Below, one piece after another: positions 1-64,000 of a stretch of 64,000 nucleotides of DNA. Within the stretch, counting starts at the first letter, position 1. Each line of letters opens with the position of its first letter. The stretch covers positions 110,252 to 174,251 of the forward strand of contig CAWDRO010000014.1 in the NCBI GenBank assembly GCA_963804735.1, in the 5' to 3' direction. The DNA comes from an uncultured Acidobacteriaceae bacterium (lineage in GTDB: Bacteria > Acidobacteriota > Terriglobia > Terriglobales > Acidobacteriaceae). The notes below the pieces were generated by a model. The model did not search any database. It was not told where the DNA came from and saw only the letters and a program-made list of their open reading frames with translations. The position numbers were made by a program, and so were the translations under genes.

Positions 1-2
1 TC

Positions 3-872
3 GGTAATGTGAAGTCCATCAGGATCGTCCCCGACCGCAAGCTGACGCCCGTCGAGATCACGATGAAGCTCAGCGAGAAATACGCCGACGCCCTTCATAC
101 CGACTCGAAAGCGAGCCTGGAGACCGTCGGCGTGCTCGGCGACACCGTGCTTGAGATCAGCAGCGCCAAGGCCACCGGTCCGCAACTCAAGAACGGCGAC
201 GAGTTGCAGACCACGGAGACGCCGAATCTGAGCGACGTCATCAAGTCAAGCCAGGGCACGATCGAACAGCTGAATACCATCCTGGCCAAGGTCGACAGCC
301 TCGTCGACTCGCTCAACAGCGGAAAAGGCTCCATTGGCAAGCTGATTCAGGATCCCGAGCTCTACGACCGCGCCAACAAGGCGGTCCAGCAGATCCAGAC
401 GCTCGTTGACGAGATGGCCAGCGGCAAAGGCTCGATGGGTAAATTGCTTACTGACGACACTCTCTATAACCGCGCCAATGAGACCGTCGGCCGCCTGCAG
501 CATATCGCCGACGACCTCGACAACGGCAAGGGCACCGCCGGCAAGCTGCTCAAAGATGAGACCCTCTACAACAATCTCAACAAGTCGGTCGCCAGCGCGC
601 GGCAGCTGCTGGACGACATCAACGCTGGAAAGGGCGGACTTGGGCTGATCGCCAAGGACCCGCAGTTCAAAGAGAAGTTGAACGACGTGGTCAACAAGCT
701 CGACTCCATTCTGACCCGCGCGGACAATGGCGAAGGCACGCTTGGAATGCTGGTCCGCAATCCCTCGGTTTATAACAACCTCGACCAGACGCTGACGGAA
801 ACCCGTGGCCTGATCGCCGCCATCCGCGAGAACCCGAAGAAGTATCTGACCTTCCACGTCAAGGTCTTCTAG
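3..872 (+). CDS. MlaD/MCE family protein, 5'-truncated by window edge
   Basis: Frame is open from base 3. End of MCE domain (ASLETVGVLGDTVLEI) is followed by repeated helical units GKG(S/T)xGKLxxDxxLY and the C-terminal IRENPKKYL typical of MlaD-like proteins. Confidence 0.8.
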   Translation, partial: GNVKSIRIVPDRKLTPVEITMKLSEKYADALHTDSKASLETVGVLGDTVLEISSAKATGPQLKNGDELQTTETPNLSDVIKSSQGTIEQLNTILAKVDSLVDSLNSGKGSIGKLIQDPELYDRANKAVQQIQTLVDEMASGKGSMGKLLTDDTLYNRANETVGRLQHIADDLDNGKGTAGKLLKDETLYNNLNKSVASARQLLDDINAGKGGLGLIAKDPQFKEKLNDVVNKLDSILTRADNGEGTLGMLVRNPSVYNNLDQTLTETRGLIAAIRENPKKYLTFHVKVF

Positions 873-1034
873 GACCTCTTGCCAAGCACAGTCTCCGGGT
901 GGAACCGGGAAGCCCCCTCGAATGCCGTCCTCTGCCGCTGTGTTACCTTTTCTTTGAGAACTCGGATGCCCGCCCGAGCAAGCTGAAGGCTGCTTCCGCG
1001 CCCGATCAGCCCCTCCACCCATTCACAGGAGCTT

Positions 1035-3140
1035 ATGCAACCCTTTCGTCTTGCCCCCGCCGTCGCCGCCCTGGCGCTGATCTTCACCGCTTCAGCCTTT
1101 GCCAAAGAGAATCCCGCACCACCGGCCGCCTCTTCCAAGGTGGCAGACACGCCGTCCGACGTGCCGAAGGAGCCTAAGGCGCTCGAAAGCTTCGACCTTT
1201 CCGCCATCGACAAGACCGTCAACCCGTGCACGGATTTCTACATGTACTCCTGCGGCAACTGGAAAAAGAACAACCCGATCCCAGCCGATCAAGCAATATG
1301 GGGCCGCTTCAACCAGCTTTCCGAACGTAATACCTACTTGCTCTATACCGAACTGGAAAAGGCCAGCAAACCAAGCCCGGACAGGACGGCACTGCAGCAG
1401 AAGTACGGCGACTTCTTTGCTGCGTGTATGAATACCGCCGCGGCCGACGAAAAGGGCGATAAGCCAATCTTGCCGGCATTGAACACGATCGACACTCTTC
1501 AGGACAAGCAACAACTGGTCGCGCTGGTCGCACAGCTGCAAAGCAAGGACGGCGTTCGCGTCTTTTTTCGGATCGGATCGGACCAGGACGCCAAGGACTC
1601 AACCAAGGAGATTGCCGAGATCGGGCAAGGAGGTCTCGGCCTGCCCGACCGCGATTATTATCTCGAAACCGATCCCCGCATGACCAAAATCCGCGAGCAA
1701 TATACCGCCTACCTGACCTCGCTCTTCAAGCTCATCGGTGATTCGGATGACAAGGCCGCCGCCGAAGCGAAAGGCGTTCTCGCCTTCGAGACCGAGCTGG
1801 CGAAGGGTTCAGTGCCCCGTGTTGACCTGCGTGACCCACAGAAGACCTATCATCCAATGCCAATCTCCGGCCTGAAGACTCTGGCGCCGGACTTCGCCTG
1901 GGACAGCTATTTTCCCGGCATCGATGAGGCCAAACTTGCCAGCCTCAACGTCACCACTCCCGACTACTTCAGGGCGATGAGTGACGCGGTTTCTTCCACG
2001 AGCCTCGAAACCATCAAGAGCTATCTCCGCTTCCACATCGCGAACACTGCCGCGCCATGGCTATCGACTCCGTTCTTCAACGCCAACTTCACCTTCTTCG
2101 GCAAGCAACTTCAGGGTCAGGACAGCCCGACTCCCCGATGGAAGCGCTGCACTCGGCTCACCGACCGCGCCCTCGGCGAAGCGGTGGGGCAAGACTGGGT
2201 CAAGCAGTATTTTCCGCCCGACGACAAGGCCAGCATGGAAAAGCTCGTGGCCGCGCTGGAGAAGGCGCTTGGCGAAGACATCCAGTCGCTTCCCTGGATG
2301 AGTGAAGCCACCAAGAAGCAGGCAGAAATCAAACTTAGCGAATTTCGCCAGAAGATCGGCTATCCAGACAAGTGGCGCGACTACTCCAGCCTCAAAGTCG
2401 AACGCGACGACTTAATCGGCAACCTGAACCGCGATGCCGCCTTCGATTTCAATTACGACATGAACAAGATCGGCAAACCGGTCGACGAGAAGGAGTGGGG
2501 CATGACGCCTCCGACGGTCAACGCCTACTACAACCCTTCGATGAACGATATCAACTTCCCGGCTGGCATTCTGCAACCGCCCTTCTTTGACCCCAATAAA
2601 GATCCGGCGGTCAACTTTGGAGCTATCGGCGTAGTGATCGGCCACGAGATGACTCATGGTTTCGACGATGAGGGCAGCCAGTACGACGGGAAGGGCAATT
2701 TGCGCGAATGGTACACTCCCGACGACCGCAAGCAGTTCACCGAGAAGACCGATTGCGAAGTCAAGGAATACGGCGGCTTCGAGTCGGTGCCCGGAGCGAA
2801 GCTGAACGGTAAGCTCACTCTCGGCGAGAACACCGCCGACAACGGCGGTCTGCGCATCGCCTACCAGGCCCTGATGAGCGTGCTCGCATCGGAGGGACCA
2901 TCGGGCAGTCAGAAGATTGACGGCTACACGCCGGAGCAGCGCTACTTTATTTCCTTCGCTCAGGTATGGTGCCAGAACTCGACCGACCAGATCGCCCGCG
3001 TTCGAGTCAAGACCGATCCCCACTCGCCCGGCCAGTGGCGCGTCAACGGCACGGTACAGAATTTCGATGAATTCGGAAAGGCCTTCGGCTGCAAGAAAGG
3101 TCAGCCCATGATGCCGGATAACGCTTGCCGCGTCTGGTAG
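1035..3140 (+). CDS. M13 (neprilysin/PepO-like) zinc metallopeptidase, secreted
   Basis: Signal peptide; PCTDFYMYSCG, VNAYY, HEMTH (HExxH) and GENTADNGG motifs. Confidence 0.95.
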   Translation: MQPFRLAPAVAALALIFTASAFAKENPAPPAASSKVADTPSDVPKEPKALESFDLSAIDKTVNPCTDFYMYSCGNWKKNNPIPADQAIWGRFNQLSERNTYLLYTELEKASKPSPDRTALQQKYGDFFAACMNTAAADEKGDKPILPALNTIDTLQDKQQLVALVAQLQSKDGVRVFFRIGSDQDAKDSTKEIAEIGQGGLGLPDRDYYLETDPRMTKIREQYTAYLTSLFKLIGDSDDKAAAEAKGVLAFETELAKGSVPRVDLRDPQKTYHPMPISGLKTLAPDFAWDSYFPGIDEAKLASLNVTTPDYFRAMSDAVSSTSLETIKSYLRFHIANTAAPWLSTPFFNANFTFFGKQLQGQDSPTPRWKRCTRLTDRALGEAVGQDWVKQYFPPDDKASMEKLVAALEKALGEDIQSLPWMSEATKKQAEIKLSEFRQKIGYPDKWRDYSSLKVERDDLIGNLNRDAAFDFNYDMNKIGKPVDEKEWGMTPPTVNAYYNPSMNDINFPAGILQPPFFDPNKDPAVNFGAIGVVIGHEMTHGFDDEGSQYDGKGNLREWYTPDDRKQFTEKTDCEVKEYGGFESVPGAKLNGKLTLGENTADNGGLRIAYQALMSVLASEGPSGSQKIDGYTPEQRYFISFAQVWCQNSTDQIARVRVKTDPHSPGQWRVNGTVQNFDEFGKAFGCKKGQPMMPDNACRVW

Positions 3141-3247
3141 TCCAATAGAGCAGAAAACGCCAGCTTCGGGCACACCGAATATTGAGGTTCCAGGACTCGA
3201 CTTTCTGGCCTGGGCCTCTTGGTATTCGGCACGAATCGCATGTCAGC

Positions 3248-3276
3248 TAGCAGAAAGCCGCTCTACCTTTTACAAT
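3248..3276 (+). promoter_or_regulatory. Putative sigma70-type promoter TAGCAG-N17-TACAAT (copy 1 of 3)
   Basis: Same hexamer pair with an exact 17-nt spacer occurs upstream of all three beta-propeller genes. Confidence 0.6.
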
Positions 3277-3369
3277 TCGATGTGGGAGCAATCTCAAAAC
3301 ATCTCGAAACAGTCCGCTGCAGAGCAGCCTCCGCGTCAGAATTCGATTGGCCGGGGACGAAGGAAGCGC

Positions 3370-4722
3370 ATGAAGTTCAGGAACGTCGGCCGGGTTCTCC
3401 TGGCCTTAGTTGTGTCTGTCGGTCTAGGTTTTGCGGTAACTTCGTGCACCAACAGCTACACCGTTGGTTATATGTACGTCATCGGCTCGCAGTACAACCA
3501 GATCTCCGGTTTTAATATCAACAACCAGACCGGCAAACTCACCCCGGTTCAGAAGTCCCCATTTGGAGCCAACGGCACCAACCCGGTGCGGGTCCTGGTG
3601 CTCAGCGGCGGGCGTTTCGTCTATGTCCTCAATCAGGGGACATTCACCTACAACCCCGACGGCACGACGTCGGGGACCGCGAGCAACGTCAGCCTCTTTG
3701 AGGTTGGCGGCGACGGCGTCCTGACTTTTCAAGCCAGCTATACGTCGCAGGGCAATCAGTCTATTTCGATGCTGGCCGACTCCAGCGGCGCACACCTGTA
3801 CATTCTGGATGAGTATGCGACCGCAGAAGGAACGGCGATTCCGTCGACGGCCGGACCGTCGGCCGTCACGCCCTGCCAGAGTTCCACCGACGACAGATAC
3901 TATCCCACGGGTGACGTGAGCGCCTACAACATCGACCCCAATACCGGACGGCTCTCGCTGATCACCAATGCACAGGTGGCCAATCTCGACGGGACCCAGC
4001 TCACGTATTTCCCCCTCGGCTGTTTTCCGGTTGAGTTCAAACTGGTGGGCGGGTATATCTTCACCGCACAGACCGGCAGCACGAGCAACAACGATGTGCA
4101 GACCGTCTTTTCCTACGCGCAGAGCGCCTCGAACGGCCAGCTGACGCTGACCCAGAACGCTCCGCTCCAGACCGGCGCGACGAAGATGACCAGCATCAAC
4201 AGCGACCCGGCCGGACGATATGTCTACCTGCTCGACGCCGGGCCCACCGCATCCTCAAATGGTTGCACTGGAGGACAGACCGCCATTCTTCCGTACACCA
4301 TCGGCAGCGGCGGCATCCTGCAATCGCTGGTTGGCGGCACGGTTTGCAACGACCCCACCGCGGTTGGGCCGACCGTGCTGCTGGTTGACAGCAAGAGCAA
4401 GTTCCTCTATGTCGCAAACAGCGGGAACACCAACGTCAACCAACCGGGCAGCGAGATCAGCGCCTTCACCATCGACCCAACCAGCGGCAAACTCGCATTT
4501 ATCGCCGGCGAACCGTTCGGCACTGGATCGGGTCCCCGGTGCATGTTGGAAGACCCTTCGAACCAGTTCGTTTACACCGCAAACTTCAACGACAGTACGG
4601 TCACCGGTAAGATCATCGACGTCAACGCCGGCGTCCTTAACCCGCTGCGCAACAGCCCCAGTAGCGGCTTTGTGGCTGCGGGGAATCCCACCTGGTGCGC
4701 CGTCAGCGGCCGTACCCAGTAG
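3370..4722 (+). CDS. Lactonase-family (6-phosphogluconolactonase-like) beta-propeller lipoprotein, paralog 1
   Basis: ATG 3370 after AAGGAAG; lipobox AVTSC; repeated propeller blades (P..GR(F/Y)VYV.N, FLYVAN, ISAF.ID). Confidence 0.8.
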   Translation: MKFRNVGRVLLALVVSVGLGFAVTSCTNSYTVGYMYVIGSQYNQISGFNINNQTGKLTPVQKSPFGANGTNPVRVLVLSGGRFVYVLNQGTFTYNPDGTTSGTASNVSLFEVGGDGVLTFQASYTSQGNQSISMLADSSGAHLYILDEYATAEGTAIPSTAGPSAVTPCQSSTDDRYYPTGDVSAYNIDPNTGRLSLITNAQVANLDGTQLTYFPLGCFPVEFKLVGGYIFTAQTGSTSNNDVQTVFSYAQSASNGQLTLTQNAPLQTGATKMTSINSDPAGRYVYLLDAGPTASSNGCTGGQTAILPYTIGSGGILQSLVGGTVCNDPTAVGPTVLLVDSKSKFLYVANSGNTNVNQPGSEISAFTIDPTSGKLAFIAGEPFGTGSGPRCMLEDPSNQFVYTANFNDSTVTGKIIDVNAGVLNPLRNSPSSGFVAAGNPTWCAVSGRTQ

Positions 4723-4738
4723 GAAGCGAACCAACTCT

Positions 4739-4768
4739 GGCCCATGGCCGCAAGTGAGGCCATGGGCC
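4739..4768 (+). terminator. Stem-loop after paralog 1 (GGCCCATGGCC-N8-GGCCATGGGCC)
   Basis: Perfect 11-bp stem 17 nt after the stop codon. No U-tract, so it may be a stabilising hairpin rather than a terminator. Confidence 0.4.
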
Positions 4769-4844
4769 CTGTTAAGAAGTGCCGACTTGCTTTGCCGCTG
4801 TTCTCTCGACCACGCGTAGACGATTGCGAATGCGTTGTCTCCGC

Positions 4845-4873
4845 TAGCCGAAAGCTCTTGTAGCTTTTACGAT
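4845..4873 (+). promoter_or_regulatory. Putative promoter TAGCCG-N17-TACGAT (copy 2)
   Basis: Aligned with copies 1 and 3. Confidence 0.6.
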
Positions 4874-4953
4874 TCAACCTGGGAGCGATCCCGCAGTAGT
4901 TCTGCCCAATGGCATCCCCGCTCCAATAGTTCGGACCGGGACGAAGGAAGCGC

Positions 4954-6225
4954 ATGAAGTTCAGTAAATTCGGGCGGGTCTCGCTGGCCGCGGTCTTGTC
5001 CCTGGGTGTGGCCGCAGCCTTCACCGCTTGCGGACCGGTTGGCTACAGCAACACGATCGATTACGTCTACGTCACCAACTCCAAGAACAATCCCGGACAG
5101 ATCAATGTCTATGACGTGCACGGGAATTCCGGCCAGCTTACCCAGATCCTCGATTCTCCGTACCCGACTGGGGGCAGAAATCCCGTCGGGCTGGTCGCCT
5201 CGCCGAACTTCAAGTATCTCTACGTGATCAACCACGACGAGAACACCATTGTCGAGTTCGGAATCGGCACCGATGCGAAGCTGTATCCGCAGCATACTTA
5301 CAACACTCCAGGCACCTTCCCAAATGGAATTTCGATTAATAGCGCCGGCACTTTGCTCTTTGTGACCGACACGTATCAGTCGCAGTACACGGCGGCCAAT
5401 CCAGGGCCGGGCGCGCTGGTCGTCTATCCAATCAATGCGGATGGCAGCCTGGCCGCGCCGGTGGCGAATGGAAACCTGTCGTACTACCCGCTGAGCCTCG
5501 GCGAGACGAATGTCCTAAATCCGACCGCTATCAATGTCCTCACCCTGGTCCCGGTGAATTCGACCACCGGGGGTGGCACTTTTGTCTATGTTGTCAGCCA
5601 GAACAGCACCACCGGTCTCGGCGAAACTTCGGCCTTCAGTGTTGCTTCGAGCGGAGCACTCACTCCGCTGCTTTGCTCTCCGTCGACCTCCGTCTGCGAT
5701 TCGAGTGGTAACGGCAACTTCAGCGCCGGCGTTGCGCCCAGTGCGATCACCAGCACACCTCTTGGTCGATATGTCTACGTGACCGACAGCGAGCGTAATC
5801 AGCTGCTCAGCTATACCGTTCAAGCCAGCGGTCAGATCGTTCCCACGCCGACCAGCCCAACCAACACCGACGTCTTCCCCGATTGGGTGACTGTCGATCC
5901 GCGCGGCGAATATGTGTACGTGGCCAACTACACGGCCAACAACATCAGCGCCTATAGCATCAACCCCTCCACTAACTCAGGCGTGACCTTTATCGGATCC
6001 TACGGCACCGGCTCGGGGCCCACCTGCGTCTTCGTCGAGCCGGCATTAGGTACTTATGTCTACACCACGAATTTCCTCGACAACACCGTCTCCGGACTAA
6101 ACCTCGATCTGAATACGGGAACGCTCGCGCCGGTGCAGAACACCCCGTTCCTCGCCGCCGGCCAGCCCACGTGTGTCGCCGCAACCGTCCATGGAAAGCG
6201 CCCGCCGATCACTTCCGCTAACTAG
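4954..6225 (+). CDS. Lactonase-family beta-propeller lipoprotein, paralog 2
   Basis: Lipobox AFTAC; blades SPNFKYLYV, TPLGRYVYV, DPRGEYVYVAN. Confidence 0.8.
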   Translation: MKFSKFGRVSLAAVLSLGVAAAFTACGPVGYSNTIDYVYVTNSKNNPGQINVYDVHGNSGQLTQILDSPYPTGGRNPVGLVASPNFKYLYVINHDENTIVEFGIGTDAKLYPQHTYNTPGTFPNGISINSAGTLLFVTDTYQSQYTAANPGPGALVVYPINADGSLAAPVANGNLSYYPLSLGETNVLNPTAINVLTLVPVNSTTGGGTFVYVVSQNSTTGLGETSAFSVASSGALTPLLCSPSTSVCDSSGNGNFSAGVAPSAITSTPLGRYVYVTDSERNQLLSYTVQASGQIVPTPTSPTNTDVFPDWVTVDPRGEYVYVANYTANNISAYSINPSTNSGVTFIGSYGTGSGPTCVFVEPALGTYVYTTNFLDNTVSGLNLDLNTGTLAPVQNTPFLAAGQPTCVAATVHGKRPPITSAN

Positions 6226-6305
6226 AGAAAGAAGGCAGGTGTAACGTTGGACCATATCTCCCATCGAACGCATCCGAAACCATCGTGGAATGGCTCTGTG
6301 TTCAC

Positions 6306-6334
6306 TAGCCGAAAGCTCCTGAAGCTTTTACAAT
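6306..6334 (+). promoter_or_regulatory. Putative promoter TAGCCG-N17-TACAAT (copy 3)
   Basis: Aligned with copies 1 and 2. Confidence 0.6.
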
Positions 6335-6417
6335 CAACCTGGGAGCGATCCCGAAATAGTTCGGTTGCCACGGCAGCACCTGATCCAGTTGTTGAAGGAC
6401 CGGGACGAAGGAAGCGC

Positions 6418-7713
6418 ATGAAGTTGAGTAAATTCGGGCGGGCCACGCTGGCCGCGGTTTCGTCCCTGGGTGTGGCCGCGGCATTCACCGCTTGCGGACC
6501 TAATGGCTATAACGAGACGGTCGATTACGTCTACGTCACCAACGCGAAAAACAATCCCGGGCAGATCAACGCCTACTACACGGATGGGCGCTCGGGAGCG
6601 CTCACCCAGATAACGGGTTCTCCCTTTTCCTCCGGTGGCACGGATCCGGTCGGTCTGGTGACCTCGCCCAATTTCAAGTTTCTATATGTGGTCAATAAAG
6701 GACAAGGAGGGTCCGCGAGCTCGGCCATTGTGGAATTCAGCGTCGGCGCCAATGCCGCTCTCAGTCTTGTGCACAGTTACGCGCCTACGGATTCGTTGAC
6801 CGAGCCCAACGCCGTAGCTATCAATTCAGCTGGCACGTTGCTCTTCGTTACTTATAACTATCAGCCCGGATTCACTGCCGCCCATCCGGGACCGGGGGCG
6901 GTGGTCGTCTATCCCATCAATTCCGACGGCAGCCTGGGAACGCCGGTGGCCAACGGGAGTCTGTCGTACTATCCGTTGAGCACCGGAACCGATGTCCTGA
7001 ATCCGACCGCAGTCAACGCGGTCACCCAGAACCCGGTCAACGCGACCGCCACCGGGCCGTCCTTCGTTTACGTCGTCGATCAGAACAGCACCACCGGCCT
7101 GGGCAGCATTTCGGCCTTCAGCGTTGGTTCGGGAGGAGCTCTCACCTTCGTGCCCTGCTCCTCGTCGGCTTCTATTTGCGATTCGACCGGCAACGGAACC
7201 TTCAACGCCGGCACAGCGCCTAATTCCGTCGCGAGCACTCCACGCGGACTTTTCCTCTATGTCACCGACAGCGTCAACAATCAATTGATCAGCTATTTGG
7301 TTCAGTCCAGCGGTCAGGTCATTCCGAACACGGATGGTCCCACCCGTACCGACGTATTCCCCGATTCGGTGACCGTCGATCCGCGGGGTAAGTATGTGTA
7401 TGTGGCCAACTACACCGCCAATGACGTCAGCGCCTACACCATCAACACCGCGACTGGATATCCTACGGGCGTCGCCGCTGCAGGAACCTATGCCACCGGC
7501 ACTGGCCCAACCTGTGTCTTCGTCGAGCCGGCGTTAGGTGTTTATGTCTACACGACCAACTTCCTCGACAACACCGTCTCCGGCCTGGATCTCAACCCGA
7601 ATACCGGGACGCTGACGCCAGTCCAAAATACGCCATTCGTGGCCGCTGGACAGCCCACGTGTGTAGCCGCGACTCCAAATGGAAACCACCCTATCAGCGC
7701 GCCGCTTACCTAG
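6418..7713 (+). CDS. Lactonase-family beta-propeller lipoprotein, paralog 3
   Basis: ATG 6418 after the same GACGAAGGAAGCGC leader; lipobox AFTAC; closely similar to paralog 2. Confidence 0.8.
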   Translation: MKLSKFGRATLAAVSSLGVAAAFTACGPNGYNETVDYVYVTNAKNNPGQINAYYTDGRSGALTQITGSPFSSGGTDPVGLVTSPNFKFLYVVNKGQGGSASSAIVEFSVGANAALSLVHSYAPTDSLTEPNAVAINSAGTLLFVTYNYQPGFTAAHPGPGAVVVYPINSDGSLGTPVANGSLSYYPLSTGTDVLNPTAVNAVTQNPVNATATGPSFVYVVDQNSTTGLGSISAFSVGSGGALTFVPCSSSASICDSTGNGTFNAGTAPNSVASTPRGLFLYVTDSVNNQLISYLVQSSGQVIPNTDGPTRTDVFPDSVTVDPRGKYVYVANYTANDVSAYTINTATGYPTGVAAAGTYATGTGPTCVFVEPALGVYVYTTNFLDNTVSGLDLNPNTGTLTPVQNTPFVAAGQPTCVAATPNGNHPISAPLT

Positions 7714-7735
7714 ACTTCAGCTGAACGGATGAACG

Positions 7736-7765
7736 ACAAAGCCCCCGCAATTGCGGGGGCTTTGT
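7736..7765. terminator. Bidirectional intrinsic terminator
   Basis: Perfect 30-bp palindrome ACAAAGCCCCCGCAATTGCGGGGGCTTTGT between convergent genes, with a T-run on both strands. Confidence 0.85.
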
Positions 7766-7834
7766 TCAGATTCGACAATTGGCCGGATCGTCTGCCTCGA
7801 CGTTCCTGATAACCTGGGCCGCCCTCTCATTGGC

Positions 7835-10495
7835 CTATTTCTTGCTCTCTGGCTTGTGCGCAAAGTAGCCGCGGCGTGCCTGTAGTTGCAATCCCTCCCG
7901 ATCTACTTTCACTTTCAAGCGATGATAAGAGCCATCCAGTTTCACGTCATCGAGCGAGAGCTCAAGCACGTAAACACACTCAGGCGCCTCGGTAAGGCCC
8001 TTGAGTCCCGCTGTCAGATCGTTGTTGTTGTGAAAGAAAGTTCCGCCTGTTCCGTCGGCGAGTTCTCCCATCGCCTCCTCCTCGATGCTCTTGGAGTTTC
8101 GACGGTACTCCTCGATCTTTCCTGGATTCCTTCCTCGCGTGTCGTCGCTGGCGGTCATGGAGGCGGCGTATAACCCGCGCGCATCAATTGCGTTGATGGT
8201 CACATTGGACTGCTCTGCGAGATCCAGCAACTGCGACTCCGCGTATCGCGCCTCCCCTTCGATCGAAAGGAAGCCATCGGAAACCAAGAGAAGTGAGCGC
8301 GGTCCTGGCAGCGTGGCCATCCTCCGCACGATCTCTCTGAGGGTTGCGTAGGTGACCAAAATATCCTGTTTGCCGAGAGCCAATGCGCGCATCGCAGCCG
8401 AATCGGCGAGTCTCTCGGCTACACTTTCAGGGGTTCGAGGGTTGCAAACATTCATGATTTGGCTCACGACATCCTGGAGCGCTTCGTTGTCATGCTTGTT
8501 TTCGATCAGATCCGCCTGGTAGTAGTCAATCTTTGGACAGTCGTCGTTGTCGGTTCGGTAGATACCTTGCGGCCGTACGCTTGCGATCGCATCCTGCAGC
8601 TTCGCGCGGTCGCGCGTCAGGCCGCTGTTGATCTTTCCGGAGGTCGAGACCACGGCTGCCATACCCGAGTCGGCCAATGCCTCGTCCAGAGCCGCGCCGC
8701 TGGCTTTCTCGATTTGCGCCAGCTCCTCGAAGTTCAGGTGCATGTCATCGAAAAGGAGCACGACGATACGCTTTGGCAGGATCGATGATGGTGGTGCGGA
8801 AGTCGCGGCAGCTGGCGACTGCGCTCCGCCTGTCGCGTTGCTTCCCGTACTATCTCCCGTCGCCCCTCGCTTTTCCACCGTCAATCCAAGAATCGTATGC
8901 GGCTTGTCATTGTCAAGAACCTGAAAGTCTTCCTTCTTGAGGTCGGTGACTGCGCGCCCTTGCTTGTCCCGGACCACGACCGGCACCAACACTCTGTTGA
9001 CGTTTACGACAATCCTGGAGGGCGCCTGCTGTATCTCCGTCGCTTGTTGTGGAGTAGATTGCACTGGAAGAGGAGCAGCGGGCTGCACAACAGGAGGGAG
9101 ACCCGCAACGGTTTCGTTGAGATCACCCGGAGTCGCCTCTTTTTCCTTGAGATCAGAAGTCCCGACGCCGGCAGGCGCCTGCCGCGTTTCCGTCGCTTGT
9201 TGTGGCGCAGATTGCGCCCCAGGAGTTGCAGGGGGCTGCACCACGGGAGAGCGACCCGCAATCGTTCCGTTAAGATCGGCCGGAATCGCCTCTTTTGCGT
9301 TCGGCTCCGAAGTCCCGCCCAAAGGATTCTTAGACTTCGGGGCCGCCTTCTCAGTGAGAATCTGCGTCGTCGAGCCGAAGCGACGATAGCTGGTGAATAC
9401 GGTCTCGTTCAGCCATCGGGTCGGCGTATCTGCATAGATGCTTTGTGGGTTGAAGACCGCAACGGTGAGGGCCACGCTTCGCAATGGGCAGACAAAGCTT
9501 TCGCCGCCGATCTGGACCGGACCGTACTGCACCAGAATGGCGGCCCGCCGGAACGGGCTGCCGTCCGTCGAGTCGGATTCGATTGTGATGCGGAGGACGG
9601 TCCCAGAATCCGGATTGATCCACAGTGCGCCGTGATAGCCCGGTCTGGCGCGGATGATTTCGGAAGGGCCTGCGTTCGGACTTACCACATTGGCCGACAC
9701 GCCCGTTCCGCCCCCTCTCGGAGTGTCGATGACGTTGGGGGCAGCCTCTCGTTGAAGAGTGCCGATCACCTCATAATGCGAGGCGGATTTGGGCACCGAA
9801 TAACGGAAGACAGCCGCCTTGCCTTTCGAGGTCTCCTCCCAGTGTTCCCAGGTCACCTTGCCTTTGAACGTGTCGGCCATGATCATGCCCAAGGTCGACC
9901 CGAACTCGCCGCCGGAAATCATTCCCATCTGCGCCTGCCAGAAGGCGGAACCCGTGTTGGGAGATCCGTTGTCTCGCTCTTCAAGGACGGAGGTCTCCCG
10001 GCTCGCTGTGCCCACCAGGTGCAGTCCCCCGCGAACCGCCCAGCCCCCGTTCTTGAGCGCTTCGGGGCTGTCGTCGTAACGGTTGGTGGTCCGTTTGGCT
10101 AGAAGGTTGGGGAGGCGCGCCACCGTTTGCTTCACATAGCTTCGCGCCGCATCGATCACCCGCTGCTGGGTGGCGGCGTCGGGAACCGAATCCGCCGGCA
10201 TCTCGCTGACAGGTGGATCCAGAAACGCCGACTCATCGGCGAGCAATCGCAGAGCTAACGCCGTTTGAGGATCTGCAGCCTGCCCCGCCGTGAGCCGGGC
10301 CAGAGTAGCCTCAGTCAGCCGTTCAGAGAGTTCCATGCCGCCGATTTGACGCGCAATCTCCACGTCCGACTCGTGCGCGGAGCTATCTGCGGCCAAGGTC
10401 TGCTCAAGTTGCGAAACGGTGGTGCGCTTTGCTCCCGCGGCGTAGAGCGGTATCAGTGACAACAGCGCCAGAGAAATCAGCCGTCGCATCGTCAC
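7835..10495 (-). CDS. Acidobacterial VWFA-domain protein fused to an N-terminal exported domain through a Pro/Ala/Gln-rich linker
   Basis: C-terminal part has V.V.V.D..G..V..L...DF.V.D, LLFDD, LLLVSDG and LA..TGG motifs typical of the VWFA-related acidobacterial family; N-terminal signal peptide. Confidence 0.8.
9021..9296 (-). repeat. Internal tandem duplication (period 153 nt / 51 aa) in the VWFA protein linker
   Basis: [40 protein letters not shown] versus [40 protein letters not shown]; GGCGCCT occurs at 9021 and 9174. Confidence 0.85.
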
Positions 10496-10555
10496 GTCTC
10501 CGTCTTGAATCCGGCTGGGCTTGCGAGGGTTCCCGTTGGCTCGATGCTGCAGGCG

Positions 10556-11332
10556 TTAGCCCTTGACCACCGGCAACTCCGGGTGAAAGTGGCTGACGTC
10601 GCGGTTGTACACTCCGGTAAAAGCATTCCAGCGAATGTAGACCAGCTCTTCCAGCATCTTGATGCCGTCTTTGAGGTAACTCATCTTGCTGCGTTCATCG
10701 TGTCCCCACGTCACCGGCACCTCGCGGACGGTATAGCCTCGCTTGAGCGCGATGAACAGGAGCTCCGGGTCGAAGCCCCAGCGCTCGATCCGCTGCAGCT
10801 GGAAGACGGTGTACGCCGCTTCCCGGCGGAAGGCCTTGAATCCGCACTGAGTGTCCGCGAACGGCAGTCCCATAACCAACCGCGTAACAGTGTTGAAGCA
10901 TCGTCCGAACATTTGGCGGTACCAGGGTTGGTGCTTGGTCTGCCGTCCCCTATCCAGCCAGCGCGAACCAATCGCGATGTCGGCACCCTCACGAATCGCG
11001 TTCAACAGCCGCTCAGTCTCAACCATCGGAGACGACAGGTCGGCATCGGTGAACATCATCACCTCGCCCGAGGCGTTCAACATTCCGTTGCGAACGCTGA
11101 AGCCCTTGCCCCGATTCACCGGGTTCTGAATCATCCGCACGATTGGGTCCTGCGCGGCAATCCGGCGAACGATCTCGGCCGTATCGTCCCGCGAGCCATC
11201 GTCAACCACAATCACCTCGGCCGTCCATCTTCGATCATGGACGCAGGCCAGAACCTGCTCCAGCGCCGCGCCAATCCGCGCGCTCTCGTTATAGGCCGGG
11301 ATAATGATGCTCAGTGTAGGTCCGGAAATCAT
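10556..11332 (-). CDS. GT2 glycosyltransferase, dolichyl/polyprenyl-phosphate glucosyltransferase-like
   Basis: IIIPAYNE, VDDGSRD, NRGKG, DAD, DTQCGFK and W.FD.E motifs. Confidence 0.9.
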   Translation of the reverse strand: MISGPTLSIIIPAYNESARIGAALEQVLACVHDRRWTAEVIVVDDGSRDDTAEIVRRIAAQDPIVRMIQNPVNRGKGFSVRNGMLNASGEVMMFTDADLSSPMVETERLLNAIREGADIAIGSRWLDRGRQTKHQPWYRQMFGRCFNTVTRLVMGLPFADTQCGFKAFRREAAYTVFQLQRIERWGFDPELLFIALKRGYTVREVPVTWGHDERSKMSYLKDGIKMLEELVYIRWNAFTGVYNRDVSHFHPELPVVKG

Positions 11333-11510
11333 CTCTGTATGTCTCTAGGGCCCGCGTAGTCTGTCTCTTAGCTCCCGCGTAGCGCATTTCGGCTCGATTG
11401 CGCTCGTCTCCGGCTCGGCTGCGGCACTGAAATCAAAAATCGCTCGACTGCATCGAAGAGTGCAATATCTAGAACCCAAATATTGACTCATAGATGCTAC
11501 ACTCCCGGCT

Positions 11511-12422
11511 ATGAATGAACAACAGAAACGCTCGACCTGGTTTTGGGTCCTGATCGGAGGCGGCCTTTTTGCCGTCGTTTTAGCGGTAATCGTCGGCCTG
11601 GCCTTTGCCATTGTCCACGCCACCGGGGGCAGTCAGCTCTCCTCCTTCGGCTCGGACAACATTGGCGTCATTGACGTTGACGGGGTCATCCTCAGCGCCG
11701 AAACCCCGATCAGCCAGATGCGCAAATTCGCCGACGACAGCTCCATCCGGGCCATCATCCTGCACATCAATTCCCCCGGTGGAGGCGCCGCCGCTTCCCA
11801 GGAGATTTACGAAGAGGTCAAGCGCATCCGTGACCAGAAGAAGAAGCCGATCGTCGCCAGCATCGAAAGCGTCGGCGCAAGCGGCGCATACTATATCGCC
11901 TCCGGGACCAGTAAAATCTACGCCAACCGCGCCAGCATTGTCGGCAGCATCGGCGTCATTATGGAGTACACCAACTACGGCGACCTGCTCAAGTGGGCCA
12001 AGCTTAAGAACGTGACGATCAAAGCAGGCGATCTCAAAGACGTTCCATCGCCGATACGCGATCTCACACCTAAGGAACAGGCCTACATGGAAGGGCTGGT
12101 CGATAACATGCACCAGCAGTTCATCGACGACGTCGCCAGCGGTCGCCGCCGCCCGGTCACCGAAATCCAGCCATTAGCTACCGGCCAGGTCTGGACCGGT
12201 CAGCAAGCCGTGCCACTGCACCTGATCGATTCCATCGGCAGCTTTCAGGATGCGCTCATGGCCACCGCCAAACAAGTCGGAATCTCCGGCGAACCCCAGG
12301 TAGTGAAACCCTACGTCAGGCGGAAATCGCTGCTCGACATCCTGACCTCCCCGGGAGATCTCTTTCCCGGCCCCGGACAGCTAATGGAAAAGAATGTGGG
12401 ATTCTATTACTTGTGGCAGTAA
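11511..12422 (+). CDS. sppA: Signal peptide peptidase A (S49)
   Basis: N-terminal TM helix; INSPGG, ASGAYY and GSIGV motifs. Confidence 0.92.
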   Translation: MNEQQKRSTWFWVLIGGGLFAVVLAVIVGLAFAIVHATGGSQLSSFGSDNIGVIDVDGVILSAETPISQMRKFADDSSIRAIILHINSPGGGAAASQEIYEEVKRIRDQKKKPIVASIESVGASGAYYIASGTSKIYANRASIVGSIGVIMEYTNYGDLLKWAKLKNVTIKAGDLKDVPSPIRDLTPKEQAYMEGLVDNMHQQFIDDVASGRRRPVTEIQPLATGQVWTGQQAVPLHLIDSIGSFQDALMATAKQVGISGEPQVVKPYVRRKSLLDILTSPGDLFPGPGQLMEKNVGFYYLWQ

Positions 12423-12608
12423 ACGACCCGGGGCAAAAGCGCAGATGTGGCCTGAAAGGCGCAGCTCCTTTCAGGCGTTCCCCTCGAGTGAATGCTCCAT
12501 AACCAATTTGTGGTGCCACTTCCACTGATTTTGCGTTAATTTGCTGCATCTATTCAGGTTGTGCGAAAAATACCGTATCCTTGAAGCAGTTTCGGAGAGC
12601 GATTGGCC

Positions 12609-12893
12609 ATGACCAAAGCAGACTTAGTGGAGGAAGTGACACAACTCGGCGACCTCACCCGCCGCGACGGCGAAGTGATCGTCGATACCATCTTCGATTC
12701 CGTCATCGGCGCCTTGAAATCCGGAGAAAAGATCGAAATTCGCGGCTTCGGCAGCTTCCGCATCCGGCAGCGCAAACCGCGGATCGGGCGCAACCCCAAA
12801 ACCGGCGCACGCGTTGACGTTCCCGCGAAGCGTGTCCCTTACTTCAAACCCAGCAAAGAACTGCGCGACCTCGTCAATCCCAAAGGGGAGTAA
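12609..12893 (+). CDS. ihfB: Integration host factor beta / HU family DNA-binding protein
   Basis: MTKADL...IEIRGFGSF..R.R..RIGRNPKTG..V.VP.K.VPYFKP.KEL. Confidence 0.85.
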   Translation: MTKADLVEEVTQLGDLTRRDGEVIVDTIFDSVIGALKSGEKIEIRGFGSFRIRQRKPRIGRNPKTGARVDVPAKRVPYFKPSKELRDLVNPKGE

Positions 12894-12943
12894 ACCGCGC
12901 ATGGGCGTTGTCTAAGGAAGCAGATCTCAGGGGGAAGCAGATC

Positions 12944-14008
12944 TCAGGACGCAGCGACGCCGATCACGGCCAGCATTCGCCCCGTTTTGCCCCGTTCCGC
13001 GCGGTAAGAGAAGAACTCATCCGTCCGGCAGCTGGTGCATGCATCGAGGGTGAAGATTGCATCCAGCGTCAACCCGGCGGTCAGTAGTTGCCGGCGATTG
13101 GCCTCCACCAGGTCGAGCAACAACCTGGCATCGCCGGAAAACAGCTCATCAGCATAGGGATAACGCTCGCGAAACAATGCGCGGACTTCCTCTCCGACGG
13201 CGAAACAGCACTGCCCGATTCCGGGCCCGATTGCGGCCATGAGGTCCTGGGGAGCGCTCCCGAACTCGCGGCCCATCGATGCCACTCCCCGCTCCACAAT
13301 CCCTTTGAGAGTGCCGCGCCAGCCGGCGTGAAAGGCGCCGACCGCTCGCTTCCTTCGATCGGCGATCAACACCGGAAGGCAATCCGCAGTCTGGATCCCA
13401 AGCAGGACACCTGGTTCCTCGGTCAATAGACCGTCTCCCCAAAGCGAAGCCCGCTCGGCGATGTCCACCAGGCCGACCCTGCGAACCAGCCCGGAGTGCA
13501 TCTGCTTCAGCGTCACCAACCCCCAGAGAGCCTGGCGACTCAGAGGAGTCGAAGCGATCGAGGCTAGAAATCTCTTCCGATTGAGCAAAACCGCTTCCGG
13601 CGCATCGCGATCCGTAAAGCCAAGATTGAGATCGCCGCCAAAGCGCGACGCTCCCGTAATCTCACTCACTCCGCCGCCCCGCGTGGTGAAGCCATGAACC
13701 AGCCACGCCTCGCTCGACCATTGCGGGATGCGTAGGACCTTCAGGTCGCGTGAATTCCCCACGTCAGCGTGGAGCGCTGGCTCTTGGATCGATCGCGTCG
13801 GATCAGAGGCGGGCGGTACGCTTTGGTTTTGCAAGGAATTGGAGTCCAAGATTTGTCGCGTCTCTTGTCTCAGGGTAAATCGCGGAGAGGAGATAGAGCT
13901 ACTGGGCCCGCTTTCCAGTGGGCCCGCTCCAGGGGCATTTGGGAGGGTAACCAGGATATTCTCAGAGAGAGTTCGCAAAAAATGCGAACCGTTTGTGATG
14001 AGACTCAA
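12944..14008 (-). CDS. pgeF: PgeF/YfiH (LACC1-like) peptidoglycan editing factor; true start uncertain and probably downstream of 14008
   Basis: HGFTTR.GG, LNLG, KQMHS, DGLLT, TADCLP, HAGWRG, GPGI..CC and CT.C..D.FFSYR motifs. Confidence 0.88.
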   Translation of the reverse strand: MSLITNGSHFLRTLSENILVTLPNAPGAGPLESGPSSSISSPRFTLRQETRQILDSNSLQNQSVPPASDPTRSIQEPALHADVGNSRDLKVLRIPQWSSEAWLVHGFTTRGGGVSEITGASRFGGDLNLGFTDRDAPEAVLLNRKRFLASIASTPLSRQALWGLVTLKQMHSGLVRRVGLVDIAERASLWGDGLLTEEPGVLLGIQTADCLPVLIADRRKRAVGAFHAGWRGTLKGIVERGVASMGREFGSAPQDLMAAIGPGIGQCCFAVGEEVRALFRERYPYADELFSGDARLLLDLVEANRRQLLTAGLTLDAIFTLDACTSCRTDEFFSYRAERGKTGRMLAVIGVAAS

Positions 14009-14137
14009 TACATCGGTTGGATAAAACTTCTAGAAATGCCCCTGCTGTTGTTATCCATGATGCACCTATTACGCCAAAGAATAGTCAATATCTTTAGAAA
14101 AAATTGATGCCAAACTTCACCCTGTCCCCTATCTTTT

Positions 14138-15490
14138 CTATTTCCTCACAATTTGGTACAGGCAAGCTGCGTGGGGTGAAAGGGTGACCTCTAGCCGGTC
14201 GGCTGATCCCAGGTCTGTCCTCTTCCATAAGTCTCTAATTATGTATGATTTACCAGAAAAACCCACTTCCTTCCAGGAATGGCGGAACGTTTTGGCCTCG
14301 TCGCTGACATTGAAAACGGCAATATAATACACGGAATCCTCCCCCCGTCTCGCCGACCAGATTACTTCTTCCCCGTTGGTCACTAGTAAACGGTTACCTT
14401 TGGAGTGCTGATTCACGGCGATTATTTCTGGATTGGTCAATAGCCCCAAGGTAAATTCATCGCTGGCCGCGAGATCTCCCCCAATCATTAGTGGAGAACG
14501 GAAGATCGACCAGAAGGTCAGCAACGTCCGCGCCTCGTCAGGGGTAAACCTCGAATCGCGCACCTCACCCTCTCCAGGATGCGGTCCCAAATGGCCAATC
14601 GGCAGCATGTCGGCGTCGGCCCAATGGCCGTCCCCGGTATGCGCCGCCCAGGTTGCTGCCGTGGCAAACTGCTGCAACAGCCCCTGCGAAAATTCATGCC
14701 CCTTCCAAACGCCCCAGTGGTCCCAGAAGTCATCCGAAATCCGCCACATCTCCGCGTACTTCCTCACCTCGTCGGCGTGGCTGACGTTCGTCGGTCCGGG
14801 AGACAGGCTGAGCACGATCGGACGGCCTGTTTTATCCAGCGCCTGCCGGATCATCCGAATCTCGTCCCCCTTGTAGGGGTGGTCGGCGATGCAGTCGACC
14901 TTGATAAAGTCCACACCCCAACCCGCATACTGCTTTGCCAGCGAGTCATAGTAAGCCTGTCCGGCCGGATTGTCTTTCACCCCATAGTCATAGGTGTTCC
15001 ACCGGCAGGTATCCGATTGGTCTGCGGCATCCGTGGCATGAAATGCCGAATCGGCGATGGGTAGGTTCTTCGCCACCGCTTCTTTCGGGATGCCGCGCAA
15101 AATGTGAATGCCAAACTTCAGCCCTTCCGCGTGGAGATAGCCGCCCAGTGCTTTGAAACCGTCATCGCCGGCTGCCGAAGGAAACCGAGCCACGGAAGGC
15201 AGAAAGCGGCCATATGCATCCATCACAAATCCCTTGTTGACCTCGGTGCTCGGCCCGGGATCTGGGAGATACCAGCCTTCGTCGATGACGATGTAGTTCC
15301 AGCCAAACTGTTTCAGCTTTCTGGCGACGAAATTGGCGTTCTCTTTGACCTGTGCCTCGGTGATGTTCTGCGCGTATGCGTCCCAGCTGTTCCAACCCAT
15401 CGGCGGGGTAGGGGCGAGGAGGGCGTTTTGGGCGGACGCGGTGACAGACGCAACCAGAAGCAGGGTGATCGGAAGGGATTTGGGGCGCAT
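14138..15490 (-). CDS. Glycoside hydrolase family 27 (alpha-galactosidase-like), secreted
   Basis: Signal peptide; PPMGWNSW, IDEGW, WGVDFIKVDC, WRISDD and DADML motifs. Confidence 0.93.
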   Translation of the reverse strand: MRPKSLPITLLLVASVTASAQNALLAPTPPMGWNSWDAYAQNITEAQVKENANFVARKLKQFGWNYIVIDEGWYLPDPGPSTEVNKGFVMDAYGRFLPSVARFPSAAGDDGFKALGGYLHAEGLKFGIHILRGIPKEAVAKNLPIADSAFHATDAADQSDTCRWNTYDYGVKDNPAGQAYYDSLAKQYAGWGVDFIKVDCIADHPYKGDEIRMIRQALDKTGRPIVLSLSPGPTNVSHADEVRKYAEMWRISDDFWDHWGVWKGHEFSQGLLQQFATAATWAAHTGDGHWADADMLPIGHLGPHPGEGEVRDSRFTPDEARTLLTFWSIFRSPLMIGGDLAASDEFTLGLLTNPEIIAVNQHSKGNRLLVTNGEEVIWSARRGEDSVYYIAVFNVSDEAKTFRHSWKEVGFSGKSYIIRDLWKRTDLGSADRLEVTLSPHAACLYQIVRK

Positions 15491-15616
15491 TCAGCACCTT
15501 TCAAGTAAACGTTATCGGGAGGTTGCTAGTGCATTGCTGATTACCAGTCCCACTGCTAAATCCAGCTCGTCGAAAAATCAGCGTTGATGGTTACCTACAA
15601 CAGGGAAAACCTGAGT

Positions 15617-16984
15617 TCACTTGCCCACTTCTTCCCAAAACCGGATTACAGACTCAATTCCACGATAAAAGTTCGCCAGATGAAACTTCTCGTTGGGCGC
15701 ATGAAGGTTGTCGTCAGGCAAGCCGAAGCCCATCATCACGCTCGGAATTTTGAGGCAGCGCTCGAAATCGCCCACGATCGGGATCGAACCTCCCGAGCGG
15801 ATAAATACCGTCTCGGCCTTCCAGACCTCGCGCAAGGCATGGGTCGCGGCCTGGATATATGGGTTCGCGGTGCCAATCACCAACGGCTCGCCTGAGTGAA
15901 TTAGCCGCACATCGAGCGTGACGCCTTTAGGCGTCAGCGATTCGACGTAACTCTTGTATTGGGCAAACGTCTCCGCCGGCGACATGTTGGGCACGAGCCG
16001 CATTGAGACCTTGGCGGTGGCCTTTGCCGGTATCACTGTCTTCGCGCCGGCCCCGATAAACCCGCCGGGCATCCCATGCACATCGAGCGTCGGCCGCGCC
16101 CAGGTGCGTTCGAGGACTGAGTAACCTGCTTCTCCAGTCAACACGGAAGAACCTACCTCGGTCTCTCGATAATGCCCCTCGTCGAAGGGCAGCTTTTTCC
16201 ACGCCTCCAGCTCGGCTCCATCCGGCGCAACCACGCGGTCGTAGAAACCAGGGATGAGAATCCGTCCCTCGCCATCCTTCAATTGCGCGATCACTTGCGC
16301 TAGCGCAACGAATGGGTTTGGCGCCGCGCCACCGTACATCCCGGAATGCAGATCGGTCTTCGCGCCTCGCGCCTCGATCTCGGTATAGATCATCCCCCGC
16401 AATCCCACGCACAGGGTCGGCAGCTCGGGAGCGAATAGCTCAGTGTCCGAGACCAGCGCGAAATCCGCTTTCAGGCGCTCCGGATGCTCGCGCACAAACT
16501 TCGCGATCGACTCCCCGCCAACCTCTTCCTCTCCCTCAAGAATCACGCGGACATTGAGCGGAAGCTTGCCCGTCGCAGCCAGCAGCGAGTCCAGCGCCTT
16601 GACGTGGATATACATCTGCCCCTTGTCGTCAACGGCGCCGCGGGCGTAGAGATTGCCGTTGCGCTCGACCGGCTCAAAGGGCGGAGAAAGCCACTCGTCG
16701 AGCGGGTCGGGAGGCTGCACATCGTAATGCCCATAGGCCAGGCAAGTTGGCTTGCCCTCGGCGTGAAGCCAGTCTGCATAGACCAACGGGTGACCCGCGC
16801 CGTCAATCAACTCGACATGTTCCATGCCAATTCGCTTCAGCTCGGCCGCCAGGATTTCCGCAGCGTGGCGGACATCGCCTTTATGTTCAGGCAAGGTGGA
16901 GATGGAGGGGATGCGAAGAAGAGCCTTGAGCTCGTCGAGGAAGCGGGACTGATGTGTGCGGGAGTAATCGAGAGCAGTAGTCAT
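15617..16984 (-). CDS. M20 family dipeptidase (Cys-Gly metallodipeptidase-like)
   Basis: GHYDVQP, RGAVDDKGQ, EGEEE, DLHSG and H.PNE motifs. Confidence 0.93.
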   Translation of the reverse strand: MTTALDYSRTHQSRFLDELKALLRIPSISTLPEHKGDVRHAAEILAAELKRIGMEHVELIDGAGHPLVYADWLHAEGKPTCLAYGHYDVQPPDPLDEWLSPPFEPVERNGNLYARGAVDDKGQMYIHVKALDSLLAATGKLPLNVRVILEGEEEVGGESIAKFVREHPERLKADFALVSDTELFAPELPTLCVGLRGMIYTEIEARGAKTDLHSGMYGGAAPNPFVALAQVIAQLKDGEGRILIPGFYDRVVAPDGAELEAWKKLPFDEGHYRETEVGSSVLTGEAGYSVLERTWARPTLDVHGMPGGFIGAGAKTVIPAKATAKVSMRLVPNMSPAETFAQYKSYVESLTPKGVTLDVRLIHSGEPLVIGTANPYIQAATHALREVWKAETVFIRSGGSIPIVGDFERCLKIPSVMMGFGLPDDNLHAPNEKFHLANFYRGIESVIRFWEEVGK

Positions 16985-17041
16985 GAGACGCGGAATCTCC
17001 AAGCAGCAGCTTACGCCATCGCCACAAGAATCCCCAGCCGC

Positions 17042-17371
17042 CTAATATCGTGGCACCTGCGGATCGACCTCTCGCGACCACGCGTCGATTCCGCCGCGCA
17101 GCGACTGGACCCTTTCCAATCCCTGGTTGCGCAGCCAGACGGCCACGTTCATTGAGCGAACGCCGGAATGACAGATGGTCACAATATGGGCTTCGGGATC
17201 AAGTTCCTGCACCCGGGCCGGAATCTCTCCCATCGGGATAAGAGCGCTTCCCTCAATCTTCGCAGTGGCGTGCTCCCACGGTTCGCGGACATCCAGCAGT
17301 ACCAGATCGGCAGGTTTACCGTCGGCGAGTTTTGAGGCTAAGTCGGGGGCTGATATTTCGAAATCAAGCAT
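17042..17371 (-). CDS. Rhodanese-like domain protein
   Basis: LLDVRE.WE, active-site CHSGVRS and L.GGIDAW. Confidence 0.92.
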   Translation of the reverse strand: MLDFEISAPDLASKLADGKPADLVLLDVREPWEHATAKIEGSALIPMGEIPARVQELDPEAHIVTICHSGVRSMNVAVWLRNQGLERVQSLRGGIDAWSREVDPQVPRY

Positions 17372-17425
17372 GTTTCTCAGAATACACGCGGAAATCCATC
17401 CCGCGATGACACCTGATGGCCCTGT

Positions 17426-18478
17426 CTAGAATCCCACCCGGCCTATGCGAATCAGTGTCGAAAAATCAGGAGACTGCCCCACCGTGTGCGCATACGGATT
17501 AATGTGCTCACGCTGTTTCAACTCCGGAAATGGCAACCCGTCGGTAACCAGCCGTCCGCGCTCATAGAGCAAGTCGTCGAGCGTCCCATTGAGCAACAGT
17601 CGATAGGTCCACGGCTTTGGGTCCGGCAGGTCCCGGCTGATCTCATGATCGATGGTCGTCGTGCAGTTTTTGGTGATCGCGTTGTACCACTCCGGATGAT
17701 CCTTCAGCCGGTTGAGATGGGCCACATAGGTGAGAAAGAGTTTGCGCGCGATCTCTGGTGGAACATTGGTCCGGTACATATAGACCTCTTCGTCTTTTCG
17801 GAAATTCGTTCGAAGCCGAATCACATCCCGCTCATCGGCCGCGATAAAGATCAACTCGTATTGGCGGAAGAATCCGAGAAACGACGAATAGGTCTGCCCG
17901 GCTTTGTAGCGCGCCTCAATCGAGAAGGCGAGATGCTGCCCATTGCCAAAATCGAAGCTGACAATCGGATGTCCTATCCACGGAATCCCCCAGTTCACAA
18001 AGAAGAAATCGACTCCGCGAAGTTGAGAAAGATCGAAGTTCCTGTTGCTCCAGCAATTCGAGTATTCAGTTTCGGAGCTGTAGTTGCAATTGCGAACGTT
18101 GTGCACCGTGACCTGATTCCCATCGATCTCCGCCCACGCGGTGCGCGCAACATCCGCACGCCAATCCCCCTCATTGGTAGGCCGCAGCGTAAACCACCAC
18201 ACCAGCACCATGCAGAAGCATCCGAAACACGCCGGTGCCCTCCACCGCTTCACCTTGATCCACAGCAAAATCAAGACAGCCACGTAGATCACGGCGAGAG
18301 GAAGGCGCAGAGCCGCAATCCGGCAATCGACATAGATTGCCGCGGCCGCCCAGAGATTGAGCAGCAACAGCGCGAACCACAATAGTCCAAGACCGAGAAT
18401 GCGTCCAATCGTCCGCACAGTCGACCGGCCTGAGGAGGCGGTAGCGGAAATCTCAGGTGCTTCGCTGCCAGTAGTCAT
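17426..18478 (-). CDS. DUF4105 / Lnb-N-like membrane protein
   Basis: N-terminal TM helices; HNVRN, H..VSF.F, S.EAR and YN..T.NCTT motifs. Confidence 0.8.
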   Translation of the reverse strand: MTTGSEAPEISATASSGRSTVRTIGRILGLGLLWFALLLLNLWAAAAIYVDCRIAALRLPLAVIYVAVLILLWIKVKRWRAPACFGCFCMVLVWWFTLRPTNEGDWRADVARTAWAEIDGNQVTVHNVRNCNYSSETEYSNCWSNRNFDLSQLRGVDFFFVNWGIPWIGHPIVSFDFGNGQHLAFSIEARYKAGQTYSSFLGFFRQYELIFIAADERDVIRLRTNFRKDEEVYMYRTNVPPEIARKLFLTYVAHLNRLKDHPEWYNAITKNCTTTIDHEISRDLPDPKPWTYRLLLNGTLDDLLYERGRLVTDGLPFPELKQREHINPYAHTVGQSPDFSTLIRIGRVGF

Positions 18479-18506
18479 CGTCTCTTTTCCGAAGCGCAAG
18501 GGAGCA

Positions 18507-19904
18507 TCATGCAACGCTCGGTGCGTAGTCGCAGACCAGCAGCGTCAGATCATCCTCCTGAGTGACCGCCCAGCCTTGAACGGTAGACATAATCCTGTCA
18601 GCAGTCTCGTTGTGCGAGAGGCTGGCGCACTGACGCAGCAATACACCCAGACGCTCCTTTCCAAACTCCTCCCGCCCGGCGTTGGAGGCTTCAAGAATGC
18701 CATCCGTATATAGCAGAATCCGATCGCCCGGTTCGAGAGAAGAGACGGCATTGAGATACGTCGCGAAAGAGAAGGCCGCCAGCATCAAACCGTTCTCCTC
18801 AACTTCCGTAACCTCACCCCCTCGCAAGACCAGCATCGGCGGGTGGCCCGCCGCCGAATAGCGCAACTCGCCCGTCCGAGAATCCAGATGGACATAGGCA
18901 GCGGTGACGAACTGCTCCTGTGTGTTCCCGCACAGCGCGGCGTTCATCCCCGAAAGCAATCCAGCCGGATCGGCGACAAGAGAGCGTTGGGAGGTCGCGG
19001 CCATCTTCACCATCGACGCAATTAGCGCCGCCGGCACGCCATGGCCCGAGACATCGGCAATCAGTAGCCCTGCTTGCCGATCGTCGCCCAGCAGGAAGTC
19101 GTAGAAGTCCCCGGCAACCGAGGTCATCGGCACATAGCGCGCGGCCACGCGAAAGCTGGTCGAAGCGGGAAATGCCGTCGGCAGAATCGAAAGCTGAATC
19201 CGCCGGGCCACCTCGAGCTCCTTTTGGATCGCTCCCAGTTGGGCATCTCGCTCCACGGTCCGGCGCGCAGCAACGTACCCGAGGCAACCGAGAAAAACTG
19301 CGAACCCATACTGCTCTACCCGCTGATGGTGTCCAAAGGTGTCGCTGAGATTGCCATAAATGACGAAGGCCGCGAAGACAAGCAGTCCTCTGCGAATCAC
19401 TATAAAGTCGCGCGTGGCGTCGCGCCGTACTATGGAACGCCCCACCAGCACGATCATTCCGGCGATGACAAGAGCGGTATTGATCCAGTCGAAGACATCC
19501 CGGTAGCCTACGATCATCGTCCCCGCGAAGAGCGAAAGGAAGATCGCCGTCGCCGGATAGATCGATATCTTCGCCCACCGCCCCGTGAATCCGGCCGCAT
19601 CAAAGAAAAAGAACGCTGGGATGGGAACGAGATAAGTGATCGCGACTACAAAGTTCAGAAAGAGTGGCGTGTGCGGAAGTTCCAGCCGCACCATGCCGGT
19701 GTCCAACCACAATCGGCTGCCATACAGGACCGCGAAGAGCGCCAGCCACAGCAACAGCGGATCCAATCTTCGGCGCAGCAGGGAAAATGCCGCCGCCACG
19801 ATGCCAACCGTGATGAACGCCGCCCCAAGAAACAGATACAATTGATCGTGGTGGATGGCACGCACGATCTGGCTGGCTGTATACCGAGGATCGATCTCTC
19901 CCAT
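18507..19904 (-). CDS. Membrane-anchored PP2C/SpoIIE (RsbU-like) phosphatase
   Basis: About 7 TM N-terminus; ELEVARRIQ, VAGDFYD, IADVSGHG, AGHPP, LYTDG and DDLT motifs. Confidence 0.92.
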   Translation of the reverse strand: MGEIDPRYTASQIVRAIHHDQLYLFLGAAFITVGIVAAAFSLLRRRLDPLLLWLALFAVLYGSRLWLDTGMVRLELPHTPLFLNFVVAITYLVPIPAFFFFDAAGFTGRWAKISIYPATAIFLSLFAGTMIVGYRDVFDWINTALVIAGMIVLVGRSIVRRDATRDFIVIRRGLLVFAAFVIYGNLSDTFGHHQRVEQYGFAVFLGCLGYVAARRTVERDAQLGAIQKELEVARRIQLSILPTAFPASTSFRVAARYVPMTSVAGDFYDFLLGDDRQAGLLIADVSGHGVPAALIASMVKMAATSQRSLVADPAGLLSGMNAALCGNTQEQFVTAAYVHLDSRTGELRYSAAGHPPMLVLRGGEVTEVEENGLMLAAFSFATYLNAVSSLEPGDRILLYTDGILEASNAGREEFGKERLGVLLRQCASLSHNETADRIMSTVQGWAVTQEDDLTLLVCDYAPSVA

Positions 19905-20033
19905 GCGCCCCGATCTTAAACCATTGCCACAGCGCACACATTCAAGCCGCGATTTTCAGCGTCCCGCTCCCATGCCATCTCTCTGCCGTGATACAAGAAG
20001 GTAAATACCCGTGCAAAGTTATCAGGATAGTTA

Positions 20034-21449
20034 ATGGCTAATCAGGAGAAGGTGCTGATCGTTGAAGACGAGCCCCACGCCCTGACCGGCCTGGCCGAAC
20101 TCGTCTCCGGCTGGGGCTATCGCACCGAGACCGCCCGCGACGGCGTCGAGGCGCTCGAAAAAAACCAGTCCTGGTCACCCGGAATCGTGGTCACCGACCT
20201 GAAGATGCCGCGCATGGATGGCATTGAACTCCTGACCCGGCTAGGAGAGCTGAAGCAAAACCAGGCGGTCATTGTGCTCACCGCCCAGGGCAGCATCCAG
20301 CGCGCCGTCGAGGCCATGAAGATGGGTGCTTACGATTTCATTCAAAAGCCGGTGGATGCGGCACGGCTGCGAAACATCCTCGCCAATGCCTCCCGGCAGC
20401 GCGACACCGAACGCGAACTCGAAGTCACCCGGCGAAAACTCCGCGATACAGGGCTGCTGGGCTCAATGGTCGGCGCGTCGAAGAAAATGCAGCAGACCTT
20501 CGCCATGATCGAGCGGGTCGCCCCCAGCAACGTCTCGGTGCTGATTACCGGCGAGAGTGGCACCGGCAAAGAACTCGTCGCTCGCACCCTGCATGAGCTC
20601 AGTCCCCGCAAGCCGAAACCTTTTGTCGCGGTCAACTGCGCCGCTATCCCCGAGACCCTGATCGAGAGCGAGATCTTTGGCCACGAACGAGGCTCCTTCA
20701 CCGGCGCCGTCGAGCGCCGCGCCGGCTGTTTTGAGCTGGCCGAGGAAGGGACGCTGTTGCTCGACGAGATCGGCGAGATGCCGATTGCGACCCAGGCAAA
20801 ACTGCTGCGCGTGCTGGAAGAGCGCAAACTGCGTCGGCTGGGCAGCAAGATCGAAAACGACATCGATGTGCGCGTGCTGGCGGCGACCAACAAGGATCCG
20901 GAGCACGCGGTGGCCGGCGGCCAGCTGCGCGGCGACCTGTATTACCGCCTGAACGTCTTCAACATCCACATGCCACCGCTGCGCGAACACAAAGAGGACA
21001 TTCCCCCGATCACCGAAGCGATCCTCCGCGACATGAACCTGAAACACGAGCGCCGCGTGACTGGGGTCGATGACGAGATGCTATCGCGGCTGCTCGCCTA
21101 CGACTGGCCGGGCAATGTCAGGGAGCTGCGTAACACGATCGAGCGGGCGGTGATCCTCTGCGGCGAGGGGTACCTGAGCGCCCGTGATCTTCCACCCGGC
21201 TTTGGCAGCCGCTCTGTACTCACCCCCCCCGAGCCTTCGCCGAATGCTGTCCAGGTCGAAGTGGGGACCACCGTGGACGAAGCCGAGAGACGCCTCATTC
21301 TCAAAACTCTGGAATCGACTCAGAACAACAAAACACGGGCCGCGGAGATCCTCGGCATCAGCCTGAAAACGATGCACAACAAGCTCAAGGAGTACGGGGC
21401 CGCCAGCGCGGCCGGCGGCTTAGGCGGCAGTGACGCTCCTGAAGAATAG
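20034..21449 (+). CDS. Sigma54-dependent response regulator (NtrC family)
   Basis: Receiver domain (VEDE, TDLKMP); AAA+ GESGTGKE and GSFTGA; C-terminal Fis-type HTH NKTRAAEILGIS. Confidence 0.95.
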   Translation: MANQEKVLIVEDEPHALTGLAELVSGWGYRTETARDGVEALEKNQSWSPGIVVTDLKMPRMDGIELLTRLGELKQNQAVIVLTAQGSIQRAVEAMKMGAYDFIQKPVDAARLRNILANASRQRDTERELEVTRRKLRDTGLLGSMVGASKKMQQTFAMIERVAPSNVSVLITGESGTGKELVARTLHELSPRKPKPFVAVNCAAIPETLIESEIFGHERGSFTGAVERRAGCFELAEEGTLLLDEIGEMPIATQAKLLRVLEERKLRRLGSKIENDIDVRVLAATNKDPEHAVAGGQLRGDLYYRLNVFNIHMPPLREHKEDIPPITEAILRDMNLKHERRVTGVDDEMLSRLLAYDWPGNVRELRNTIERAVILCGEGYLSARDLPPGFGSRSVLTPPEPSPNAVQVEVGTTVDEAERRLILKTLESTQNNKTRAAEILGISLKTMHNKLKEYGAASAAGGLGGSDAPEE

Positions 21450-21585
21450 TTCGCACGGCGAAGTAGCGCCGATATGAGCGATAATTATTCCGTCCCCTCG
21501 GAAATTGCTGCGTACTCAGTAAATTATCCCGTTACAAATCGGGCAAACCCGTGTCAACTGTTGTGGAAAGGCCAGGACAACCCGT

Positions 21586-23496
21586 ATGCGGCTGAAGACC
21601 AAACTCGTCGTCGCCATCACCGGACTGGTCTTTGTCCTGGTTACCGTCCTGTCCGCGCTTTACCTCAGCCAGCTCCTCCGCCAGCAGGTTGAGCAGGCCT
21701 ATTCGTCGAATGACGTCCTCGCCCATCAGATACTCTTTGCTACCCGTACCGCGGTAGACGCGGGAGTTAGGAATCATCCTGTCGATGCGAAAAACCCCGC
21801 CGCATTGCGAGAGGCCGTTGCCACCGCTCTGCGGGAAGATCAGGGACTGGCGACGCTGCTCAACACGGTCATTCGTTACTCGCCTACGGTCTTTGACATC
21901 TCCATCGCCGATTGGAACGGACGCGCGGTAATCAGCACCGACGTCGGTCAGCAGGATCAGCCTGTGCCGCCGCGTCCTGATTTCGCCGATATCCGCAACG
22001 GGGGCATGCTGCATCTGCTCAAACAAATCTTCGGCGAGCCTCGGGTCTACAACGTCTCCCTCGACCTGCAACGCGATGAACAGCCCTTCCTTACTGTGCG
22101 GGTTGGAGTTAGCAGAGGCTTCCTGAGCCACGACTTTCAGCCGCGACTGTTGGAGGCTGTGACCTACTCCTGTATCGCGATCGCTGGAGCGTTGCTGGTC
22201 TCCGCCTTCCTGGCCAACCTTGCCCTGCAGCCGCTGGCCCAGATCAGCGAGCGTCTCGACGCCTTCACGCAGGCCGAAACCGCCGGCGAACTCGAGTCCG
22301 ATACCTCCGACGACGCCGTCGTGCAGGTCTCGTACAAGATCGAGCGTCTCGGCCGCCGCATGCGCAACGTGGAGGAAGTTTTCTCCGCGCTGAAAGAAAA
22401 CCTCGACCAGATCATGACCAATCTGGAAGATGGCATCTTGCTCTTTACCCGCGATGCCCGCGCCGTGCTGGTCAGTGACTCCGTGGAACGCTTTCTTGGC
22501 CTTCGCCGCAGCCAGGTTCTCGGCACCGAGCTTCACGAGATCTTCGATCGGACCACGCGGCTGGGTTCGACCGTTCGCGATGCCTTCGACGCCGGGGTTT
22601 CCATCGTTCAGGAGGAAATCACTACCGAAACCGGCCGGCGGGTGCAGATTTCCCTTGATTTTATTCATGACGATCACGACAGTGACCGTCGTCAGACTCT
22701 CGGCGCCCTGCTCACTTTGCACGATCTTGAGTCGGTACGCGAGATCGAGAGCGAGCTCGAACTCTCGCGCCGTCTCGCGGCCATCGGGAGGCTCACCGCC
22801 GGGGTCGGCCACGAGGTCAAGAACCCCATCAACGCCATCGTCGTGCACCTGGAGTTGCTCCGCAACAAGCTCGACGGCTACGACGAACGCGCTCTGCGTC
22901 ACCTGGATATCATTCAGAGCGAAATTCAGCGTCTCGACCGGGTCGTGCAGACCCTCGTGGACTTCTCCCGTCCGGTTGAGCTGCAGCTCGAGGAACAGGA
23001 CCTGAGGAGTGTCGTCTCCAGCGTCCTGATGCTGGCCTCGGCGGAACTGGAGACCCGAAGCGTCCGGGTCTCCAGCCTGCTGCCGCAGAATCCAGTGATG
23101 GCCAATATCGACTCCGACCTGATGAAGCAGGCGTTGCTCAATGTGGTGTTGAACGGCGGCCAGGCGATGGCCGACGGGGGTGTACTCGAGGTCCGGCTCC
23201 ACGCCGACGCGCGAATGGCCAACATTACCGTCCGCGACGAGGGTGAGGGAATCCCCGAGGACGTGCGGCCCAGGATTTTCGACCTTTATTTCACTACAAA
23301 ACGAGAGGGCAGCGGCATAGGTTTGGCCATGACTTATCGCATTTTGCAACTACACAATGGGGAGGTTGACGTACAATCACAACCGGGGAAAGGTACAACT
23401 TTTGTGTTACGCCTTCCCCTATCTGCTACCAGCGACGTACGACTGCGTAACTCTCTGCCGCCGGGCACGGCGCTCTTAAAGGAGCCGCGAGGATGA
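21586..23496 (+). CDS. Membrane sensor histidine kinase (periplasmic domain, PAS, HisKA, HATPase)
   Basis: Two TM helices; H-box GHEVKNPINA; N-box LLNVVLNG; D.G.GI, FTTK and GSGIGL. Confidence 0.93.
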   Translation: MRLKTKLVVAITGLVFVLVTVLSALYLSQLLRQQVEQAYSSNDVLAHQILFATRTAVDAGVRNHPVDAKNPAALREAVATALREDQGLATLLNTVIRYSPTVFDISIADWNGRAVISTDVGQQDQPVPPRPDFADIRNGGMLHLLKQIFGEPRVYNVSLDLQRDEQPFLTVRVGVSRGFLSHDFQPRLLEAVTYSCIAIAGALLVSAFLANLALQPLAQISERLDAFTQAETAGELESDTSDDAVVQVSYKIERLGRRMRNVEEVFSALKENLDQIMTNLEDGILLFTRDARAVLVSDSVERFLGLRRSQVLGTELHEIFDRTTRLGSTVRDAFDAGVSIVQEEITTETGRRVQISLDFIHDDHDSDRRQTLGALLTLHDLESVREIESELELSRRLAAIGRLTAGVGHEVKNPINAIVVHLELLRNKLDGYDERALRHLDIIQSEIQRLDRVVQTLVDFSRPVELQLEEQDLRSVVSSVLMLASAELETRSVRVSSLLPQNPVMANIDSDLMKQALLNVVLNGGQAMADGGVLEVRLHADARMANITVRDEGEGIPEDVRPRIFDLYFTTKREGSGIGLAMTYRILQLHNGEVDVQSQPGKGTTFVLRLPLSATSDVRLRNSLPPGTALLKEPRG

Positions 23497-24182
23497 ACTC
23501 CGCGAGCAAGCACGCGGTGACTGCGCTACTTGTTTTATTCGCAACAGGTTGCGCCCCGAAGAATGCGAAGACCGCTCCACCCGCTCAGGCGCAGGCCCCG
23601 GCAATTCCAGCGGCCGGCAAAGCTGGAGCCATGTATCCGCCGCCGCTGACTGAATCCCAGACTCAGACCGAGCCGGCCACGCCCGCCCCTGCGCCCGAGG
23701 TCGCAAAGACGGAGCCTGCGCCCGCCCCGCCACCGACGCCACCGCCAAGCACCAAGAAGACCACCTCCCACAAGCCGAAGCCCTCGGCCGCCAAACCGGC
23801 CGGCACGGACTCTGGGTTGACGACAACTGCCAGTTCGGAAGTGGCCTCCTCATCGTCAGGCGCTGCCGCCACCCCCGGCGACTCCACCGAGGTCGCCGCC
23901 AATGCCGAGCCCACGGCGGCCTCGCCTATCGGCGAGCTGACCCCCGCAGATACCCCCGAACAAGCCCAAAAAGGCAAGGACACCGGCGACCTGATCAATA
24001 AGACAGAAGACGGCCTGAACTCCATCAAGCGCCCGCTCAGTACTCAGGAGCAGGAAACCGTCAATCAGATCAAAGCATTTCTCACCAAAGCCAAAACGGC
24101 CCTCACCAACCAGGATTTCGACGGAGCCTACGTCCTCGCCACCAAAGCAAAGGTGCTGCTCGACGAGTTGAACAAGACCTAG
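23493..24182 (+). CDS. Pro/Ala-rich hypothetical lipoprotein
   Basis: Lipobox FATGC; start overlaps the kinase stop (ATGA); helical C-terminal domain. Confidence 0.7.
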   Translation: MNSASKHAVTALLVLFATGCAPKNAKTAPPAQAQAPAIPAAGKAGAMYPPPLTESQTQTEPATPAPAPEVAKTEPAPAPPPTPPPSTKKTTSHKPKPSAAKPAGTDSGLTTTASSEVASSSSGAAATPGDSTEVAANAEPTAASPIGELTPADTPEQAQKGKDTGDLINKTEDGLNSIKRPLSTQEQETVNQIKAFLTKAKTALTNQDFDGAYVLATKAKVLLDELNKT

Positions 24183-24272
24183 TTAGAGGGCTGGGGAATG
24201 GGGACGAGGGACTAGAGAACAGAAGTTCCTAAGTCGCTAATCCCTAGTCTCTACTCCCTAAGTCCTTAGCGA

Positions 24273-25130
24273 CTACCTCTCTCCCCACTTGAGCTTGGCG
24301 CGCAGAACGTCGAAAAACGCCGGAGGCTTCATCCGCACCAGCGTGACGCTGTATCGGGAGCGCCGGCAATCCAACTGATCGCCGACCAGCAACTGGACCG
24401 CCTCCTGGCCGTCCACGGTGAGATAAGTCTGATCGGGGATGCCCTCCACGCTGACCGTCACCACCGCGTCTCCGCGCACGACCATCGGGCGCAGGGTTAG
24501 CAGGTGGGGGCAGATCGGATTAATCACCAACGCGTCGACATCTGGAGCCAGGATCGGCCCCGCCGCCGCCAGTGAATAGGCCGTTGAACCGGTGGGCGTC
24601 GCCACAATCACGCCGTCGGCGCGGAAGGCCGCCGCCAGCTGACCATTTAGCTTCACCATAAAGTCGCCCATCCGGGCGATCGCCCCCTTTGAAACGACGA
24701 TGTCGTTGAGCGCTTCGTACTCGCACTGTACCTTGCCGTCGCGCACGAGATCGACATGCAGCATCGCCCGCGAGTCGGTCGTCGAGCAGTTTTCGCACCA
24801 GGCGTCGAGCGTAGGATACAAATCCGCCAGCCGCACCTCGGTCAGAAATCCGAGCGAGCCCAGGTTGACGCTCAACAACGGGACACCCGACTTGGACAGT
24901 GCTCGCGCCGCCGACAGCAGCGTACCGTCGCCGCCCAGGACGATCGCCAGCTCCGGCGAAAGCCCCGGCATCTCGTTGCGGGCCACCACCGGGGCATCGT
25001 GGGTGTAATTGCCGCTCACCGGATCCAGTACCGGGTTCAGCCCATGCGCCCGCATCCAGAGAATCAGCTCCGGAATCAGCGTGGCCAGCTCTTCCTTCTG
25101 CGGCTTGGAGAGGATCACGACGGTTCTCAT
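24273..25130 (-). CDS. nadK: NAD(+) kinase
   Basis: GGDGT, GSLGFL, NDIV and DG...TPTGSTAYSL motifs. Confidence 0.95.
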   Translation of the reverse strand: MRTVVILSKPQKEELATLIPELILWMRAHGLNPVLDPVSGNYTHDAPVVARNEMPGLSPELAIVLGGDGTLLSAARALSKSGVPLLSVNLGSLGFLTEVRLADLYPTLDAWCENCSTTDSRAMLHVDLVRDGKVQCEYEALNDIVVSKGAIARMGDFMVKLNGQLAAAFRADGVIVATPTGSTAYSLAAAGPILAPDVDALVINPICPHLLTLRPMVVRGDAVVTVSVEGIPDQTYLTVDGQEAVQLLVGDQLDCRRSRYSVTLVRMKPPAFFDVLRAKLKWGER

Positions 25131-25233
25131 GAGCTTCCAGTGTACTGAAGGGAGATTAATACGGCAGGCAACGTTGATTCGGCGCACCGCACTCTTAGCC
25201 GGACGGTTGACTTACCGCGCTACCCATATTTAG

Positions 25234-25603
25234 TCTAGGCATCGAGGTACATACCCTGAGCGCGAACTCGATCGCCGCGATCTCTTTCCCGGCGCACTTG
25301 AATTGATGATCCTGCGGTCGCTGTCTTTCGAGCTGCTCCACGGTTACGCCCTCGCTACGCGCATTCAGCAGCGCTCGCGCGATTTGCTTCAGGTGGAGGA
25401 GGGTTCGCTCTACCCGGCGTTGCAGCGGCTGCTCAAAGCCGGGGCTGGTGGAGGCGAAATGGCAGACCTCGGCAACCAATCGCCGTGTCCGCACCTACTC
25501 CCTCACCCGGAGGGGACAAAAGCATCTCGCCGACGAAACGGCGCGCTTCGACCAGATGGTGGAAGGAATTCAACTCGTGCTTGCCCCGGAGTTAAAGGCC
25601 TAA
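25234..25603 (+). pseudogene. padR: PadR family regulator (acidobacterial type) with a +1 frameshift at 25441-25444
   Basis: LELMILRSL..LHGYALATRIQQRSRDLLQVEEGSLYPALQRLLKAG continues in the next frame as LVEAKWQTSATNRRVRTYSLTRRGQKHL...LVLAPELKA* (TAA 25601). No ATG at the expected 5' position: TAG at 25231 precedes TCT AGG CAT. Confidence 0.85.
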
Positions 25604-25640
25604 CGATTCGCAGGTCTGAACAATCTTTTGGAGGTTTCCA

Positions 25641-28397
25641 ATGTCGTGGCTTCGTAACTTTTTCTTCCGGAACCGCTTTCGCGCCGAACTCGACGAAGAG
25701 ATTCGCCAGCACATCGCCGAGCGGACCGAAGCACTGATTGCCACAGGCATGGAACCGGAAAAGGCCGCCAAGCAGGCTCGTCGGGCAATGGGCAATGTGA
25801 CTCTGAGTGCGGAACGCAGCGTCGAAGTTTGGCAGTGGCGTTGGATCGAGTCGCTCTGGGCCGACATACTTTACGCGGCCCGCATCCTGCGCAAGAGCGC
25901 CGCCTTTACCGCGATTGCAGTCGCTTCCCTCGCCTTCGCCATCGGCGCCAATACCACCATCTTCTCCTATGCCAACCAGATGCTCTTCGTTCGCCTGGGC
26001 GTTCCGCATCCGGAGCAGCTTCGGATCTTCAGGCTGACCGGCGACAACCATCTCGCGATTCGCGGGCTTGTAGGCAATGACGCCTATCGCGAAAACGGCA
26101 CCTTCCACCTCGGGCCCTTCCCTTACCTCGCCTATCGCCAGCTCCGCCAGCAGAATCATGTTGTCCAGGACATCGTCGCCTTCATGCAGATCCCCGACGT
26201 TGACATTACCGCCGCTGGCGCGCCGGAGGTAGGCAGGGCGCAGCTTGTCTCTGGAAACTTCTACACCCAGATGCAGGTGAAGCCGCAGATAGGCCGGCCC
26301 ATCGAGCCCGGCGATGATGGCGCCCCGGGCACAGGCGCTGTCGCCGTCATCAGCGATAGCTTCTGGCATCGCGAATTCGGCGGAGCGCATGATGTAGTGG
26401 GCAGGACCATCCGCGTGAACCTGACGCCCGTCACCATCGTTGGCGTCAACCCGCCCAGTTTTCGCGGTACCGTTGACGCCGATACTTCAGCTCCTGAAGT
26501 GTTTCTGCCATTGTCCATGATATTTGCGCTCGCACCTGGGCCTGTTAGCCAAAATCCCTTGATGAACCCCAATAACTTCAGCGTTCAATTGATGGCCCGA
26601 ACGAGCTCCGGAGTTTCGGATGTCACCGCCCAGGCGGCGCTCGATGCGGCGTTCAACGCTGCCTTTCGCGGCACGGCAATCATGAACAAGGGCGAAACCG
26701 TTCCCCGGCTCTCGCTCGAGGACGGAAGCCGCGGCATCACCTCCGGCATAACCTATCTCTTAAAGCCGCTCTACGTGCTGCTTTCGCTTGCCGGGCTCGT
26801 ACTTCTGCTCGCCTGCGCGAACATCGCCAACCTGATGCTGGCGCGCGCTTCCTTCCGCCAGCGCGAAATGAGCGTGCGCATGGCGCTCGGAGCGGGCAAG
26901 GCGCGCATCCTCCGGCAAGTCCTTACCGAAAACCTGCTGCTTTCGGCGATGAGTGGCGTTGCCGGTCTTATCTTGGGCTACTTCAGCCGCAATCTAATTC
27001 CTCTGCTGATGCAAACTGGCTGGGACGGCGGCGAGATGCCCGTCACGTTCGACTGGCGGGTCTTCGGCTTCACCTGCGCCGCAACGCTCATCACTGGCAT
27101 AGCCTTTGGCATCGCTCCCGCGTGGCGTTCGACTCGCGCCGAGATCAACACCGCGCTCAAAGAGGGGGCGCAAACATCCACCAGGCGGCGCAAAGCTTGG
27201 TCGGGCAAGGCGATCGTCGGTTTTCAGGTCGCACTCTCAACCCTGTTGGTCATCGCCGCCGTTTTCTTTCTACGAACGCTCTTCAATCTCAACTCTGTCA
27301 ACCCCGGCTATCGAACCAGGAATCTGCTACTGGTAGACATTACGCCGCCACGGACAGGACCACATGGCTCTCAGCCTTCTACCCTGCATAGCCGCGTGGC
27401 GGACGCCTTCGCGGCAGTGCCCGGTGTCCGGGAGGTCACCTACATCAACCACCCCCTTGGCGCGGACTCCCCGTACATATCTCAGTTCCAAGTCGAGGGC
27501 GATATCAAGGACCTCGCGGCCAATCGCGACTTCCGGGGCCGCGAAGACCGGTTTGCGACGTACTCCAATGTTGCACCAAACTTCTTTTCAGCCATGTCCA
27601 TCCCGATCCTGTCAGGCCGCGGATTCACTGCGGAGGACACGGAAAATTCCATTCCGGTTGCGATCGTCAATCAGACCCTGGCGAGGAAGTTCTTTCCCAA
27701 CACCAATCCCATCGGCAAACGCTTCTTCCGGAGCGTAGGCGACAAGCCCAATCGCTTGCTGGAGATCGTCGGCGTCTGCGCCGACATTCGCTATGGCGAT
27801 ACGCGGCAGCCAACCCCACCTGTGCACTTCGATCTTGACTCGCAGGCTCCTGGCTTCAGCAGCATAACCTACATCGTGCGTTCCGAGCTGCCGCCTAACG
27901 CCTTGGTACCGTCGCTCCGCCGCGCCCTACAGCACGTCGATCCCGACCTTCCCCTCAACCACGTCCGCACCCAACAGCAACAAATCGCCGCCAGCATGCA
28001 GCAGGAGCGCATGTTCGCGTCGCTCAGCGCCGGATTCGGCGTTCTTGCCCTGGCGCTCGCCTGCGTCGGCATCTACGGCATCATGGCCTACACCGTCTCG
28101 CAGCGCACCAACGAGATCGGCATACGTTTCGCACTGGGCGCGGCCCGCGGCCAAATCCGCGCGATGGTGCTCCGCGAGGCCGCATGGCTTGCCGTCGCGG
28201 GCTTGGCCATTGGCCTCGGAGCAGCAATCTTTCTCATGCGACTGGTGCAATCGATGCTCTACGGATTGAAGCCGGGCGACCCACTCAGCCTCGTTGCTTC
28301 CGCATTGCTGCTACTGGCGATGGCGCTGATCGCTGGTTGGATACCCGCTGCGCGCGCCGCAAAAGTAGAACCGATGGAAGCATTGCGACACGACTGA
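25641..28397 (+). CDS. ADOP (acidobacterial duplicated orphan permease) / MacB-like ABC permease
   Basis: LA..IGANTTIFS, LACANIANL.LAR...R..E..VR.ALGA duplicated architecture; YTVSQRTNEIGIR. Confidence 0.92.
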   Translation: MSWLRNFFFRNRFRAELDEEIRQHIAERTEALIATGMEPEKAAKQARRAMGNVTLSAERSVEVWQWRWIESLWADILYAARILRKSAAFTAIAVASLAFAIGANTTIFSYANQMLFVRLGVPHPEQLRIFRLTGDNHLAIRGLVGNDAYRENGTFHLGPFPYLAYRQLRQQNHVVQDIVAFMQIPDVDITAAGAPEVGRAQLVSGNFYTQMQVKPQIGRPIEPGDDGAPGTGAVAVISDSFWHREFGGAHDVVGRTIRVNLTPVTIVGVNPPSFRGTVDADTSAPEVFLPLSMIFALAPGPVSQNPLMNPNNFSVQLMARTSSGVSDVTAQAALDAAFNAAFRGTAIMNKGETVPRLSLEDGSRGITSGITYLLKPLYVLLSLAGLVLLLACANIANLMLARASFRQREMSVRMALGAGKARILRQVLTENLLLSAMSGVAGLILGYFSRNLIPLLMQTGWDGGEMPVTFDWRVFGFTCAATLITGIAFGIAPAWRSTRAEINTALKEGAQTSTRRRKAWSGKAIVGFQVALSTLLVIAAVFFLRTLFNLNSVNPGYRTRNLLLVDITPPRTGPHGSQPSTLHSRVADAFAAVPGVREVTYINHPLGADSPYISQFQVEGDIKDLAANRDFRGREDRFATYSNVAPNFFSAMSIPILSGRGFTAEDTENSIPVAIVNQTLARKFFPNTNPIGKRFFRSVGDKPNRLLEIVGVCADIRYGDTRQPTPPVHFDLDSQAPGFSSITYIVRSELPPNALVPSLRRALQHVDPDLPLNHVRTQQQQIAASMQQERMFASLSAGFGVLALALACVGIYGIMAYTVSQRTNEIGIRFALGAARGQIRAMVLREAAWLAVAGLAIGLGAAIFLMRLVQSMLYGLKPGDPLSLVASALLLLAMALIAGWIPAARAAKVEPMEALRHD

Positions 28398-28403
28398 CGA
28401 AAT

Positions 28404-29135
28404 TCACCACCGCGCATGCATCAGAAACTCCTTATTCCCCTCCGCACCCAAAATCGGAGAATCGGTCACATCAATCTCACATCCGCCAAGCTCAACGACG
28501 CACCCTCGGACCCGATCAATCGCCACCTGATGCCCCAAGGGATCGCGAACAATCCCACCTTTGCCGACATACTCTCGCCCTGCATCGAACTGCGGCTTGA
28601 CTAGCACAACCACTTCCCCAAGCGACCCGCCAATCGCCGCAATCACCGCCGGCAGCACCAGAGTCGCCGAGATAAACGAGACATCCATCGCAAGAAACGA
28701 AATCCCCTCCGGCAAATCCCCCGGCTTGAGCAACCGCGCATTCGTTCGCTCCATCAGCGACACTCGAGCGTCCGAACGCAGACTCTGCGCGATCTGCCCA
28801 TAGCCGGTATCGATCGCCAGCACCCGCGCCGCTCCGTGCTGCAACATGCAGTCGGTGAAACCGCCGGTCGAAGCGCCAACATCCACGCAGAATCTTGCCG
28901 CAAGCTCGATCTGCCAATGCTTCAGCGCGGCCTCGAGCTTCAGCCCTCCGCGCCCCACGTAGCGCGGATCGTCGCCAAGCAGGCGAAAGACCGCGTCTTC
29001 GGCAATCGCGGTTCCCGGCTTGTCAACCTTTTGCTCGTTCACCAGCACGCGCCCGGCGACCACCATCGCCTGCGCGCGTTCCCGCGTCGGGGCCAGTCCT
29101 CGCTCCACAAGCAATTTGTCGAGCCGTGTTTTCAT
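28404..29135 (-). CDS. tlyA: TlyA family rRNA (cytidine-2'-O)-methyltransferase
   Basis: S4 domain RLDKLLV; YVGRGGLKL, DVGASTGGFTD, DVSFIS, LVKPQF and GN.EFL motifs. Confidence 0.95.
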   Translation of the reverse strand: MKTRLDKLLVERGLAPTRERAQAMVVAGRVLVNEQKVDKPGTAIAEDAVFRLLGDDPRYVGRGGLKLEAALKHWQIELAARFCVDVGASTGGFTDCMLQHGAARVLAIDTGYGQIAQSLRSDARVSLMERTNARLLKPGDLPEGISFLAMDVSFISATLVLPAVIAAIGGSLGEVVVLVKPQFDAGREYVGKGGIVRDPLGHQVAIDRVRGCVVELGGCEIDVTDSPILGAEGNKEFLMHARW

Positions 29136-29245
29136 CCCGTCAGCACCGATCTTGATCTACGGCGTCAAGAGCAGCCGCGGATATGCTTAAATTACATGGT
29201 TCGCTCAGCGTCGCGAGCCGCCCGCATTCGGCGCTGACCTCCTAA

Positions 29246-29902
29246 ATGCCTGAAGAATCACAAAATCCGCCAGCCTCCCCGGAGCGTTCCTACAACAGCG
29301 AGCCATCGAAGGCCAGACTGCAGGCCGCCAAGGCAGCCGAGGACGCGGAGATGTTGTCTGGAGTTGAGCAAGGCGACCAGGCGGCGATGGGTCTGCTCTT
29401 CGATCGCTATTCGGGCATGGTGTATTCGGTCGCGCTGCGCGTGCTCAAAGATACCGGTCAGGCGGAAGATGTCATGCAGGAGATCTTCATCCAGATATGG
29501 AAGAAGCCGGGTGCATTTATTTCTGGCCGAGGTTCGCTGGGCGCATGGTTAGCTGTCGTTGCGCGAAATCGCGCGATTGACTCGCTGCGGCGTCGCCGGC
29601 CTACGGATTCGGTCGAGGATGTGGTGCTTGCCTCTTCCACCGATCTTGGCGCCGAGGCTGAGCGCAACACGCTGATGGAGAAGGTGCGCGGGTATATGCA
29701 GCAGCTTCCGCCCGAGCAACGGAAGTCGCTCGAGATGGCCTACTTCGAGGGGATGAGTCATTCGGAGATCGCCGAAAAAACCGGTGACCCGTTGGGCACG
29801 GTGAAGACGCGGATTCGGCTGGCGCTGATTACGCTGAGAAAGGCAATGCAAGGCAAGACAATCTCGAGTTCGGCTATTAAGGGAGAAGCAGTCCAACCGT
29901 GA
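29246..29902 (+). CDS. ECF RNA polymerase sigma factor (SigK-like)
   Basis: Region 2 AEDVMQEIF..IW and ARNRAID; region 4 AYFEGMSHSEIA...PLGTVKTRIR. Confidence 0.93.
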   Translation: MPEESQNPPASPERSYNSEPSKARLQAAKAAEDAEMLSGVEQGDQAAMGLLFDRYSGMVYSVALRVLKDTGQAEDVMQEIFIQIWKKPGAFISGRGSLGAWLAVVARNRAIDSLRRRRPTDSVEDVVLASSTDLGAEAERNTLMEKVRGYMQQLPPEQRKSLEMAYFEGMSHSEIAEKTGDPLGTVKTRIRLALITLRKAMQGKTISSSAIKGEAVQP

Positions 29903-30747
29903 ACGGACACCACATTTCGGACGAGGACTTGGTCCTCTACTCCATCCAATCGCTCTCGGCCGGCGAGACCGCCGCCGCGGCGCTGCATCTGGAGGAGTGC
30001 GCGGAGTGTGCCCGCCAACTCGCAGAGGTCTCTGGCGACCTCGCACTGCTCTCGCTGAGCGTCGAGCAGCAACCAATTCCAGCCGGGGCGCGCGATCGGT
30101 TCATGAGCCGCGTCGCTGCCGAGCCGCAGACTGCGGTTGCCACCGCACGAGCAACTACGCCTGTGGTGGCTGCGCCGAAGAGTGAGCCAGCGCCTGCCCG
30201 CGTCATTCACGAGGTCAAGCCTCGCCGCAACTGGTTCCCGATTCTTGTTCCGTCGGCGGCTGCATTTGCATTGCTGGCACTCGCCGGCTACCTCGGCAAC
30301 CAGAACCAGCGTCTCAACGAACTGCTCAACAACGACAAGGGTGAGATCGCGAAGCTCTCTGCGTCAGCGACGCACGCCGAAGAAGTGCTGGAAACCCTTA
30401 CTTCTCCGGCGGCGAAGCAAGTTACGTTGACCGAGGGCAAGGGTGCGCCTCCGCCTACTGGTCGCACCAGCTACCTTGCCGATAAGGGTGCGTTGGTGTT
30501 TGTTGGGAATAACCTGAAGCCGATTCCTGCTGACAAGACTTATGAACTATGGGTGATTCCGGCTGATGGAAAAGCACCTATTCCCGCCGGACTCTTCCGC
30601 CCTGACGACCATGGCTCGGCCAGCGTGGTATTACCCAAGCTGCCCGAAGGTGTGCCTGCCAAGGCATTCTGTGTGACAATTGAAAACGCTGAAGGCTCGG
30701 CCACGCCGACTATGCCCATCGTCCTCTCGGGTGCTGCTGGATTGTAA
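29899..30747 (+). CDS. Anti-sigma factor (RskA-like)
   Basis: HLEECAEC zinc-binding anti-sigma motif; TM helix; YELWVIP and F.VTIE..EGS..PT; overlaps the sigma stop codon. Confidence 0.88.
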   Translation: MNGHHISDEDLVLYSIQSLSAGETAAAALHLEECAECARQLAEVSGDLALLSLSVEQQPIPAGARDRFMSRVAAEPQTAVATARATTPVVAAPKSEPAPARVIHEVKPRRNWFPILVPSAAAFALLALAGYLGNQNQRLNELLNNDKGEIAKLSASATHAEEVLETLTSPAAKQVTLTEGKGAPPPTGRTSYLADKGALVFVGNNLKPIPADKTYELWVIPADGKAPIPAGLFRPDDHGSASVVLPKLPEGVPAKAFCVTIENAEGSATPTMPIVLSGAAGL

Positions 30748-31251
30748 GATCCGAATCGTGGCGGAGGCGAGCACCCCTGCCACCCCCTACTCCTCTAAGC
30801 ATCCTAGTTTGATGTAGTTAGCCGATTTGTGCGCAAAGATATGCAATTAAATGACTTACTCGCAGAGTCCTTACTCTGATTGGGTTATATGCGGACGGCC
30901 TTTCTGTGGTGGCTTGTCGCCACAGAGATGGATTTTTGCCGCCTGACTTTTTGTTTTGATCTATATCTCTATTTTATCAGGTTAGATGGTTTCACTACGC
31001 CAACTATTTGTGGCTTGTAAGTGATGGGATGATTGAGGTTAGTCTGTGGTGTTGGCGAGAACGATACTTGACAGGTTCTGACGCGCTCGTGGTTTTGTGT
31101 GGCGATGGCCGATCTAATTCTTTGAAAGGGTCGATCAGATTTGGCGATAGATGAAGACGACTTGGATGGGGATCTGAAGTCGAGTCGAAGGTCGGGCCTG
31201 TGAGATAAACTTGCCGTTTGCTTTGCGGTAACGTCGGCGTTACCATGGCTT

Positions 31252-31578
31252 ATGGCAGACGTTCGCGAGTACGTGGACACACGCGGACGAGTGCCTTACC
31301 GCGATTGGGTTTCCGATCTCGATGCTGCCACGAGTGCTCGGGTCATTGCCGCCGTGCTTCGCATGGAGGGCGGCAATTTTTCACAGGCTAAGAGCGTGGG
31401 CGCGGGGGTTTCGGAGCTGCGTCTGGATTTTGGCCCGGGGTATCGGGTCTATTTCGGCAGGGACGGCGAGGAACTGGTGATCCTGCTCGGTGGCGGCTCC
31501 AGGCAGCGGCAGCGTACGGACATCGAAAAGGCACATGGACTTTGGGCCGAATACAAGAGGAGAAAGCGGGAGGAATAG
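31252..31578 (+). CDS. Type II TA toxin, RelE/ParE superfamily ('addiction module killer', HigB-like)
   Basis: GN....KSVG.GV.ELR.DFGPGYRVYF...G..LV.LLGGG...Q..DI.KA signature. Confidence 0.9.
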   Translation: MADVREYVDTRGRVPYRDWVSDLDAATSARVIAAVLRMEGGNFSQAKSVGAGVSELRLDFGPGYRVYFGRDGEELVILLGGGSRQRQRTDIEKAHGLWAEYKRRKREE

Positions 31579-31896
31579 ATGCCACTGACACGGAGTTTCC
31601 GGGAGACGATCAAGGAGCAGCTGGCGAAGGACGATTTCCGGCGCGAGTTCTTGCGCGAGGCGGTGAGCAACATGATCGCCGGAGATTTGGAGACGGCCAA
31701 GTCGGTGTTGCGCGAATACATTAATGGGACCATCGGGTTTCCCGCACTGGGCGAGGCGCTCTCCAAGTCGCCGAAGAGCCTGATGCGGATGCTTAGCGTG
31801 CAGGGAAATCCGCAGGCGCGGAACTTGTTTGAGATCGTGGCCCATCTTCAGAAGGTTGATGGAACGGTGCTGGAAGTGCAGGCTTCGGCGGCGTAG
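31579..31896 (+). CDS. Type II TA antitoxin ('addiction module antidote', HTH)
   Basis: Start abuts the toxin stop; HTH-like segment followed by LS..GNP..RNL..I...L. Confidence 0.8.
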   Translation: MPLTRSFRETIKEQLAKDDFRREFLREAVSNMIAGDLETAKSVLREYINGTIGFPALGEALSKSPKSLMRMLSVQGNPQARNLFEIVAHLQKVDGTVLEVQASAA

Positions 31897-31922
31897 GTTT
31901 AGGTCAACTCGCAAGGTGGAAT

Positions 31923-31957
31923 CCCACGTCTCAAAAGCGAGACGTGGAGCACCCGGC
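31923..31957 (+). repeat. REP-like palindrome, family A (CCCACGTCTC-AAAAGC-GAGACGTGG-AGCACCCGGC)
   Basis: Variant of the palindromes at 34692 and 35758 with a compensatory A-T to G-C pair change. Confidence 0.8.
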
Positions 31958-31996
31958 TCAGCCCCCTGCTAATGAAAGACACCCGACTCCCCGCTC

Positions 31997-32497
31997 TCAT
32001 TCCTGAAACAGAATTTCTGGGAATGCATTTCGGGCAACAAGTGTCTCGCCAATCATGACTCCTTTCCGGTGAGGCTTGTTGATGTAGGCCCGGAACTGTT
32101 TATTGGGTGGCGCTGTGACGATAATTTGGTATTGGTCCTCGCGTTCCCCCTTTGAGTTCTGGCGCATCTCGACGAATTTCATGATCTGCCCGTAGCTAAG
32201 CGCACATATCGCCTTGGCGCCAATGCAGACGAGCACTGCGAAGACGCTGGTGCAGTGCTCCCTCAGCTTTGTAAGCTCGTCTAAATGCGCTTGAGTGAAG
32301 TTAAAGATGTACTCGTTCGCGGCACCACGGGGCGACCCGGCATACTTGATGTATATCCCCGTCGTGTCGTTGATGCGAAACGCGCACCCCGACTTCTTTC
32401 CGTTGCTCCAGAAGGCGTTGATCGCCTTGAAAACGGGATGCTCGGCAATCTGAGTAAGTGCTGCGCCGTGGTACATGTGGTCGTCGTTAATCTTCAT
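31997..32497 (-). CDS. Hypothetical protein (166 aa) co-transcribed with the DGQHR gene
   Basis: GGAGG RBS; starts 10 nt after the DGQHR stop; no recognisable family. Confidence 0.75.
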   Translation of the reverse strand: MKINDDHMYHGAALTQIAEHPVFKAINAFWSNGKKSGCAFRINDTTGIYIKYAGSPRGAANEYIFNFTQAHLDELTKLREHCTSVFAVLVCIGAKAICALSYGQIMKFVEMRQNSKGEREDQYQIIVTAPPNKQFRAYINKPHRKGVMIGETLVARNAFPEILFQE

Positions 32498-32506
32498 ACT
32501 TGCCTC

Positions 32507-33679
32507 CTATGCCACGTGGCTCCCACTGTTAAGCTGAGCGCGCAGTTGTTCCTGAAGCTCCTTGATGACATTGCTGCCTGCCTCATCCGTCAGTTCTCCC
32601 GCCATAGCGGCGGCGATGATCAGTGCAGCCTTATTCCCTGACATGCCAGCTACGGCCCGCTCTCCGGTAGCCTCCTTACTCCAATCGAAGCGCGACCTCG
32701 CTTGCTTGAGATAGCGGGCAAAATCCTTGGGATCCACCCGGCCTTGGGGCATGCATCGATCAATGATTGCGGCAGCAAGAATCGAAAGGCTCCAAACCCC
32801 GACGTTCTTGAGGAGGAGATAATCTTTGGGGTTAGCCCACTCTTCAGAGAACACAGTCTTCACTGCCTGCCAGTAATTTCGGATTACGACGTACTGGATT
32901 TGTGCGTCTCCAAGATCGTAGATGTACTGGCTCTTCGAGAGGAGCTTGGCCACGCCGCCCTGGATGCTTGCGAAATTGACCAGTCTGGTTAATCCTTGCT
33001 GGCGAGTGCCCTTCTTTGAGCCGCCTTCGTGGATCATTCCATGCCATGGGGAGTCGGGGTCTTTGCTGAGTCTGCTGGCCAACCAGCGGTCGAGGTGATC
33101 GCGAATTTCAATCTCCTCGGGGCTTAGCCGATTCTGCATTACCGCGAGGTGTGAGGAGCTCAGTCCCTTCTGATTGCTGTTGATGTTGACAAAGAGCGAC
33201 CGTTCTTGGTCTTGACTGAGACCCACGTGAATCTGAAAAGGGGCGTCAGCAAGCAGGGGATCACGTCGATCATCGCCGGCGGCATGAAATAGTCGATGGT
33301 TTCCATCTACGCGGCTGACGTAGACCTTTCCTTCCTTCATTTCGCTGATCTGAAACTGAAGTTTGACGACTTGTGTGCCGTCCGGCCCCTCCTCAATCTT
33401 CAAGAGCTTCTTGTCGCGCACGTTGAGGACTACTTCTGGGAAGGCGCGCGGGTAATCCGGATCTTTTTGGCGGTGTACGTACTCGTATGCTTCGCTCGCA
33501 TGCTTTGGGGACAGGTCGCGCTGCAGTCCTTTTGGATTAGTGACCTGGTCGAATATATCCGGTTGGGAGATCATCGCTAGATGTGCAAGCGGCGCTGAGC
33601 CCCGGAAGCACACCGTGTCTAAATTCTTTGCTCTGTATGCCGTCAACTCGACGGCGTGGATACCTGCTAGTTTTGGCAT
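32507..33679 (-). CDS. DGQHR / DndB-like domain protein
   Basis: LQR.L...H...(A)..Y, FP..V.LN, VDGNHR, E..LF..IN..QK motifs of the DGQHR family; ATG 33679 with GAGGAG RBS. Confidence 0.85.
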   Translation of the reverse strand: MPKLAGIHAVELTAYRAKNLDTVCFRGSAPLAHLAMISQPDIFDQVTNPKGLQRDLSPKHASEAYEYVHRQKDPDYPRAFPEVVLNVRDKKLLKIEEGPDGTQVVKLQFQISEMKEGKVYVSRVDGNHRLFHAAGDDRRDPLLADAPFQIHVGLSQDQERSLFVNINSNQKGLSSSHLAVMQNRLSPEEIEIRDHLDRWLASRLSKDPDSPWHGMIHEGGSKKGTRQQGLTRLVNFASIQGGVAKLLSKSQYIYDLGDAQIQYVVIRNYWQAVKTVFSEEWANPKDYLLLKNVGVWSLSILAAAIIDRCMPQGRVDPKDFARYLKQARSRFDWSKEATGERAVAGMSGNKAALIIAAAMAGELTDEAGSNVIKELQEQLRAQLNSGSHVA

Positions 33680-33689
33680 GGGAAAGCTC

Positions 33690-33796
33690 CTCATTATTGA
33701 GATGTCGTCTCTCAATAATGAGATTATAACACTCCCAATTGAGAGTCAAACTATCAATTGAGATTATTTTATCTAAACTGAGAGTACAACTCTCAG
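33690..33796 (-). promoter_or_regulatory. Promoter/operator region of the DGQHR operon
   Basis: Minus-strand TTGACT (33744-49)-N15-TATAAT (33723-28). Perfect 13-bp inverted repeat CTCATTATTGAGA-N7-TCTCAATAATGAG at 33690-33722. CAATTGAGA twice (33736, 33755). CTGAGAG-N5-CTCTCAG at 33778-96. Confidence 0.65.
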
Positions 33797-34046
33797 ATAT
33801 GAGAAAAATCCAGTAAGAGATTGATGTAGATGATTTTGTTGATGAATCCTCGAAAGCAGGTCGCGGACGCGGTGGGCTCGTCTGTCGGGGAATATAGGCG
33901 ATTTGCTTGCCGCTGCGACCGAGGTCTTGGCCAGGGTGCGTCCTCTTTTGAAAGGCGTGAGCCGGTCTCCGTTGGGCATTAAGGAAGCACGCGACAACGA
34001 AGGGTATAGCGGCGATTGCCTGATGTGGGCCGCCCAGCTGTTGACG

Positions 34047-34253
34047 CTACGGCATTTGAAACGCTCCCACCGCGATGGCGTTGGGGTGTTTGGCGGCGGG
34101 GAGCATGGTGAAGAGTGCTCCGATTTTGCGGGGGCCTTGGGGGAGTAGCTGGTGGTGCGGATGACGGCGACGTCTCCGAAGCGGGGGTTGGCGACGAGGA
34201 CGAGATGGCCAACGCTCGAAAAGGCGAGGGCGTCGGGGCCGTCTCCGACCTGG
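34047..34253 (-). pseudogene. Displaced 3' fragment of the YVTN gene (copy F1, includes the stop codon, one 1-nt deletion)
   Basis: Translates QVGDGPDALAFSSVGHLVLVANPRFGDVAVIRTTSYS / QGPRKIGALFTMLPAAKHPNAIAVGAFQMP*, matching the C-terminus of 39434..40825. Confidence 0.92.
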
Positions 34254-34295
34254 GTGCGCTGATGGGTTGGGAGGGCGTCTCGGTTAAAGAGCCCG

Positions 34296-34377
34296 GGGCT
34301 AAAGCCCTTCTCGTTCGCTCGCGTTGTTTCGGCGGCCTAAAGGCCGCCGCTTCCACCGGATCGCCTTCGGCGATTTT
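34296..34377 (+). repeat. Triple-hairpin REP-like element L1 (GGGCTAAAGCCC...GCGGCCTAAAGGCCGC..ATCGCCTTCGGCGAT)
   Basis: Near-identical copies at 35943 and 41983. Confidence 0.88.
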
Positions 34378-34403
34378 GGAATGCAAATCTATTCCGGGCC
34401 TAA

Positions 34404-34485
34404 GACGTCTACGGAGCGGGGGCTGGCGACGAGGACGAGGTGGCCAACGATCGAGAAGGCGAGGGCGTCGGGGCCGTCTCCGACC
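34404..34485 (-). pseudogene. Shorter YVTN 3' fragment (copy F2)
   Basis: GGAGCGGG...GAGAAGGCGAGGGCGTCGGGGCCGTCTCCGACC matches about 39560-39638; preceded by the tail AATCTATTCCGGGCCTAA shared with F3. Confidence 0.85.
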
Positions 34486-34646
34486 ACGGCGCAACGATGA
34501 AGGAGACTCGAGGCAAACGAAGGCGAAGGGTTCCATTCAAATCAGCAGTTCGCGTTCATAGACCATCTCCGGCGTTAGGTGGTTGTGGAGAGCGATGAAC
34601 AATTCCTCGTGGACATGACTTCTTTGCGCCAGGGGCGTGCGGTTGG

Positions 34647-34726
34647 ACGCGTCAGTGGCGGGGTTGCAGAGAGGCCGCGCTCTGGCGAAAACCCACATCT
34701 CAAAATCGAGATGTGGGGCACCCGGC
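34647..34726 (+). repeat. About 80-bp direct repeat R1 with REP family A core CCCACATCTC-AAAATC-GAGATGTGGG-GCACCCGGC
   Basis: Matches R2 at 35713-35792. Confidence 0.9.
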
Positions 34727-34774
34727 CGTGCCCCTTCATAGAGCTCTGTCGGGTTTTGGAGCATCGCTGGAACC

Positions 34775-34814
34775 GCAGGTCCTTCCCCTTCGCGATGCTC
34801 AGGGTCAGGATGAC
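34775..34814 (+). repeat. REP-like element, family B (GGTCCTTC...CAGGATGAC)
   Basis: Same ends as the copies at 40686, 40756, 46425 and 51564. Confidence 0.75.
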
Positions 34815-34937
34815 GTTTGTTGGAGGTTGGGAGATTTGATCCCCCACCCTTGCCACCCCATCACCCCACTCTGCAAAAAATAGTTTCATCGCATCAGTCC
34901 CATTGCTGTATGGTTTTCTGACTGGCAAGGGGAACGA

Positions 34938-35688
34938 TTGCACATCCATACAACCGCATCCTGGCCCGGGCGTGACGATCGCCGGGCGGCGCTGGTCTGG
35001 CTTGGCATCTTCTGGATCTTCGTAGGCGTCGGCTTCGGCTTCGATCTGCACAACTACTTTCATGAGCAGCCGGCCGTGCCGATGATCGTCCACATACATG
35101 CTATCGCCACCACGCTCTGGCTGCTCACCGCAACCGCGCTTGTGCTCATGGTCGAAAGCGGCAATGTGCGCCTGCATCGCCGCCTGGGTTGGTTTGCGGC
35201 CGGTTACGCCGCTCTCATCCTGGTGATCGGTCCCTGGTCGGAACTCAGTTGGCAGGCCTTGAACCTTCCGACCCCCGGCGCTCTGCCTCCTCAATTTCTT
35301 TCCATCGCCTTCAGCGGAGTCATTTGCATGGCCTTTGCTGCTGCCGTGGGGCATTCTCATGCGCCGCAATTCCGCCGCCCATCGGCGCGTGCTCATTCTG
35401 GCCATCATCTGCATCAGCGATGCGGGTTTTTCCCGGTTTGTGAGTCTCTTTCTGCCTGCGCCAACCACCTTTCTCGGCACCTACCTGTTTTACGAGGGCG
35501 GTAATCTGTTCCTCATCCTTCTCATGTTTCTCTGGGACTGGAAACGCAACCGGATCATGAAACAGTTCCTCTGGGGAGGCTCCCTCGTAATCGCTCTGGG
35601 CCTGACGGCCACGGGCCTCTACTTCAACGAGACATGGAAAGCGATCACGCTCTCGTGGCTGGAGGCGTGGGGGCGGCACATGCTGTAA
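34938..35688 (+). pseudogene. Multi-TM membrane protein (DUF2306-like) split by a +1 frameshift near 35334-35336
   Basis: Hydrophobic ORF 34938 (HIHA..TLW, LHRRLGW) continues in the +1 frame as LLLPWG...AAHRRVLILA...WGRHML*. Removing one T from GCC TTT GCT gives GCC TTG CTG and a single ORF of about 250 aa. Confidence 0.75.
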
Positions 35689-35712
35689 AGCCACGCGCCC
35701 TGATGCGGATGT

Positions 35713-35792
35713 ACGCGTCAGTCGGCGGGGTTGCAGAGAGGCCGCCCTCCGACGGAACCCACATCTCAAAATCGAGATGTGGGGCACCCGGC
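35713..35792 (+). repeat. About 80-bp direct repeat R2
   Basis: Matches R1. Confidence 0.9.
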
Positions 35793-35811
35793 GAATCTAT
35801 TCCGGCCCTAA

Positions 35812-35897
35812 GACGTTTCCGGAGCGGGAGTTGGCGACGAGGACGAGGTGGCCAACGCTTGAGAAGGCGAGGGCGTCGGGGCCGTCTCCGATCTGGG
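35812..35897 (-). pseudogene. YVTN 3' fragment (copy F3)
   Basis: CCGGAGCGGGAGTTGGC...GAGAAGGCGAGGGCGTCGGGGCCGTCTCCGATCTGG matches about 39560-39641. Confidence 0.85.
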
Positions 35898-35942
35898 CGG
35901 CGTTGTTGCGTTAGGCGGGGCGTCTCGGTGGCAGAGGCCCAA

Positions 35943-36024
35943 GGCTAAAGCCCTTCTCTTTAGCTGGCGTTGTTTTCGGCGGCCTGAAGACCGCCGCTTC
36001 CACCGGATCGCCTGCGGCGATTTG
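35943..36024 (+). repeat. Triple-hairpin REP-like element L2
   Basis: Copy of L1/L3. Confidence 0.85.
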
Positions 36025-36125
36025 GGGTGAGAACCTGTTCGATTTGATTCTCAGCTCCGGACAATCAATTTCCATAGATTGAGGGCTTGAAGTTCCGCGT
36101 CTCAAGGGCGAGAGGCTGATGTGCG

Positions 36126-36163
36126 TGTGATAGCCATCACATTCTTGTGTGACTTCGATCACT
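36126..36163 (+). promoter_or_regulatory. Tandem CRP-type boxes TGTGA-TAGCCA-TCACA (36126) and TGTGA-CTTCGA-TCACT (36148)
   Basis: One perfect and one 9/10 match to TGTGA-N6-TCACA, 22 bp apart, upstream of the USP gene. Confidence 0.85.
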
Positions 36164-36214
36164 GCAAACGAGTCCTGCTCAGCTCATATTGGAGAGGAAA
36201 AGGAGGACACTCCC

Positions 36215-37222
36215 ATGCAACCTACCAATATCAGCCCCTCTCAGATGGCAACGTTTGTGAAGCCAAACCATATCCTGGTCGCCAGCGATTTGACCGATGG
36301 CGACTTTCTTGTCCCTTATGTCGTCGGTCAAGCTAAGGCCAGCGGCGCCCGGGTGACGCTGGTGCACGCAATACTACCGGCCAATTCGTTTCCAATGGAG
36401 TCGGGCTATGCTCCGTATGCCGATGAGAAGATCCTTGACCGGGAGGCCCGCCTGGCATTGCAGGGGATTGCTCGCCAGATCGAGCATGAGGGAGTTCCCT
36501 GCGATATTTATCTCGCGCATGGCTTTGCCGGAGATGTGATTCGCGACGAGATCAGGATGACCGGGGCGACTCGGCTCATCATGGGAACCCATGGAAGGGG
36601 AAAATGGGGACAGCTGGCGATGGGTTCCGTAGCCAATGAGCTGTTAGGCAGCGTGGATGTGCCGGTATTCATTGTCGGCCCGAACGTTTCGCCGGTAATA
36701 GAACATGTGACGCCTCGGAGGATTCTGCATCCCGTCTCGTTGATCGGCGACTACAAAAAGAGCCTGGAGATTGCGTGGAACCTGGCCAAGGCCTATGAAG
36801 CGGAGCTGACCCTGCTGCATGTTATGGATCTGGATGCGGATACGACTGTGTCAGATGTGGGGTCGCGTTCGATTACGTGGGCTGAAAAAGCCATCCTCGC
36901 GGTGCTCCCGGAAGGTACGGACATGCCAGCAATTAAAGTGAGGGCCGTTTGCGGGCGCCTGGTGGAGGGAGTTCTCCAGGAAGCGGCGGAGATGAAGGCG
37001 GACTGGATCGTTCTGGGCGTCAACAACAGATTTCCTTCGCTGCCGTTCCGTAATACCGCTGCCTATCAGATCGTGGCGCGGGCGGGGTGCTGCGTGCTGG
37101 CGGTGCGACACGATTCTCGAATACTGACGGTCGAGGACGACAGACTATCTGTGGTGAGCGAAGGACTATCTGTCAACGGCGAAAGAGTAGCTTTCGACCG
37201 TTGCGCGGTGGGCGCACTCTAG
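36215..37222 (+). CDS. Universal stress protein (tandem USP domains)
   Basis: ILVASDL, IMGTHGRG....L.MGSVA..L...V..PV motifs; second USP domain; AGGAGG RBS. Confidence 0.92.
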   Translation: MQPTNISPSQMATFVKPNHILVASDLTDGDFLVPYVVGQAKASGARVTLVHAILPANSFPMESGYAPYADEKILDREARLALQGIARQIEHEGVPCDIYLAHGFAGDVIRDEIRMTGATRLIMGTHGRGKWGQLAMGSVANELLGSVDVPVFIVGPNVSPVIEHVTPRRILHPVSLIGDYKKSLEIAWNLAKAYEAELTLLHVMDLDADTTVSDVGSRSITWAEKAILAVLPEGTDMPAIKVRAVCGRLVEGVLQEAAEMKADWIVLGVNNRFPSLPFRNTAAYQIVARAGCCVLAVRHDSRILTVEDDRLSVVSEGLSVNGERVAFDRCAVGAL

Positions 37223-37246
37223 AAACGCCCAGGGGGAGGGTTTTAT

Positions 37247-37504
37247 ATGCGGTGCGCAAACGCCAACTGCAGGACCGAGACTTTGTATTTCAGGGGCGGG
37301 AGCCTGCATTGCGTAGACCGGTGCGATGATGCGCCTAGCGGGGTGAAGCAGGAGCGGCGGCAGCTGGTCTGGCTTTGCCCCGATTGTTCGCGCGATTTTG
37401 TGGTGGAAAGCTGGAGGGCACCGGGCGAGCAGTTAGTGCGCCGTCGATTGCCGCCCATCCCGGTTCTGGCCGATTCCGATAAGAGTGTCATGATGGCTGC
37501 TTAG
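37247..37504 (+). CDS. Small Cys-rich putative zinc-binding protein
   Basis: GGAGG RBS; CANANC...WLCPDC (CxxxxC and CxxC). Confidence 0.65.
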   Translation: MRCANANCRTETLYFRGGSLHCVDRCDDAPSGVKQERRQLVWLCPDCSRDFVVESWRAPGEQLVRRRLPPIPVLADSDKSVMMAA

Positions 37505-37570
37505 GTAAATATTCTGGAAACCCGACTCTCGAAGGAAGATAATGAGAAAGTCTTCCAGCGAGGGTGAGAA

Positions 37571-38281
37571 ATGCCGTTACACGCCCGGCGAGCAGTGGAT
37601 CGGTGTCTTGAGTGTAGCCATCGAACCCTCCGCGTGTTTTGCAACCTGGATGACGCCGCGTTCCAGGCCTACGATCAGATAGGCTCGCACATGAACCTGC
37701 CCAGCCGGTCGATCGTTTTTGAAGAGAGCCAGACGGCGAATGGCGTATATGTCGTATGTTCCGGGCAGTTGAAGCTCTCGGCCATGTCTAAAGATGGCAG
37801 GACGATGATTCTGCGAATCGCCGGGCCGGGCGATGTCCTCGGACTTAGCGCCACATTGAGCGATCTTCCTCACGAGGTTACGGCGGAGACACTGGAACCT
37901 ACCCAACTGAAGCACGTTCGGCGGACTGAGTTTCTTCGGTTTCTTGAAGATCATGCCGAGGTCGGCGAAAAGGCGGCGAGGACGCTCGCGAAGGAATATC
38001 AGGCGGTGTTTCTCGATGCGCGGCGTTTGGCCCTTTCGGGCTCCGCGGCTGGGAAGCTGGCCCAGTTGTTGTTGGAATGGGCGAATACGGCTGCCTGCGG
38101 AAAGCCGGAGCTCCGTTTCACGATGGCGCTTACGCATGAGGAACTGGCGAACATGGCAGGGACTTCGCGGGAGACCGTAACCCGGCTTTTGAACCAGTTT
38201 GAGCGCGATCATCTGATTGTTCGACGCGGCTCGTCGCTGACTATTCTTAATGCTGAAGGGCTCGAACTCCAGACGCAGTAA
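37571..38281 (+). CDS. Crp/Fnr family transcriptional regulator
   Basis: cNMP-binding fold (G.LKL...SKDGR..IL...GPGDVLG); HTH LTHEELANMAGTSRETVTR; N-terminal CLEC...FC. Confidence 0.95.
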   Translation: MPLHARRAVDRCLECSHRTLRVFCNLDDAAFQAYDQIGSHMNLPSRSIVFEESQTANGVYVVCSGQLKLSAMSKDGRTMILRIAGPGDVLGLSATLSDLPHEVTAETLEPTQLKHVRRTEFLRFLEDHAEVGEKAARTLAKEYQAVFLDARRLALSGSAAGKLAQLLLEWANTAACGKPELRFTMALTHEELANMAGTSRETVTRLLNQFERDHLIVRRGSSLTILNAEGLELQTQ

Positions 38282-38357
38282 GTTGCCGGGCCGCTAGCGG
38301 CGCTTCGTTCGCGCTGTGCTTTCACTGTTCCCTGAGAAGACTTCCTGGAAATCTCCT

Positions 38358-38395
38358 TGTGATCCAGATCACACCTTCAGGTGACTCGCGTCACT
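38358..38395 (+). promoter_or_regulatory. Tandem CRP-type boxes TGTGA-TCCAGA-TCACA (38358) and GGTGA-CTCGCG-TCACT (38380)
   Basis: One perfect and one 8/10 match, again 22 bp apart, upstream of the second USP gene. Confidence 0.85.
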
Positions 38396-38448
38396 GCGAC
38401 TGCGCACGCCGCCGGTGCATGGTTAAGACAGAAAGAGGGAGAACAACC

Positions 38449-39339
38449 ATGGAAAACGGCAGCTTGCAGTTCAAGACCATCACAGTGGCTACTGACCTGA
38501 CTTATACTTCATCGTCTGCGCTGCGTTACGCCCAGGCGCTGGCGTTCTTCCACCACGCGACTTTGTGTGTCATGCATGTCATCGACCCAGTCGGCTTTGC
38601 CTTTCCCGAGGGCGAGCCGTCATTTCATGAGGCCGGACTGGCGGCGAAGGAAGAACTAAGGAGAATCGAGGAGGAGACGCGGCTGATGGGCATTCCGGTC
38701 CATTCTGTCATCGAGACGGGGACCATTTGTGAGCGTATTCTCGAGGCGGTCAAGAACAATAATGCAGATTTGTTGATTGTAGGAACCCAGGGGAAGACGG
38801 AGGCGGGCAGAGTCGCGCTGGGCAGGATCGCGCGCCGGCTACTGGCGAAGTCGCCCTGTCCGATCATGACCGTTTCGCCGGGCGCCGAAACTTCTATGCC
38901 GTTGGTTGGCTGTTGGCGGCGCGTTTTGGCAGCGACTGATTTTTCTCCCGCTTCGATTGCAGCGGTGAAGTATGCCCACCAGGTGGCATTGAGACAACTG
39001 ACAGTCCTTCATGTCTCAGTCTGCCAGAGGGAAGGCAACTGCTCAAGCTGCGAGGGAAGGCTTCGCTTCATAGCTCCATTCAATGAATCGCACACCGTGC
39101 CTGTGGAGCATGTTGTGCTGTCGGGCAACGCCGGCGAGAGGATCGGCTGGTGCGCTCGCCGGTGTGGAGTAGATCTGGTGGTTTTGGGTTCTCCTGCGGA
39201 GGAACTTGCCGAAGAGGACCTTGAAACGAGTACGGTTTTGCAGGTGGTTTCTAATGTTAACTGCCCGGTGCTGTGTATTCCGCGAATGGGCCAGCCTGCC
39301 AATTCCGACAGCCTGATTCGGGAAGTTGCGTTTGCCTGA
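38449..39339 (+). CDS. Universal stress protein (tandem USP domains)
   Basis: ITVATDL, ADLLIVGT.G......LG.IA..LL.KSPCPIMTV; RVLAATDFS; VNCPVL. Confidence 0.92.
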   Translation: MENGSLQFKTITVATDLTYTSSSALRYAQALAFFHHATLCVMHVIDPVGFAFPEGEPSFHEAGLAAKEELRRIEEETRLMGIPVHSVIETGTICERILEAVKNNNADLLIVGTQGKTEAGRVALGRIARRLLAKSPCPIMTVSPGAETSMPLVGCWRRVLAATDFSPASIAAVKYAHQVALRQLTVLHVSVCQREGNCSSCEGRLRFIAPFNESHTVPVEHVVLSGNAGERIGWCARRCGVDLVVLGSPAEELAEEDLETSTVLQVVSNVNCPVLCIPRMGQPANSDSLIREVAFA

Positions 39340-39433
39340 TGCGTGAAGTCGATGCCGATTGGGTCGAACCATGTGGTACATCCCGTGGCTTCAGGTCGAA
39401 GCCGTTTGATGTTGGGTCACCTCAGTCCGACCG

Positions 39434-40825
39434 TCATGGCATCTGGAAGGCCTTCACGGCGATGGCATTGGGGTGTTTGGCGGCGGGGAGCATGGTGAAT
39501 AGGGTTCCGATTCTTCTTGCGCCCTGGGGAGAGTAGCTGGTGGTGCGGATGACGGCGATGTCTCCGGAGCGGGAGTTGGCTACGAGCAGGATGTGACCCT
39601 CGCTGGAGAAGGCGAGGGCGTCGGGGCCGTCTCCGACCTGGATCATGTTGACGCGCTGGCCGTCGTCGATGGAGTAGACGCCGACGGTGTTCGCGCTGAA
39701 GTTGCTGACCCAGAGGGTGGAATTGTCGGCGCTAACGATGCCGCGAGAGGGATGTTCGCCGATAAGCGTGGCGCCGCCGACTTCATTGTTTCCTGTTGCG
39801 ATCTCAGAGATGGTGTTGCTGTCGAAGTTGGAGACGAAGATCTCACCGCCGTCGGGTTTCATAGCGAGGTTGATGGGGGTCTGGCCGACGTCGAGGAAGT
39901 CGAGGAGATGGTCGGTCTTTTCGCTTTCGGTGAGCGGTGTATTCGGGTCGGGTTTGCGGACGAGGGCGAGGACCATGACCTGATGTCCGGCGGAGCAGGC
40001 GATGAAGGCCTTGGAGGAGTCGGGGAGGATGACGGCGTCGGTGGCTCCGGGGCAGTTGGGGAAGACGGCGCGGACTTTCAGTGTGGGGCCATCGATGACG
40101 GTGACGCTGCCGCCGACGCGATTGGTGACGACGAGGGTCTGGTTGTCGGGGGAGATGCGGGCGAGGCCGGGGGCTTCGCCGACTCCGACGGTGGCGATCT
40201 CTTTGCGGCGGTCGAGGTCGAGGACGGAGACGTTGTTGGAGCCGGAGTTGGCGACGTAGCCGCGATGGCCGTCCTGGGAGACGTCGATGAAGTACGGCTT
40301 CTTGTGAACGGGGATGGTGGCGGCGACGGCGTTCTTCTGGGCGTCGATGACGGAGATGGTGCCTGATCCGGAGTTGACGACGTAGACCTCGTTGCGGGTG
40401 AGGGAGATGGCGACTCCGGTGGGGTCGTCGCCGACGGGGAATTCGCGATCGCGGCGGAGATTGACGATGTCGAGGACGGTGACGGTGTTGCTGGCGGAGT
40501 TGGTGACGTAGGCGTATTCGCGGTAGTTGGTGGGGTATTGGGGGAAGTCGTGGGGGCGGCAGGCTGTTAATAGGGCGCAGAGGAGGAGGGCGGCGATTGC
40601 CTCTGCGGCTGCTTTTCTTTTGAGGGTTGGATGGCCCGGCTGACGCCGTAGCCCTTCATCGTGCGCGAGGGGGGCGCAAGGTGTGGGTCCTTCGACTTCG
40701 TGCTTCGCACTTCGCTCAGGATGACAAGAATTTGTTGAGTTTGGAAGAAACTGCTGGTCCTTCGACTCGCGCTTCGCGTCTCGCTCAGGATGACAAACAT
40801 TTGTTTGTTCCGACCGAATTGACAC
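39434..40825 (-). CDS. YVTN/YncE-type beta-propeller lipoprotein; 5' end uncertain
   Basis: YVTN, YVVNSGS and YVANSGS blades; lipobox LLTAC. The first ~55 codons are translated REP sequence. Confidence 0.85.
   Translation of the reverse strand: MSIRSEQTNVCHPERDAKRESKDQQFLPNSTNSCHPERSAKHEVEGPTPCAPLAHDEGLRRQPGHPTLKRKAAAEAIAALLLCALLTACRPHDFPQYPTNYREYAYVTNSASNTVTVLDIVNLRRDREFPVGDDPTGVAISLTRNEVYVVNSGSGTISVIDAQKNAVAATIPVHKKPYFIDVSQDGHRGYVANSGSNNVSVLDLDRRKEIATVGVGEAPGLARISPDNQTLVVTNRVGGSVTVIDGPTLKVRAVFPNCPGATDAVILPDSSKAFIACSAGHQVMVLALVRKPDPNTPLTESEKTDHLLDFLDVGQTPINLAMKPDGGEIFVSNFDSNTISEIATGNNEVGGATLIGEHPSRGIVSADNSTLWVSNFSANTVGVYSIDDGQRVNMIQVGDGPDALAFSSEGHILLVANSRSGDIAVIRTTSYSPQGARRIGTLFTMLPAAKHPNAIAVKAFQMP
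40686..40794 (+). repeat. Two tandem REP family B elements (40686-40725, 40756-40794)
   Basis: GGTCCTTCGACT...CGCTCAGGATGAC, twice. Confidence 0.85.
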
Positions 40826-40828
40826 CGT

Positions 40829-41899
40829 TTAGCGACCGCTCTTGGTTGCGCCTGCGGGCTCGGCGATTTCGATGCCGTGGGGGATGTTTCGGTGGAGGAT
40901 TTTGGCGATCTGGGTGCACTCGTCCATCATTTCTACGAATTGCTCGGGGTAGATGGATTGGGCTCCGTCGGAGAGGGCTTTGTCAGGTTCGTGGTGGACC
41001 TCGACCATGAGACCGTCGGCTCCGACGGCGACTGCGGCGCGGGCGAGGGGGACGACCTTGTTGCGCTTGCCGGTTCCGTGGCTGGGGTCAACGAGTATGG
41101 GCAAATGGCTGAGGCGGTGAACGGCAGGCACGAGGCTGAGGTCGAGGGTGTTGCGAGTGTGGTCAACAAAAGTGCGGATGCCGCGTTCGCAGAGGATGAC
41201 CTGGTAGTTGCCCTCGGACATGATGTATTCGGCGGCCATGAGGAGTTCATCTAGCGTGGCTGACATTCCGCGCTTGAGCAGGACGGGTTGGCGCTTGCGG
41301 CCGACGGCCTTGAGCAGAGTGTAGTTCTGCATGTTGCGCGCGCCGATCTGAATGATGTCGGCGTAGTCGGCGACTAGGTCGAGGTTCTCGGTGTCCATCG
41401 CCTCGGTGACGATGCGGAGACCGAAGCGGTCGCGGATCTCGGCCATGATGATGAGCGCGGTTTCGCCGAGGCCCTGGAACATGTAGGGCGAGGTGCGGGG
41501 CTTGTAGGCTCCTCCGCGAAAGAATTGCGCGCCGGCGGCGGCGACTTGTTCGGCGACGGCGAATGCCTGTTCATGGGTCTCGATCGAGCAAGGGCCGGCG
41601 ACGATGGCTAGGTCGCGTCCGCCGATGGTGGCGTTGGTGCCGGGGAAGGTGATGACGGTGTCTTCTTCCTTCACGTCGCGGCTGACGAGTTTGTAGGGCT
41701 TGGTGACGCGGATGACCTCGGCGACTCCGGAGAGCTCTTCGATGTTGCCCTGGTCGATTTGGCCCTGGTTGCCGGTGATGCCGATGGCGGTGCGCTGGGC
41801 TCCGGGCATGGGATGGGGGCGGAAGCCGAGTTTTTCGATCTGTTCGCAAACGGTGGCGATTTGCTCAGGCGTGGCCTGGGCCTTCATGACGACGAGCAT
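40829..41899 (-). CDS. aroF: 3-deoxy-7-phosphoheptulonate (DAHP) synthase, type I-beta with N-terminal regulatory domain
   Basis: [39 protein letters not shown] and DPSHGTG motifs. Confidence 0.95.
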
Positions 41900-41982
41900 G
41901 GTGGAACCCTCTTGCGGTGCAGGTTTTAGTGTACCGGGGAGGTTGCGGGAGGGGCAATGTGGGAGGGACGAAGGAGAACCCA

Positions 41983-42064
41983 GGGCTAAAGCCCTTTTCT
42001 TAAGCTGGCGTCATTTCGGCAGCCTAAAGGTCGCCGCTTCCACCGGATCGCCTTCGGCGATTTT
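41983..42064 (+). repeat. Triple-hairpin REP-like element L3
   Basis: GGGCTAAAGCCC...GCAGCCTAAAGGTCGCCGCTTCCACCGGATCGCCTTCGGCGATTTT; copy of L1/L2. Confidence 0.85.
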
Positions 42065-42124
42065 GCGCGACCGGATGTTTTTGGCGAATTTGTGCGATTG
42101 ACTGACGATTCGATACGAACCGGG

Positions 42125-44695
42125 TTATTCGGTTCGCAGGGCCTTTACTGGGTTGATGGAGGCGGCGCGTTGGGCGGGGATGATGCTGGCGATGAGGGCG
42201 CAGATGCCGAGCGCGATGACGGAGCCGCCGAGGACCAGAGGATCCCAGCCTTTGACCTGGTAGAGCTGGGCCGCGATTAGACGGGAGCAGCCGATGGAGG
42301 CGGGGATGCCGATGAGCAGGCCGATGAGAATCTGGGCGAAGGCTCCGCGGAGGACGAGGCGTACTACATTAGCGCGGTCCGCGCCGAGGGCCATGCGGAC
42401 TCCGATTTCGCTGGTGCGGCGTTCGACGGTGTAGGCGGTAACGCCGTAGAGGCCGACGGCGGCGAGGATGAGGGCGAGGATGCCGAAGAGCCCGGTCATC
42501 TGGGCGACGGCGCGCTGCTGGTCGAATCTTGAATCGACCTGCTCCTGGAGGGTCTGAATGCCGAGGAGGGTGAGATTGGGATCGACGTCGCTGAGGACGT
42601 GGCGGATCTCGGGTTCGAGGCCCTCCATGCTGCCGCGCAACTCGAGGACCGCGCCTTCGATGAAGTGGGTTTGGTCGTCAATCGACTGCATGATGGGCGC
42701 GTCATAGTGGGCGTGCTGGGCGAGCGGCACGAAGAAGATGGGGCGCGGAGGGTCGGTGCTGGTGGGATCGGAATACTTCGCGTTGCGGACGACTCCCACA
42801 ATCTCGTAGGTGCTGCCGTATTGGGGGAGATCGAGGCCGAAGTGCGCGCCGATCGGATCTTCGCCGGGCTTGAAGAAGTTATGCACGAAGGTTTCGTCGA
42901 CGACGGCGACGTTCTGGGTGGAGGCAGTGTCCTGTTCGGTGATGGAGCGGCCGCGGACGATTTGCTGGCCGAGTGTTTCTAAGTATCCGACGCCTACGTG
43001 ATCCCAGGATGAGCCGATGTGGTCATCGTTCATGCTGGGCATGGGGTGGCCCTGTCGGATGGGGATCTCGCCCCAGTTGTCCTGGAGGGGTGTGTACTGC
43101 GCCAGGGCGGCATGCTCGACTCCGGGGATGTGGGCGAGGCGGTCTTGCAATTCGCGATACATGGCGTCGAGCCTGGGCGCCGGGTAAGAAGAAAAAGGCG
43201 CGGTGAGGCTGATGGTGACGCGATGATCGGTCTCATACCCGAAATTCTGGTGCTGCATTTTTTCGAGGCTTCGGGTGAGCAGACCAGCGCCGGTGAGCAG
43301 AACGACCGATAGCGTCGCCTGGACGATGACGAGGACCTTCTGCGAGAGCGAGGAGCGGTCGCGTGTGCTGCGGTTGGCGCCGCGCAGGGCCTCAGCGGGG
43401 TCGGCGTGCGAGGTTAGCCACGCGGGCGCGACGCCAAAGAGCGCGCCGGTGATCAGCGATAACGCGAAGGCAAAGGCCAGCACGGGCAAAGATGGAGTTG
43501 CGTCGATGGGGATGTAGTGCGCGTTGTGGAAGGCGACGGCGACGATTGCTTTCACTCCGAGGAACGCCACGAGCAGGCCGGCGATACCGCCGAGGATCGA
43601 TAGGACGATGCTCTCGGTCAAGGCCTGGCGGATGAGGCGCTCCCTGGATGCTCCGAGCGCAAGACGGACCGAGGTTTGGGCGCGACGCGAGGTTCCGCGA
43701 GCGAGGAGCAGATTGGCGATGTTGGCGCAGGCGATGAGCAGGACCAGGCAGCAGACCGCAAGCAGGATGTGCAGGCTGGCGGCGTAGTCGGCTTTCATGG
43801 CTCCGACGCCTGCGCCTGCGGGCACGATGTTGATGTTCTGTTTGGATAGGCCCGCCTTGATGCCGGCCATCCAGTCGGGGGGAATGCCGCTGTCATTCAC
43901 GAGCCATTGGCGAAGCTCGGCGGTGAGGCGGGCCGACATGGCGCCGGTCACGAAATTGGCCGGGACTCCGGGGCGCAGGCGGCCGATCACCCGCAGCCAC
44001 GCCTGGAAATGCGGCAAGAGAGAGTTGTTTCCACGGAAGAGCGGCTCCTGCTGGATGGGAACCCATACTTCGGGAGGATCGCTGCGCAGGGTTTCGCCGA
44101 AGAATCCGGGCGGGGTTATGCCAATGATGGTGAAGGGGTGGTCATCGAGAATGAAGTTCGAGCCGATAATTTTGGGGTCTGAGCCATACTGCTGCTGCCA
44201 AGTGCGATAGCTGAGCATGGCGACGGGTGAGGCCGACCGCTGATCGTCGGAGGGCTGGATCGTGCGTCCCGCAAAGGCTCCAAGGCCAAAGACGGAAAAA
44301 TAGTTGCCGCTGACAAACTCGCCGCGCAAAGGCCTCGCTACGCGGTCAGCCTCTCCACGTCGAGCGCTGAACTCCGATCCTCCAGCTTGAAATGCCGCCA
44401 GCTTCGCGAACTCGGGCGTGGAGGCCTGCAAGCGCTGATAGAAGGGATAGGAAAACATTCCCCAATTTCCCTGCGGGCTACCCTCGACGCAGCAGTCCTG
44501 TCCGTCGCCAATGCGGTAGAGGCTGGATGGATCGACCACCGGCAGCGATTTGAGCATGACGGTGTGGATGAGGGAGAAGATGGCAGTCGTCGCTCCGATG
44601 CCGAGCGCCAGGGTCAGCATGGCAGTGAGCGTGAAGACCGGAGACTGGCGCATCTGGCGCAGAGCGTAGGCGATATCCTGCCGCAGAGTTTCCAT
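42125..44695 (-). CDS. ADOP / MacB-like ABC permease
   Basis: METLRQDIAYALRQ..TLALGIGATTAIFS; LIACANIANLLLAR; YTVERRTSEIGVRMALGA. Confidence 0.92.
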   Translation of the reverse strand: METLRQDIAYALRQMRQSPVFTLTAMLTLALGIGATTAIFSLIHTVMLKSLPVVDPSSLYRIGDGQDCCVEGSPQGNWGMFSYPFYQRLQASTPEFAKLAAFQAGGSEFSARRGEADRVARPLRGEFVSGNYFSVFGLGAFAGRTIQPSDDQRSASPVAMLSYRTWQQQYGSDPKIIGSNFILDDHPFTIIGITPPGFFGETLRSDPPEVWVPIQQEPLFRGNNSLLPHFQAWLRVIGRLRPGVPANFVTGAMSARLTAELRQWLVNDSGIPPDWMAGIKAGLSKQNINIVPAGAGVGAMKADYAASLHILLAVCCLVLLIACANIANLLLARGTSRRAQTSVRLALGASRERLIRQALTESIVLSILGGIAGLLVAFLGVKAIVAVAFHNAHYIPIDATPSLPVLAFAFALSLITGALFGVAPAWLTSHADPAEALRGANRSTRDRSSLSQKVLVIVQATLSVVLLTGAGLLTRSLEKMQHQNFGYETDHRVTISLTAPFSSYPAPRLDAMYRELQDRLAHIPGVEHAALAQYTPLQDNWGEIPIRQGHPMPSMNDDHIGSSWDHVGVGYLETLGQQIVRGRSITEQDTASTQNVAVVDETFVHNFFKPGEDPIGAHFGLDLPQYGSTYEIVGVVRNAKYSDPTSTDPPRPIFFVPLAQHAHYDAPIMQSIDDQTHFIEGAVLELRGSMEGLEPEIRHVLSDVDPNLTLLGIQTLQEQVDSRFDQQRAVAQMTGLFGILALILAAVGLYGVTAYTVERRTSEIGVRMALGADRANVVRLVLRGAFAQILIGLLIGIPASIGCSRLIAAQLYQVKGWDPLVLGGSVIALGICALIASIIPAQRAASINPVKALRTE

Positions 44696-45173
44696 GTATT
44701 CCTCTTGGATGCAGTACGCAGAATAGGGGCGGCCAAGTTCCAGAAGAGGCACGCCGACTTTCACGCTCGCCGTCAACGAAGTCGTACGCGACGTCAGGTG
44801 ACGTGTCGCAAGGATGATGGAGGGCAACGCGATCCTGTGCGGTTGTGCCTATTTTTGTCAACCTGCTCAAAGGCGACTCGGGCGCGGTCGGCAAAGGGAT
44901 TTGGTTTATGGCAGGTGGCTCAGGAAGCTAATAGAGCCGCGGAGACTTCAAGATACTTCGAGAGAACCAAGTAGAAATCAAAGAAAAAAAGCTGCCGCGC
45001 GGTCGATCGAACATTTGCTACTCGGAACTTGCGACCGGCGGCAGAAAGGTTGAAACTCCGGTGAATTGAAGATAAGAGAGTCCCGGCTAGAGTGGAATCC
45101 CACGGAAGTTGTAGTTTTGCGCTTTTTCGTGATTTTTTTTCGACCCGTTGGGCGCGATGAGTCGCCTTAATCG

Positions 45174-46157
45174 TTAAAGTGATGCGAGGAAATCGTACAA
45201 AGTCGAGCGGTAGTGCGGGTCCTGCAATGGATTTGGTCCAAGAAAGAGGAGGAATTTAGGTCCAGAGGGGTTTGGGTTCTCCTGGCGGACGATCTCGGGC
45301 GAGAGCGAACGCTTACCGCTGACCACAAGATCCTGCGCCGGTTGACTGAGCTCGATGCCGAGGCTTTGCAGCTTTGGGCCGATCTCAAAGCGATCACGGA
45401 AGAGCCAGCGGATGGGCAGGATCGAGGTACGCGAGTCAGCGGCGATGAGGCTGAGCGCGGGCGGGGCGGGGTTTTCGAGGATGAGGGCCGGCGATTCGTG
45501 ATGGCGTAGGGCGGTTTCGGCGGCGACGGTTGCGCCGAGTCCCGTGCCGTAGAGGACGATCGATCGCGGATCGAGGTGGCGGATGTCGATGAGGTAGTTC
45601 CAGGCGGCGTCGGCGTCTTCATAAGTGCGGGATTCGGAGGGGTGGGTGTTCATGCTTTGGCCGAAGCCGCGATAGTCGAAGGCGAAGATGTTGATGCCGA
45701 GCGAGTGGAGGGTCCTGAGCTGGGTGGTGACGTCGGAGAGCGAGCCTCGGCCGTCGTGGAGAAAGAGCAGGGTGCGGGCGGCGCTCGTGGTGGTGTCAGC
45801 GGGAATCCACCAGCCTGCTAGTTGGGCGGCCCCGGTACCGGTGTAGTCGAAGCTGATGGCGTCGTACTTGAGGCCGACGTTGGCGGGGGTGGTGGTGATG
45901 GTCCGCGAGGGATGAAAGACGACCTGCCATTGGCCCTGGTAGAAGAGCAGGCAGAGGGTGAGGTAGGCGCAGACGGCGGCGAAAGCGAGGACGCCGAGGA
46001 TGGCTGACGCGAGCCATCGTCCGCTGACGAGCGGTTGCTGCTGGGCGAGCGGGTCTTTCCAGCCTGGAGGCGGGTTGCGGGCCGCCTTTCTTTCTGCGGC
46101 GGTACTGGCCTTTGGTGGAGATTTCGATCCGGCCTTGTGTTGTGTCTTAGCGGGCAT
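45174..46157 (-). CDS. Alpha/beta hydrolase, membrane-anchored (nucleophile motif degenerate: GTGLG)
   Basis: TM helix; LFLH, FDYRGFGQS, DA.AAW.YL, LYGTGLGA.VA. Confidence 0.85.
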   Translation of the reverse strand: MPAKTQHKAGSKSPPKASTAAERKAARNPPPGWKDPLAQQQPLVSGRWLASAILGVLAFAAVCAYLTLCLLFYQGQWQVVFHPSRTITTTPANVGLKYDAISFDYTGTGAAQLAGWWIPADTTTSAARTLLFLHDGRGSLSDVTTQLRTLHSLGINIFAFDYRGFGQSMNTHPSESRTYEDADAAWNYLIDIRHLDPRSIVLYGTGLGATVAAETALRHHESPALILENPAPPALSLIAADSRTSILPIRWLFRDRFEIGPKLQSLGIELSQPAQDLVVSGKRSLSPEIVRQENPNPSGPKFLLFLGPNPLQDPHYRSTLYDFLASL

Positions 46158-46161
46158 GACG

Positions 46162-46341
46162 CTAACCGAAGGCCAATTCGTCGGAGGATTCGAGGGGCGT
46201 TCCGCAGACGCGGCAGATGACTGCGGAGCAGTCTCCGCAGACGAGGGGATCGAGGACGACGCGGGCGCAGGTGGCGCACCAGAGTTGGGTGGGGTCTGGT
46301 TGGGGTTGGGCGGCGGGGGATGGGTTGGTTTCGGGGTGCAT
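46162..46341 (-). CDS. Small Cys-rich protein (three CxxC pairs)
   Basis: CATC...CGDC...CRVC in 59 aa. Confidence 0.65.
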   Translation of the reverse strand: MHPETNPSPAAQPQPDPTQLWCATCARVVLDPLVCGDCSAVICRVCGTPLESSDELAFG

Positions 46342-46424
46342 CTTAGAAAAGCGTAGCACTCTGCCAGTGCCGATGGGGTGCCCTTGGTCCGAGGCCGTCA
46401 CTTACCGACTGCCAAAGGCTAACT

Positions 46425-46463
46425 GCAGACCCCTCCGCAGCGCTGCGCTCCGGTCGGGATGAC
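46425..46463 (+). repeat. REP family B variant (GCAGACCCCTCC...GTCGGGATGAC)
   Basis: Same GGATGAC end and internal GCAGCGCTGC palindrome. Confidence 0.65.
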
Positions 46464-46489
46464 AACTCAAGTGCGATGCAGGCGAGGCC

Positions 46490-47407
46490 CTACGCCAAAC
46501 TCTCCACCTGAATGATTGCGGTCATGGTGTGCTGCTCTCCGGGTTGGAGGGTGATGGCGTTGGCGCGGATGTTGGCGGCCTCGACGCAGAGGAAGTGGGG
46601 CCATTCATCGCCGAGGTCGGCCATTCCTGCGGCGAGCTCTTCCCAGGGGTTCCAGACTACGGTGTTGTGGGAGTTCTGCTTGCCGATGTGGATGCGGCGG
46701 TTGAGCGACGGGTCGGTGAGGACCAGTTCGGCCTCCGTGTTGAGGTAGGCGTTGTCGATGCGCCGGGTGCAGAGGTTGTCGCCGTGCTGGAGCTTTTCGA
46801 TGTTGCCCTGGGTGTTGTCCTGGTAGGTCACGCCGTCGAGGCTGGCGAGGCGAACTTCGCGGACGTTGCCGACGCGGTAGTAGGTGTGCAGCGCTTCCTG
46901 AAAGGTGAACGGTGCGGCGCCGGTGTTGGTGACGATGAGCTCCATCTGGAGATGGGAGCTGATGGTGATGCGCTGCATGGCGCGGAATTCGTGGGGCCAC
47001 CATTTGCGGGTTGCTTCATCGCTCGCGCTCGATAGAGTGACGGCGATGGCATTGCCTTCGTGGATGATGGATTCGAGTTCCCAGGTCGTGGTCCGGACGA
47101 GGCCGTGGGAGGGCGCTTTGGGGTCGTCGGTTTTGGCGTTGAACCAGGGGAAGCAGACCGGAACGCCGCCGCGGATGGCTTTGCCGTCCTGATACTGGGC
47201 CTTGCTGCTGAGGAAGATGACTTCTTCGCCGCTGGCGGGGATCCAGGAAGTGAGGTGCGCGCCGTGGAGATAGATTTCGGCGGAGGCAGCGACGCTGGTG
47301 ATCCTGATTTTGGGCTGGCCGTCGTTGCCGGGGACGATCTGCGCGATGCCGGGGATGGCGAAGCTGTCGTTCCAGGACTGAAGGTCGAGCGCGGGAGCGG
47401 TTGCCAT
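46490..47407 (-). CDS. D-hexose-6-phosphate mutarotase (aldose 1-epimerase family, YeaD-like)
   Basis: GAHLTSW, AIRGGVP.CFPWF, HGLVR, ALHTYY, VVWNPW and FLCVEA motifs. Confidence 0.92.
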   Translation of the reverse strand: MATAPALDLQSWNDSFAIPGIAQIVPGNDGQPKIRITSVAASAEIYLHGAHLTSWIPASGEEVIFLSSKAQYQDGKAIRGGVPVCFPWFNAKTDDPKAPSHGLVRTTTWELESIIHEGNAIAVTLSSASDEATRKWWPHEFRAMQRITISSHLQMELIVTNTGAAPFTFQEALHTYYRVGNVREVRLASLDGVTYQDNTQGNIEKLQHGDNLCTRRIDNAYLNTEAELVLTDPSLNRRIHIGKQNSHNTVVWNPWEELAAGMADLGDEWPHFLCVEAANIRANAITLQPGEQHTMTAIIQVESLA

Positions 47408-47508
47408 AGTGGTTTCTCCTCTCAAACAACGAAGGATGATTATCTCGCAATTCAGACGAAGGGAGGGTTACAAGAGCTGAAGCGAAGGACTTCTTCAGTT
47501 GCTATTAC

Positions 47509-48222
47509 TCACGGTTTGCCGGTGAAGCCGATGACGAGGAAGACTTTCGCTATGCGGATCGCAGCTTTGATGGAGCCGCTGATGGAGCCTGCGACTTTGG
47601 AGACTCCGCCCTGGCGGAGACGGTAGCTGACCGGGACCTCAAGGATGCGGAGGCCGTTGCGAGCGGCTTTCATCTGCATCTCGAGGTTCCAGCCGTAGGT
47701 CGTTTCTGACATTTGCAGGCTTTCAAGAGCAGCGCGGGAGATTGCGCGGAATGGCCCCATGTCGGTGTAGCTCACGCCGTAGCGGAGGCGGATGAGCATG
47801 CCGGCGAGCCGTCCGGCGAAGATTTGCGATGGTAGCAGGCTGCCGAGTTCGCGTTGGCCGAGGATGCGCGAGCCGATGACGAAGTCGTAACGGCCCTCGA
47901 GGATTGGGACTGCGAGCGCGGGGAGCTCGGAGGTGACGTCGCTGCCGTCTCCGTCAAGGAAGACGAAGACGCTGGAGGCGGGATCGGCACCGAGGATGCC
48001 CGAGGCGCAGGCGCGGCCGTAGCCCCGTCGTGGTGCATGGATGACGGTAGCTCCGGCTTCGGCCGCGCGGGTGGCGGTTTCGTCGGTGCTGCCGTTGTCG
48101 ACGACGAGAATTTCCCCAATGAATGAACCGACGGCAAGTGTAGACGCGAGGCTGCGGACTACCTCCGCGATGGTGTGCTCTTCATTGAGCGCGGGGATGA
48201 TGATGCTGATGCGTGCGGGCAT
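47509..48222 (-). CDS. GT2 glycosyltransferase (polyprenyl-phosphate sugar synthase-like)
   Basis: IIIPALNEE, VDNGSTD, RRGYG.AC, FLDGDGSD, TDMGPFRAI and W.LEM motifs. Confidence 0.9.
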   Translation of the reverse strand: MPARISIIIPALNEEHTIAEVVRSLASTLAVGSFIGEILVVDNGSTDETATRAAEAGATVIHAPRRGYGRACASGILGADPASSVFVFLDGDGSDVTSELPALAVPILEGRYDFVIGSRILGQRELGSLLPSQIFAGRLAGMLIRLRYGVSYTDMGPFRAISRAALESLQMSETTYGWNLEMQMKAARNGLRILEVPVSYRLRQGGVSKVAGSISGSIKAAIRIAKVFLVIGFTGKP

Positions 48223-48231
48223 CGACTCCAA

Positions 48232-49314
48232 TTACAGGCTCCATCGTAGGCCGCAGTTGGCGCAGGCGCGCGGCGGTTGGGGGCCCATGAGGCTGCCGCG
48301 GAATTGCTGGTATTGAGGGCCGTTCCAGATTTCGCGGAGGGTCTGCTGCGAGGCGTCGCCGAGAGTGAAGCTATCATAGCCGTGCATGGAGAACGGCGCG
48401 ATGCAGCAGGGAAGCGCGCGGCCGTTGGCGGTGAAGTACATCAGCGTCCAGGGACGGCGGCAGAGCGACCATGGGGAATCTTCGCGGCGCTTCTTGATGC
48501 TGGTGCCTGGCTCGGTTGCTCCGGAGGCGTTGAAGACGATGCCGAGGCTGGCGGCGAGGTTCGTTGCTCGCTGGATGACAACTTCTTCTTCAGCGGTGGT
48601 CTTCTCGAAGAGCGCGCTCTCGGCGCGGGCGAGGCCCTTGCTGTTGTCGGCAAAGAAGACCATGCGCTGGAGATAGATTTCGCGGACATCGACGGATTCA
48701 GCAATGCGGACGAAGCCTTCCAGTTGATCCAAGGTTTCGCGCAGGCCAGTGAGCCAGAGCGAGACGCGCGGGGTTTCCACGTTTTGTTTGCGTTGCATCT
48801 GGCGGAAGTGTCGGACGTTCTTGACGATGCGGTCGAACATGTCTTTGCCGCGCACCATTTGGAATGCGGTTGGTTCGGCGGCGTCGAGCGAGACGCGGAG
48901 TTCGTCGAGGCCGGCGTCGATGAGCGCCTGGCCGTTCCTCTCGGTGAGCAGTGTGCCGTTGGAGTTGAAGAGGACGTACACGTTGCGGTCTTTGAGATAG
49001 CGGACCATCTTGGGCAATTCTTTTACGAGCATCGGCTCGCCGACTCCGTGAAGCACGGCGCGCTTGAGGCCGAGGGATTGGTCAACGATGCTGGTAAAGA
49101 GCTCCCATGACATATCCTTTTCCGGCTCTAACTCCTCGAAGGTGCGTGGGCAAGTGGTGCATAAGAGATTGCAGCGATTCGTAACTTCGAAGTAGATGCA
49201 GACGGGCGGAGTTTCGACGAGGATGGATAACTCGTCTTCTGGCTTCTCGAAGTAGCGGCGCATTCTTTCGTTTGTTCCGGGGGGTGTTGTTCCTGGTGAG
49301 ACTATTGTGCTCAT
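48232..49314 (-). CDS. Radical SAM protein with C-terminal SPASM/twitch domain
   Basis: CNLLCTTC (CxxxCxxC); G.GEP; C-terminal C..PW.....ANG...PCC...LG.......EIWN...C..C. Confidence 0.92.
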   Translation of the reverse strand: MSTIVSPGTTPPGTNERMRRYFEKPEDELSILVETPPVCIYFEVTNRCNLLCTTCPRTFEELEPEKDMSWELFTSIVDQSLGLKRAVLHGVGEPMLVKELPKMVRYLKDRNVYVLFNSNGTLLTERNGQALIDAGLDELRVSLDAAEPTAFQMVRGKDMFDRIVKNVRHFRQMQRKQNVETPRVSLWLTGLRETLDQLEGFVRIAESVDVREIYLQRMVFFADNSKGLARAESALFEKTTAEEEVVIQRATNLAASLGIVFNASGATEPGTSIKKRREDSPWSLCRRPWTLMYFTANGRALPCCIAPFSMHGYDSFTLGDASQQTLREIWNGPQYQQFRGSLMGPQPPRACANCGLRWSL

Positions 49315-50699
49315 GAATTCCTCACGTTGGCGGTGGTGTCGATGAGGACGGAAGATTCCAGTCTTTGTTCCTTGTTCAACCGGAAGTTTAGCCGGGGCGA
49401 AAGCCGAGCAAATAGATCATATCCGAGCATGAAGGCGAAGCCGGAGTACAGGAGGATATTGAGGTGGTACATTGGCTCGCCGGGTGCTCCGAGGTTGGTT
49501 CCGAAGAGGTAGGCGCTTGAGGCGACGAGATAGAAGGCCGGACGCCAGGGCACTATCGCGAGATAGGGCAGCAACCAGAGGTAGTACCACGGATAGTGGG
49601 GAGAGTAGAAGACATTCAGCATGGTCGCGATAACAAGCGCGGAGAAGATGAAGGCGTAGGGCTGGCTTCCGCGACGGAGGGCCCAGATGCAGATACCGGC
49701 CATGATGACGGCGAATAGGGCCATGTAAATGATCGGCGAGATCGTAGTGTGCATAGTGCGGTTGGCGAGGGTTAGCAGGAAGAAGCGGCTTCCGGAGTCG
49801 AGGCCTTCTTCCTGCGCGTAACCGGGGAGATAGCCGAAGACTCCTAAGCCGACGCTGGAGTAGCAGGCGTATCCGATGGCGATGATGGCGGCGAAGATGA
49901 CCGGCATGCGCCATTTTCCTTTTTGGAAGAAGGCTGGCAAGAGCGCTGCTGGGTAGAGCTTTGTCAGGGTCGCGAGGCCGAGCCAAGCTCCGGTTGCAGC
50001 GGAGTGATTCTTGAGCCGAGCGTAAATTGCGATGGTGAGAAAGGTGATCATTGCCGCGTCGATATGGCCGCTGCTGGCTATCTCCCACAAACAAAGTGGA
50101 TGCCAGGCGTAGATGAGGACGCGCTCCGGCCTTAGATCGAGGAGCTTGAAAATGCGGAGTAAGAAGACGCAGGTAACTGCTTCAAAGCCGATCCATGCGA
50201 GCTTCATAAAAGTCACGCTGGCGTGGATGCAAGTTATCAGCAAGAAGATAGTCTGAGCGGCAGGGGGATAGATGGTGGGAGCCGAGTCGGCGCGGTTGAC
50301 GTGAGGGTAGATCGCGCTGTCGCGTAGAAATGCCAGATGGATATCGGCAGGGAAATAGCGAAAGGGATTGATGCCCGCTGCCTGCACCTTGCCATCCCAG
50401 ACATAGCGGTAGATGTCAGTCGAGAGGAATGGCGGCGCGACCACACAGACGAGCCGCGCGGCGAGCGCGACGGTGAAAATGATGGGGAGCGTCCACTTAT
50501 TGGTGGGGCAGCGCTCGATGAGCGAGATTGCGCCGAAATAGAGCATGAGCTGGCCGAAGACGGTTTCGCTGTAGCCGTGGACGAAGTGGTGGAATTCGTT
50601 GACTCCGGTGCGGCAGAGCTCGATGGTGATCAGGCCGAAGAGGAGCAGCGCAGCGTTCGTCGCGATGGGATGTCCGCGCCGCCAAAAGCCAGCCTGCAT
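49311..50699 (-). CDS. Multi-TM GT-C glycosyltransferase (GT87/DUF2029-like)
   Basis: P.LS.DIYRYVWDGKV...GINP, TIYPP, YAWHPL..WE...SGHID, K.YP and HYPWY motifs. Confidence 0.82.
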   Translation of the reverse strand: MQAGFWRRGHPIATNAALLLFGLITIELCRTGVNEFHHFVHGYSETVFGQLMLYFGAISLIERCPTNKWTLPIIFTVALAARLVCVVAPPFLSTDIYRYVWDGKVQAAGINPFRYFPADIHLAFLRDSAIYPHVNRADSAPTIYPPAAQTIFLLITCIHASVTFMKLAWIGFEAVTCVFLLRIFKLLDLRPERVLIYAWHPLCLWEIASSGHIDAAMITFLTIAIYARLKNHSAATGAWLGLATLTKLYPAALLPAFFQKGKWRMPVIFAAIIAIGYACYSSVGLGVFGYLPGYAQEEGLDSGSRFFLLTLANRTMHTTISPIIYMALFAVIMAGICIWALRRGSQPYAFIFSALVIATMLNVFYSPHYPWYYLWLLPYLAIVPWRPAFYLVASSAYLFGTNLGAPGEPMYHLNILLYSGFAFMLGYDLFARLSPRLNFRLNKEQRLESSVLIDTTANVRNS

Positions 50700-50716
50700 C
50701 GCATTGGGGCGGAGAG

Positions 50717-51502
50717 TCAAGCCGTGTTCTCCGTGCCGGCGGCGCAAAGCGCTGCGAACGTCGGAATCTGTGCGAGGTAGGCACGGGTATGGGGGGCCGG
50801 ATATCCTCGCTTTAGCCTGTATCGAGGGTCCAACAATTCGTCATGCAGACGACCCAGGGATTCGGCGTCGTCAACGTCATACCAAAGCCAGAGGACCTCT
50901 ACGGGGAGATTGATTTCGGCAGCCCGATCGAGTGTCTGCGAAGCCACTACCTCTGTGCTCCAGGCGATTTCTTGAAAGAGCTCTGCGATCGGCCTTCGCA
51001 TGCCCAGCAGATAATAGCCACCGTCCATCGAGGGACCGAGGACTGCACGCTCCCCTTCGCGAAGAAGAGTCGTTGCAGCGGCGACGAATTGCGAGGTGGG
51101 CACAGTAGGGCTGTCGGAGTCGATGAGGCAAACGGCGGCGAATCCGCAGGCGAAGAGGTCTTGGGCGGTAGCGAGGAGGCGCTCGCCGAAGCCGTCTCCG
51201 CGCTGGGGAATGAGGAGGGCACCTTTGTGGAGAATGCCATCGAAGGCGGCCTCTTCGCCGATGGGGGTGTAGGAGATGATCCATTCGGCTGGCGCTGCGA
51301 GAGTTGCCGCGTGCAGGCTGGCGACGGTGTCGCGGAGAAAGCAGGCATTCAGATCGGAAGCCTGCTCGGGGGTGAGCGGTGGGTTTAGGCGCGTCTTCAC
51401 TTTGCCGGGGCAGGGCGCTTTGGCCATGATCGCGAGCGCGCATCTGCCGGCGAACTCGGAGCTGGGTTGCGACGGATCGAGGATGCGGTAGGGGTGGGTC
51501 AT
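50717..51502 (-). CDS. DUF2064 / TIGR04282-type GT-A transferase (CofC-like fold)
   Basis: MAKAP..GKVKTRL, QRGDGFGERL, IDSDSP, LGPS.DGGYYLLG, I.WST..V and DVDD..SL motifs. Confidence 0.88.
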   Translation of the reverse strand: MTHPYRILDPSQPSSEFAGRCALAIMAKAPCPGKVKTRLNPPLTPEQASDLNACFLRDTVASLHAATLAAPAEWIISYTPIGEEAAFDGILHKGALLIPQRGDGFGERLLATAQDLFACGFAAVCLIDSDSPTVPTSQFVAAATTLLREGERAVLGPSMDGGYYLLGMRRPIAELFQEIAWSTEVVASQTLDRAAEINLPVEVLWLWYDVDDAESLGRLHDELLDPRYRLKRGYPAPHTRAYLAQIPTFAALCAAGTENTA

Positions 51503-51563
51503 TCGATCATCTGGTTCTGCAGATCATGATAATTCGCTCAAATTGCGTACATCGCTGACACTA

Positions 51564-51676
51564 CAGGTCCTTCGACTCCGCACTTCGTGCTCCGCTCAGG
51601 ATGATAAGTGTTGTTGAGGCCGAGAAGGATCGCAAATTCTTCAATGTCGCGCCCTTGGCGCTTCGCTGAGGATGAC
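51564..51676 (+). repeat. Two REP family B elements (51564-51605, about 51631-51676)
   Basis: CAGGTCCTTCGACT...CTCAGGATGA and ...CGCTGAGGATGAC. Confidence 0.8.
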
Positions 51677-51704
51677 AAGTGTTCCGAACCCCCGAGCCCG
51701 GCGG

Positions 51705-52388
51705 TCACGCGGCCTTTGTGCATACGGCGCAGTGGTACTGGCGGTCTTTCCAGATACGGATGCTGGTCCATGGTTGAGACTCAATGAGGTCTTGGAATCC
51801 TCTTCCTGTGAAGACACGGGACTGAGGTAAATCTTCTCCGGAGGCCGGCGAACGGCCGAGGCGTTCGGTGATCCTCATCAGGATCAACGGCAGCGAGGCG
51901 CGCAACGCCGATGCCGGCTCGGCGATAAAGCAGATACCCCCGGGGCGGAGCGCGGTGAAGATCGCATCGAGAGCAAGGGTGGGTTGCGCGAGGATGAGAA
52001 ACAGCCGCGAAGCGATCACGGCGTCGATCTGGCCGGGAGACTCCGCGAGCGAAAGCGCGTCGGCCCTGAGGAATCTGCAATTGCTGAGGCCGGAGCGGCG
52101 GGCTTGATCCTGAGCGCGGCAGAGCAGGGGTTCGGAGAGATCGATGCCGGTGATGCGCAGCTGGGGAAATCTGGCGGCGAGGCGGCGGGAGTAGAATCCT
52201 GGCCCGCAGCCTGCTTCGACGAGATAGCGAGGGTGGGGGCCGTCGAGCATGGGCGTGAGCGCGGATGCGATTTGATGAGTGTGGTCGGTGAAGAGGTACT
52301 CGCGGCAGAGGGCGTATTGACGCCAACATCGATCGAATAAGGTCGAGGGCGGCGTCGCGGATTCGACTTCGACCTTGCTATAACTCAC
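51705..52388 (-). CDS. Class I SAM-dependent methyltransferase
   Basis: VEAGCGPG, GIDLS, F.RADA, L.PGG motifs; GTG 52388 overlaps the upstream gene's stop. Confidence 0.85.
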   Translation of the reverse strand: MSYSKVEVESATPPSTLFDRCWRQYALCREYLFTDHTHQIASALTPMLDGPHPRYLVEAGCGPGFYSRRLAARFPQLRITGIDLSEPLLCRAQDQARRSGLSNCRFLRADALSLAESPGQIDAVIASRLFLILAQPTLALDAIFTALRPGGICFIAEPASALRASLPLILMRITERLGRSPASGEDLPQSRVFTGRGFQDLIESQPWTSIRIWKDRQYHCAVCTKAA

Positions 52389-53154
52389 GCGCTGTGACTC
52401 CCACAATATGACCGTTCTTGTTCTCACGGGCAAAGAGGACAACCCTGAGATGCTGATTGGCGTCGTCGCGTGGGAGGGCCAGGGTGGTCGTTTTGTCGAG
52501 AGGGATTGGCTGGAGGTCGGCGACCCGGACGAGGGAGCGGGCAACGGCTACGTGGTCGAGAATCCGCCCGGCGTTTTCACCGCGCGCAACTGAGGAACGG
52601 TCGGAGTCGTCGGCCAGGACGGCGTAGACGGTCACGCCTTTCGCAGCGCCGGCAGTGAACTCAAGATGGACGCCGTCGCTGGACCGCTGGAGCGACGAAA
52701 TGGCGATCTCAATATGTGGTTGTCTTGCAGACCGCTCGATCGCCGAGAGGACGGCGCGGCCGTCGCCTCCGCTGGTCTGGATGTCTCCGTCGATGACCAT
52801 CTGGGGTGTGTAGATGCTGTCGAGGCCGAATTGACGACCGTATTCGTCCTGTCGCTCGGTCCATTGATGGGAGGAAAAGGGATCGCTCCAGCCGAGCTGG
52901 TTCCAGTAATCGACATGTTCGCTGAGCACGACGATGGTGGTTCCGGGGACGGGTTGCTTACGGTCGAGCTCGGCGAGCAGCCGGTCGGCGGGTGGGCAAC
53001 TGGAGCAGCCCTCGGAGGTGAAAAGCTCGACGAGAACGGCGGGCGACGCGGGTTGCGGCGAATCTGAGGCCGCGTGCAGCGTGGCGGTCGATACGGCGGC
53101 GAGGGCGAGGCAGGAGAGCTGTGCTGTTAGTGTTCGGTGGATGGAAAGAGACAT
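52378..53154 (-). CDS. DUF1223 thioredoxin-like secreted protein (start uncertain)
   Basis: VELFTSEGCSSCPPAD, HVDYWN.LGW.DPFS and YTPQMV motifs. Confidence 0.9.
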   Translation of the reverse strand: MSLSIHRTLTAQLSCLALAAVSTATLHAASDSPQPASPAVLVELFTSEGCSSCPPADRLLAELDRKQPVPGTTIVVLSEHVDYWNQLGWSDPFSSHQWTERQDEYGRQFGLDSIYTPQMVIDGDIQTSGGDGRAVLSAIERSARQPHIEIAISSLQRSSDGVHLEFTAGAAKGVTVYAVLADDSDRSSVARGENAGRILDHVAVARSLVRVADLQPIPLDKTTTLALPRDDANQHLRVVLFARENKNGHIVGVTAREL

Positions 53155-53336
53155 CAGGCCCGGCCCCTCACCGGTAATGTACTGCATGATAATGAGAGTC
53201 GGCGGACGCCGATTAGTTACCAGAACAAATTGATCCACAGGCCGGGGTCATCCGTGCCCAGATGTTGGCGCGATCTTTTGTTGAAATTCCCTGTAATCCG
53301 CCCGCTCGAATTGGGTCTAAAGGACTGAGACCAGCT

Positions 53337-54332
53337 ATGGACGAGAACAAAGCGCCTGAAGAAGATGTCGCTCCTGAAGCGACAGTGCCTGAAGCCGCAG
53401 CCGAGGAGACGGTAGCGGCTCCGGAGGGTGCGCCTGCAGTTGTGCAGATGGTTGCGCTGACCGAAGAAGCAGAAGCTTTGCCGGCGATGCCCGCAGTGGA
53501 GGCGATGGCTGAGCCGGTCATCACAACTCAGCCGGAAGCGGAACCGGTAGCGGGGGTGCAAGAGGCTTCAGCGGTTGCGGCTGCGGCGAGTATTCGGCTG
53601 GAGAAGAAGCATCCGCTAGCGATTCGGTGGATGCACTGGATCAACTTCCCGGTGTTGGCGACGATGATCTGGAGCGGGCTGCTGATCTACTGGGGCGATT
53701 CGAAGATCAATGGCAGCTTCCCCAACCAGGTGTATCGCGTGGGGATTGGCAAGTGGACGCTGTTCCGGTTTTTTCCGGAGTGGTTCTGGACCTGGTTTCC
53801 GGTGTCGCTTCGGTTTTGGGAGCCGGGGTGGCACGGCGCCGCGTACAACATCACGATGGGGCTGGGCTACCACTTCTTCTTTATGTGGTTTTTCATGCTG
53901 AACGGACTGGCCTATGTTCTCTACACGTTGATATCGGGCGAGTGGCGCTACCTGGTGCCGACGAAGAACTCGTTCAAGGAAGCGATCCAGGTGACGCTGT
54001 ATGACCTGCATATACGAAAGGAGCCGCTGCCGCACCGGAAGTTCAATGGGGCGCAGCAGATCGCTTATACCGCGGTCATCCTGATGGGGGTTGGCTCGCT
54101 AGTGACGGGCCTTGCGATTTACAAGCCGAGCCAGGCGCACTGGATCACGACGGCGTTGGGTGGATATGAGATGGCGCGGTGGTTTCATTTCTGGCTGACG
54201 ATGGGATATTGCGTCTTCTTTGCAATTCATGTTTCGCAGGTGGCGAAGGCGGGGTGGAATAACTTTCGCGCGATGGTGAGCGGGTATGAGATTTTGCCGG
54301 CGAATAAGCCTTCTTATACGCCGGATAGATAG
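53337..54332 (+). CDS. Cytochrome b subunit (Ni/Fe-hydrogenase b-type family), partner of the downstream Mo enzyme
   Basis: HP..IR.MHWIN, HFFFMW, KFNGAQQ..Y, ARWFHF and IHV motifs; acidic Ala/Glu-rich N-terminal extension. Confidence 0.85.
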   Translation: MDENKAPEEDVAPEATVPEAAAEETVAAPEGAPAVVQMVALTEEAEALPAMPAVEAMAEPVITTQPEAEPVAGVQEASAVAAAASIRLEKKHPLAIRWMHWINFPVLATMIWSGLLIYWGDSKINGSFPNQVYRVGIGKWTLFRFFPEWFWTWFPVSLRFWEPGWHGAAYNITMGLGYHFFFMWFFMLNGLAYVLYTLISGEWRYLVPTKNSFKEAIQVTLYDLHIRKEPLPHRKFNGAQQIAYTAVILMGVGSLVTGLAIYKPSQAHWITTALGGYEMARWFHFWLTMGYCVFFAIHVSQVAKAGWNNFRAMVSGYEILPANKPSYTPDR

Positions 54333-54343
54333 GGAAGCAAGTT

Positions 54344-55321
54344 ATGTCGGAAGAGGATTTGCCGAAGGAAGAGACGGTGCAGCGACCGACGCAGGAGGAG
54401 CTTGACCGCGAGGTGAAGCGCGCTTCAGGGCGGCGGACGCGGCGGAGTTTTCTGGTGGCTGGGGTTGCGGCCGCAAGCGGGTACGGTTTGTATCGATGGA
54501 TCGATCAGGCCGAGGACATTGGGCGTCAGCCGGACCCGTTGCGGCGGGCATTTCAAATCAATGCCGATATTGCTCGCGGGGTATTTCGCGAGGAGAACCT
54601 TGCGCCGACTTATCCGAAATCGCGGGCGGCGTATGACCTTCGCACCAATGGCAACTTCGGATTAAAAGAGGAATTGAAACCGGATGGCTGGCGATTGCAG
54701 CTTACGGGGATCGAGAATCCGGAAAAGTACCCGCAGTATACGAAGGACGTGACGGCCTACGAATATCAGTTTGAGCCGATGGATATGACGGACCAGTCGC
54801 AGTCGCTGACTCCGCCGGACCCGAATGTGAAGCATGAGCGTGGATCGGAAGAGGCGGGGATTTCGGCGAGCACACTGTCTCCGGGGACGCCGGGGCTGCT
54901 ATTGACGATGGACGATATTCACAAGCTGCCGCACCATGAGCTGGTGACGCAGTTCAAGTGCATTGAGGGTTGGAGCGATATTGCGAGTTGGGGCGGGGCG
55001 CGGCTGGCGGACCTGATTGCGGCGTATCCGCCGGCGCGGCTGGCGAATGGCAAGCTGCCGCGATATGTGTATATGGAGACTCCGGATGGGGACTATTACT
55101 GCGGGTATGACATGGCGGTGGCGCTGCATCCGCAGAGTTTGCTGGTGTATGAGATGGGCGGGCGGCCGATCGCGCGGTGGCATGGGGCGCCGCTGCGGCT
55201 GCATACTCCGCTGAAGTATGGGTATAAGCAGATCAAGCGGATTGGGTTGATTGCTTATACGGATATGAAGCCGGATGATTACTGGACCAAGTTGGGTTAT
55301 GACTGGTATGCGGGGTTGTGA
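54344..55321 (+). CDS. Molybdopterin-dependent oxidoreductase (sulfite oxidase / MsrP-like), Tat-exported
   Basis: TRRSFL Tat motif; FKCIEGWS; HGAPLRL..P.KYGYKQIK.I. Confidence 0.9.
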   Translation: MSEEDLPKEETVQRPTQEELDREVKRASGRRTRRSFLVAGVAAASGYGLYRWIDQAEDIGRQPDPLRRAFQINADIARGVFREENLAPTYPKSRAAYDLRTNGNFGLKEELKPDGWRLQLTGIENPEKYPQYTKDVTAYEYQFEPMDMTDQSQSLTPPDPNVKHERGSEEAGISASTLSPGTPGLLLTMDDIHKLPHHELVTQFKCIEGWSDIASWGGARLADLIAAYPPARLANGKLPRYVYMETPDGDYYCGYDMAVALHPQSLLVYEMGGRPIARWHGAPLRLHTPLKYGYKQIKRIGLIAYTDMKPDDYWTKLGYDWYAGL

Positions 55322-55450
55322 GGTTGCGAGACCTGGCAAGACCACCTGGAAGATTCGCCGGCGCGTTCGTATTAGTATTGAGCGCGTGTAGGCGAAGGCC
55401 CATTTGCTGACTAGCCTACGCTTTCCATGCGCTTCTGGCGCGGAGGTGAT

Positions 55451-56419
55451 ATGGCGACGCAGACAGTAGTTCCGGAAAAGAAAGTCTCTACCAAACCTGG
55501 AGAAAACAGCCTGAGCGCGGGTGTCGCGAAGACCCCGCTGCGTAGCATTCAGAAGCGCCTTCCGCTGCGGGTGCTTTCTCCGGCCGACTTTGAGCACTGG
55601 CAGACGTATGGCTTTGTCGTGATTTCGCATGCCGTGCCGGCGGAGAATGTCGAACGGCTGGTGAAGTTTCTCTGGGAGTTCCAGGAGATGGATCCCGCAA
55701 ATCTTGAGACCTGGTTTGCGAAGCAGCTTCGCGATCATGCGATGAAAGAGCTGAACTATAGCGGCATGGTTGAGGTCTATAACCACCAATACCTCTGGGA
55801 CAACCGCCAGTGCCAACGAGTTTACGATGCCTTCGTCGATATCTGGGACGAGGAAAAGCTCTGGGTGACCATCGATCGCGCCAACCTGAATACGCCCAAT
55901 CGTAGCGGGCGCGCATTTTCGGGCTTTATTCATACCGACTATGACACCACGCTCGATCCCTTGCCGATCAATGTGCAGGGCGTGCTTTCGCTGGTGGATG
56001 TGGATGGCGAAACCGGCGGCTTTCAGTGCGTTCCGGAGCTCTTCCGGACATTTGAAGAGTGGAAGAAGACACAGCCAGCTGACCGCGATGGGTTCAAGCC
56101 GGATGTTACGGGTTTCGAGGTCTATCCGGTGCCGATGAAGGCCGGCGATCTGCTAATCTTCAACAGCCTGCTGCCTCACGGGATTCGCCCGAATAGCTCG
56201 GAGAATAAGGTGCGCATGGCGCAGTACATATCGATGTCACTCGCGGATGAGAACAACGAGGAGCTTCGACAGCGGCGGATTACCTCGTGGGCGGAGCGGC
56301 GCGCTCCGGAAGGGTTTGCGTTTCCGGGCGATCCGAGAGAGTGGGAGCGGACGAAGTATGCGACGGCGGAGCTGAGTCCGCTGGGGCGCAAGCTGCTGGG
56401 GTTGGATCTTTGGGTCTAG
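55451..56419 (+). CDS. Phytanoyl-CoA dioxygenase family Fe(II)/2OG enzyme
   Basis: GFVVI..AV; HTD; QG..SL.D...GGF; AGDLLIFNSLLPHG. Confidence 0.88.
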   Translation: MATQTVVPEKKVSTKPGENSLSAGVAKTPLRSIQKRLPLRVLSPADFEHWQTYGFVVISHAVPAENVERLVKFLWEFQEMDPANLETWFAKQLRDHAMKELNYSGMVEVYNHQYLWDNRQCQRVYDAFVDIWDEEKLWVTIDRANLNTPNRSGRAFSGFIHTDYDTTLDPLPINVQGVLSLVDVDGETGGFQCVPELFRTFEEWKKTQPADRDGFKPDVTGFEVYPVPMKAGDLLIFNSLLPHGIRPNSSENKVRMAQYISMSLADENNEELRQRRITSWAERRAPEGFAFPGDPREWERTKYATAELSPLGRKLLGLDLWV

Positions 56420-56593
56420 CGGGTCCGAGAACCGGGATTATCGGGGCGGATTGGAAGCGGGACGTTTTCTGGGCTGGATTCGGTGATGGCTGGGATTAAG
56501 GATTGAGAGAGCCGCTCCAGTCTTACGTCGCGATATCAAAGATTGACAAAGTTGGTTATCTCCAGCGAACATCTTGAGAGAGGAATGCTTTGC

Positions 56594-56860
56594 ATGAATG
56601 TTTCCATCACACCGGAGTTGGAGAAGTTTGTTGCCAGCAAGGTGGAGTCCGGTCGCTATACCTCGGCCAGCGAAGTGGTGCGCGAAGCGTTGCGACTACT
56701 CGAAGAGCAGGACCAGGCGCGGAGTGCTCAGCTTGCGGAGTTTAACCGCATCCTGGAGAGGCGGCTCGCGGCTTCCGATCGCGGCGAATTCGTCGATCCG
56801 CGGGCGGCGCGAGAGCGCTTGCGGCGTAAGTCGGAAGAGGCCCGGCGGCGTCGCGCGTGA
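56594..56860 (+). CDS. parD: ParD-family (CC2985-like, RHH) antitoxin
   Basis: MNVSITPELE.FV..KVESGRY.SASEVVREALRLL. Confidence 0.92.
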   Translation: MNVSITPELEKFVASKVESGRYTSASEVVREALRLLEEQDQARSAQLAEFNRILERRLAASDRGEFVDPRAARERLRRKSEEARRRRA

Positions 56861-57162
56861 AGAGCTATGTTCTTCGGGCAGGAGTTGAAGATGACCTCAA
56901 CGCAATCTGGGAATACATTGCTCTGGATAATATCGACGCTGCGGACAGCTGGATCGACAAGCTCTACGAAGCATTTGAAGCGTTAAGCCGGACGCCGGGG
57001 ATGGGACACATACGACCAGACTTGACGCGATCGCCGGTTCGTTTCTTGGGAGTCGGCGACTATCTCATCATCTACCGCGTGCGAGAAGGTCAGATCGAGA
57101 TCGTGGCCGTGACTCAGGGTTCGCGCGATATTCCGCGCTTCTTGAATCAGCGAACTGATTAG
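56857..57162 (+). CDS. parE: ParE/RelE family toxin
   Basis: A/V..DL..IW.YIA.DN..AAD; L...P.MG..R.DL; YLIIYR; GTGA overlap with the antitoxin. Confidence 0.9.
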   Translation: MKSYVLRAGVEDDLNAIWEYIALDNIDAADSWIDKLYEAFEALSRTPGMGHIRPDLTRSPVRFLGVGDYLIIYRVREGQIEIVAVTQGSRDIPRFLNQRTD

Positions 57163-57276
57163 CCGGACGGAAGACGGGTAGGCCAAAATCTAGCGGATAT
57201 CCCCGGAGTTGGATCAGGATCGTGACTCCGGCAGAGTTTCTGGGTGAGTGAGTGCTGAGCCGAGGCCTCTGCGTCT

Positions 57277-57314
57277 CCCACTCAAGCCAACAAATGGCTT
57301 GAATGGGGCACCCC
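57277..57314 (+). repeat. REP family A variant CCCACTCAAGCCA-N5-TGGCTTGAATGGG-GCACCC
   Basis: 12/13 inverted repeat followed by the GGGGCACCC end shared with R1/R2. Confidence 0.8.
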
Positions 57315-57476
57315 GGCATCCTGCGCCAACTGCTTCTCACTTCCGGGGCTAGCGGGAATCTCACTACCGATGCGCATCTGGCCGCACTTGCCATGGAGCA
57401 AAACGCGGAACTTTATTCGGATGATCGAGATTTTCGGCGGTTTGCTGGTCTGAGATGGCGGAATCCATTGCAGTAA
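57315..57476 (+). pseudogene. vapC: C-terminal fragment of a VapC/PIN-domain toxin
   Basis: GILRQLLLTSGASGNLTTDAHLAALAMEQNAELYSDDRDFRRFAGLRWRNPLQ*. No 5' half; begins immediately after the REP. Confidence 0.85.
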
Positions 57477-57501
57477 GCGGAATGGCGGGATATTGCTTAT
57501 T

Positions 57502-57537
57502 CCCGCATCCCAACGGCAGAGATGTGGGGCGCCCGGC
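57502..57537 (+). repeat. Degenerate REP family A copy (...GAGATGTGGGGCGCCCGGC)
   Basis: 3' arm identical to the R1/R2 core. Confidence 0.7.
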
Positions 57538-57569
57538 CGCTGGTAACGTAATGACGAGAGGCGTGGAAA

Positions 57570-57929
57570 ATGGGTCTGCGTTTTCAGGGGAACGATGAAG
57601 TCGATCGGCAAGCAAAAGAGGAGCGGGCAACTTGGGTTTGGGTGTTCCTCATTGTGCTTCTCGGCGCGGTCTCTGGCGCTGTGGACTGGTTCACTGGCAA
57701 AAGTCTCGCTTCCTATAAAGACGAACTTGGGTTCTACATCGTGTTTGGATTTCTGTCCTGGCTCCTCTCACCGTTCTATTATGAGTTTCGGATTCGGTCG
57801 AAAGAAATCGATGGCAAGGTGTCTGCGATTGAGAAGGCTGTTACGTCCGCAGAGGAAGGTCGGGTAGAGCTATTACAGCGGTTAGCCGTGATTGAGGCCA
57901 AGCTGGATGAAATCCAACGAGACGCCTAG
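57570..57929 (+). CDS. Hypothetical 2-TM membrane protein with C-terminal coiled coil
   Basis: Two hydrophobic segments; heptad-like tail; start uncertain. Confidence 0.6.
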   Translation: MGLRFQGNDEVDRQAKEERATWVWVFLIVLLGAVSGAVDWFTGKSLASYKDELGFYIVFGFLSWLLSPFYYEFRIRSKEIDGKVSAIEKAVTSAEEGRVELLQRLAVIEAKLDEIQRDA

Positions 57930-58047
57930 GCGCACTCGTGACATAGGTTTAGGCGGCCCACATCTCATTTTTCCATAACAGCTGCGTGTGCCCCATGTCC
58001 CCTTGCCTGTGGAGCAGGATTTGGGCGGTGCACGGGTTAGAGCGGAA

Positions 58048-58521
58048 TCACTTCCTGAACAGATTCTTGATTGCAGATGATCGCCGATGACGTCGAATCC
58101 ACTGTCCGCTCATTTCTTGGAAAAGGTACATCAACAACCTGCGTTGTGCTTCGCTGAAATGTTCGAAATAGTAACTCGTACTGCCGAAAACGTTTTGGCC
58201 GAGGAGTTTTTTTGAGATGAATTTCAGTTCCCACTCCAATTCTAGCGGTGTGGTCGCGCCTCTCCATTTAAGCATTTGGCCCTCCTGACGACAGAGGGCG
58301 GCGTACTCTACCTCGTACGCCATTCGCATATCTTGCTCTTCGGCCTGCTTGGCTTGCTGTTCCCTTCGCTTCCATACTTTGCACCCATCGCACAGGGCGC
58401 TCTTGGGACCAACCTTTCGTTGGCGATCATCGCAGCCACACCATTCACACCTGGGCCTATTCTCTATCGCGTCTAGCAGACGATTGAGCGGTCCTTCGAA
58501 ATCTTTAGTAGTGATTGACAT
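58048..58521 (-). CDS. Hypothetical protein with two CxxC motifs
   Basis: CEWC...CDGC; starts 34 nt after the secA stop; lower GC. Confidence 0.55.
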   Translation of the reverse strand: MSITTKDFEGPLNRLLDAIENRPRCEWCGCDDRQRKVGPKSALCDGCKVWKRREQQAKQAEEQDMRMAYEVEYAALCRQEGQMLKWRGATTPLELEWELKFISKKLLGQNVFGSTSYYFEHFSEAQRRLLMYLFQEMSGQWIRRHRRSSAIKNLFRK

Positions 58522-58554
58522 ATCGGTATGGGGGTGGGGTCTAACTTGGCTAGC

Positions 58555-61545
58555 TCACCCCTCAGCCCCGTGGCACTTCTTATATTTCTTGCCGGAGCCG
58601 CATGGGCATGGGTCGTTGCGTCCGACTTTGTCTCCGGTGCGGCGTTGGGCTACTTCCTGAGCGCCGTTGCTTCCGGCCATTCTTGCCTGATCGAGTTCGC
58701 GCTTTTTCTTGCGCTGGAACTCGGCTTCGATCTGGTCGATGGTGGTTGAGGGCTGCCGGGTGGGAATCGGTACTGGGGCGCGAACTGGTTCGGCTGGCCT
58801 TTCAGCGACTGCTACCGCTCCGCCTTCTTCTTGCAGCTGTGGGTGGGTCGCGGTGCCCTGAACGGGCGGGCGCGGGCGGATGGAGACGGGCACGGGTTGG
58901 CCGTCGGGGCCGATGATTTGCATTAAGAACAGGAAGCGGACGGTGTCTTCCTGGAAGCGGTTCATCATGGCTTCGAACATGTCGAAGGACTCGCGCTTGT
59001 AGGCGACGAGCGGATCTTGCTGGGCGTAGCCGCGGAGGCCGATGCCTTCCTTGAGATGGTCCATCGAGAGCAGGTGGTCTTTCCACAGGCCGTCGAGGAC
59101 GGAGAGCATGATCATGCGCTCGTGGTAGCGCATCGCCGGTTCGCCGATGATGGTTTCTTTGGCTGCGTAGTGTTCCTTGAGCTTCTCAAAGAGGGTCTCG
59201 CCGAGCTCGTGGCGATTCATTTCGGAGATGTCGATGCCTTCGGCTTCGAGGTTCAGGCCGAACTGCTCGGTCAGGCGCTTCTTGATGCCGTCGATGTCCC
59301 ACTGGTCGGGATGGATTTTCTCGGGCGCGAATTCGTCGAGCATCGCGCTGAGCAGGTTCGAAACGTAGTCGTCGGCGATGAGCTCTTTCTGGTCGAGGCC
59401 TTTAAGCAGCTGGTTGCGCAGGCCGTAGACGGCTTCGCGCTGCTTGTTCATGACGTCGTCGTATTCGAGCAGGTGCTTGCGGGATTCGAAGTTCTGCGAC
59501 TCGACCTGCTTCTGCGCTTCCTCGATGCGGCCGGAGATCATCTTCGACTCGATGGGCACGCCCTCTTCCATGCCGAGGCGCTGGAGCATGCCTGAGACCC
59601 ACGGCTTGGCGAAGATGCGCATAAGGTCGTCTTCGAGCGAGAGATAGAAGCGCGAAGAGCCGGGGTCACCCTGACGGCCGGCGCGTCCGCGGAGCTGGTT
59701 GTCGATGCGGCGGCTCTCGTGACGTTCGGTGCCAAGGATGTGGAGGCCTCCGGCTTCGATCACCTCGTCATGGTCTTTGGCGGCGCTGGCGGCGTGGATG
59801 GCGAAGGTCTTGTCCCAATTTTGCTGGTCAGTCTCGAATTCCTGGCCCTCGTAATAGAAGCGCAGCAGACCAGCCGCGGCCATGGGATTGATGGCGCCCT
59901 CGGCGGCGCTGATGGGGCGGGCAAGGTTCTTCTTGACGAGATCGCGCTTGGTGACGAATTCGGGGTTGCCACCGAGGAGAATGTCGGTGCCGCGGCCGGC
60001 CATGTTGGTGGCGATGGTGACCTTGGCGAGCTGTCCAGCCTGGGCGACGATCTCGGCCTCGCGCTCGTGGAACTTGGCGTTGAGCACGACGTGTTTGACG
60101 CCTTTGCGCTGAAGGATGTTGGATAGCAGTTCGGACTTCTCGATCGAGGTGGTGCCGACCAGTACCGGTTGCTTGACTTCGTTGAGCTTCTCGATTTCGT
60201 CGGCGACGGCGAAGTACTTTTCTTTCGCGGTGCGGAAGACGACGTCGGGGTTCTCGAGGCGGCGCATCGGCTTGTTGGTGGGGATGACGACGATGTCGAG
60301 CTTGTAGATCTTGTCGAACTCGGCGGCCTCGGTCTCGGCGGTTCCGGTCATGCCGGCGAGCTTTTTGTAGAGGCGGAAATAGTTCTGGAAGGTGATGGTG
60401 GCGAGGGTCTGATCTTCCTTGCGGATGTTGACGCCTTCTTTGGCCTCGACGGCTTGGTGAAGGCCATCAGACCAACGGCGGCCGGGCATGAGGCGTCCGG
60501 TGAACTCGTCGACGATGATGACTTCGCCATCCTTGACGACGTATTGCACGTCGCGACGGTAGAGCGAGTGGGCCTTGATGGCGGTTTCGACGTGGTGCTT
60601 GAGATCCCAGTTTTCGACATCGGCGATGTTGCCGATGCCAAGCAAGCCTTCGACTTTTTCCCAGCCGTCGTCGGTGACGGTGATGGCCTTGTGCTTTTCA
60701 TCGACGACGTAGTCTTCGGTGAGGATCTTGGTCTCGCCCTGCTCGATTTCTTCGCCGAGCACGAGCTTGGGAATGATCTGATTCGCGCGGAGATACTTGT
60801 CGGTGGTCTGGTCGGTGGGGCCGCTGATGATGAGCGGAGTACGGGCCTCGTCGATGAGAATGGAGTCAACTTCGTCGACGATAGCGAAGTAGTGGCCGCG
60901 CTGGACACAGTCCTTGATGTCGAACTTCATGTTGTCGCGGAGGTAGTCGAAGCCGAACTCGTTATTGGTGCCGTAGGTGATGTCGGAGGCGTAGGCCTGG
61001 CGGCGCTGGTTGTCGTCGAGGTCGTGGACGATGACGCCGACGGTGAGGCCGAGGAACTCGTAGATCTTGCCCATCCACTCGGCGTCGCGCTTGGCGAGGT
61101 AGTCGTTGACGGTGACGACGTGGACGCCGTGGCCGGCGAGGGCGTTGAGATAGCAGGCGAGGGTGGCGACGAGGGTCTTGCCCTCGCCGGTACGCATTTC
61201 GGCGATCTTGCCCTGGTGCAGCACTGTGCCGCCGATCAGCTGGACGTCGAAGTGGCGCATGTTGACGATGCGCTTGCCTGCCTCGCGGACGACGGCGAAG
61301 GCCTCGGGGAGGAGTTCGTCGAGGGCGGCCTTTTCGGCGGCGACGAACTCCTCTTCGTCGGTCAGACCCTCGAGTTGGACCTGAATGCGGGCCTTGAAGT
61401 CCACGGTCTTGGCGCGAAGTTCTTCATCGGTAAGCTTCTGCAGTTCCGGCTCGAAGGCGCGGATGGTCTCGACGAGCGGGAGCAGGCGCTTCACGGCGCG
61501 GTCATTGCTGGTGCCGAAGACCTTGGCGAGTGTTTTTTGGATCAC
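58555..61545 (-). CDS. secA: Preprotein translocase subunit SecA
   Basis: [50 protein letters not shown] and C-terminal [19 protein letters not shown]. Confidence 0.99.
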
Positions 61546-61945
61546 GTGAGTACTTCCTTAGGCTGCGCTTGCAGCCATTTGCGCACAGTCAGCGCGGACA
61601 AACACTGTCTCCTATAGTTTAGTCGAGTCTGCGAAGGGACGCGAGGTTAGGGTGGTGGGGAAAGCGGCCAAGCTCCGGGAGTTCTCATTTTCGCTGTTTC
61701 TTAAGATTGTCGATGTGGGCGTCGTGTCGCACCGAGAGTGCAGGGGTTTCGTGGGGTGCGGCGTTTCGTGCCAGGCGAGCGTCCGAAAGCGCACACCGTT
61801 TTCGGATTTCGGACGATCTCGTCTCAGCATCCTCTGTGCAAGCTATAGTAACCGTGAAGTTTAATCCAAATTTTCGTTGGTGGAGGAATTGCTGGTATTT
61901 CCCTCTACGGGCTGCCGGGTTCTGCCGGGCCTGGATGAGGTGCAT

Positions 61946-64000
61946 GTGAGAGCTTTGCTGCGAAATCTCCGTTTCAGCCTGCGGATGTTGCGTAAGAATT
62001 CCGGCCTGACCATCGCGGTGTTGGCGACCATGGCTCTTGGCATCGGAGCGACGACGGCCATTTATACCGTGGTTTACCAGACGCTGATTGCGCCCTTGCC
62101 ATATGCGCAGCCCGACCAGTTGGTGATGGTGTGGTCGAAGCCGGGCGACGGAAGAAATTCCATCTCTGCAGGAGATTTTCTTGATTGGAAGCAGCAGAAC
62201 AAGAGCTTCCAGGACATTGTCGCCTCGACAGGGGCCAGCTTCAATCTTTCGACGCACGACCAGCCTGAACAAGTGGATGGCAGACGGGCAACGCCCGGTT
62301 TCTTCAAGCTGTTTGGGATTCCGCTCTTCATGGGCCGGGATTTTTTGCCGGAAGAAGGTATTCCGGGCAGAGATCACGAAGTCATCATGACTTACAAGAT
62401 ATGGAACCGGCTGGGTGCGGACCGAAACATTCTTGGCAAAACGCTGCAAATCGATGGGTCGCCGTATACCGTCGTCGGGGTTACGCCTGCCGGAGTCTGG
62501 GACAACTATGGGACCGAGCTGACCGTCCCGCTGGCCTTTCGTCCAGAACAGATCAATCACGACTATCACTGGATGATCGCGATGGCCCGGCTTAAACCCG
62601 GGGTGACAATAGCCCAGGCTCAAGCCGACATGGAGTCGGTGGCCGCTCACGTCGCGGCAGCTTATCCCAAATCGAACAAAGGCTGGGGGGCTTCGGTTGA
62701 GCCGTTGAAAGATGACTTTGTTTCTCCTGATACCATCCGGAATCTCTGGCTTCTGCTGGGGGCGGTCGGATTTGTCTTGCTCATCACTTGCGTCAATATC
62801 GCAAACCTGCTGTTGGCAAAGGGCGCGTCGCGGCAACGTGAGGTCGCGATACGGGGATCGATGGGCGCGACCCGCAGGCAGATATTTGGCCAGATACTGA
62901 CGGAGAGCCTGGTTCTTGCGGTGCTGGGAGGCGGTCTTGGCGTGCTGCTCGGAGCAGCGCTGCTGCGGGGCATCAATATAGTGCTGCCTGAGAATTCTCT
63001 TCTTCCTGCGGAGGTGAATCTTTCCCTTGATTTGCCGGTTCTCTTAGCTGCCCTGGCCGCCACGACTTTAGCGGGACTGCTCTTTGGATGTGCTCCGGCT
63101 TGGTATGCCTCGCGCATCGATCCGGCGGAGGCGCTCAAGGAGGGCGGAAGGTCAGGAGCAAGCTCGGGGAGCCAGAACTTGCGGCGCACCCTGGTTGTGG
63201 GCGAGTTCGCTCTGGCACTGGCGTTGCTTGCCGGCGCGGGCCTCACCATCCATAGCTTCTGGAACCTGACTCGAGTCGACCTTGGCGTGCGCACCGACCA
63301 TGTGCTGACCTTTGGCCTGAATCAGCCGCGCGGAAAGCTTGCCACCGGCGAAGAGATGGACAGCTATTATCGCCAGATTCTCGCTGCGTTGAAGTCCACT
63401 CCGGGAGTCGATCATGCTGCGGTTGTCACCGGGATGCCGCTACAGTACCACAGCGATGGTATGGGATTTACGGTTGTCGGGGAGCAGAAGTACACCGAAC
63501 CATCGCAGCGCCCCGATGCCGGCTTCGACGGGGTGACACCGGATTACTTCAAGACATTTGGGGTACAGCTCGTGCGCGGAAGGGAATTTAACGACCAGGA
63601 CACCGCGACGAGTTTGCGAGTGGCGATTGTCAACGAGGAACTGGTTCGGCACTATCTGAAGGGAACTGACCCCTTAAAACAACGACTCAGCATCGACCAG
63701 ATCATCCCCGGAGTTGAGAAGACTGGTCCGCCAGTGGAATGGCAGATTGTGGGTGTTTCTCACAATGTCCGTTATGACTTCCGGCAGGATAGTCCGCAGG
63801 TTATTGTGCCCTTTTCGCAGTCGCCACTGCCAAGCGTAAATATTGGAGTCAGAACAGCGGAAGATCCGGCGGCCATGACCAAGACAATCGCCGCAGCCGT
63901 GCACTCGGTCGATGCTCAGATTGCATTAGCCACACCTCGCACGCTCGATGAAGTCAAAGATCACGTGCTTGCGGGAGACCGCTTTGCGATGGCCCTCTTC
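61946..64000 (+). CDS. ADOP / MacB-like ABC permease, 3'-truncated by window edge (absent from the ORF track)
   Basis: GAGG RBS; GTG 61946 gives MRALLRNLRFSLRMLRKNSGLTIAVLATMALGIGATTAIY...LLITCVNIANLLLAKGASRQREVAIRGSMGA..., running to the window end (...AGDRFAMALF). Confidence 0.9.
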   Translation, partial: MRALLRNLRFSLRMLRKNSGLTIAVLATMALGIGATTAIYTVVYQTLIAPLPYAQPDQLVMVWSKPGDGRNSISAGDFLDWKQQNKSFQDIVASTGASFNLSTHDQPEQVDGRRATPGFFKLFGIPLFMGRDFLPEEGIPGRDHEVIMTYKIWNRLGADRNILGKTLQIDGSPYTVVGVTPAGVWDNYGTELTVPLAFRPEQINHDYHWMIAMARLKPGVTIAQAQADMESVAAHVAAAYPKSNKGWGASVEPLKDDFVSPDTIRNLWLLLGAVGFVLLITCVNIANLLLAKGASRQREVAIRGSMGATRRQIFGQILTESLVLAVLGGGLGVLLGAALLRGINIVLPENSLLPAEVNLSLDLPVLLAALAATTLAGLLFGCAPAWYASRIDPAEALKEGGRSGASSGSQNLRRTLVVGEFALALALLAGAGLTIHSFWNLTRVDLGVRTDHVLTFGLNQPRGKLATGEEMDSYYRQILAALKSTPGVDHAAVVTGMPLQYHSDGMGFTVVGEQKYTEPSQRPDAGFDGVTPDYFKTFGVQLVRGREFNDQDTATSLRVAIVNEELVRHYLKGTDPLKQRLSIDQIIPGVEKTGPPVEWQIVGVSHNVRYDFRQDSPQVIVPFSQSPLPSVNIGVRTAEDPAAMTKTIAAAVHSVDAQIALATPRTLDEVKDHVLAGDRFAMALF

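Follow-up and report, generated by a model that had tools for sequence, protein, structure and literature searches.

A mobile gene cassette combining a stand-alone DGQHR-domain protein with a protein of predicted PD-(D/E)xK-type fold in an uncultured Acidobacteriaceae bacterium

We describe a mobile cassette in the genome of an uncultured Acidobacteriaceae bacterium, composed of a promoter and two genes, of which gene 1 encodes a DGQHR-domain protein with an altered signature motif, and gene 2 (the partner) encodes a small protein that models confidently as a restriction-endonuclease-like fold of the PD-(D/E)xK type (RecU/Hjc/SPARDA-nuclease-like). The cassette moves as a unit, and the pairing of its genes is recent and lineage-specific, not a widespread system. 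The explanation that we favour, tentatively and at a probability of about 0.4, is that of a DGQHR sensor/regulator joined to a nuclease-fold effector, a split, GmrSD/SspE-like conflict module resulting from one recent gene capture.

Layout and Genomic Setting of the Cassette

Features of the locus are listed in Table 1, with positions counted in the window, that is, the entire 64-kb stretch of DNA analysed. Gene 1 starts with the ATG at 33679, downstream of a ribosome-binding site (RBS), GAGGAG, at 33686-33691, and its homologues begin at the same position, with M[PA]KL[AST]G. The TAG stop of gene 1 (32507-32509) is overlapped by the RBS of gene 2, GGAGG at 32503-32507, with the gene 2 ATG following at 32497; the operon and the GGAGG site given in a preliminary description stand, while the gap between the genes, put there at 10 nt, is 9 nt. 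As that description also had it, the cassette is of lower GC content than its surroundings (53.3%, versus 58.8% for the genome, a difference of 5.5 points, and 59.2% for the window), and it lies between a toxin-antitoxin pair and a repeat mosaic: to the left (31252-31896) are a Gp49/HigB-like gene and a small putative-antitoxin gene with no family match, and to the right is the mosaic, at 34148-36026. The REP-like palindrome on the left belongs to repeat family D2, which recurs at 34690 and 35756. This host repeat lies outside the mobile cassette, since cassette homology stops at the partner stop codon, and it could possibly act as a bidirectional terminator.

Table 1. Features of the cassette and its left border, in window positions; promoter elements and palindromes are as read from the sequence
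Feature	Position	Strand	Description
Gene 1	32507-33679	minus	390-aa DGQHR-domain protein of the DndB/DpdB superfamily, VSRVDGNHRL subfamily
Gene 2 (partner)	31997-32497	minus	166-aa single-domain protein of predicted PD-(D/E)xK-type fold, phrog_28860
Intergenic gap	32498-32506	minus	9 nt between gene 1 TAG stop and gene 2 ATG
Promoter and candidate operator array	33680-33805	minus	
-35 box	33744-33749	minus	TTGACT
Extended -10	hexamer 33723-33728	minus	TGtTATAAT
Five palindromes	~33791-33804, 33751-33764, 33732-33745, 33708-33723, 33689-33702		TCTCA-N4-6-TGAGA type
REP-like palindrome	31921-31957	none	9-bp stem; separates gene 2 from the convergent toxin-antitoxin pair

Gene 1 and its Relation to DndB and DpdB

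Gene 1 matches the DGQHR domain model TIGR03187 with 92.2 bits, against a cut-off of 58.85 (E = 4.5e-26), over residues 30-317 and model positions 5-275 of 276, a match reproduced on the genome, in which a search with the same profile finds this single DGQHR gene. Its motif reads VSRVDGNHRL, thus DGNHR (Q to N) replaces DGQHR, as had been noticed in the preliminary description. Homologues are numerous (594 found), and DGNHR is unchanged in all 16 that were aligned, at 65-100% identity, while its invariance in metagenome loci is partly built in, since VSRVDGNH was among the search patterns. Mean column identity over 16 homologues is 72%, their source labels naming Acidobacteriaceae, Nitrospiraceae, and Streptosporangiaceae.

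As to a more specific assignment, membership in a dnd system was considered and rejected, as the match to the DndB-type equivalog TIGR04172 reaches 34.6 bits against a cut-off of 450, and so was membership in a dpd system, with 59 bits (3.7e-16) against a cut-off of 300 for the DpdB equivalog NF041060. Neither dndC nor dpdA is found by profile search (DndC model TIGR03183 and DpdA model NF041059) anywhere in the genome, which is 91% complete, extending to the genome the earlier remark that dnd and dpd genes were missing nearby. DpdB, the ATPase partner of DpdA in 7-deazaguanine DNA modification, is still the best named relative in both PADLOC and NCBIfam, and the only one in PADLOC-DB v2 (1.2e-17), with residues 56-347, or about three quarters of the protein, covered; gene 1 differs from it in having no dpd cluster around it. 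By these profile scores, gene 1 is a stand-alone protein of the DGQHR/DndB superfamily, as originally proposed, and neither DndB nor DpdB proper. Its AF2 model is poor (pLDDT 66) and the Foldseek matches of this model are meaningless, thus structural support for gene 1 is limited to the HMMs; sequence searches against the PDB returned nothing for either protein of the cassette.

A close known relative is DndB of Salmonella enterica Cerro 87, for which experiments have demonstrated autoregulation through binding to two palindromes in the promoter of its gene (PMC4507180). The two proteins have the DGQHR-type domain in common, each is encoded by the first gene of its operon, each has two or more palindromic sites over its own promoter, and NTP binding would be expected for the fold in both, a DndB-like protein having been found to bind both ATP and GTP (bioRxiv 10.1101/2025.10.10.680097). 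Unlike DndB, gene 1 resides in a genome without dndCDE, carries the DGNHR motif, and is followed by a sole downstream gene, for the nuclease-fold protein, and its sites read CTCTCA-N4-6-TGAGAG versus TACG-N10-CGTA for DndB. Gene 1 is a putative NTP-binding, DNA-binding autoregulator and sensor.

A Conserved Palindrome Array

The palindromes are placed over the -35 and -10 boxes and over the RBS of gene 1, and the region is conserved in two related loci (L001 and L002) with unrelated flanks. Half-site density is about 29 per kb in the 130-nt upstream regions of 50 distinct DGNHR genes and 0.7 per kb in the remainder of these loci, an approximately 40-fold enrichment of CTCTCA-N4-6-TGAGAG palindromes that extends over many lineages and over paired and unpaired clades alike; in the 5.76-Mb genome the motif occurs 12 times, two of these at the cassette. 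This enrichment around the -35 and -10 boxes of DGNHR genes would imply, by analogy with DndB, autorepression of gene 1 through the palindromes. The promoter is not listed by a consensus promoter scanner on the minus strand, due to its spacer of 15 nt, and so the promoter call relies on reading of the sequence and on conservation. No operator was found in the intergenic gaps of the paired cassettes, and no shared operator upstream of solitary partner genes.

The Nuclease-Fold Partner

The AF2 model of the partner is confident (pLDDT 90.9), and all of its top Foldseek matches in PDB and BFVD are PD-(D/E)xK proteins, with probabilities up to 1.0, E-values from 5e-4 to 3e-3, low TM-scores of 0.35-0.47, and sequence identities of 9-16%. 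The top neighbours are the nuclease domain of SPARDA (DREN), RecU/PrfA, Hjc, D212, and DpnI, and with RecU/PrfA, Hjc, and the DREN domain the model shares a predicted alpha-beta-beta-beta-alpha-beta core. At the sequence level, the partner matches no Pfam or NCBIfam model, RecU included, and its single family assignment is to phrog_28860, a family of no assigned function (E = 2.8e-17, residues 1-164, model positions 1-145 of 146). The family is large, with 576 representatives of 50% identity clusters, almost all of about 165 aa. No informative domain fusion was found among the proteins scanned (five of the six of at least 230 aa and two of about 200 aa): one long protein carries a GyrA C-terminal piece, likely an artefact of gene calling, and the others match no family.

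Conservation of potential catalytic residues depends on how widely the family is sampled. Within the close family, neither E19 nor K51 varies, E62 is at least 90% conserved, and position 44 carries D in 17 of 19 sequences. As a point of likeness to RecU/PrfA, Hjc, and the SPARDA domain, this close family keeps a Glu in helix 1 and, in the central sheet, a Lys. Across 82 representatives of the wider family (median identity 36%), E or D is found in 78% at E19 and in 78% at E62, there is no conservation of D44, and position 51 holds K or R in 98%; N43, K51, C91, and C98 are the best preserved. A conserved Cys pair such as C91 and C98 is not known as a feature of the RecU/PrfA, Hjc, or SPARDA enzymes. 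The partner has no ExK triplet, and the canonical D...(D/E)xK signature is missing; K51 is on the neighbouring strand, where the predicted hairpin register would place it opposite the position of the canonical Lys. Of the nuclease-like protein suggested earlier, the fold is supported by the model and family-wide conservation of the catalytic acids is not found; a nuclease or DNA-binding activity of the partner is putative.

Mobility, Rarity, and a Narrow Pairing

DNA homology to the two related loci covers exactly 33763-32000, with flanks unrelated, and as it ends exactly at the promoter and at the partner stop codon, the promoter and both genes move together. The cassette is rare, gene 1 being present in one of 301 genomes of the same family, and an empty-site comparison with genomes of the same genus finds flanks that are 71% identical and non-syntenic. 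Paired cassettes occur in at least eight different genomic contexts, with flanks that include type III and type I restriction-modification, DUF4365, and HigB-like toxin-antitoxin genes, and one unpaired DGNHR orthologue is located between NERD and ThsB-TIR/caspase genes; among the neighbours of both families, housekeeping genes are numerous. The partner is found alone on (pro)phages of Ralstonia and Burkholderia and on IMG/VR contigs, while the DGNHR gene was not found on phage or IMG/VR contigs, in an IMG/VR scan that required both of its conserved peptide motifs. The DGNHR subfamily was not found on plasmids either: matches in PLSDB do not exceed 30% identity and come from another operon, of DGQHR, radical-SAM, and ATPase genes.

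The pairing follows a sharp boundary. All 24 DGNHR genes of at least 80% identity have the partner directly downstream (one further copy, in locus L112, is frameshifted and is not counted here), and none of 44 DGNHR loci below 79% identity do, counting loci whose sequence continues for 400 nt or more downstream. Gaps in the paired cassettes range from 0 to 163 nt, and in the 90% clade they are 8-10 nt, with the gene 2 RBS at or just past the gene 1 stop codon; in this clade translation of gene 2 is probably coupled to that of gene 1. Conversely, 47 of 49 partner-bearing genomes have no adjacent DGQHR gene, and none of these 47 has a DGNHR homologue anywhere. By BLASTP clustering and Pfam/PADLOC tallies, neither the partner (49 genome loci) nor the DGNHR gene (82 loci) has conserved neighbours. 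With both genes usually solitary, neither protein needs the other. The co-occurrence of homologues, whose absence the preliminary description had named as a refutation, fails outside one narrow clade; of the two-component module proposed, what remains is a pair that travels as a unit, in several contexts beside restriction-modification or toxin-antitoxin genes, and for such a recent, lineage-specific gene pairing the term "two-component anti-phage module" is best used as a hypothesis.

Comparison with Known Defence Systems

The pair matches no PADLOC system, in agreement with its description as uncharacterised. The preliminary description had placed a DndB-like protein in Dazbog, which is true at the superfamily level only: Dazbog carries DUF262, a sister ParB-like family (PMC12065111). 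Dazbog (DzbAB) and Menshen (NsnABC) are both multi-gene defence systems with a ParB-superfamily DUF262 protein (PMC12065111), and their PADLOC models match neither cassette protein. Membership in Dazbog was rejected, with no DUF262 match in Pfam and, in PADLOC-DB v2 at E <= 1, DpdB as the sole match of gene 1 and no match of gene 2.

In GmrSD and SspE, ParB-like DUF262 domains serve as NTPase sensors and switch on the nucleases to which they are fused (PMC12065111). In GmrSD, BrxU, and SspE, a DUF262 NTPase sensor is combined with a DUF1524 His-Me nuclease, and GmrS and GmrD can be separate genes. A like logic may be proposed for the cassette, of a ParB-fold, NTP-binding DNA sensor and a nuclease-type effector, and these enzymes and the cassette are alike in being small mobile units, often near restriction-modification genes. 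The cassette differs from them in carrying DGQHR, not DUF262/DGQQR, and a predicted effector that is PD-(D/E)xK-like, not His-Me/HNH, and in the fact that its parts are mostly found apart. As Pfam finds neither DUF262 nor DUF1524, assignment to type IV restriction enzymes of the GmrSD/SspE type was rejected, the likeness being one of logic only. A type II toxin-antitoxin module was likewise rejected, as both the partner, in the 47 genomes noted above, and the DGNHR gene occur alone.

How the Pair May Function

In the explanation that we favour, gene 1, assigned to the ParB/Srx fold, would, by analogy with DndB, bind NTP and DNA and repress its own promoter via the palindromes. The partner would derive from a widespread family of solitary genes, by a single capture in an Acidobacteriaceae-associated lineage, and would now be co-transcribed with gene 1. 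The most likely role is in conflict with invading DNA, with the DGNHR protein as sensor and regulator and the nuclease-fold protein as a DNA-directed effector, possibly with physical or allosteric coupling between the two, making the cassette a split analogue of the ParB-like NTPase and nuclease enzymes GmrSD, BrxU, and SspE. A role as an anti-invader module is plausible. The solitary occurrence of both genes, the poorly conserved catalytic acids, the low TM-scores, the housekeeping neighbours, the poor model of gene 1, and the lack of a PADLOC system all stand against this explanation.

The main rival, unlikely in our estimate, is that two independent single-gene elements happen to lie in tandem, the DGNHR gene being a self-contained, autoregulated mobile gene and the partner a self-sufficient small gene that landed once and now hitch-hikes, co-transcribed but functionally uncoupled. 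Both families are indeed overwhelmingly solitary, the range of gaps in paired cassettes means that tight coupling is not conserved, and the partner travels alone on phages, where the scan for the two DGNHR motifs finds none. What argues against mere tandem placement is that every member of the clade retains both genes, at protein identities as low as 80% and 67% and through many insertion contexts, that the borders of the cassette are the promoter and the partner stop codon, and that the genes of the 90% clade are so closely spaced, with the RBS at or just after the stop. We regard as improbable a regulator and an enzyme serving in a housekeeping-type DNA transaction and not in defence, for example a DndB-like repressor in control of a RecU/Hjc-like structure-specific DNA-binding protein or resolvase, in repair, recombination, or the life of a mobile element. 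Such a role would agree with the Holliday-junction resolvases RecU, PrfA, and Hjc being among the best structural neighbours, with DndB itself being a transcription factor, with the many housekeeping neighbourhoods, and with the presence of the partner on temperate phages, which often carry resolvases, but not with the extreme rarity of the cassette among related genomes and its patchy cross-phylum spread, nor with the lack of conserved resolvase catalytic residues and of any match of the partner to RecU and other family models or to sequences of solved structures.

That the cassette serves a mobile element for maintenance or addiction, with either a ParB-like centromere/operator binder and an accessory protein, or a nuclease-fold toxin and a DGNHR antitoxin/regulator, appears very improbable. 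Gene 1 does belong to the ParB superfamily, its palindromic array lies beside its own gene, as in partition loci, and the cassette is mobile and adjoins a HigB-like toxin-antitoxin pair; however, there is no ParA, the subfamily was not found among the plasmids of PLSDB, and the putative toxin, occurring alone in 47 genomes without a DGNHR gene, is not lethal by itself. A further proposal, which we consider rather doubtful, would center on gene 1: the DGNHR proteins would represent an unrecognised class of autoregulated, single-gene ParB/DndB-fold NTPase elements that act alone on foreign DNA, spreading across phyla with their own operator and functioning, for example, through NTP-dependent binding, spreading, silencing, or nicking, and the window would capture the birth of a two-component system, one such element having recruited a nuclease-fold gene that is just as autonomous. 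If true, this would offer a natural snapshot of how free-standing genes come together into sensor-plus-nuclease defence systems such as GmrSD and SspE.

Implications

So far, DGQHR proteins are understood solely as accessory components of two DNA-modification systems, dnd and dpd. What is new here is a conserved, cross-phylum DGQHR subfamily without dnd or dpd partners, with a putative operator of its own and a candidate DNA target, and its link to a widespread, uncharacterised nuclease-fold family absent from Pfam. Should the pair not be a defence system, adjacency in one clade would be weak evidence for a "system", as both genes function alone elsewhere. If it is, a DGQHR and PD-(D/E)xK variant would join the theme of ParB-fold sensors and nucleases, and the cassette would show how such systems originate by gene capture.

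The Cassette and Its Genomic Setting

By sequence, the first gene of the cassette belongs to the DGQHR domain family, its 390-residue product carrying VSRVDGNHRL and scoring 92 bits against the curated DGQHR-domain model TIGR03187 (cut-off 58.85). Its PADLOC match is DpdB only, and it is rejected as DndB or DpdB proper, its scores falling far under both the DpdB and the dnd-associated equivalogs. It is the single DGQHR gene of the source genome (91% complete), in which neither DndC nor DpdA was found. The two-gene operon layout of the preliminary description is borne out, with a gap of 9 rather than 10 nt between the TAG of the first gene and the start of the second. The longest reading frame of the first gene opens with a TTG at 33715, the ATG being preferred for the placement of its ribosome-binding site and for the starts of homologues.

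Features of the window around the cassette
Feature	Position	Strand	Remarks
DGNHR gene	32507-33679	minus	ATG at 33679; GAGGAG ribosome-binding site 6 nt upstream; homologue starts agree
Partner gene	31997-32497	minus	GGAGG ribosome-binding site overlapping TAG of DGNHR gene
Gp49/HigB-like gene (PF05973, E = 1.5e-5) and overlapping 105-aa putative antitoxin	31252-31896	plus	Convergent with cassette
REP-like palindrome, CCCACRTCTCAAAAnCGAGAYGTGGG, three copies	31921-31957; 34690-34726; 35756-35792		First copy, a host hairpin, exactly between partner stop codon and toxin-antitoxin pair
Repeat mosaic	34148-36026		On the other side of the cassette; 109-, 53-, 39- and 37-nt repeats
Backbone genes	25641-28397; 29246-30747		FtsX-type duplicated permease, ECF sigma factor, RskA-type anti-sigma factor

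The GC content of the cassette is 53.3% versus 58.8% for the genome, while that of the Gp49/HigB-like pair is backbone-like (60%). As this pair, whose putative antitoxin has no family match, does not accompany the related cassettes (L001 and L002), it lies outside the mobile unit. The sigma/anti-sigma block has just 71% DNA identity to same-genus genomes, and synteny is lost to the right of the islet.

A Single Capture of Two Genes

The co-occurrence of homologues, which the preliminary description put up for checking, breaks down outside one clade, both genes being mostly solitary elsewhere. Only 2 of 49 species-representative genomes possessing the partner have an adjacent DGQHR gene, and both are close Acidobacteriaceae relatives whose DGQHR protein is 91% identical. 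The remaining 47 show unrelated neighbours with no recurrent family, and none encodes a DGNHR homologue anywhere in the genome, by a search that does detect it in the genome from which the window comes. When 82 metagenome and genome loci were compared around the DGQHR gene, the partner was directly downstream in all 24 DGNHR loci at 80% identity or higher (in one, L112, after a frameshifted first gene). It was missing from all 44 loci of 36-79% identity for which 400 nt or more of downstream sequence was available, and these share no other conserved neighbour either. Orthologues at 65-69% identity, one in a Nitrospiraceae genome, are solitary. On these counts, the association is of single origin and restricted to one clade.

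DNA homology of the window to L001 and L002 extends from 85 nt upstream of the first gene to the partner stop codon, and ends there. Intergenic gaps in the paired cassettes range from 0 to 163 nt and contain no operator, which fits co-transcription, though with coupling that need not be tight in every case. Present in 1 of 301 same-family genomes, the window's own, the DGNHR gene is very rare. Going beyond the preliminary description, the pairing is shown to be one recent capture, joining genes that are otherwise independent of each other.

A Conserved Putative Operator

Also new with respect to that description is a conserved candidate operator. Upstream of the first gene, five palindromes of the TCTCA-N4-6-TGAGA type overlap its -35 and -10 boxes, the spacer between them, and the ribosome-binding site, and the whole 5.76-Mb genome holds only 12, two of these within this promoter. 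The motif recurs across the subfamily in promoters otherwise unalignable, including those of solitary cross-phylum orthologues, with approximately 29 half-sites per kb across 50 distinct upstream regions of 130 nt, compared with 0.7 per kb elsewhere in these loci; a distant clade (approximately 39% identity) lacks the half-sites, and solitary partner genes have no such motif upstream. As the DGNHR protein is the sole product travelling with the operator in solitary cassettes, parsimony would have it bind these sites and so repress its own gene, by analogy with DndB, which self-represses via two TACG-N10-CGTA palindromes (PMC4507180).

The Partner Protein

The 166-residue partner has no match in Pfam, NCBIfam, or PADLOC, and matches phrog_28860, a family without known function. 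Across 19 aligned homologues from several phyla, mean column identity is 64% and the N-terminus MKINDDHMYHGAALTQIAEHP is near-invariant. An exhaustive profile search produced 576 cluster representatives, nearly all single-domain and of approximately 165 residues; of the few longer proteins scanned, one is an apparent gene-call artefact and the others have no family match. The nuclease-like effector proposed from the sequence has fared better as to fold than as to activity. The AlphaFold2 model is confident (pLDDT 90.9), and its top Foldseek ranks (PDB and BFVD) are all PD-(D/E)xK proteins (SPARDA nuclease domain, RecU/PrfA, Hjc, D212, DpnI, and phage RecU-like proteins), with modest E-values (5e-4 to 3e-3) and TM-scores of 0.35-0.47, making the assignment to this fold a reasonable one. 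Among 82 full-length representatives (median identity 36%) E19 and E62, two of the acids expected for metal-dependent cleavage, stay acidic (E or D) in only about 78%, and a third, D44, is not conserved; the best-kept residues are G11, N43, K51, F65, F67, C91, C98, and P160. The predicted nuclease activity is uncertain, and the confidently modelled nuclease-like fold with a non-canonical active site is a further addition to the earlier reading.

The homologue P0006 is labelled 'Rad3-related DNA helicase' at source with no sequence support. The gene call of P0241 (299 residues) fuses a GyrA C-terminal fragment, suggested to be a gene-call or assembly artefact by locus L074, where a convergent gyrA directly follows the partner. 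In an Acidobacteriaceae MAG (L043:6001-7401) the partner is split, residues 1-115 at 6001-6351 and 115-165 at 7249-7401, by an insert of approximately 900 bp that contains an ORF for 270 residues and may be an insertion sequence.

Neighbours, Known Systems, and Possible Role

Paired cassettes are adjoined by type III restriction-modification genes (L001, L058), a type I specificity subunit and ResIII helicase (L055, L059), a DUF4365 protein (L065), or, in the window, the HigB-like pair, and elsewhere by a histidine kinase, gyrA, or an amidohydrolase; one solitary DGNHR orthologue sits between NERD and ThsB-TIR/caspase genes. Tallies of 140-147 neighbours include genes of defence and of mobile elements (DrmC, MADS, methylases, integrases, and a resolvase) scattered among many housekeeping ones, and the defence-island signal in these raw tallies is suggestive. 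Of the two cassette genes, only the partner was found on Ralstonia and Burkholderia (pro)phages and in IMG/VR (four contigs), the IMG/VR scan for the DGNHR gene requiring both of its conserved peptide motifs.

The preliminary description tentatively placed a DndB-like protein in the Dazbog defence system; neither cassette protein matches this system, which carries DUF262 (PMC12065111). The likeness to split GmrS/GmrD is one of logic only. Rhizobial and Roseomonas plasmids (L134:3905-8182, L135:4007-8242, L136:3956-8197) possess a different, apparently uncharacterised DGQHR system, a conserved three-gene operon adjoining PIN-like, ParB, and DEAD-helicase genes. It starts with a distant DGQHR homologue (27-30% identity, motif VDCQHRL) overlapping a gene for approximately 545 residues (labelled radical SAM in two of three, hypothetical in Roseomonas), followed by an ATP-binding protein of approximately 525 residues.

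What speaks most strongly against obligate cooperation is that both genes occur alone, and the two may be autonomous elements in tandem; we consider this somewhat unlikely, and inside its clade the pairing persists stably through at least eight different contexts of insertion. A regulator with a repair or recombination protein, which would join the putative repressor to a RecU-like fold, is improbable, and a maintenance or addiction module is very much so.

Our tentative preference, at a probability of about 0.4, is for a conflict module. The DGNHR protein, of a ParB fold, would bind NTP and DNA, in line with the ATP and GTP binding reported for a DndB-like protein (bioRxiv 10.1101/2025.10.10.680097) and with the DUF262 relatives that serve as NTPase sensors in GmrSD and SspE (PMC12065111). 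It would hold the operon repressed and sense or mark target DNA, and the nuclease-fold partner would act on DNA.

What the first reader, a model, noticed from the sequence alone, without database searches (positions are those of the whole stretch)
34047..39641. Three displaced copies of the YVTN gene's 3' end share a breakpoint: att-like scars or a collapsed foreign copy of the locus
Seen: the last ~68 codons of the YVTN lipoprotein gene (39434-39641) recur at 34047-34253, complete to ...AFQMP*, and partly at 34404-34485 and 35812-35897, all in the same orientation. All three copies stop matching the gene at GTCTCCGA(C/T)C(TGG), within about 3 nt of each other. By hand count F1 differs from the gene at about 14 synonymous versus about 10 non-synonymous codons, plus a TGA/TAG swap and one 1-nt deletion. 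It therefore diverged while still under coding selection and is not simple decay of a recent duplicate. The copies are interleaved with accessory cargo (USP/Crp module, membrane-protein cassette). Established analogy: elements that integrate into a coding 3' end and supply a replacement end, such as e14 in E. coli icd leaving icdC. Inference A: this is a protein-coding integration hotspot that has been hit repeatedly, with no integrase left in the window. Inference B: see the composite-unit finding.
Basis: partly seen in the sequence, partly recalled or inferred. Interest (0 to 1): 0.75.

Follow-up and report, generated by a model that had tools for sequence, protein, structure and literature searches.

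The report
Old gene-end relics in REP mosaic
Three decayed copies of the last ~70 codons of a beta-propeller lipoprotein gene lie among small palindromic repeats downstream of the gene; they descend from one old rearrangement scar that was re-copied locally, not from three separate integrations, so the locus is a fairly ordinary hotspot of genome shuffling.

Summary
The YVTN gene's 3' end (39434-39641) recurs at F1 34047-34253, F2 34404-34485 and F3 35812-35897. All are in the same orientation, and they occur only at this locus in the genome.

The three copies are not independent hits.
- F1 and F3 share the joint b|J-D3 REP.
- F2 and F3 share a second joint, a 3' truncation.
- F2's b joint is also found in an independent JGI contig from another species (L108). 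There the same module (REP, F, joint, membrane gene, REP) sits next to a REP-associated tyrosine transposase gene.

The copies are pseudogene fragments of a different allelic lineage from the resident gene (pS 0.36, dN/dS 0.18). Around them lie two REP families, a frameshifted paralogue of a core membrane gene, and a 3' fragment of GTP-PEPCK.

No tyrosine recombinase gene lies on the 233-kb contig, and the genome has no serine recombinase. The USP-Crp-USP 'cargo' is shared with a relative that has no F copy.

Across the genus, the spacer after the YVTN stop codon (natively about 30 nt, a REP, then htpG) holds varying inserts. The hotspot idea therefore holds, but the att-site mechanism is not supported.

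Best reading: one old duplicative insertion scar, later re-duplicated within a REP cluster. Interest is low to moderate.

The parts
39434..40825 (-). Resident YVTN beta-propeller lipoprotein gene (463 aa). Its last blade plus stop codon is 39434-39641.
   Evidence: The ORF was listed. Family matches are TIGR02276 YVTN repeat x5 and Pfam Lactonase/YNCE. Orthologues occur in 27 of 31 relatives, always next to aroF.
34047..34253 (-). F1: a 5'-truncated copy of the last 68 codons plus stop codon. It is a pseudogene fragment with a 1-nt deletion, a TAG stop, and S->P, S->F and K->G changes at residues invariant in orthologues.
   Evidence: It is 84.8% identical to the resident end, 90.7% to the G005:C7 end and 92-94% to the fragment in L107.
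34404..34485 (-). F2: a copy of the first ~83 nt after the breakpoint, truncated at both ends.
   Evidence: Its right-hand joint and flank (34404-34562) are 91.9% identical to L108:517-676.
35812..35897 (-). F3: a copy like F2. It shares the 3' truncation joint with F2 and the b|J-D3 joint with F1.
34254..34380 (+). J plus D3a: a three-hairpin REP element that abuts the breakpoint of F1.
   Evidence: Found as a repeat. There are 32 genomic hits, including the arrays around the RAYT gene on C24. The fold shows three hairpins.
35898..36026 (+). J plus D3b: the same REP element abutting the breakpoint of F3.
   Evidence: It is 84% identical to 34254-34380 over 127 nt, including J.
41975..42065 (+). 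D3c: a third local copy of the REP, between the ABC permease gene and aroF.
   Evidence: It is absent at this position in G005:C7, G007 and G002.
34638..34734 (+). D4a: a member of a second REP family, with hairpin CCCACATCTC-N6-GAGATGTGGG.
   Evidence: The fold z-score is -3.3.
35704..35800 (+). D4b: a second copy of the D4 REP, directly after the membrane gene copy.
34538..34634 (-). An orphan 3' end fragment of a GTP-dependent PEP carboxykinase gene. It is truncated at its 5' side against D4a.
   Evidence: It is 83-84.5% identical to C1:568463-568559, the 3' end of a 624-aa PEPCK_GTP gene.
34854..35700 (+). A copy of a conserved Acidobacteriaceae membrane-protein gene, frameshifted here into ORFs 34938-35504 and 35335-35688.
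   Evidence: It is 87% identical to the intact copy at C15:749609-750457. The L108 counterpart is 91.6% identical and intact. In L112 the gene's core location is between hisS and aspS.
36149..39339 (+). The USP - Crp/Fnr - USP cluster, lying between F3/D3b and the resident gene end.
   Evidence: Pfam matches are. The cluster is shared with G005:C1 at 86% nt identity (window 36114-40594 = L015:12914-17431). It is absent downstream of YVTN in the other relatives.
31112..36114 (.). A variable slot relative to the nearest syntenic relative. It holds the Gp49-like toxin/antitoxin pair, the DGQHR operon, and the whole F1-F3 REP mosaic.
   Evidence: G005:C1 has a different 3.15 kb here, with ImmA/XRE-like and other genes. 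GC content is 0.50-0.55 against about 0.61 in the flanks.

Best explanation
F1, F2 and F3 are non-functional relics of one old 5'-truncated copy of the YVTN gene's last blade. That copy was later re-duplicated locally inside a cluster of REP elements of the kind associated with REP-associated tyrosine transposases (RAYTs).

Shown:
1. The three copies share joints, so their common breakpoint is inherited.
2. One of these joints, with the membrane gene and flanking REPs, also occurs in another species. There it lies in a different position and orientation relative to aroF-YVTN, next to a RAYT gene. The scar therefore predates that species split.
3. The copies carry an allele of a different lineage from the resident gene and are decaying.
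4. The surrounding DNA is a mosaic of two REP families plus fragments or copies of other genes.

Inferred:
- In relatives the native arrangement is YVTN stop codon, about 30 nt, D3 REP, then htpG. The first fragment probably arose when DNA was inserted between the gene and this neighbour, with duplication of the gene's last ~210-230 nt. The route would be a recA-type single crossover of a circular piece, or homology-anchored illegitimate joining. Contig L107 still shows this layout.
- The divergent allele reflects either donor versus recipient sequence or a later allelic replacement of the resident gene.
- Unequal exchange among the REPs then multiplied and shuffled the fragment.
- Other insertions (USP-Crp-USP, the membrane gene copy, a defence-type islet) accumulated because the REP-containing spacer tolerates them.

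No site-specific recombinase is needed for any of this.
For: Shared joints:
- F1|J-D3a and F3|J-D3b are 84% identical over 127 nt beyond the breakpoint.
- F2 and F3 are 89.9% identical over 109 nt, extending 21 nt past the other end of the homology.
- F1-F3 share the derived GTT codon.

Conservation in another species: L108:267-1836 is collinear with window 34288-35792, including F2's joint (91.9% over 160 nt). Its F copy is inverted relative to its own YVTN gene and is decayed, and a RAYT 3' end abuts the REP.

REP identity:
- D3 has 32 genomic copies and folds into three hairpins.
- The G000 RAYT on C24 matches NF047646 at 111.5 bits (cut-off 80). It is flanked by 1 + 8 REP copies of the same architecture.
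- The genome has four Y1_Tnp genes and REP tandem arrays elsewhere.

Allele lineage:
- F1 against the resident end gives pS 0.36 and dN/dS 0.18, close to interspecies values.
- F1 carries the PRKIGAL-type sequence seen in G002 and G005C7.
- The Val allele exists in a full-length gene, P0001.

Decay: frameshift and changes at invariant residues.

No recombinase.

Native arrangement and variable inserts in relatives. L107 reads htpG, D3, spacer, F, then HK.

Other gene debris in the mosaic: a PEPCK 3' fragment and a frameshifted membrane gene.
Against: - The J stretch is much more diverged between F1 and F3 (about 72%) than F itself (about 92%). That is odd for simple duplicates, unless REPs turn over faster or J is not homologous by descent.
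- A separate joint in other contigs falls within about 5-20 nt of the same point. L107 breaks after GTCTC. L113 keeps a 26-nt remnant spanning the point, 160 nt from an integrase gene. This hints at a preferred break site that my model does not explain.
- The 207-nt tree is unresolved, so the claims 'single F lineage' and 'which end is foreign' rest on a few characters.
- Other orphan 3' fragments in the genome are mostly not next to REPs, so a general REP-linked process is not shown.
Confidence: 0.6

Rival explanations
1. Site-specific integration hotspot, as with e14 in icd. Integrative elements recombine at a short core (about GTCTCCGACCTGG) inside the last blade and bring a replacement 3' end. 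Each event displaces the previous end. The integrase has since been lost.
For: - The layout is a full gene, then cargo, then a displaced 5'-truncated end in direct orientation.
- Breakpoints in three unrelated contexts lie within 13 nt: G000/L108, L107 and L113.
- The L113 remnant lies 160 nt from a PF00589 gene.
- Content downstream of YVTN varies across the genus.
Against: - The 233-kb contig has no tyrosine recombinase and the genome has no serine recombinase.
- The L113 integrase has no homologue in G000.
- The joints of F1, F2 and F3 are shared by descent.
- The resident gene has no mosaic break at 39641, and its end matches cargo-less G007 better than cargo-bearing G005:C1.
- One 'cargo' between copies is only a REP (34254-34403).
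- USP-Crp-USP occurs in G005:C1 without any F copy.
- There is no structured site at the breakpoint.
Confidence: 0.1
2. Collapsed second copy of the locus. A tandem or foreign second copy of [REP-aroF-YVTN] was reduced by a ~2.3-kb deletion from the last blade to the REP upstream of aroF, leaving F joined to a REP. REP-mediated exchange then copied this composite.
For: - A D3 copy (D3c) lies upstream of aroF in the same orientation, 2.3 kb from the breakpoint.
- L108 also has a D3 just upstream of aroF.
- J resembles the outer flank of D3 copies, including D3c.
- The F allele is as diverged as a different species' gene.
Against: - D3a and D3b are no closer to D3c (88%, 84%) than to D3 copies elsewhere: C24 90%, G002 91%, L107 90%.
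- D3c is absent at that site in G002, G007 and G005:C7.
- No trace of a second aroF exists.
- It does not explain the L107 layout.
Confidence: 0.17
3. Assembly artefact or strain chimera in a metagenome-assembled genome.
For: - The genome is a 26-contig MAG with 4.6% contamination.
- Relatives from the same type of project show frameshifted genes.
- Reads could not be checked.
Against: - The copies differ from each other by 8-15% and have unique flanks.
- The F2 joint, membrane gene and REPs recur in an independent JGI assembly of another species.
- A full F next to a D3 recurs in a second JGI contig.
Confidence: 0.03
4. The fragments are kept for a function. For example, read-through transcripts on the + strand (towards the membrane gene or USP1) would carry ~85-200 nt antisense to the YVTN mRNA 3' end.
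For: - F is better conserved than the adjoining J.
- F copies persist in at least three lineages.
- F3 lies about 250 nt upstream of USP1 on the strand antisense to YVTN.
Against: - Complementarity to the resident mRNA is only 84-87%.
- The L108 copy is in the opposite orientation relative to its gene.
- G005:C1 lacks the fragments.
- There is no Rfam match and no expression data.
Confidence: 0.05

Closest known systems
e14 / phage 21 integration into the 3' end of E. coli icd, leaving the displaced icdC pseudo-end (from my own knowledge: Hill et al. 1989, J Bacteriol)
   Same: The gene stays intact, inserted DNA follows it, and a 5'-truncated displaced copy of the gene's 3' end lies at the far side in direct orientation. 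That copy has diverged mainly at synonymous sites.
   Different: There is no integrase and no defined att core. The three copies share joints by descent. The resident end does not look element-supplied. REP elements, not phage DNA, abut the joints.
Sequential displacement arrays downstream of Vibrio cholerae T6SS effector genes (PMC5361080)
   Same: Incoming modules recombine using homology in a conserved gene. Older 3' remnants are left in a row downstream. Homology-facilitated illegitimate recombination is invoked, and no dedicated recombinase is needed.
   Different: There the remnants carry different functional immunity genes and record successive acquisitions. Here the remnants are copies of one another and encode nothing new.
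REP/REPIN clusters with RAYT transposases (PMC3116915, PMC3337134), and REP sequences at join-points of tandem duplications in Salmonella (from my own knowledge: Shyamala et al. 1990, EMBO J)
   Same: Multi-hairpin extragenic repeats occur in tens of copies. A single-copy RAYT gene is flanked by them, and tandem REP arrays are present. REPs sit at rearrangement joints.
   Different: REPIN transposition is not known to carry 200 nt of a neighbouring gene. The link between the RAYT and the F copies is only adjacency, and only in L108.

Membership tests
Integrase-mediated element inserted in a coding 3' end (e14/icd type) | Displaced 5'-truncated copy of the target gene's 3' end, in direct orientation, distal to the inserted DNA | tested here: met
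   F1 is 5.2 kb downstream in the same orientation and complete to the stop codon.
Integrase-mediated element inserted in a coding 3' end (e14/icd type) | Tyrosine or serine recombinase gene in or next to the inserted DNA | tested here: not met
   All 16 PF00589 matches in the genome lie on other contigs, and PF00239 has no match. ORFs between 30.7 and 39.4 kb are a TA pair, the DGQHR operon, the membrane gene, USP and Crp.
Integrase-mediated element inserted in a coding 3' end (e14/icd type) | The resident 3' end is element-derived, seen as a mosaic break at the core, and co-varies with the cargo | tested here: not met
   No step in identity at 39641. The resident end is 89.7% identical to cargo-less G007 but 82.8% to cargo-bearing G005:C1.
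Integrase-mediated element inserted in a coding 3' end (e14/icd type) | Independent insertions give independent flanks at a constant core | tested here: inconclusive
   Within G000 and L108 the flanks are shared. L107 and L113 show different flanks within 13 nt of the same point.
REP / RAYT system | Short palindromic extragenic repeats in many copies | tested here: met
   D3 has 32 BLAST hits and D4 has 15. D3 folds into three hairpins and D4 into one strong hairpin.
REP / RAYT system | A REP-associated tyrosine transposase gene flanked by the same repeats | tested here: met
   The C24:133.1-133.56k gene matches NF047646 at 111.5 bits (cut-off 80) and PF01797. It has 1 upstream and 8 downstream REP copies of D3 architecture. 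In L108 a RAYT 3' end directly abuts the D3 next to F.
REP / RAYT system | Mobilisation of the F-containing unit by the RAYT | not testable with these tools
   Only adjacency is seen. No cleavage-site motif was identified at the breakpoint, and there is no special fold there.
Tandem duplication or amplification with a novel join-point | The same novel joint is repeated in each unit | tested here: met
   The b|J-D3 joint occurs at F1 and F3, and F1|J-D3a-spacer-F2 is contiguous head to tail.
Tandem duplication or amplification with a novel join-point | Units are contiguous and near-identical (recent) | tested here: not met
   Copies differ by 8-10% and are separated by 1.2-3.4 kb of other DNA. 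If this was an amplification, it is old and has been interrupted.
Pseudogene fragment | Lacks a start and most of the gene, and carries disabling changes | tested here: met
   F1 has a 1-nt deletion and changes at invariant residues. F2 and F3 are 83-nt pieces. L108's F has a frameshift and radical substitutions.

The most novel reading that the evidence does not exclude
The ~13-nt stretch GTCTCCGACCTGG at the start of the last YVTN blade may be a preferred recombination point. It would be used repeatedly in this Acidobacteriaceae genus to insert or exchange cargo behind an intact gene by duplicating the gene's end. A dedicated recombinase would not be required, and single-strand Y1 (RAYT-type) enzymes acting on the adjacent REP might be involved.
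Probability: 0.12. Interest if true: 0.6.

Novelty: new member of a known kind. Interest (0 to 1): 0.3.

Why it matters
If my reading holds, the locus shows how REP clusters in Acidobacteriaceae collect and re-copy gene debris. It also shows how the spacer behind a conserved gene becomes a long-lived slot for accessory genes: stress regulators, TA pairs, a DGQHR defence-type operon and a hybrid kinase. That helps with annotating such genomes and with avoiding calls of spurious ORFs or 'att sites'. It does not reveal a new mechanism.

Only the minority reading would be of wider interest. That reading is a preferred break point in a coding sequence, used for cargo exchange without an integrase.

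Tried and rejected
- Genome-wide repeat: rejected. F occurs only at this locus.
- Recent intragenomic duplicate: rejected, because synonymous divergence is at interspecies level.
- Mosaic 3' end in the resident gene: not seen.
- Hairpin at the breakpoint as a hotspot: no fold better than shuffled sequence.
- Known RNA family for D3 or D4: no Rfam match.
- Tree of the 3' ends to decide which end is foreign: unresolved at 207 nt.
- Genome-wide survey for orphan 3' ends next to REPs: a handful of orphan fragments exist, but most are not REP-linked, so no general rule emerged.
- Exact-protein look-up of Crp, and a metagenome search with USP1: nothing found.
- Simple inversion between D3 copies to convert the L108 layout into the G000 layout: the D3 orientations do not fit.
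- L113 integrase as the missing enzyme: it has no homologue in G000.

Full report
**1. Observation**

The YVTN beta-propeller lipoprotein gene occupies 39434-40825 on the minus strand. BLASTN of its last 208 nt against the whole 5.76-Mb genome finds exactly three other matches. All are on the same contig and in the same orientation:
- F1, 34047-34253: 84.8% over 204 nt.
- F2, 34404-34485: 84.1%.
- F3, 35812-35897: 87.1%.

F1 runs through the stop codon. It has TAG where the gene has TGA, and it has one 1-nt deletion. F1 and F3 stop matching the gene after CCGA(C/T)CTGG, and F2 after CCGACC. Nei-Gojobori counts for F1 against the resident end are 18.5 synonymous and 12.5 non-synonymous differences (pS 0.36, dN/dS 0.18).

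**2. The three copies are copies of one another**

- F2 and F3 are about 92% identical to F1 but only 84-87% identical to the gene.
- F1 and F3 share about 125 nt beyond the breakpoint. This is a 34-nt stretch I call J, followed by a 91-nt repeat, D3 (84% over 127 nt).
- F2 and F3 share their other boundary. The homology continues 21 nt past the point where both are cut in mid-blade: AATCTATTCCGGSCCTAAG|ACGT.
- All three carry a GTT (Val) codon that the resident gene and most orthologues lack.

The common breakpoint is therefore inherited from one ancestral joint. It was not produced three times.

**3. What surrounds them**

D3 is a genome-wide repeat with 32 BLAST hits. It folds into three hairpins.

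The genome encodes a REP-associated tyrosine transposase (RAYT) at C24:133.1-133.56k. It matches NCBIfam NF047646 at 111.5 bits (cut-off 80) and Pfam Y1_Tnp. One upstream copy and eight tandem downstream copies of a repeat with the same architecture as D3 flank it. Three more Y1_Tnp genes exist in the genome, and REP tandem arrays occur elsewhere.

A second REP family, D4, forms a strong hairpin (z = -3.3). D4 copies flank a copy of a membrane-protein gene at 34854-35700. That copy is 87% identical to an intact paralogue on C15 and is frameshifted here. The protein is highly conserved in Acidobacteriaceae, and in one relative its gene lies between hisS and aspS.

Between F2 and D4a lies a further orphan gene end at 34538-34634. 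It is the last ~30 codons of a GTP-PEPCK gene whose full copy is on contig C1.

The region 34047-36100 is thus a REP mosaic holding debris from three unrelated genes.

**4. Relatives**

YVTN sits next to aroF in 27 of 31 relatives. The DNA downstream differs between relatives:

| Relative or contig | Content downstream of YVTN |
|---|---|
| G007, L111 | hybrid PAS kinase (HK) + GH + htpG |
| L108 | HK, then htpG |
| L114, L116 | PIN/RHH TA pair, then htpG |
| L113 | htpG directly |
| G005:C7 | DUF417 + TIR |
| G006 | amidase |

The minimal arrangement is YVTN stop codon, about 30 nt, a D3 REP, then htpG (L113; L107).

In G000 and in G005:C1 the gene is instead followed by USP-Crp-USP and then by the TlyA-sigE-antisigma block. 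In other relatives that block lies hundreds of kb away. Between antisigma and USP1 the two genomes differ completely. Window 31112-36114 corresponds to a different 3.15 kb in G005:C1. All F copies lie in this variable slot. USP-Crp-USP lies outside it and is shared with G005:C1, which has no F copy. USP-Crp-USP is therefore not cargo delivered between two of the G000 F copies.

**5. Independent contigs with the same fragment**

A pattern specific to the F allele found JGI contig Ga0209773_10090240 (L107). It reads:
- htpG 5' end;
- D3;
- a 30-nt spacer;
- an intact-frame YVTN end of 200 nt (94% identical to F1, 97% to F3);
- directly after ...GGGGCCGTCTC, the upstream region of the HK gene.

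JGI contig Ga0683294_0002256 (L108) has a YVTN protein 91.5% identical to ours. Upstream of its aroF it carries, in order:
- the 3' end of a RAYT gene;
- D3 and a spacer;
- F (200 nt), inverted relative to its own YVTN gene and decayed by a frameshift and radical substitutions;
- the same joint and flank as window F2 (91.9% over 160 nt);
- an intact membrane gene (91.6% over 1086 nt);
- D4, then D3.

The F2-type joint therefore predates the split of these two species. It also cannot be an assembly artefact of G000.

**6. Allele lineage**

F1, the L107 fragment and the L108 fragment carry the ...PQGPRKIGAL... type of sequence seen in G002, G005:C7 and G003. The resident genes of G000 and L108 carry ...PQGARRIG(T/A)L.... 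A full-length gene with the Val allele exists (P0001). The F1-to-resident pS of 0.36 equals the distance between orthologues of different species (0.32-0.36). F1 also has changes at residues that are invariant in all orthologues, which is decay after displacement. The resident gene shows no identity step at 39641. The 207-nt tree is unresolved, so I cannot say which of the two ends is the incomer.

**7. Recombinases**

All 16 PF00589 matches in G000 lie on other contigs, and PF00239 has no match. In L113 a 26-nt remnant spanning the breakpoint lies in the HK upstream region, 160 nt from a 257-aa PF00589 gene. That integrase has no homologue in G000. Weaker remnants of the same stretch appear upstream of HK in L108 and L111. 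An old YVTN-end fragment therefore seems to travel with the HK upstream region.

Together with the G000/L108 joint, this gives at least two different joints within about 5-20 nt of each other. I cannot explain that by structure, because there is no unusual fold at the site. It is the main point in favour of a preferred break site.

**8. Most likely history**

*Shown.* There was one ancestral 5'-truncated fragment. Its joint is conserved across species. It was re-duplicated locally, and it is embedded in RAYT-type REPs together with other gene debris.

*Inferred.*
- The first fragment arose by a duplicative insertion behind the gene. The route was either a single homologous crossover of a circular piece carrying the gene end, or homology-anchored illegitimate joining. 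L107 preserves this layout.
- The allele difference reflects donor versus recipient sequence, or a later replacement of the resident gene.
- Unequal exchange among REP copies then multiplied and moved the fragment.

I put this at about 0.6. The rivals are:
- a collapsed second copy of the locus: 0.17;
- integrase-type att site: 0.10;
- function as antisense RNA: 0.05;
- assembly artefact: 0.03.

**9. Comparison with known systems**

The layout resembles e14 in icd, but three of four defining features tested are not met or are inconclusive. It resembles the displacement arrays behind V. cholerae T6SS effectors (PMC5361080) in needing no dedicated recombinase. The repeats fit the REP/RAYT description (PMC3116915, PMC3337134). 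REPs at duplication join-points are known from Salmonella (my own knowledge).

**10. Verdict**

The feature is real and correctly observed. It is wrong on repeated independent integration. This is an ordinary, if elaborate, genome-plasticity scar. Interest is 0.3.

Limits:
- Most relatives are draft metagenome assemblies.
- Several inferences rest on short sequences.

Noticed in passing
G000 contig C24:132,900-134,700 (outside the window; locus L118): A REP-associated tyrosine transposase gene (NF047646, 111.5 bits) has one REP copy upstream and eight tandem copies (~130-nt period) downstream. Three more Y1_Tnp genes lie on C15, C11 and C18.
   Followed up: partly
window 34538-34634 (-): An orphan 3' end (about 30 codons plus stop codon) of a GTP-PEPCK gene, truncated against a D4 REP. 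The full gene is at C1:568453-570327. L108 keeps only the stop-proximal ~25 nt of this fragment.
   Followed up: partly
window 34854-35700 (+): A frameshifted extra copy of a conserved Acidobacteriaceae membrane-protein gene (weak DUF420-like match). The intact paralogue is at C15:749695-750504, and the L108 counterpart is intact.
   Followed up: partly
window 31112-34000: A low-GC islet (0.50-0.55) holding a Gp49-like toxin with an HTH partner, plus a DGQHR-domain protein (TIGR03187, 92 bits) with a 166-aa partner. G005:C1 has ImmA/XRE-like and other genes at the same slot, so it looks like a defence-islet hotspot.
   Followed up: partly
window 28404-41961 compared with relatives: A synteny break. 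TlyA-sigE-antisigma lies next to USP-Crp-USP-YVTN only in G000 and G005:C1. In G002, G003, G006 and G007 its neighbour is the block found at G000 C13:283k, and the old neighbour of YVTN is at G000 C8:175.6k.
   Followed up: partly
L113:18457-18482 and 18637-19410: A 26-nt remnant (92%) of the YVTN sequence spanning the breakpoint lies between the HK gene and a 257-aa tyrosine-recombinase-like gene. The recombinase has no homologue in G000.
   Followed up: partly
G005 (loci L015/L024 versus L020): This MAG holds two diverged copies of both the aroF-YVTN locus and the TlyA locus (contig C1 versus C7/C2). Contig C1 probably belongs to a different, G000-like organism that was mis-binned.
   Followed up: no
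G000 C13:570576-570677, C16:215167-215376, C13:377007-377172, C1:20812-20946: Other candidate orphan 3'-end fragments of genes (85-92% identical to the parent gene end). Two lie a few kb downstream of the parent gene, and most are not next to REPs.
   Followed up: partly
L013 (G007) 4368-4463 and 9424-9535: Two D3 REP copies in direct orientation flank the HK-GH insert between YVTN and htpG.
   Followed up: no
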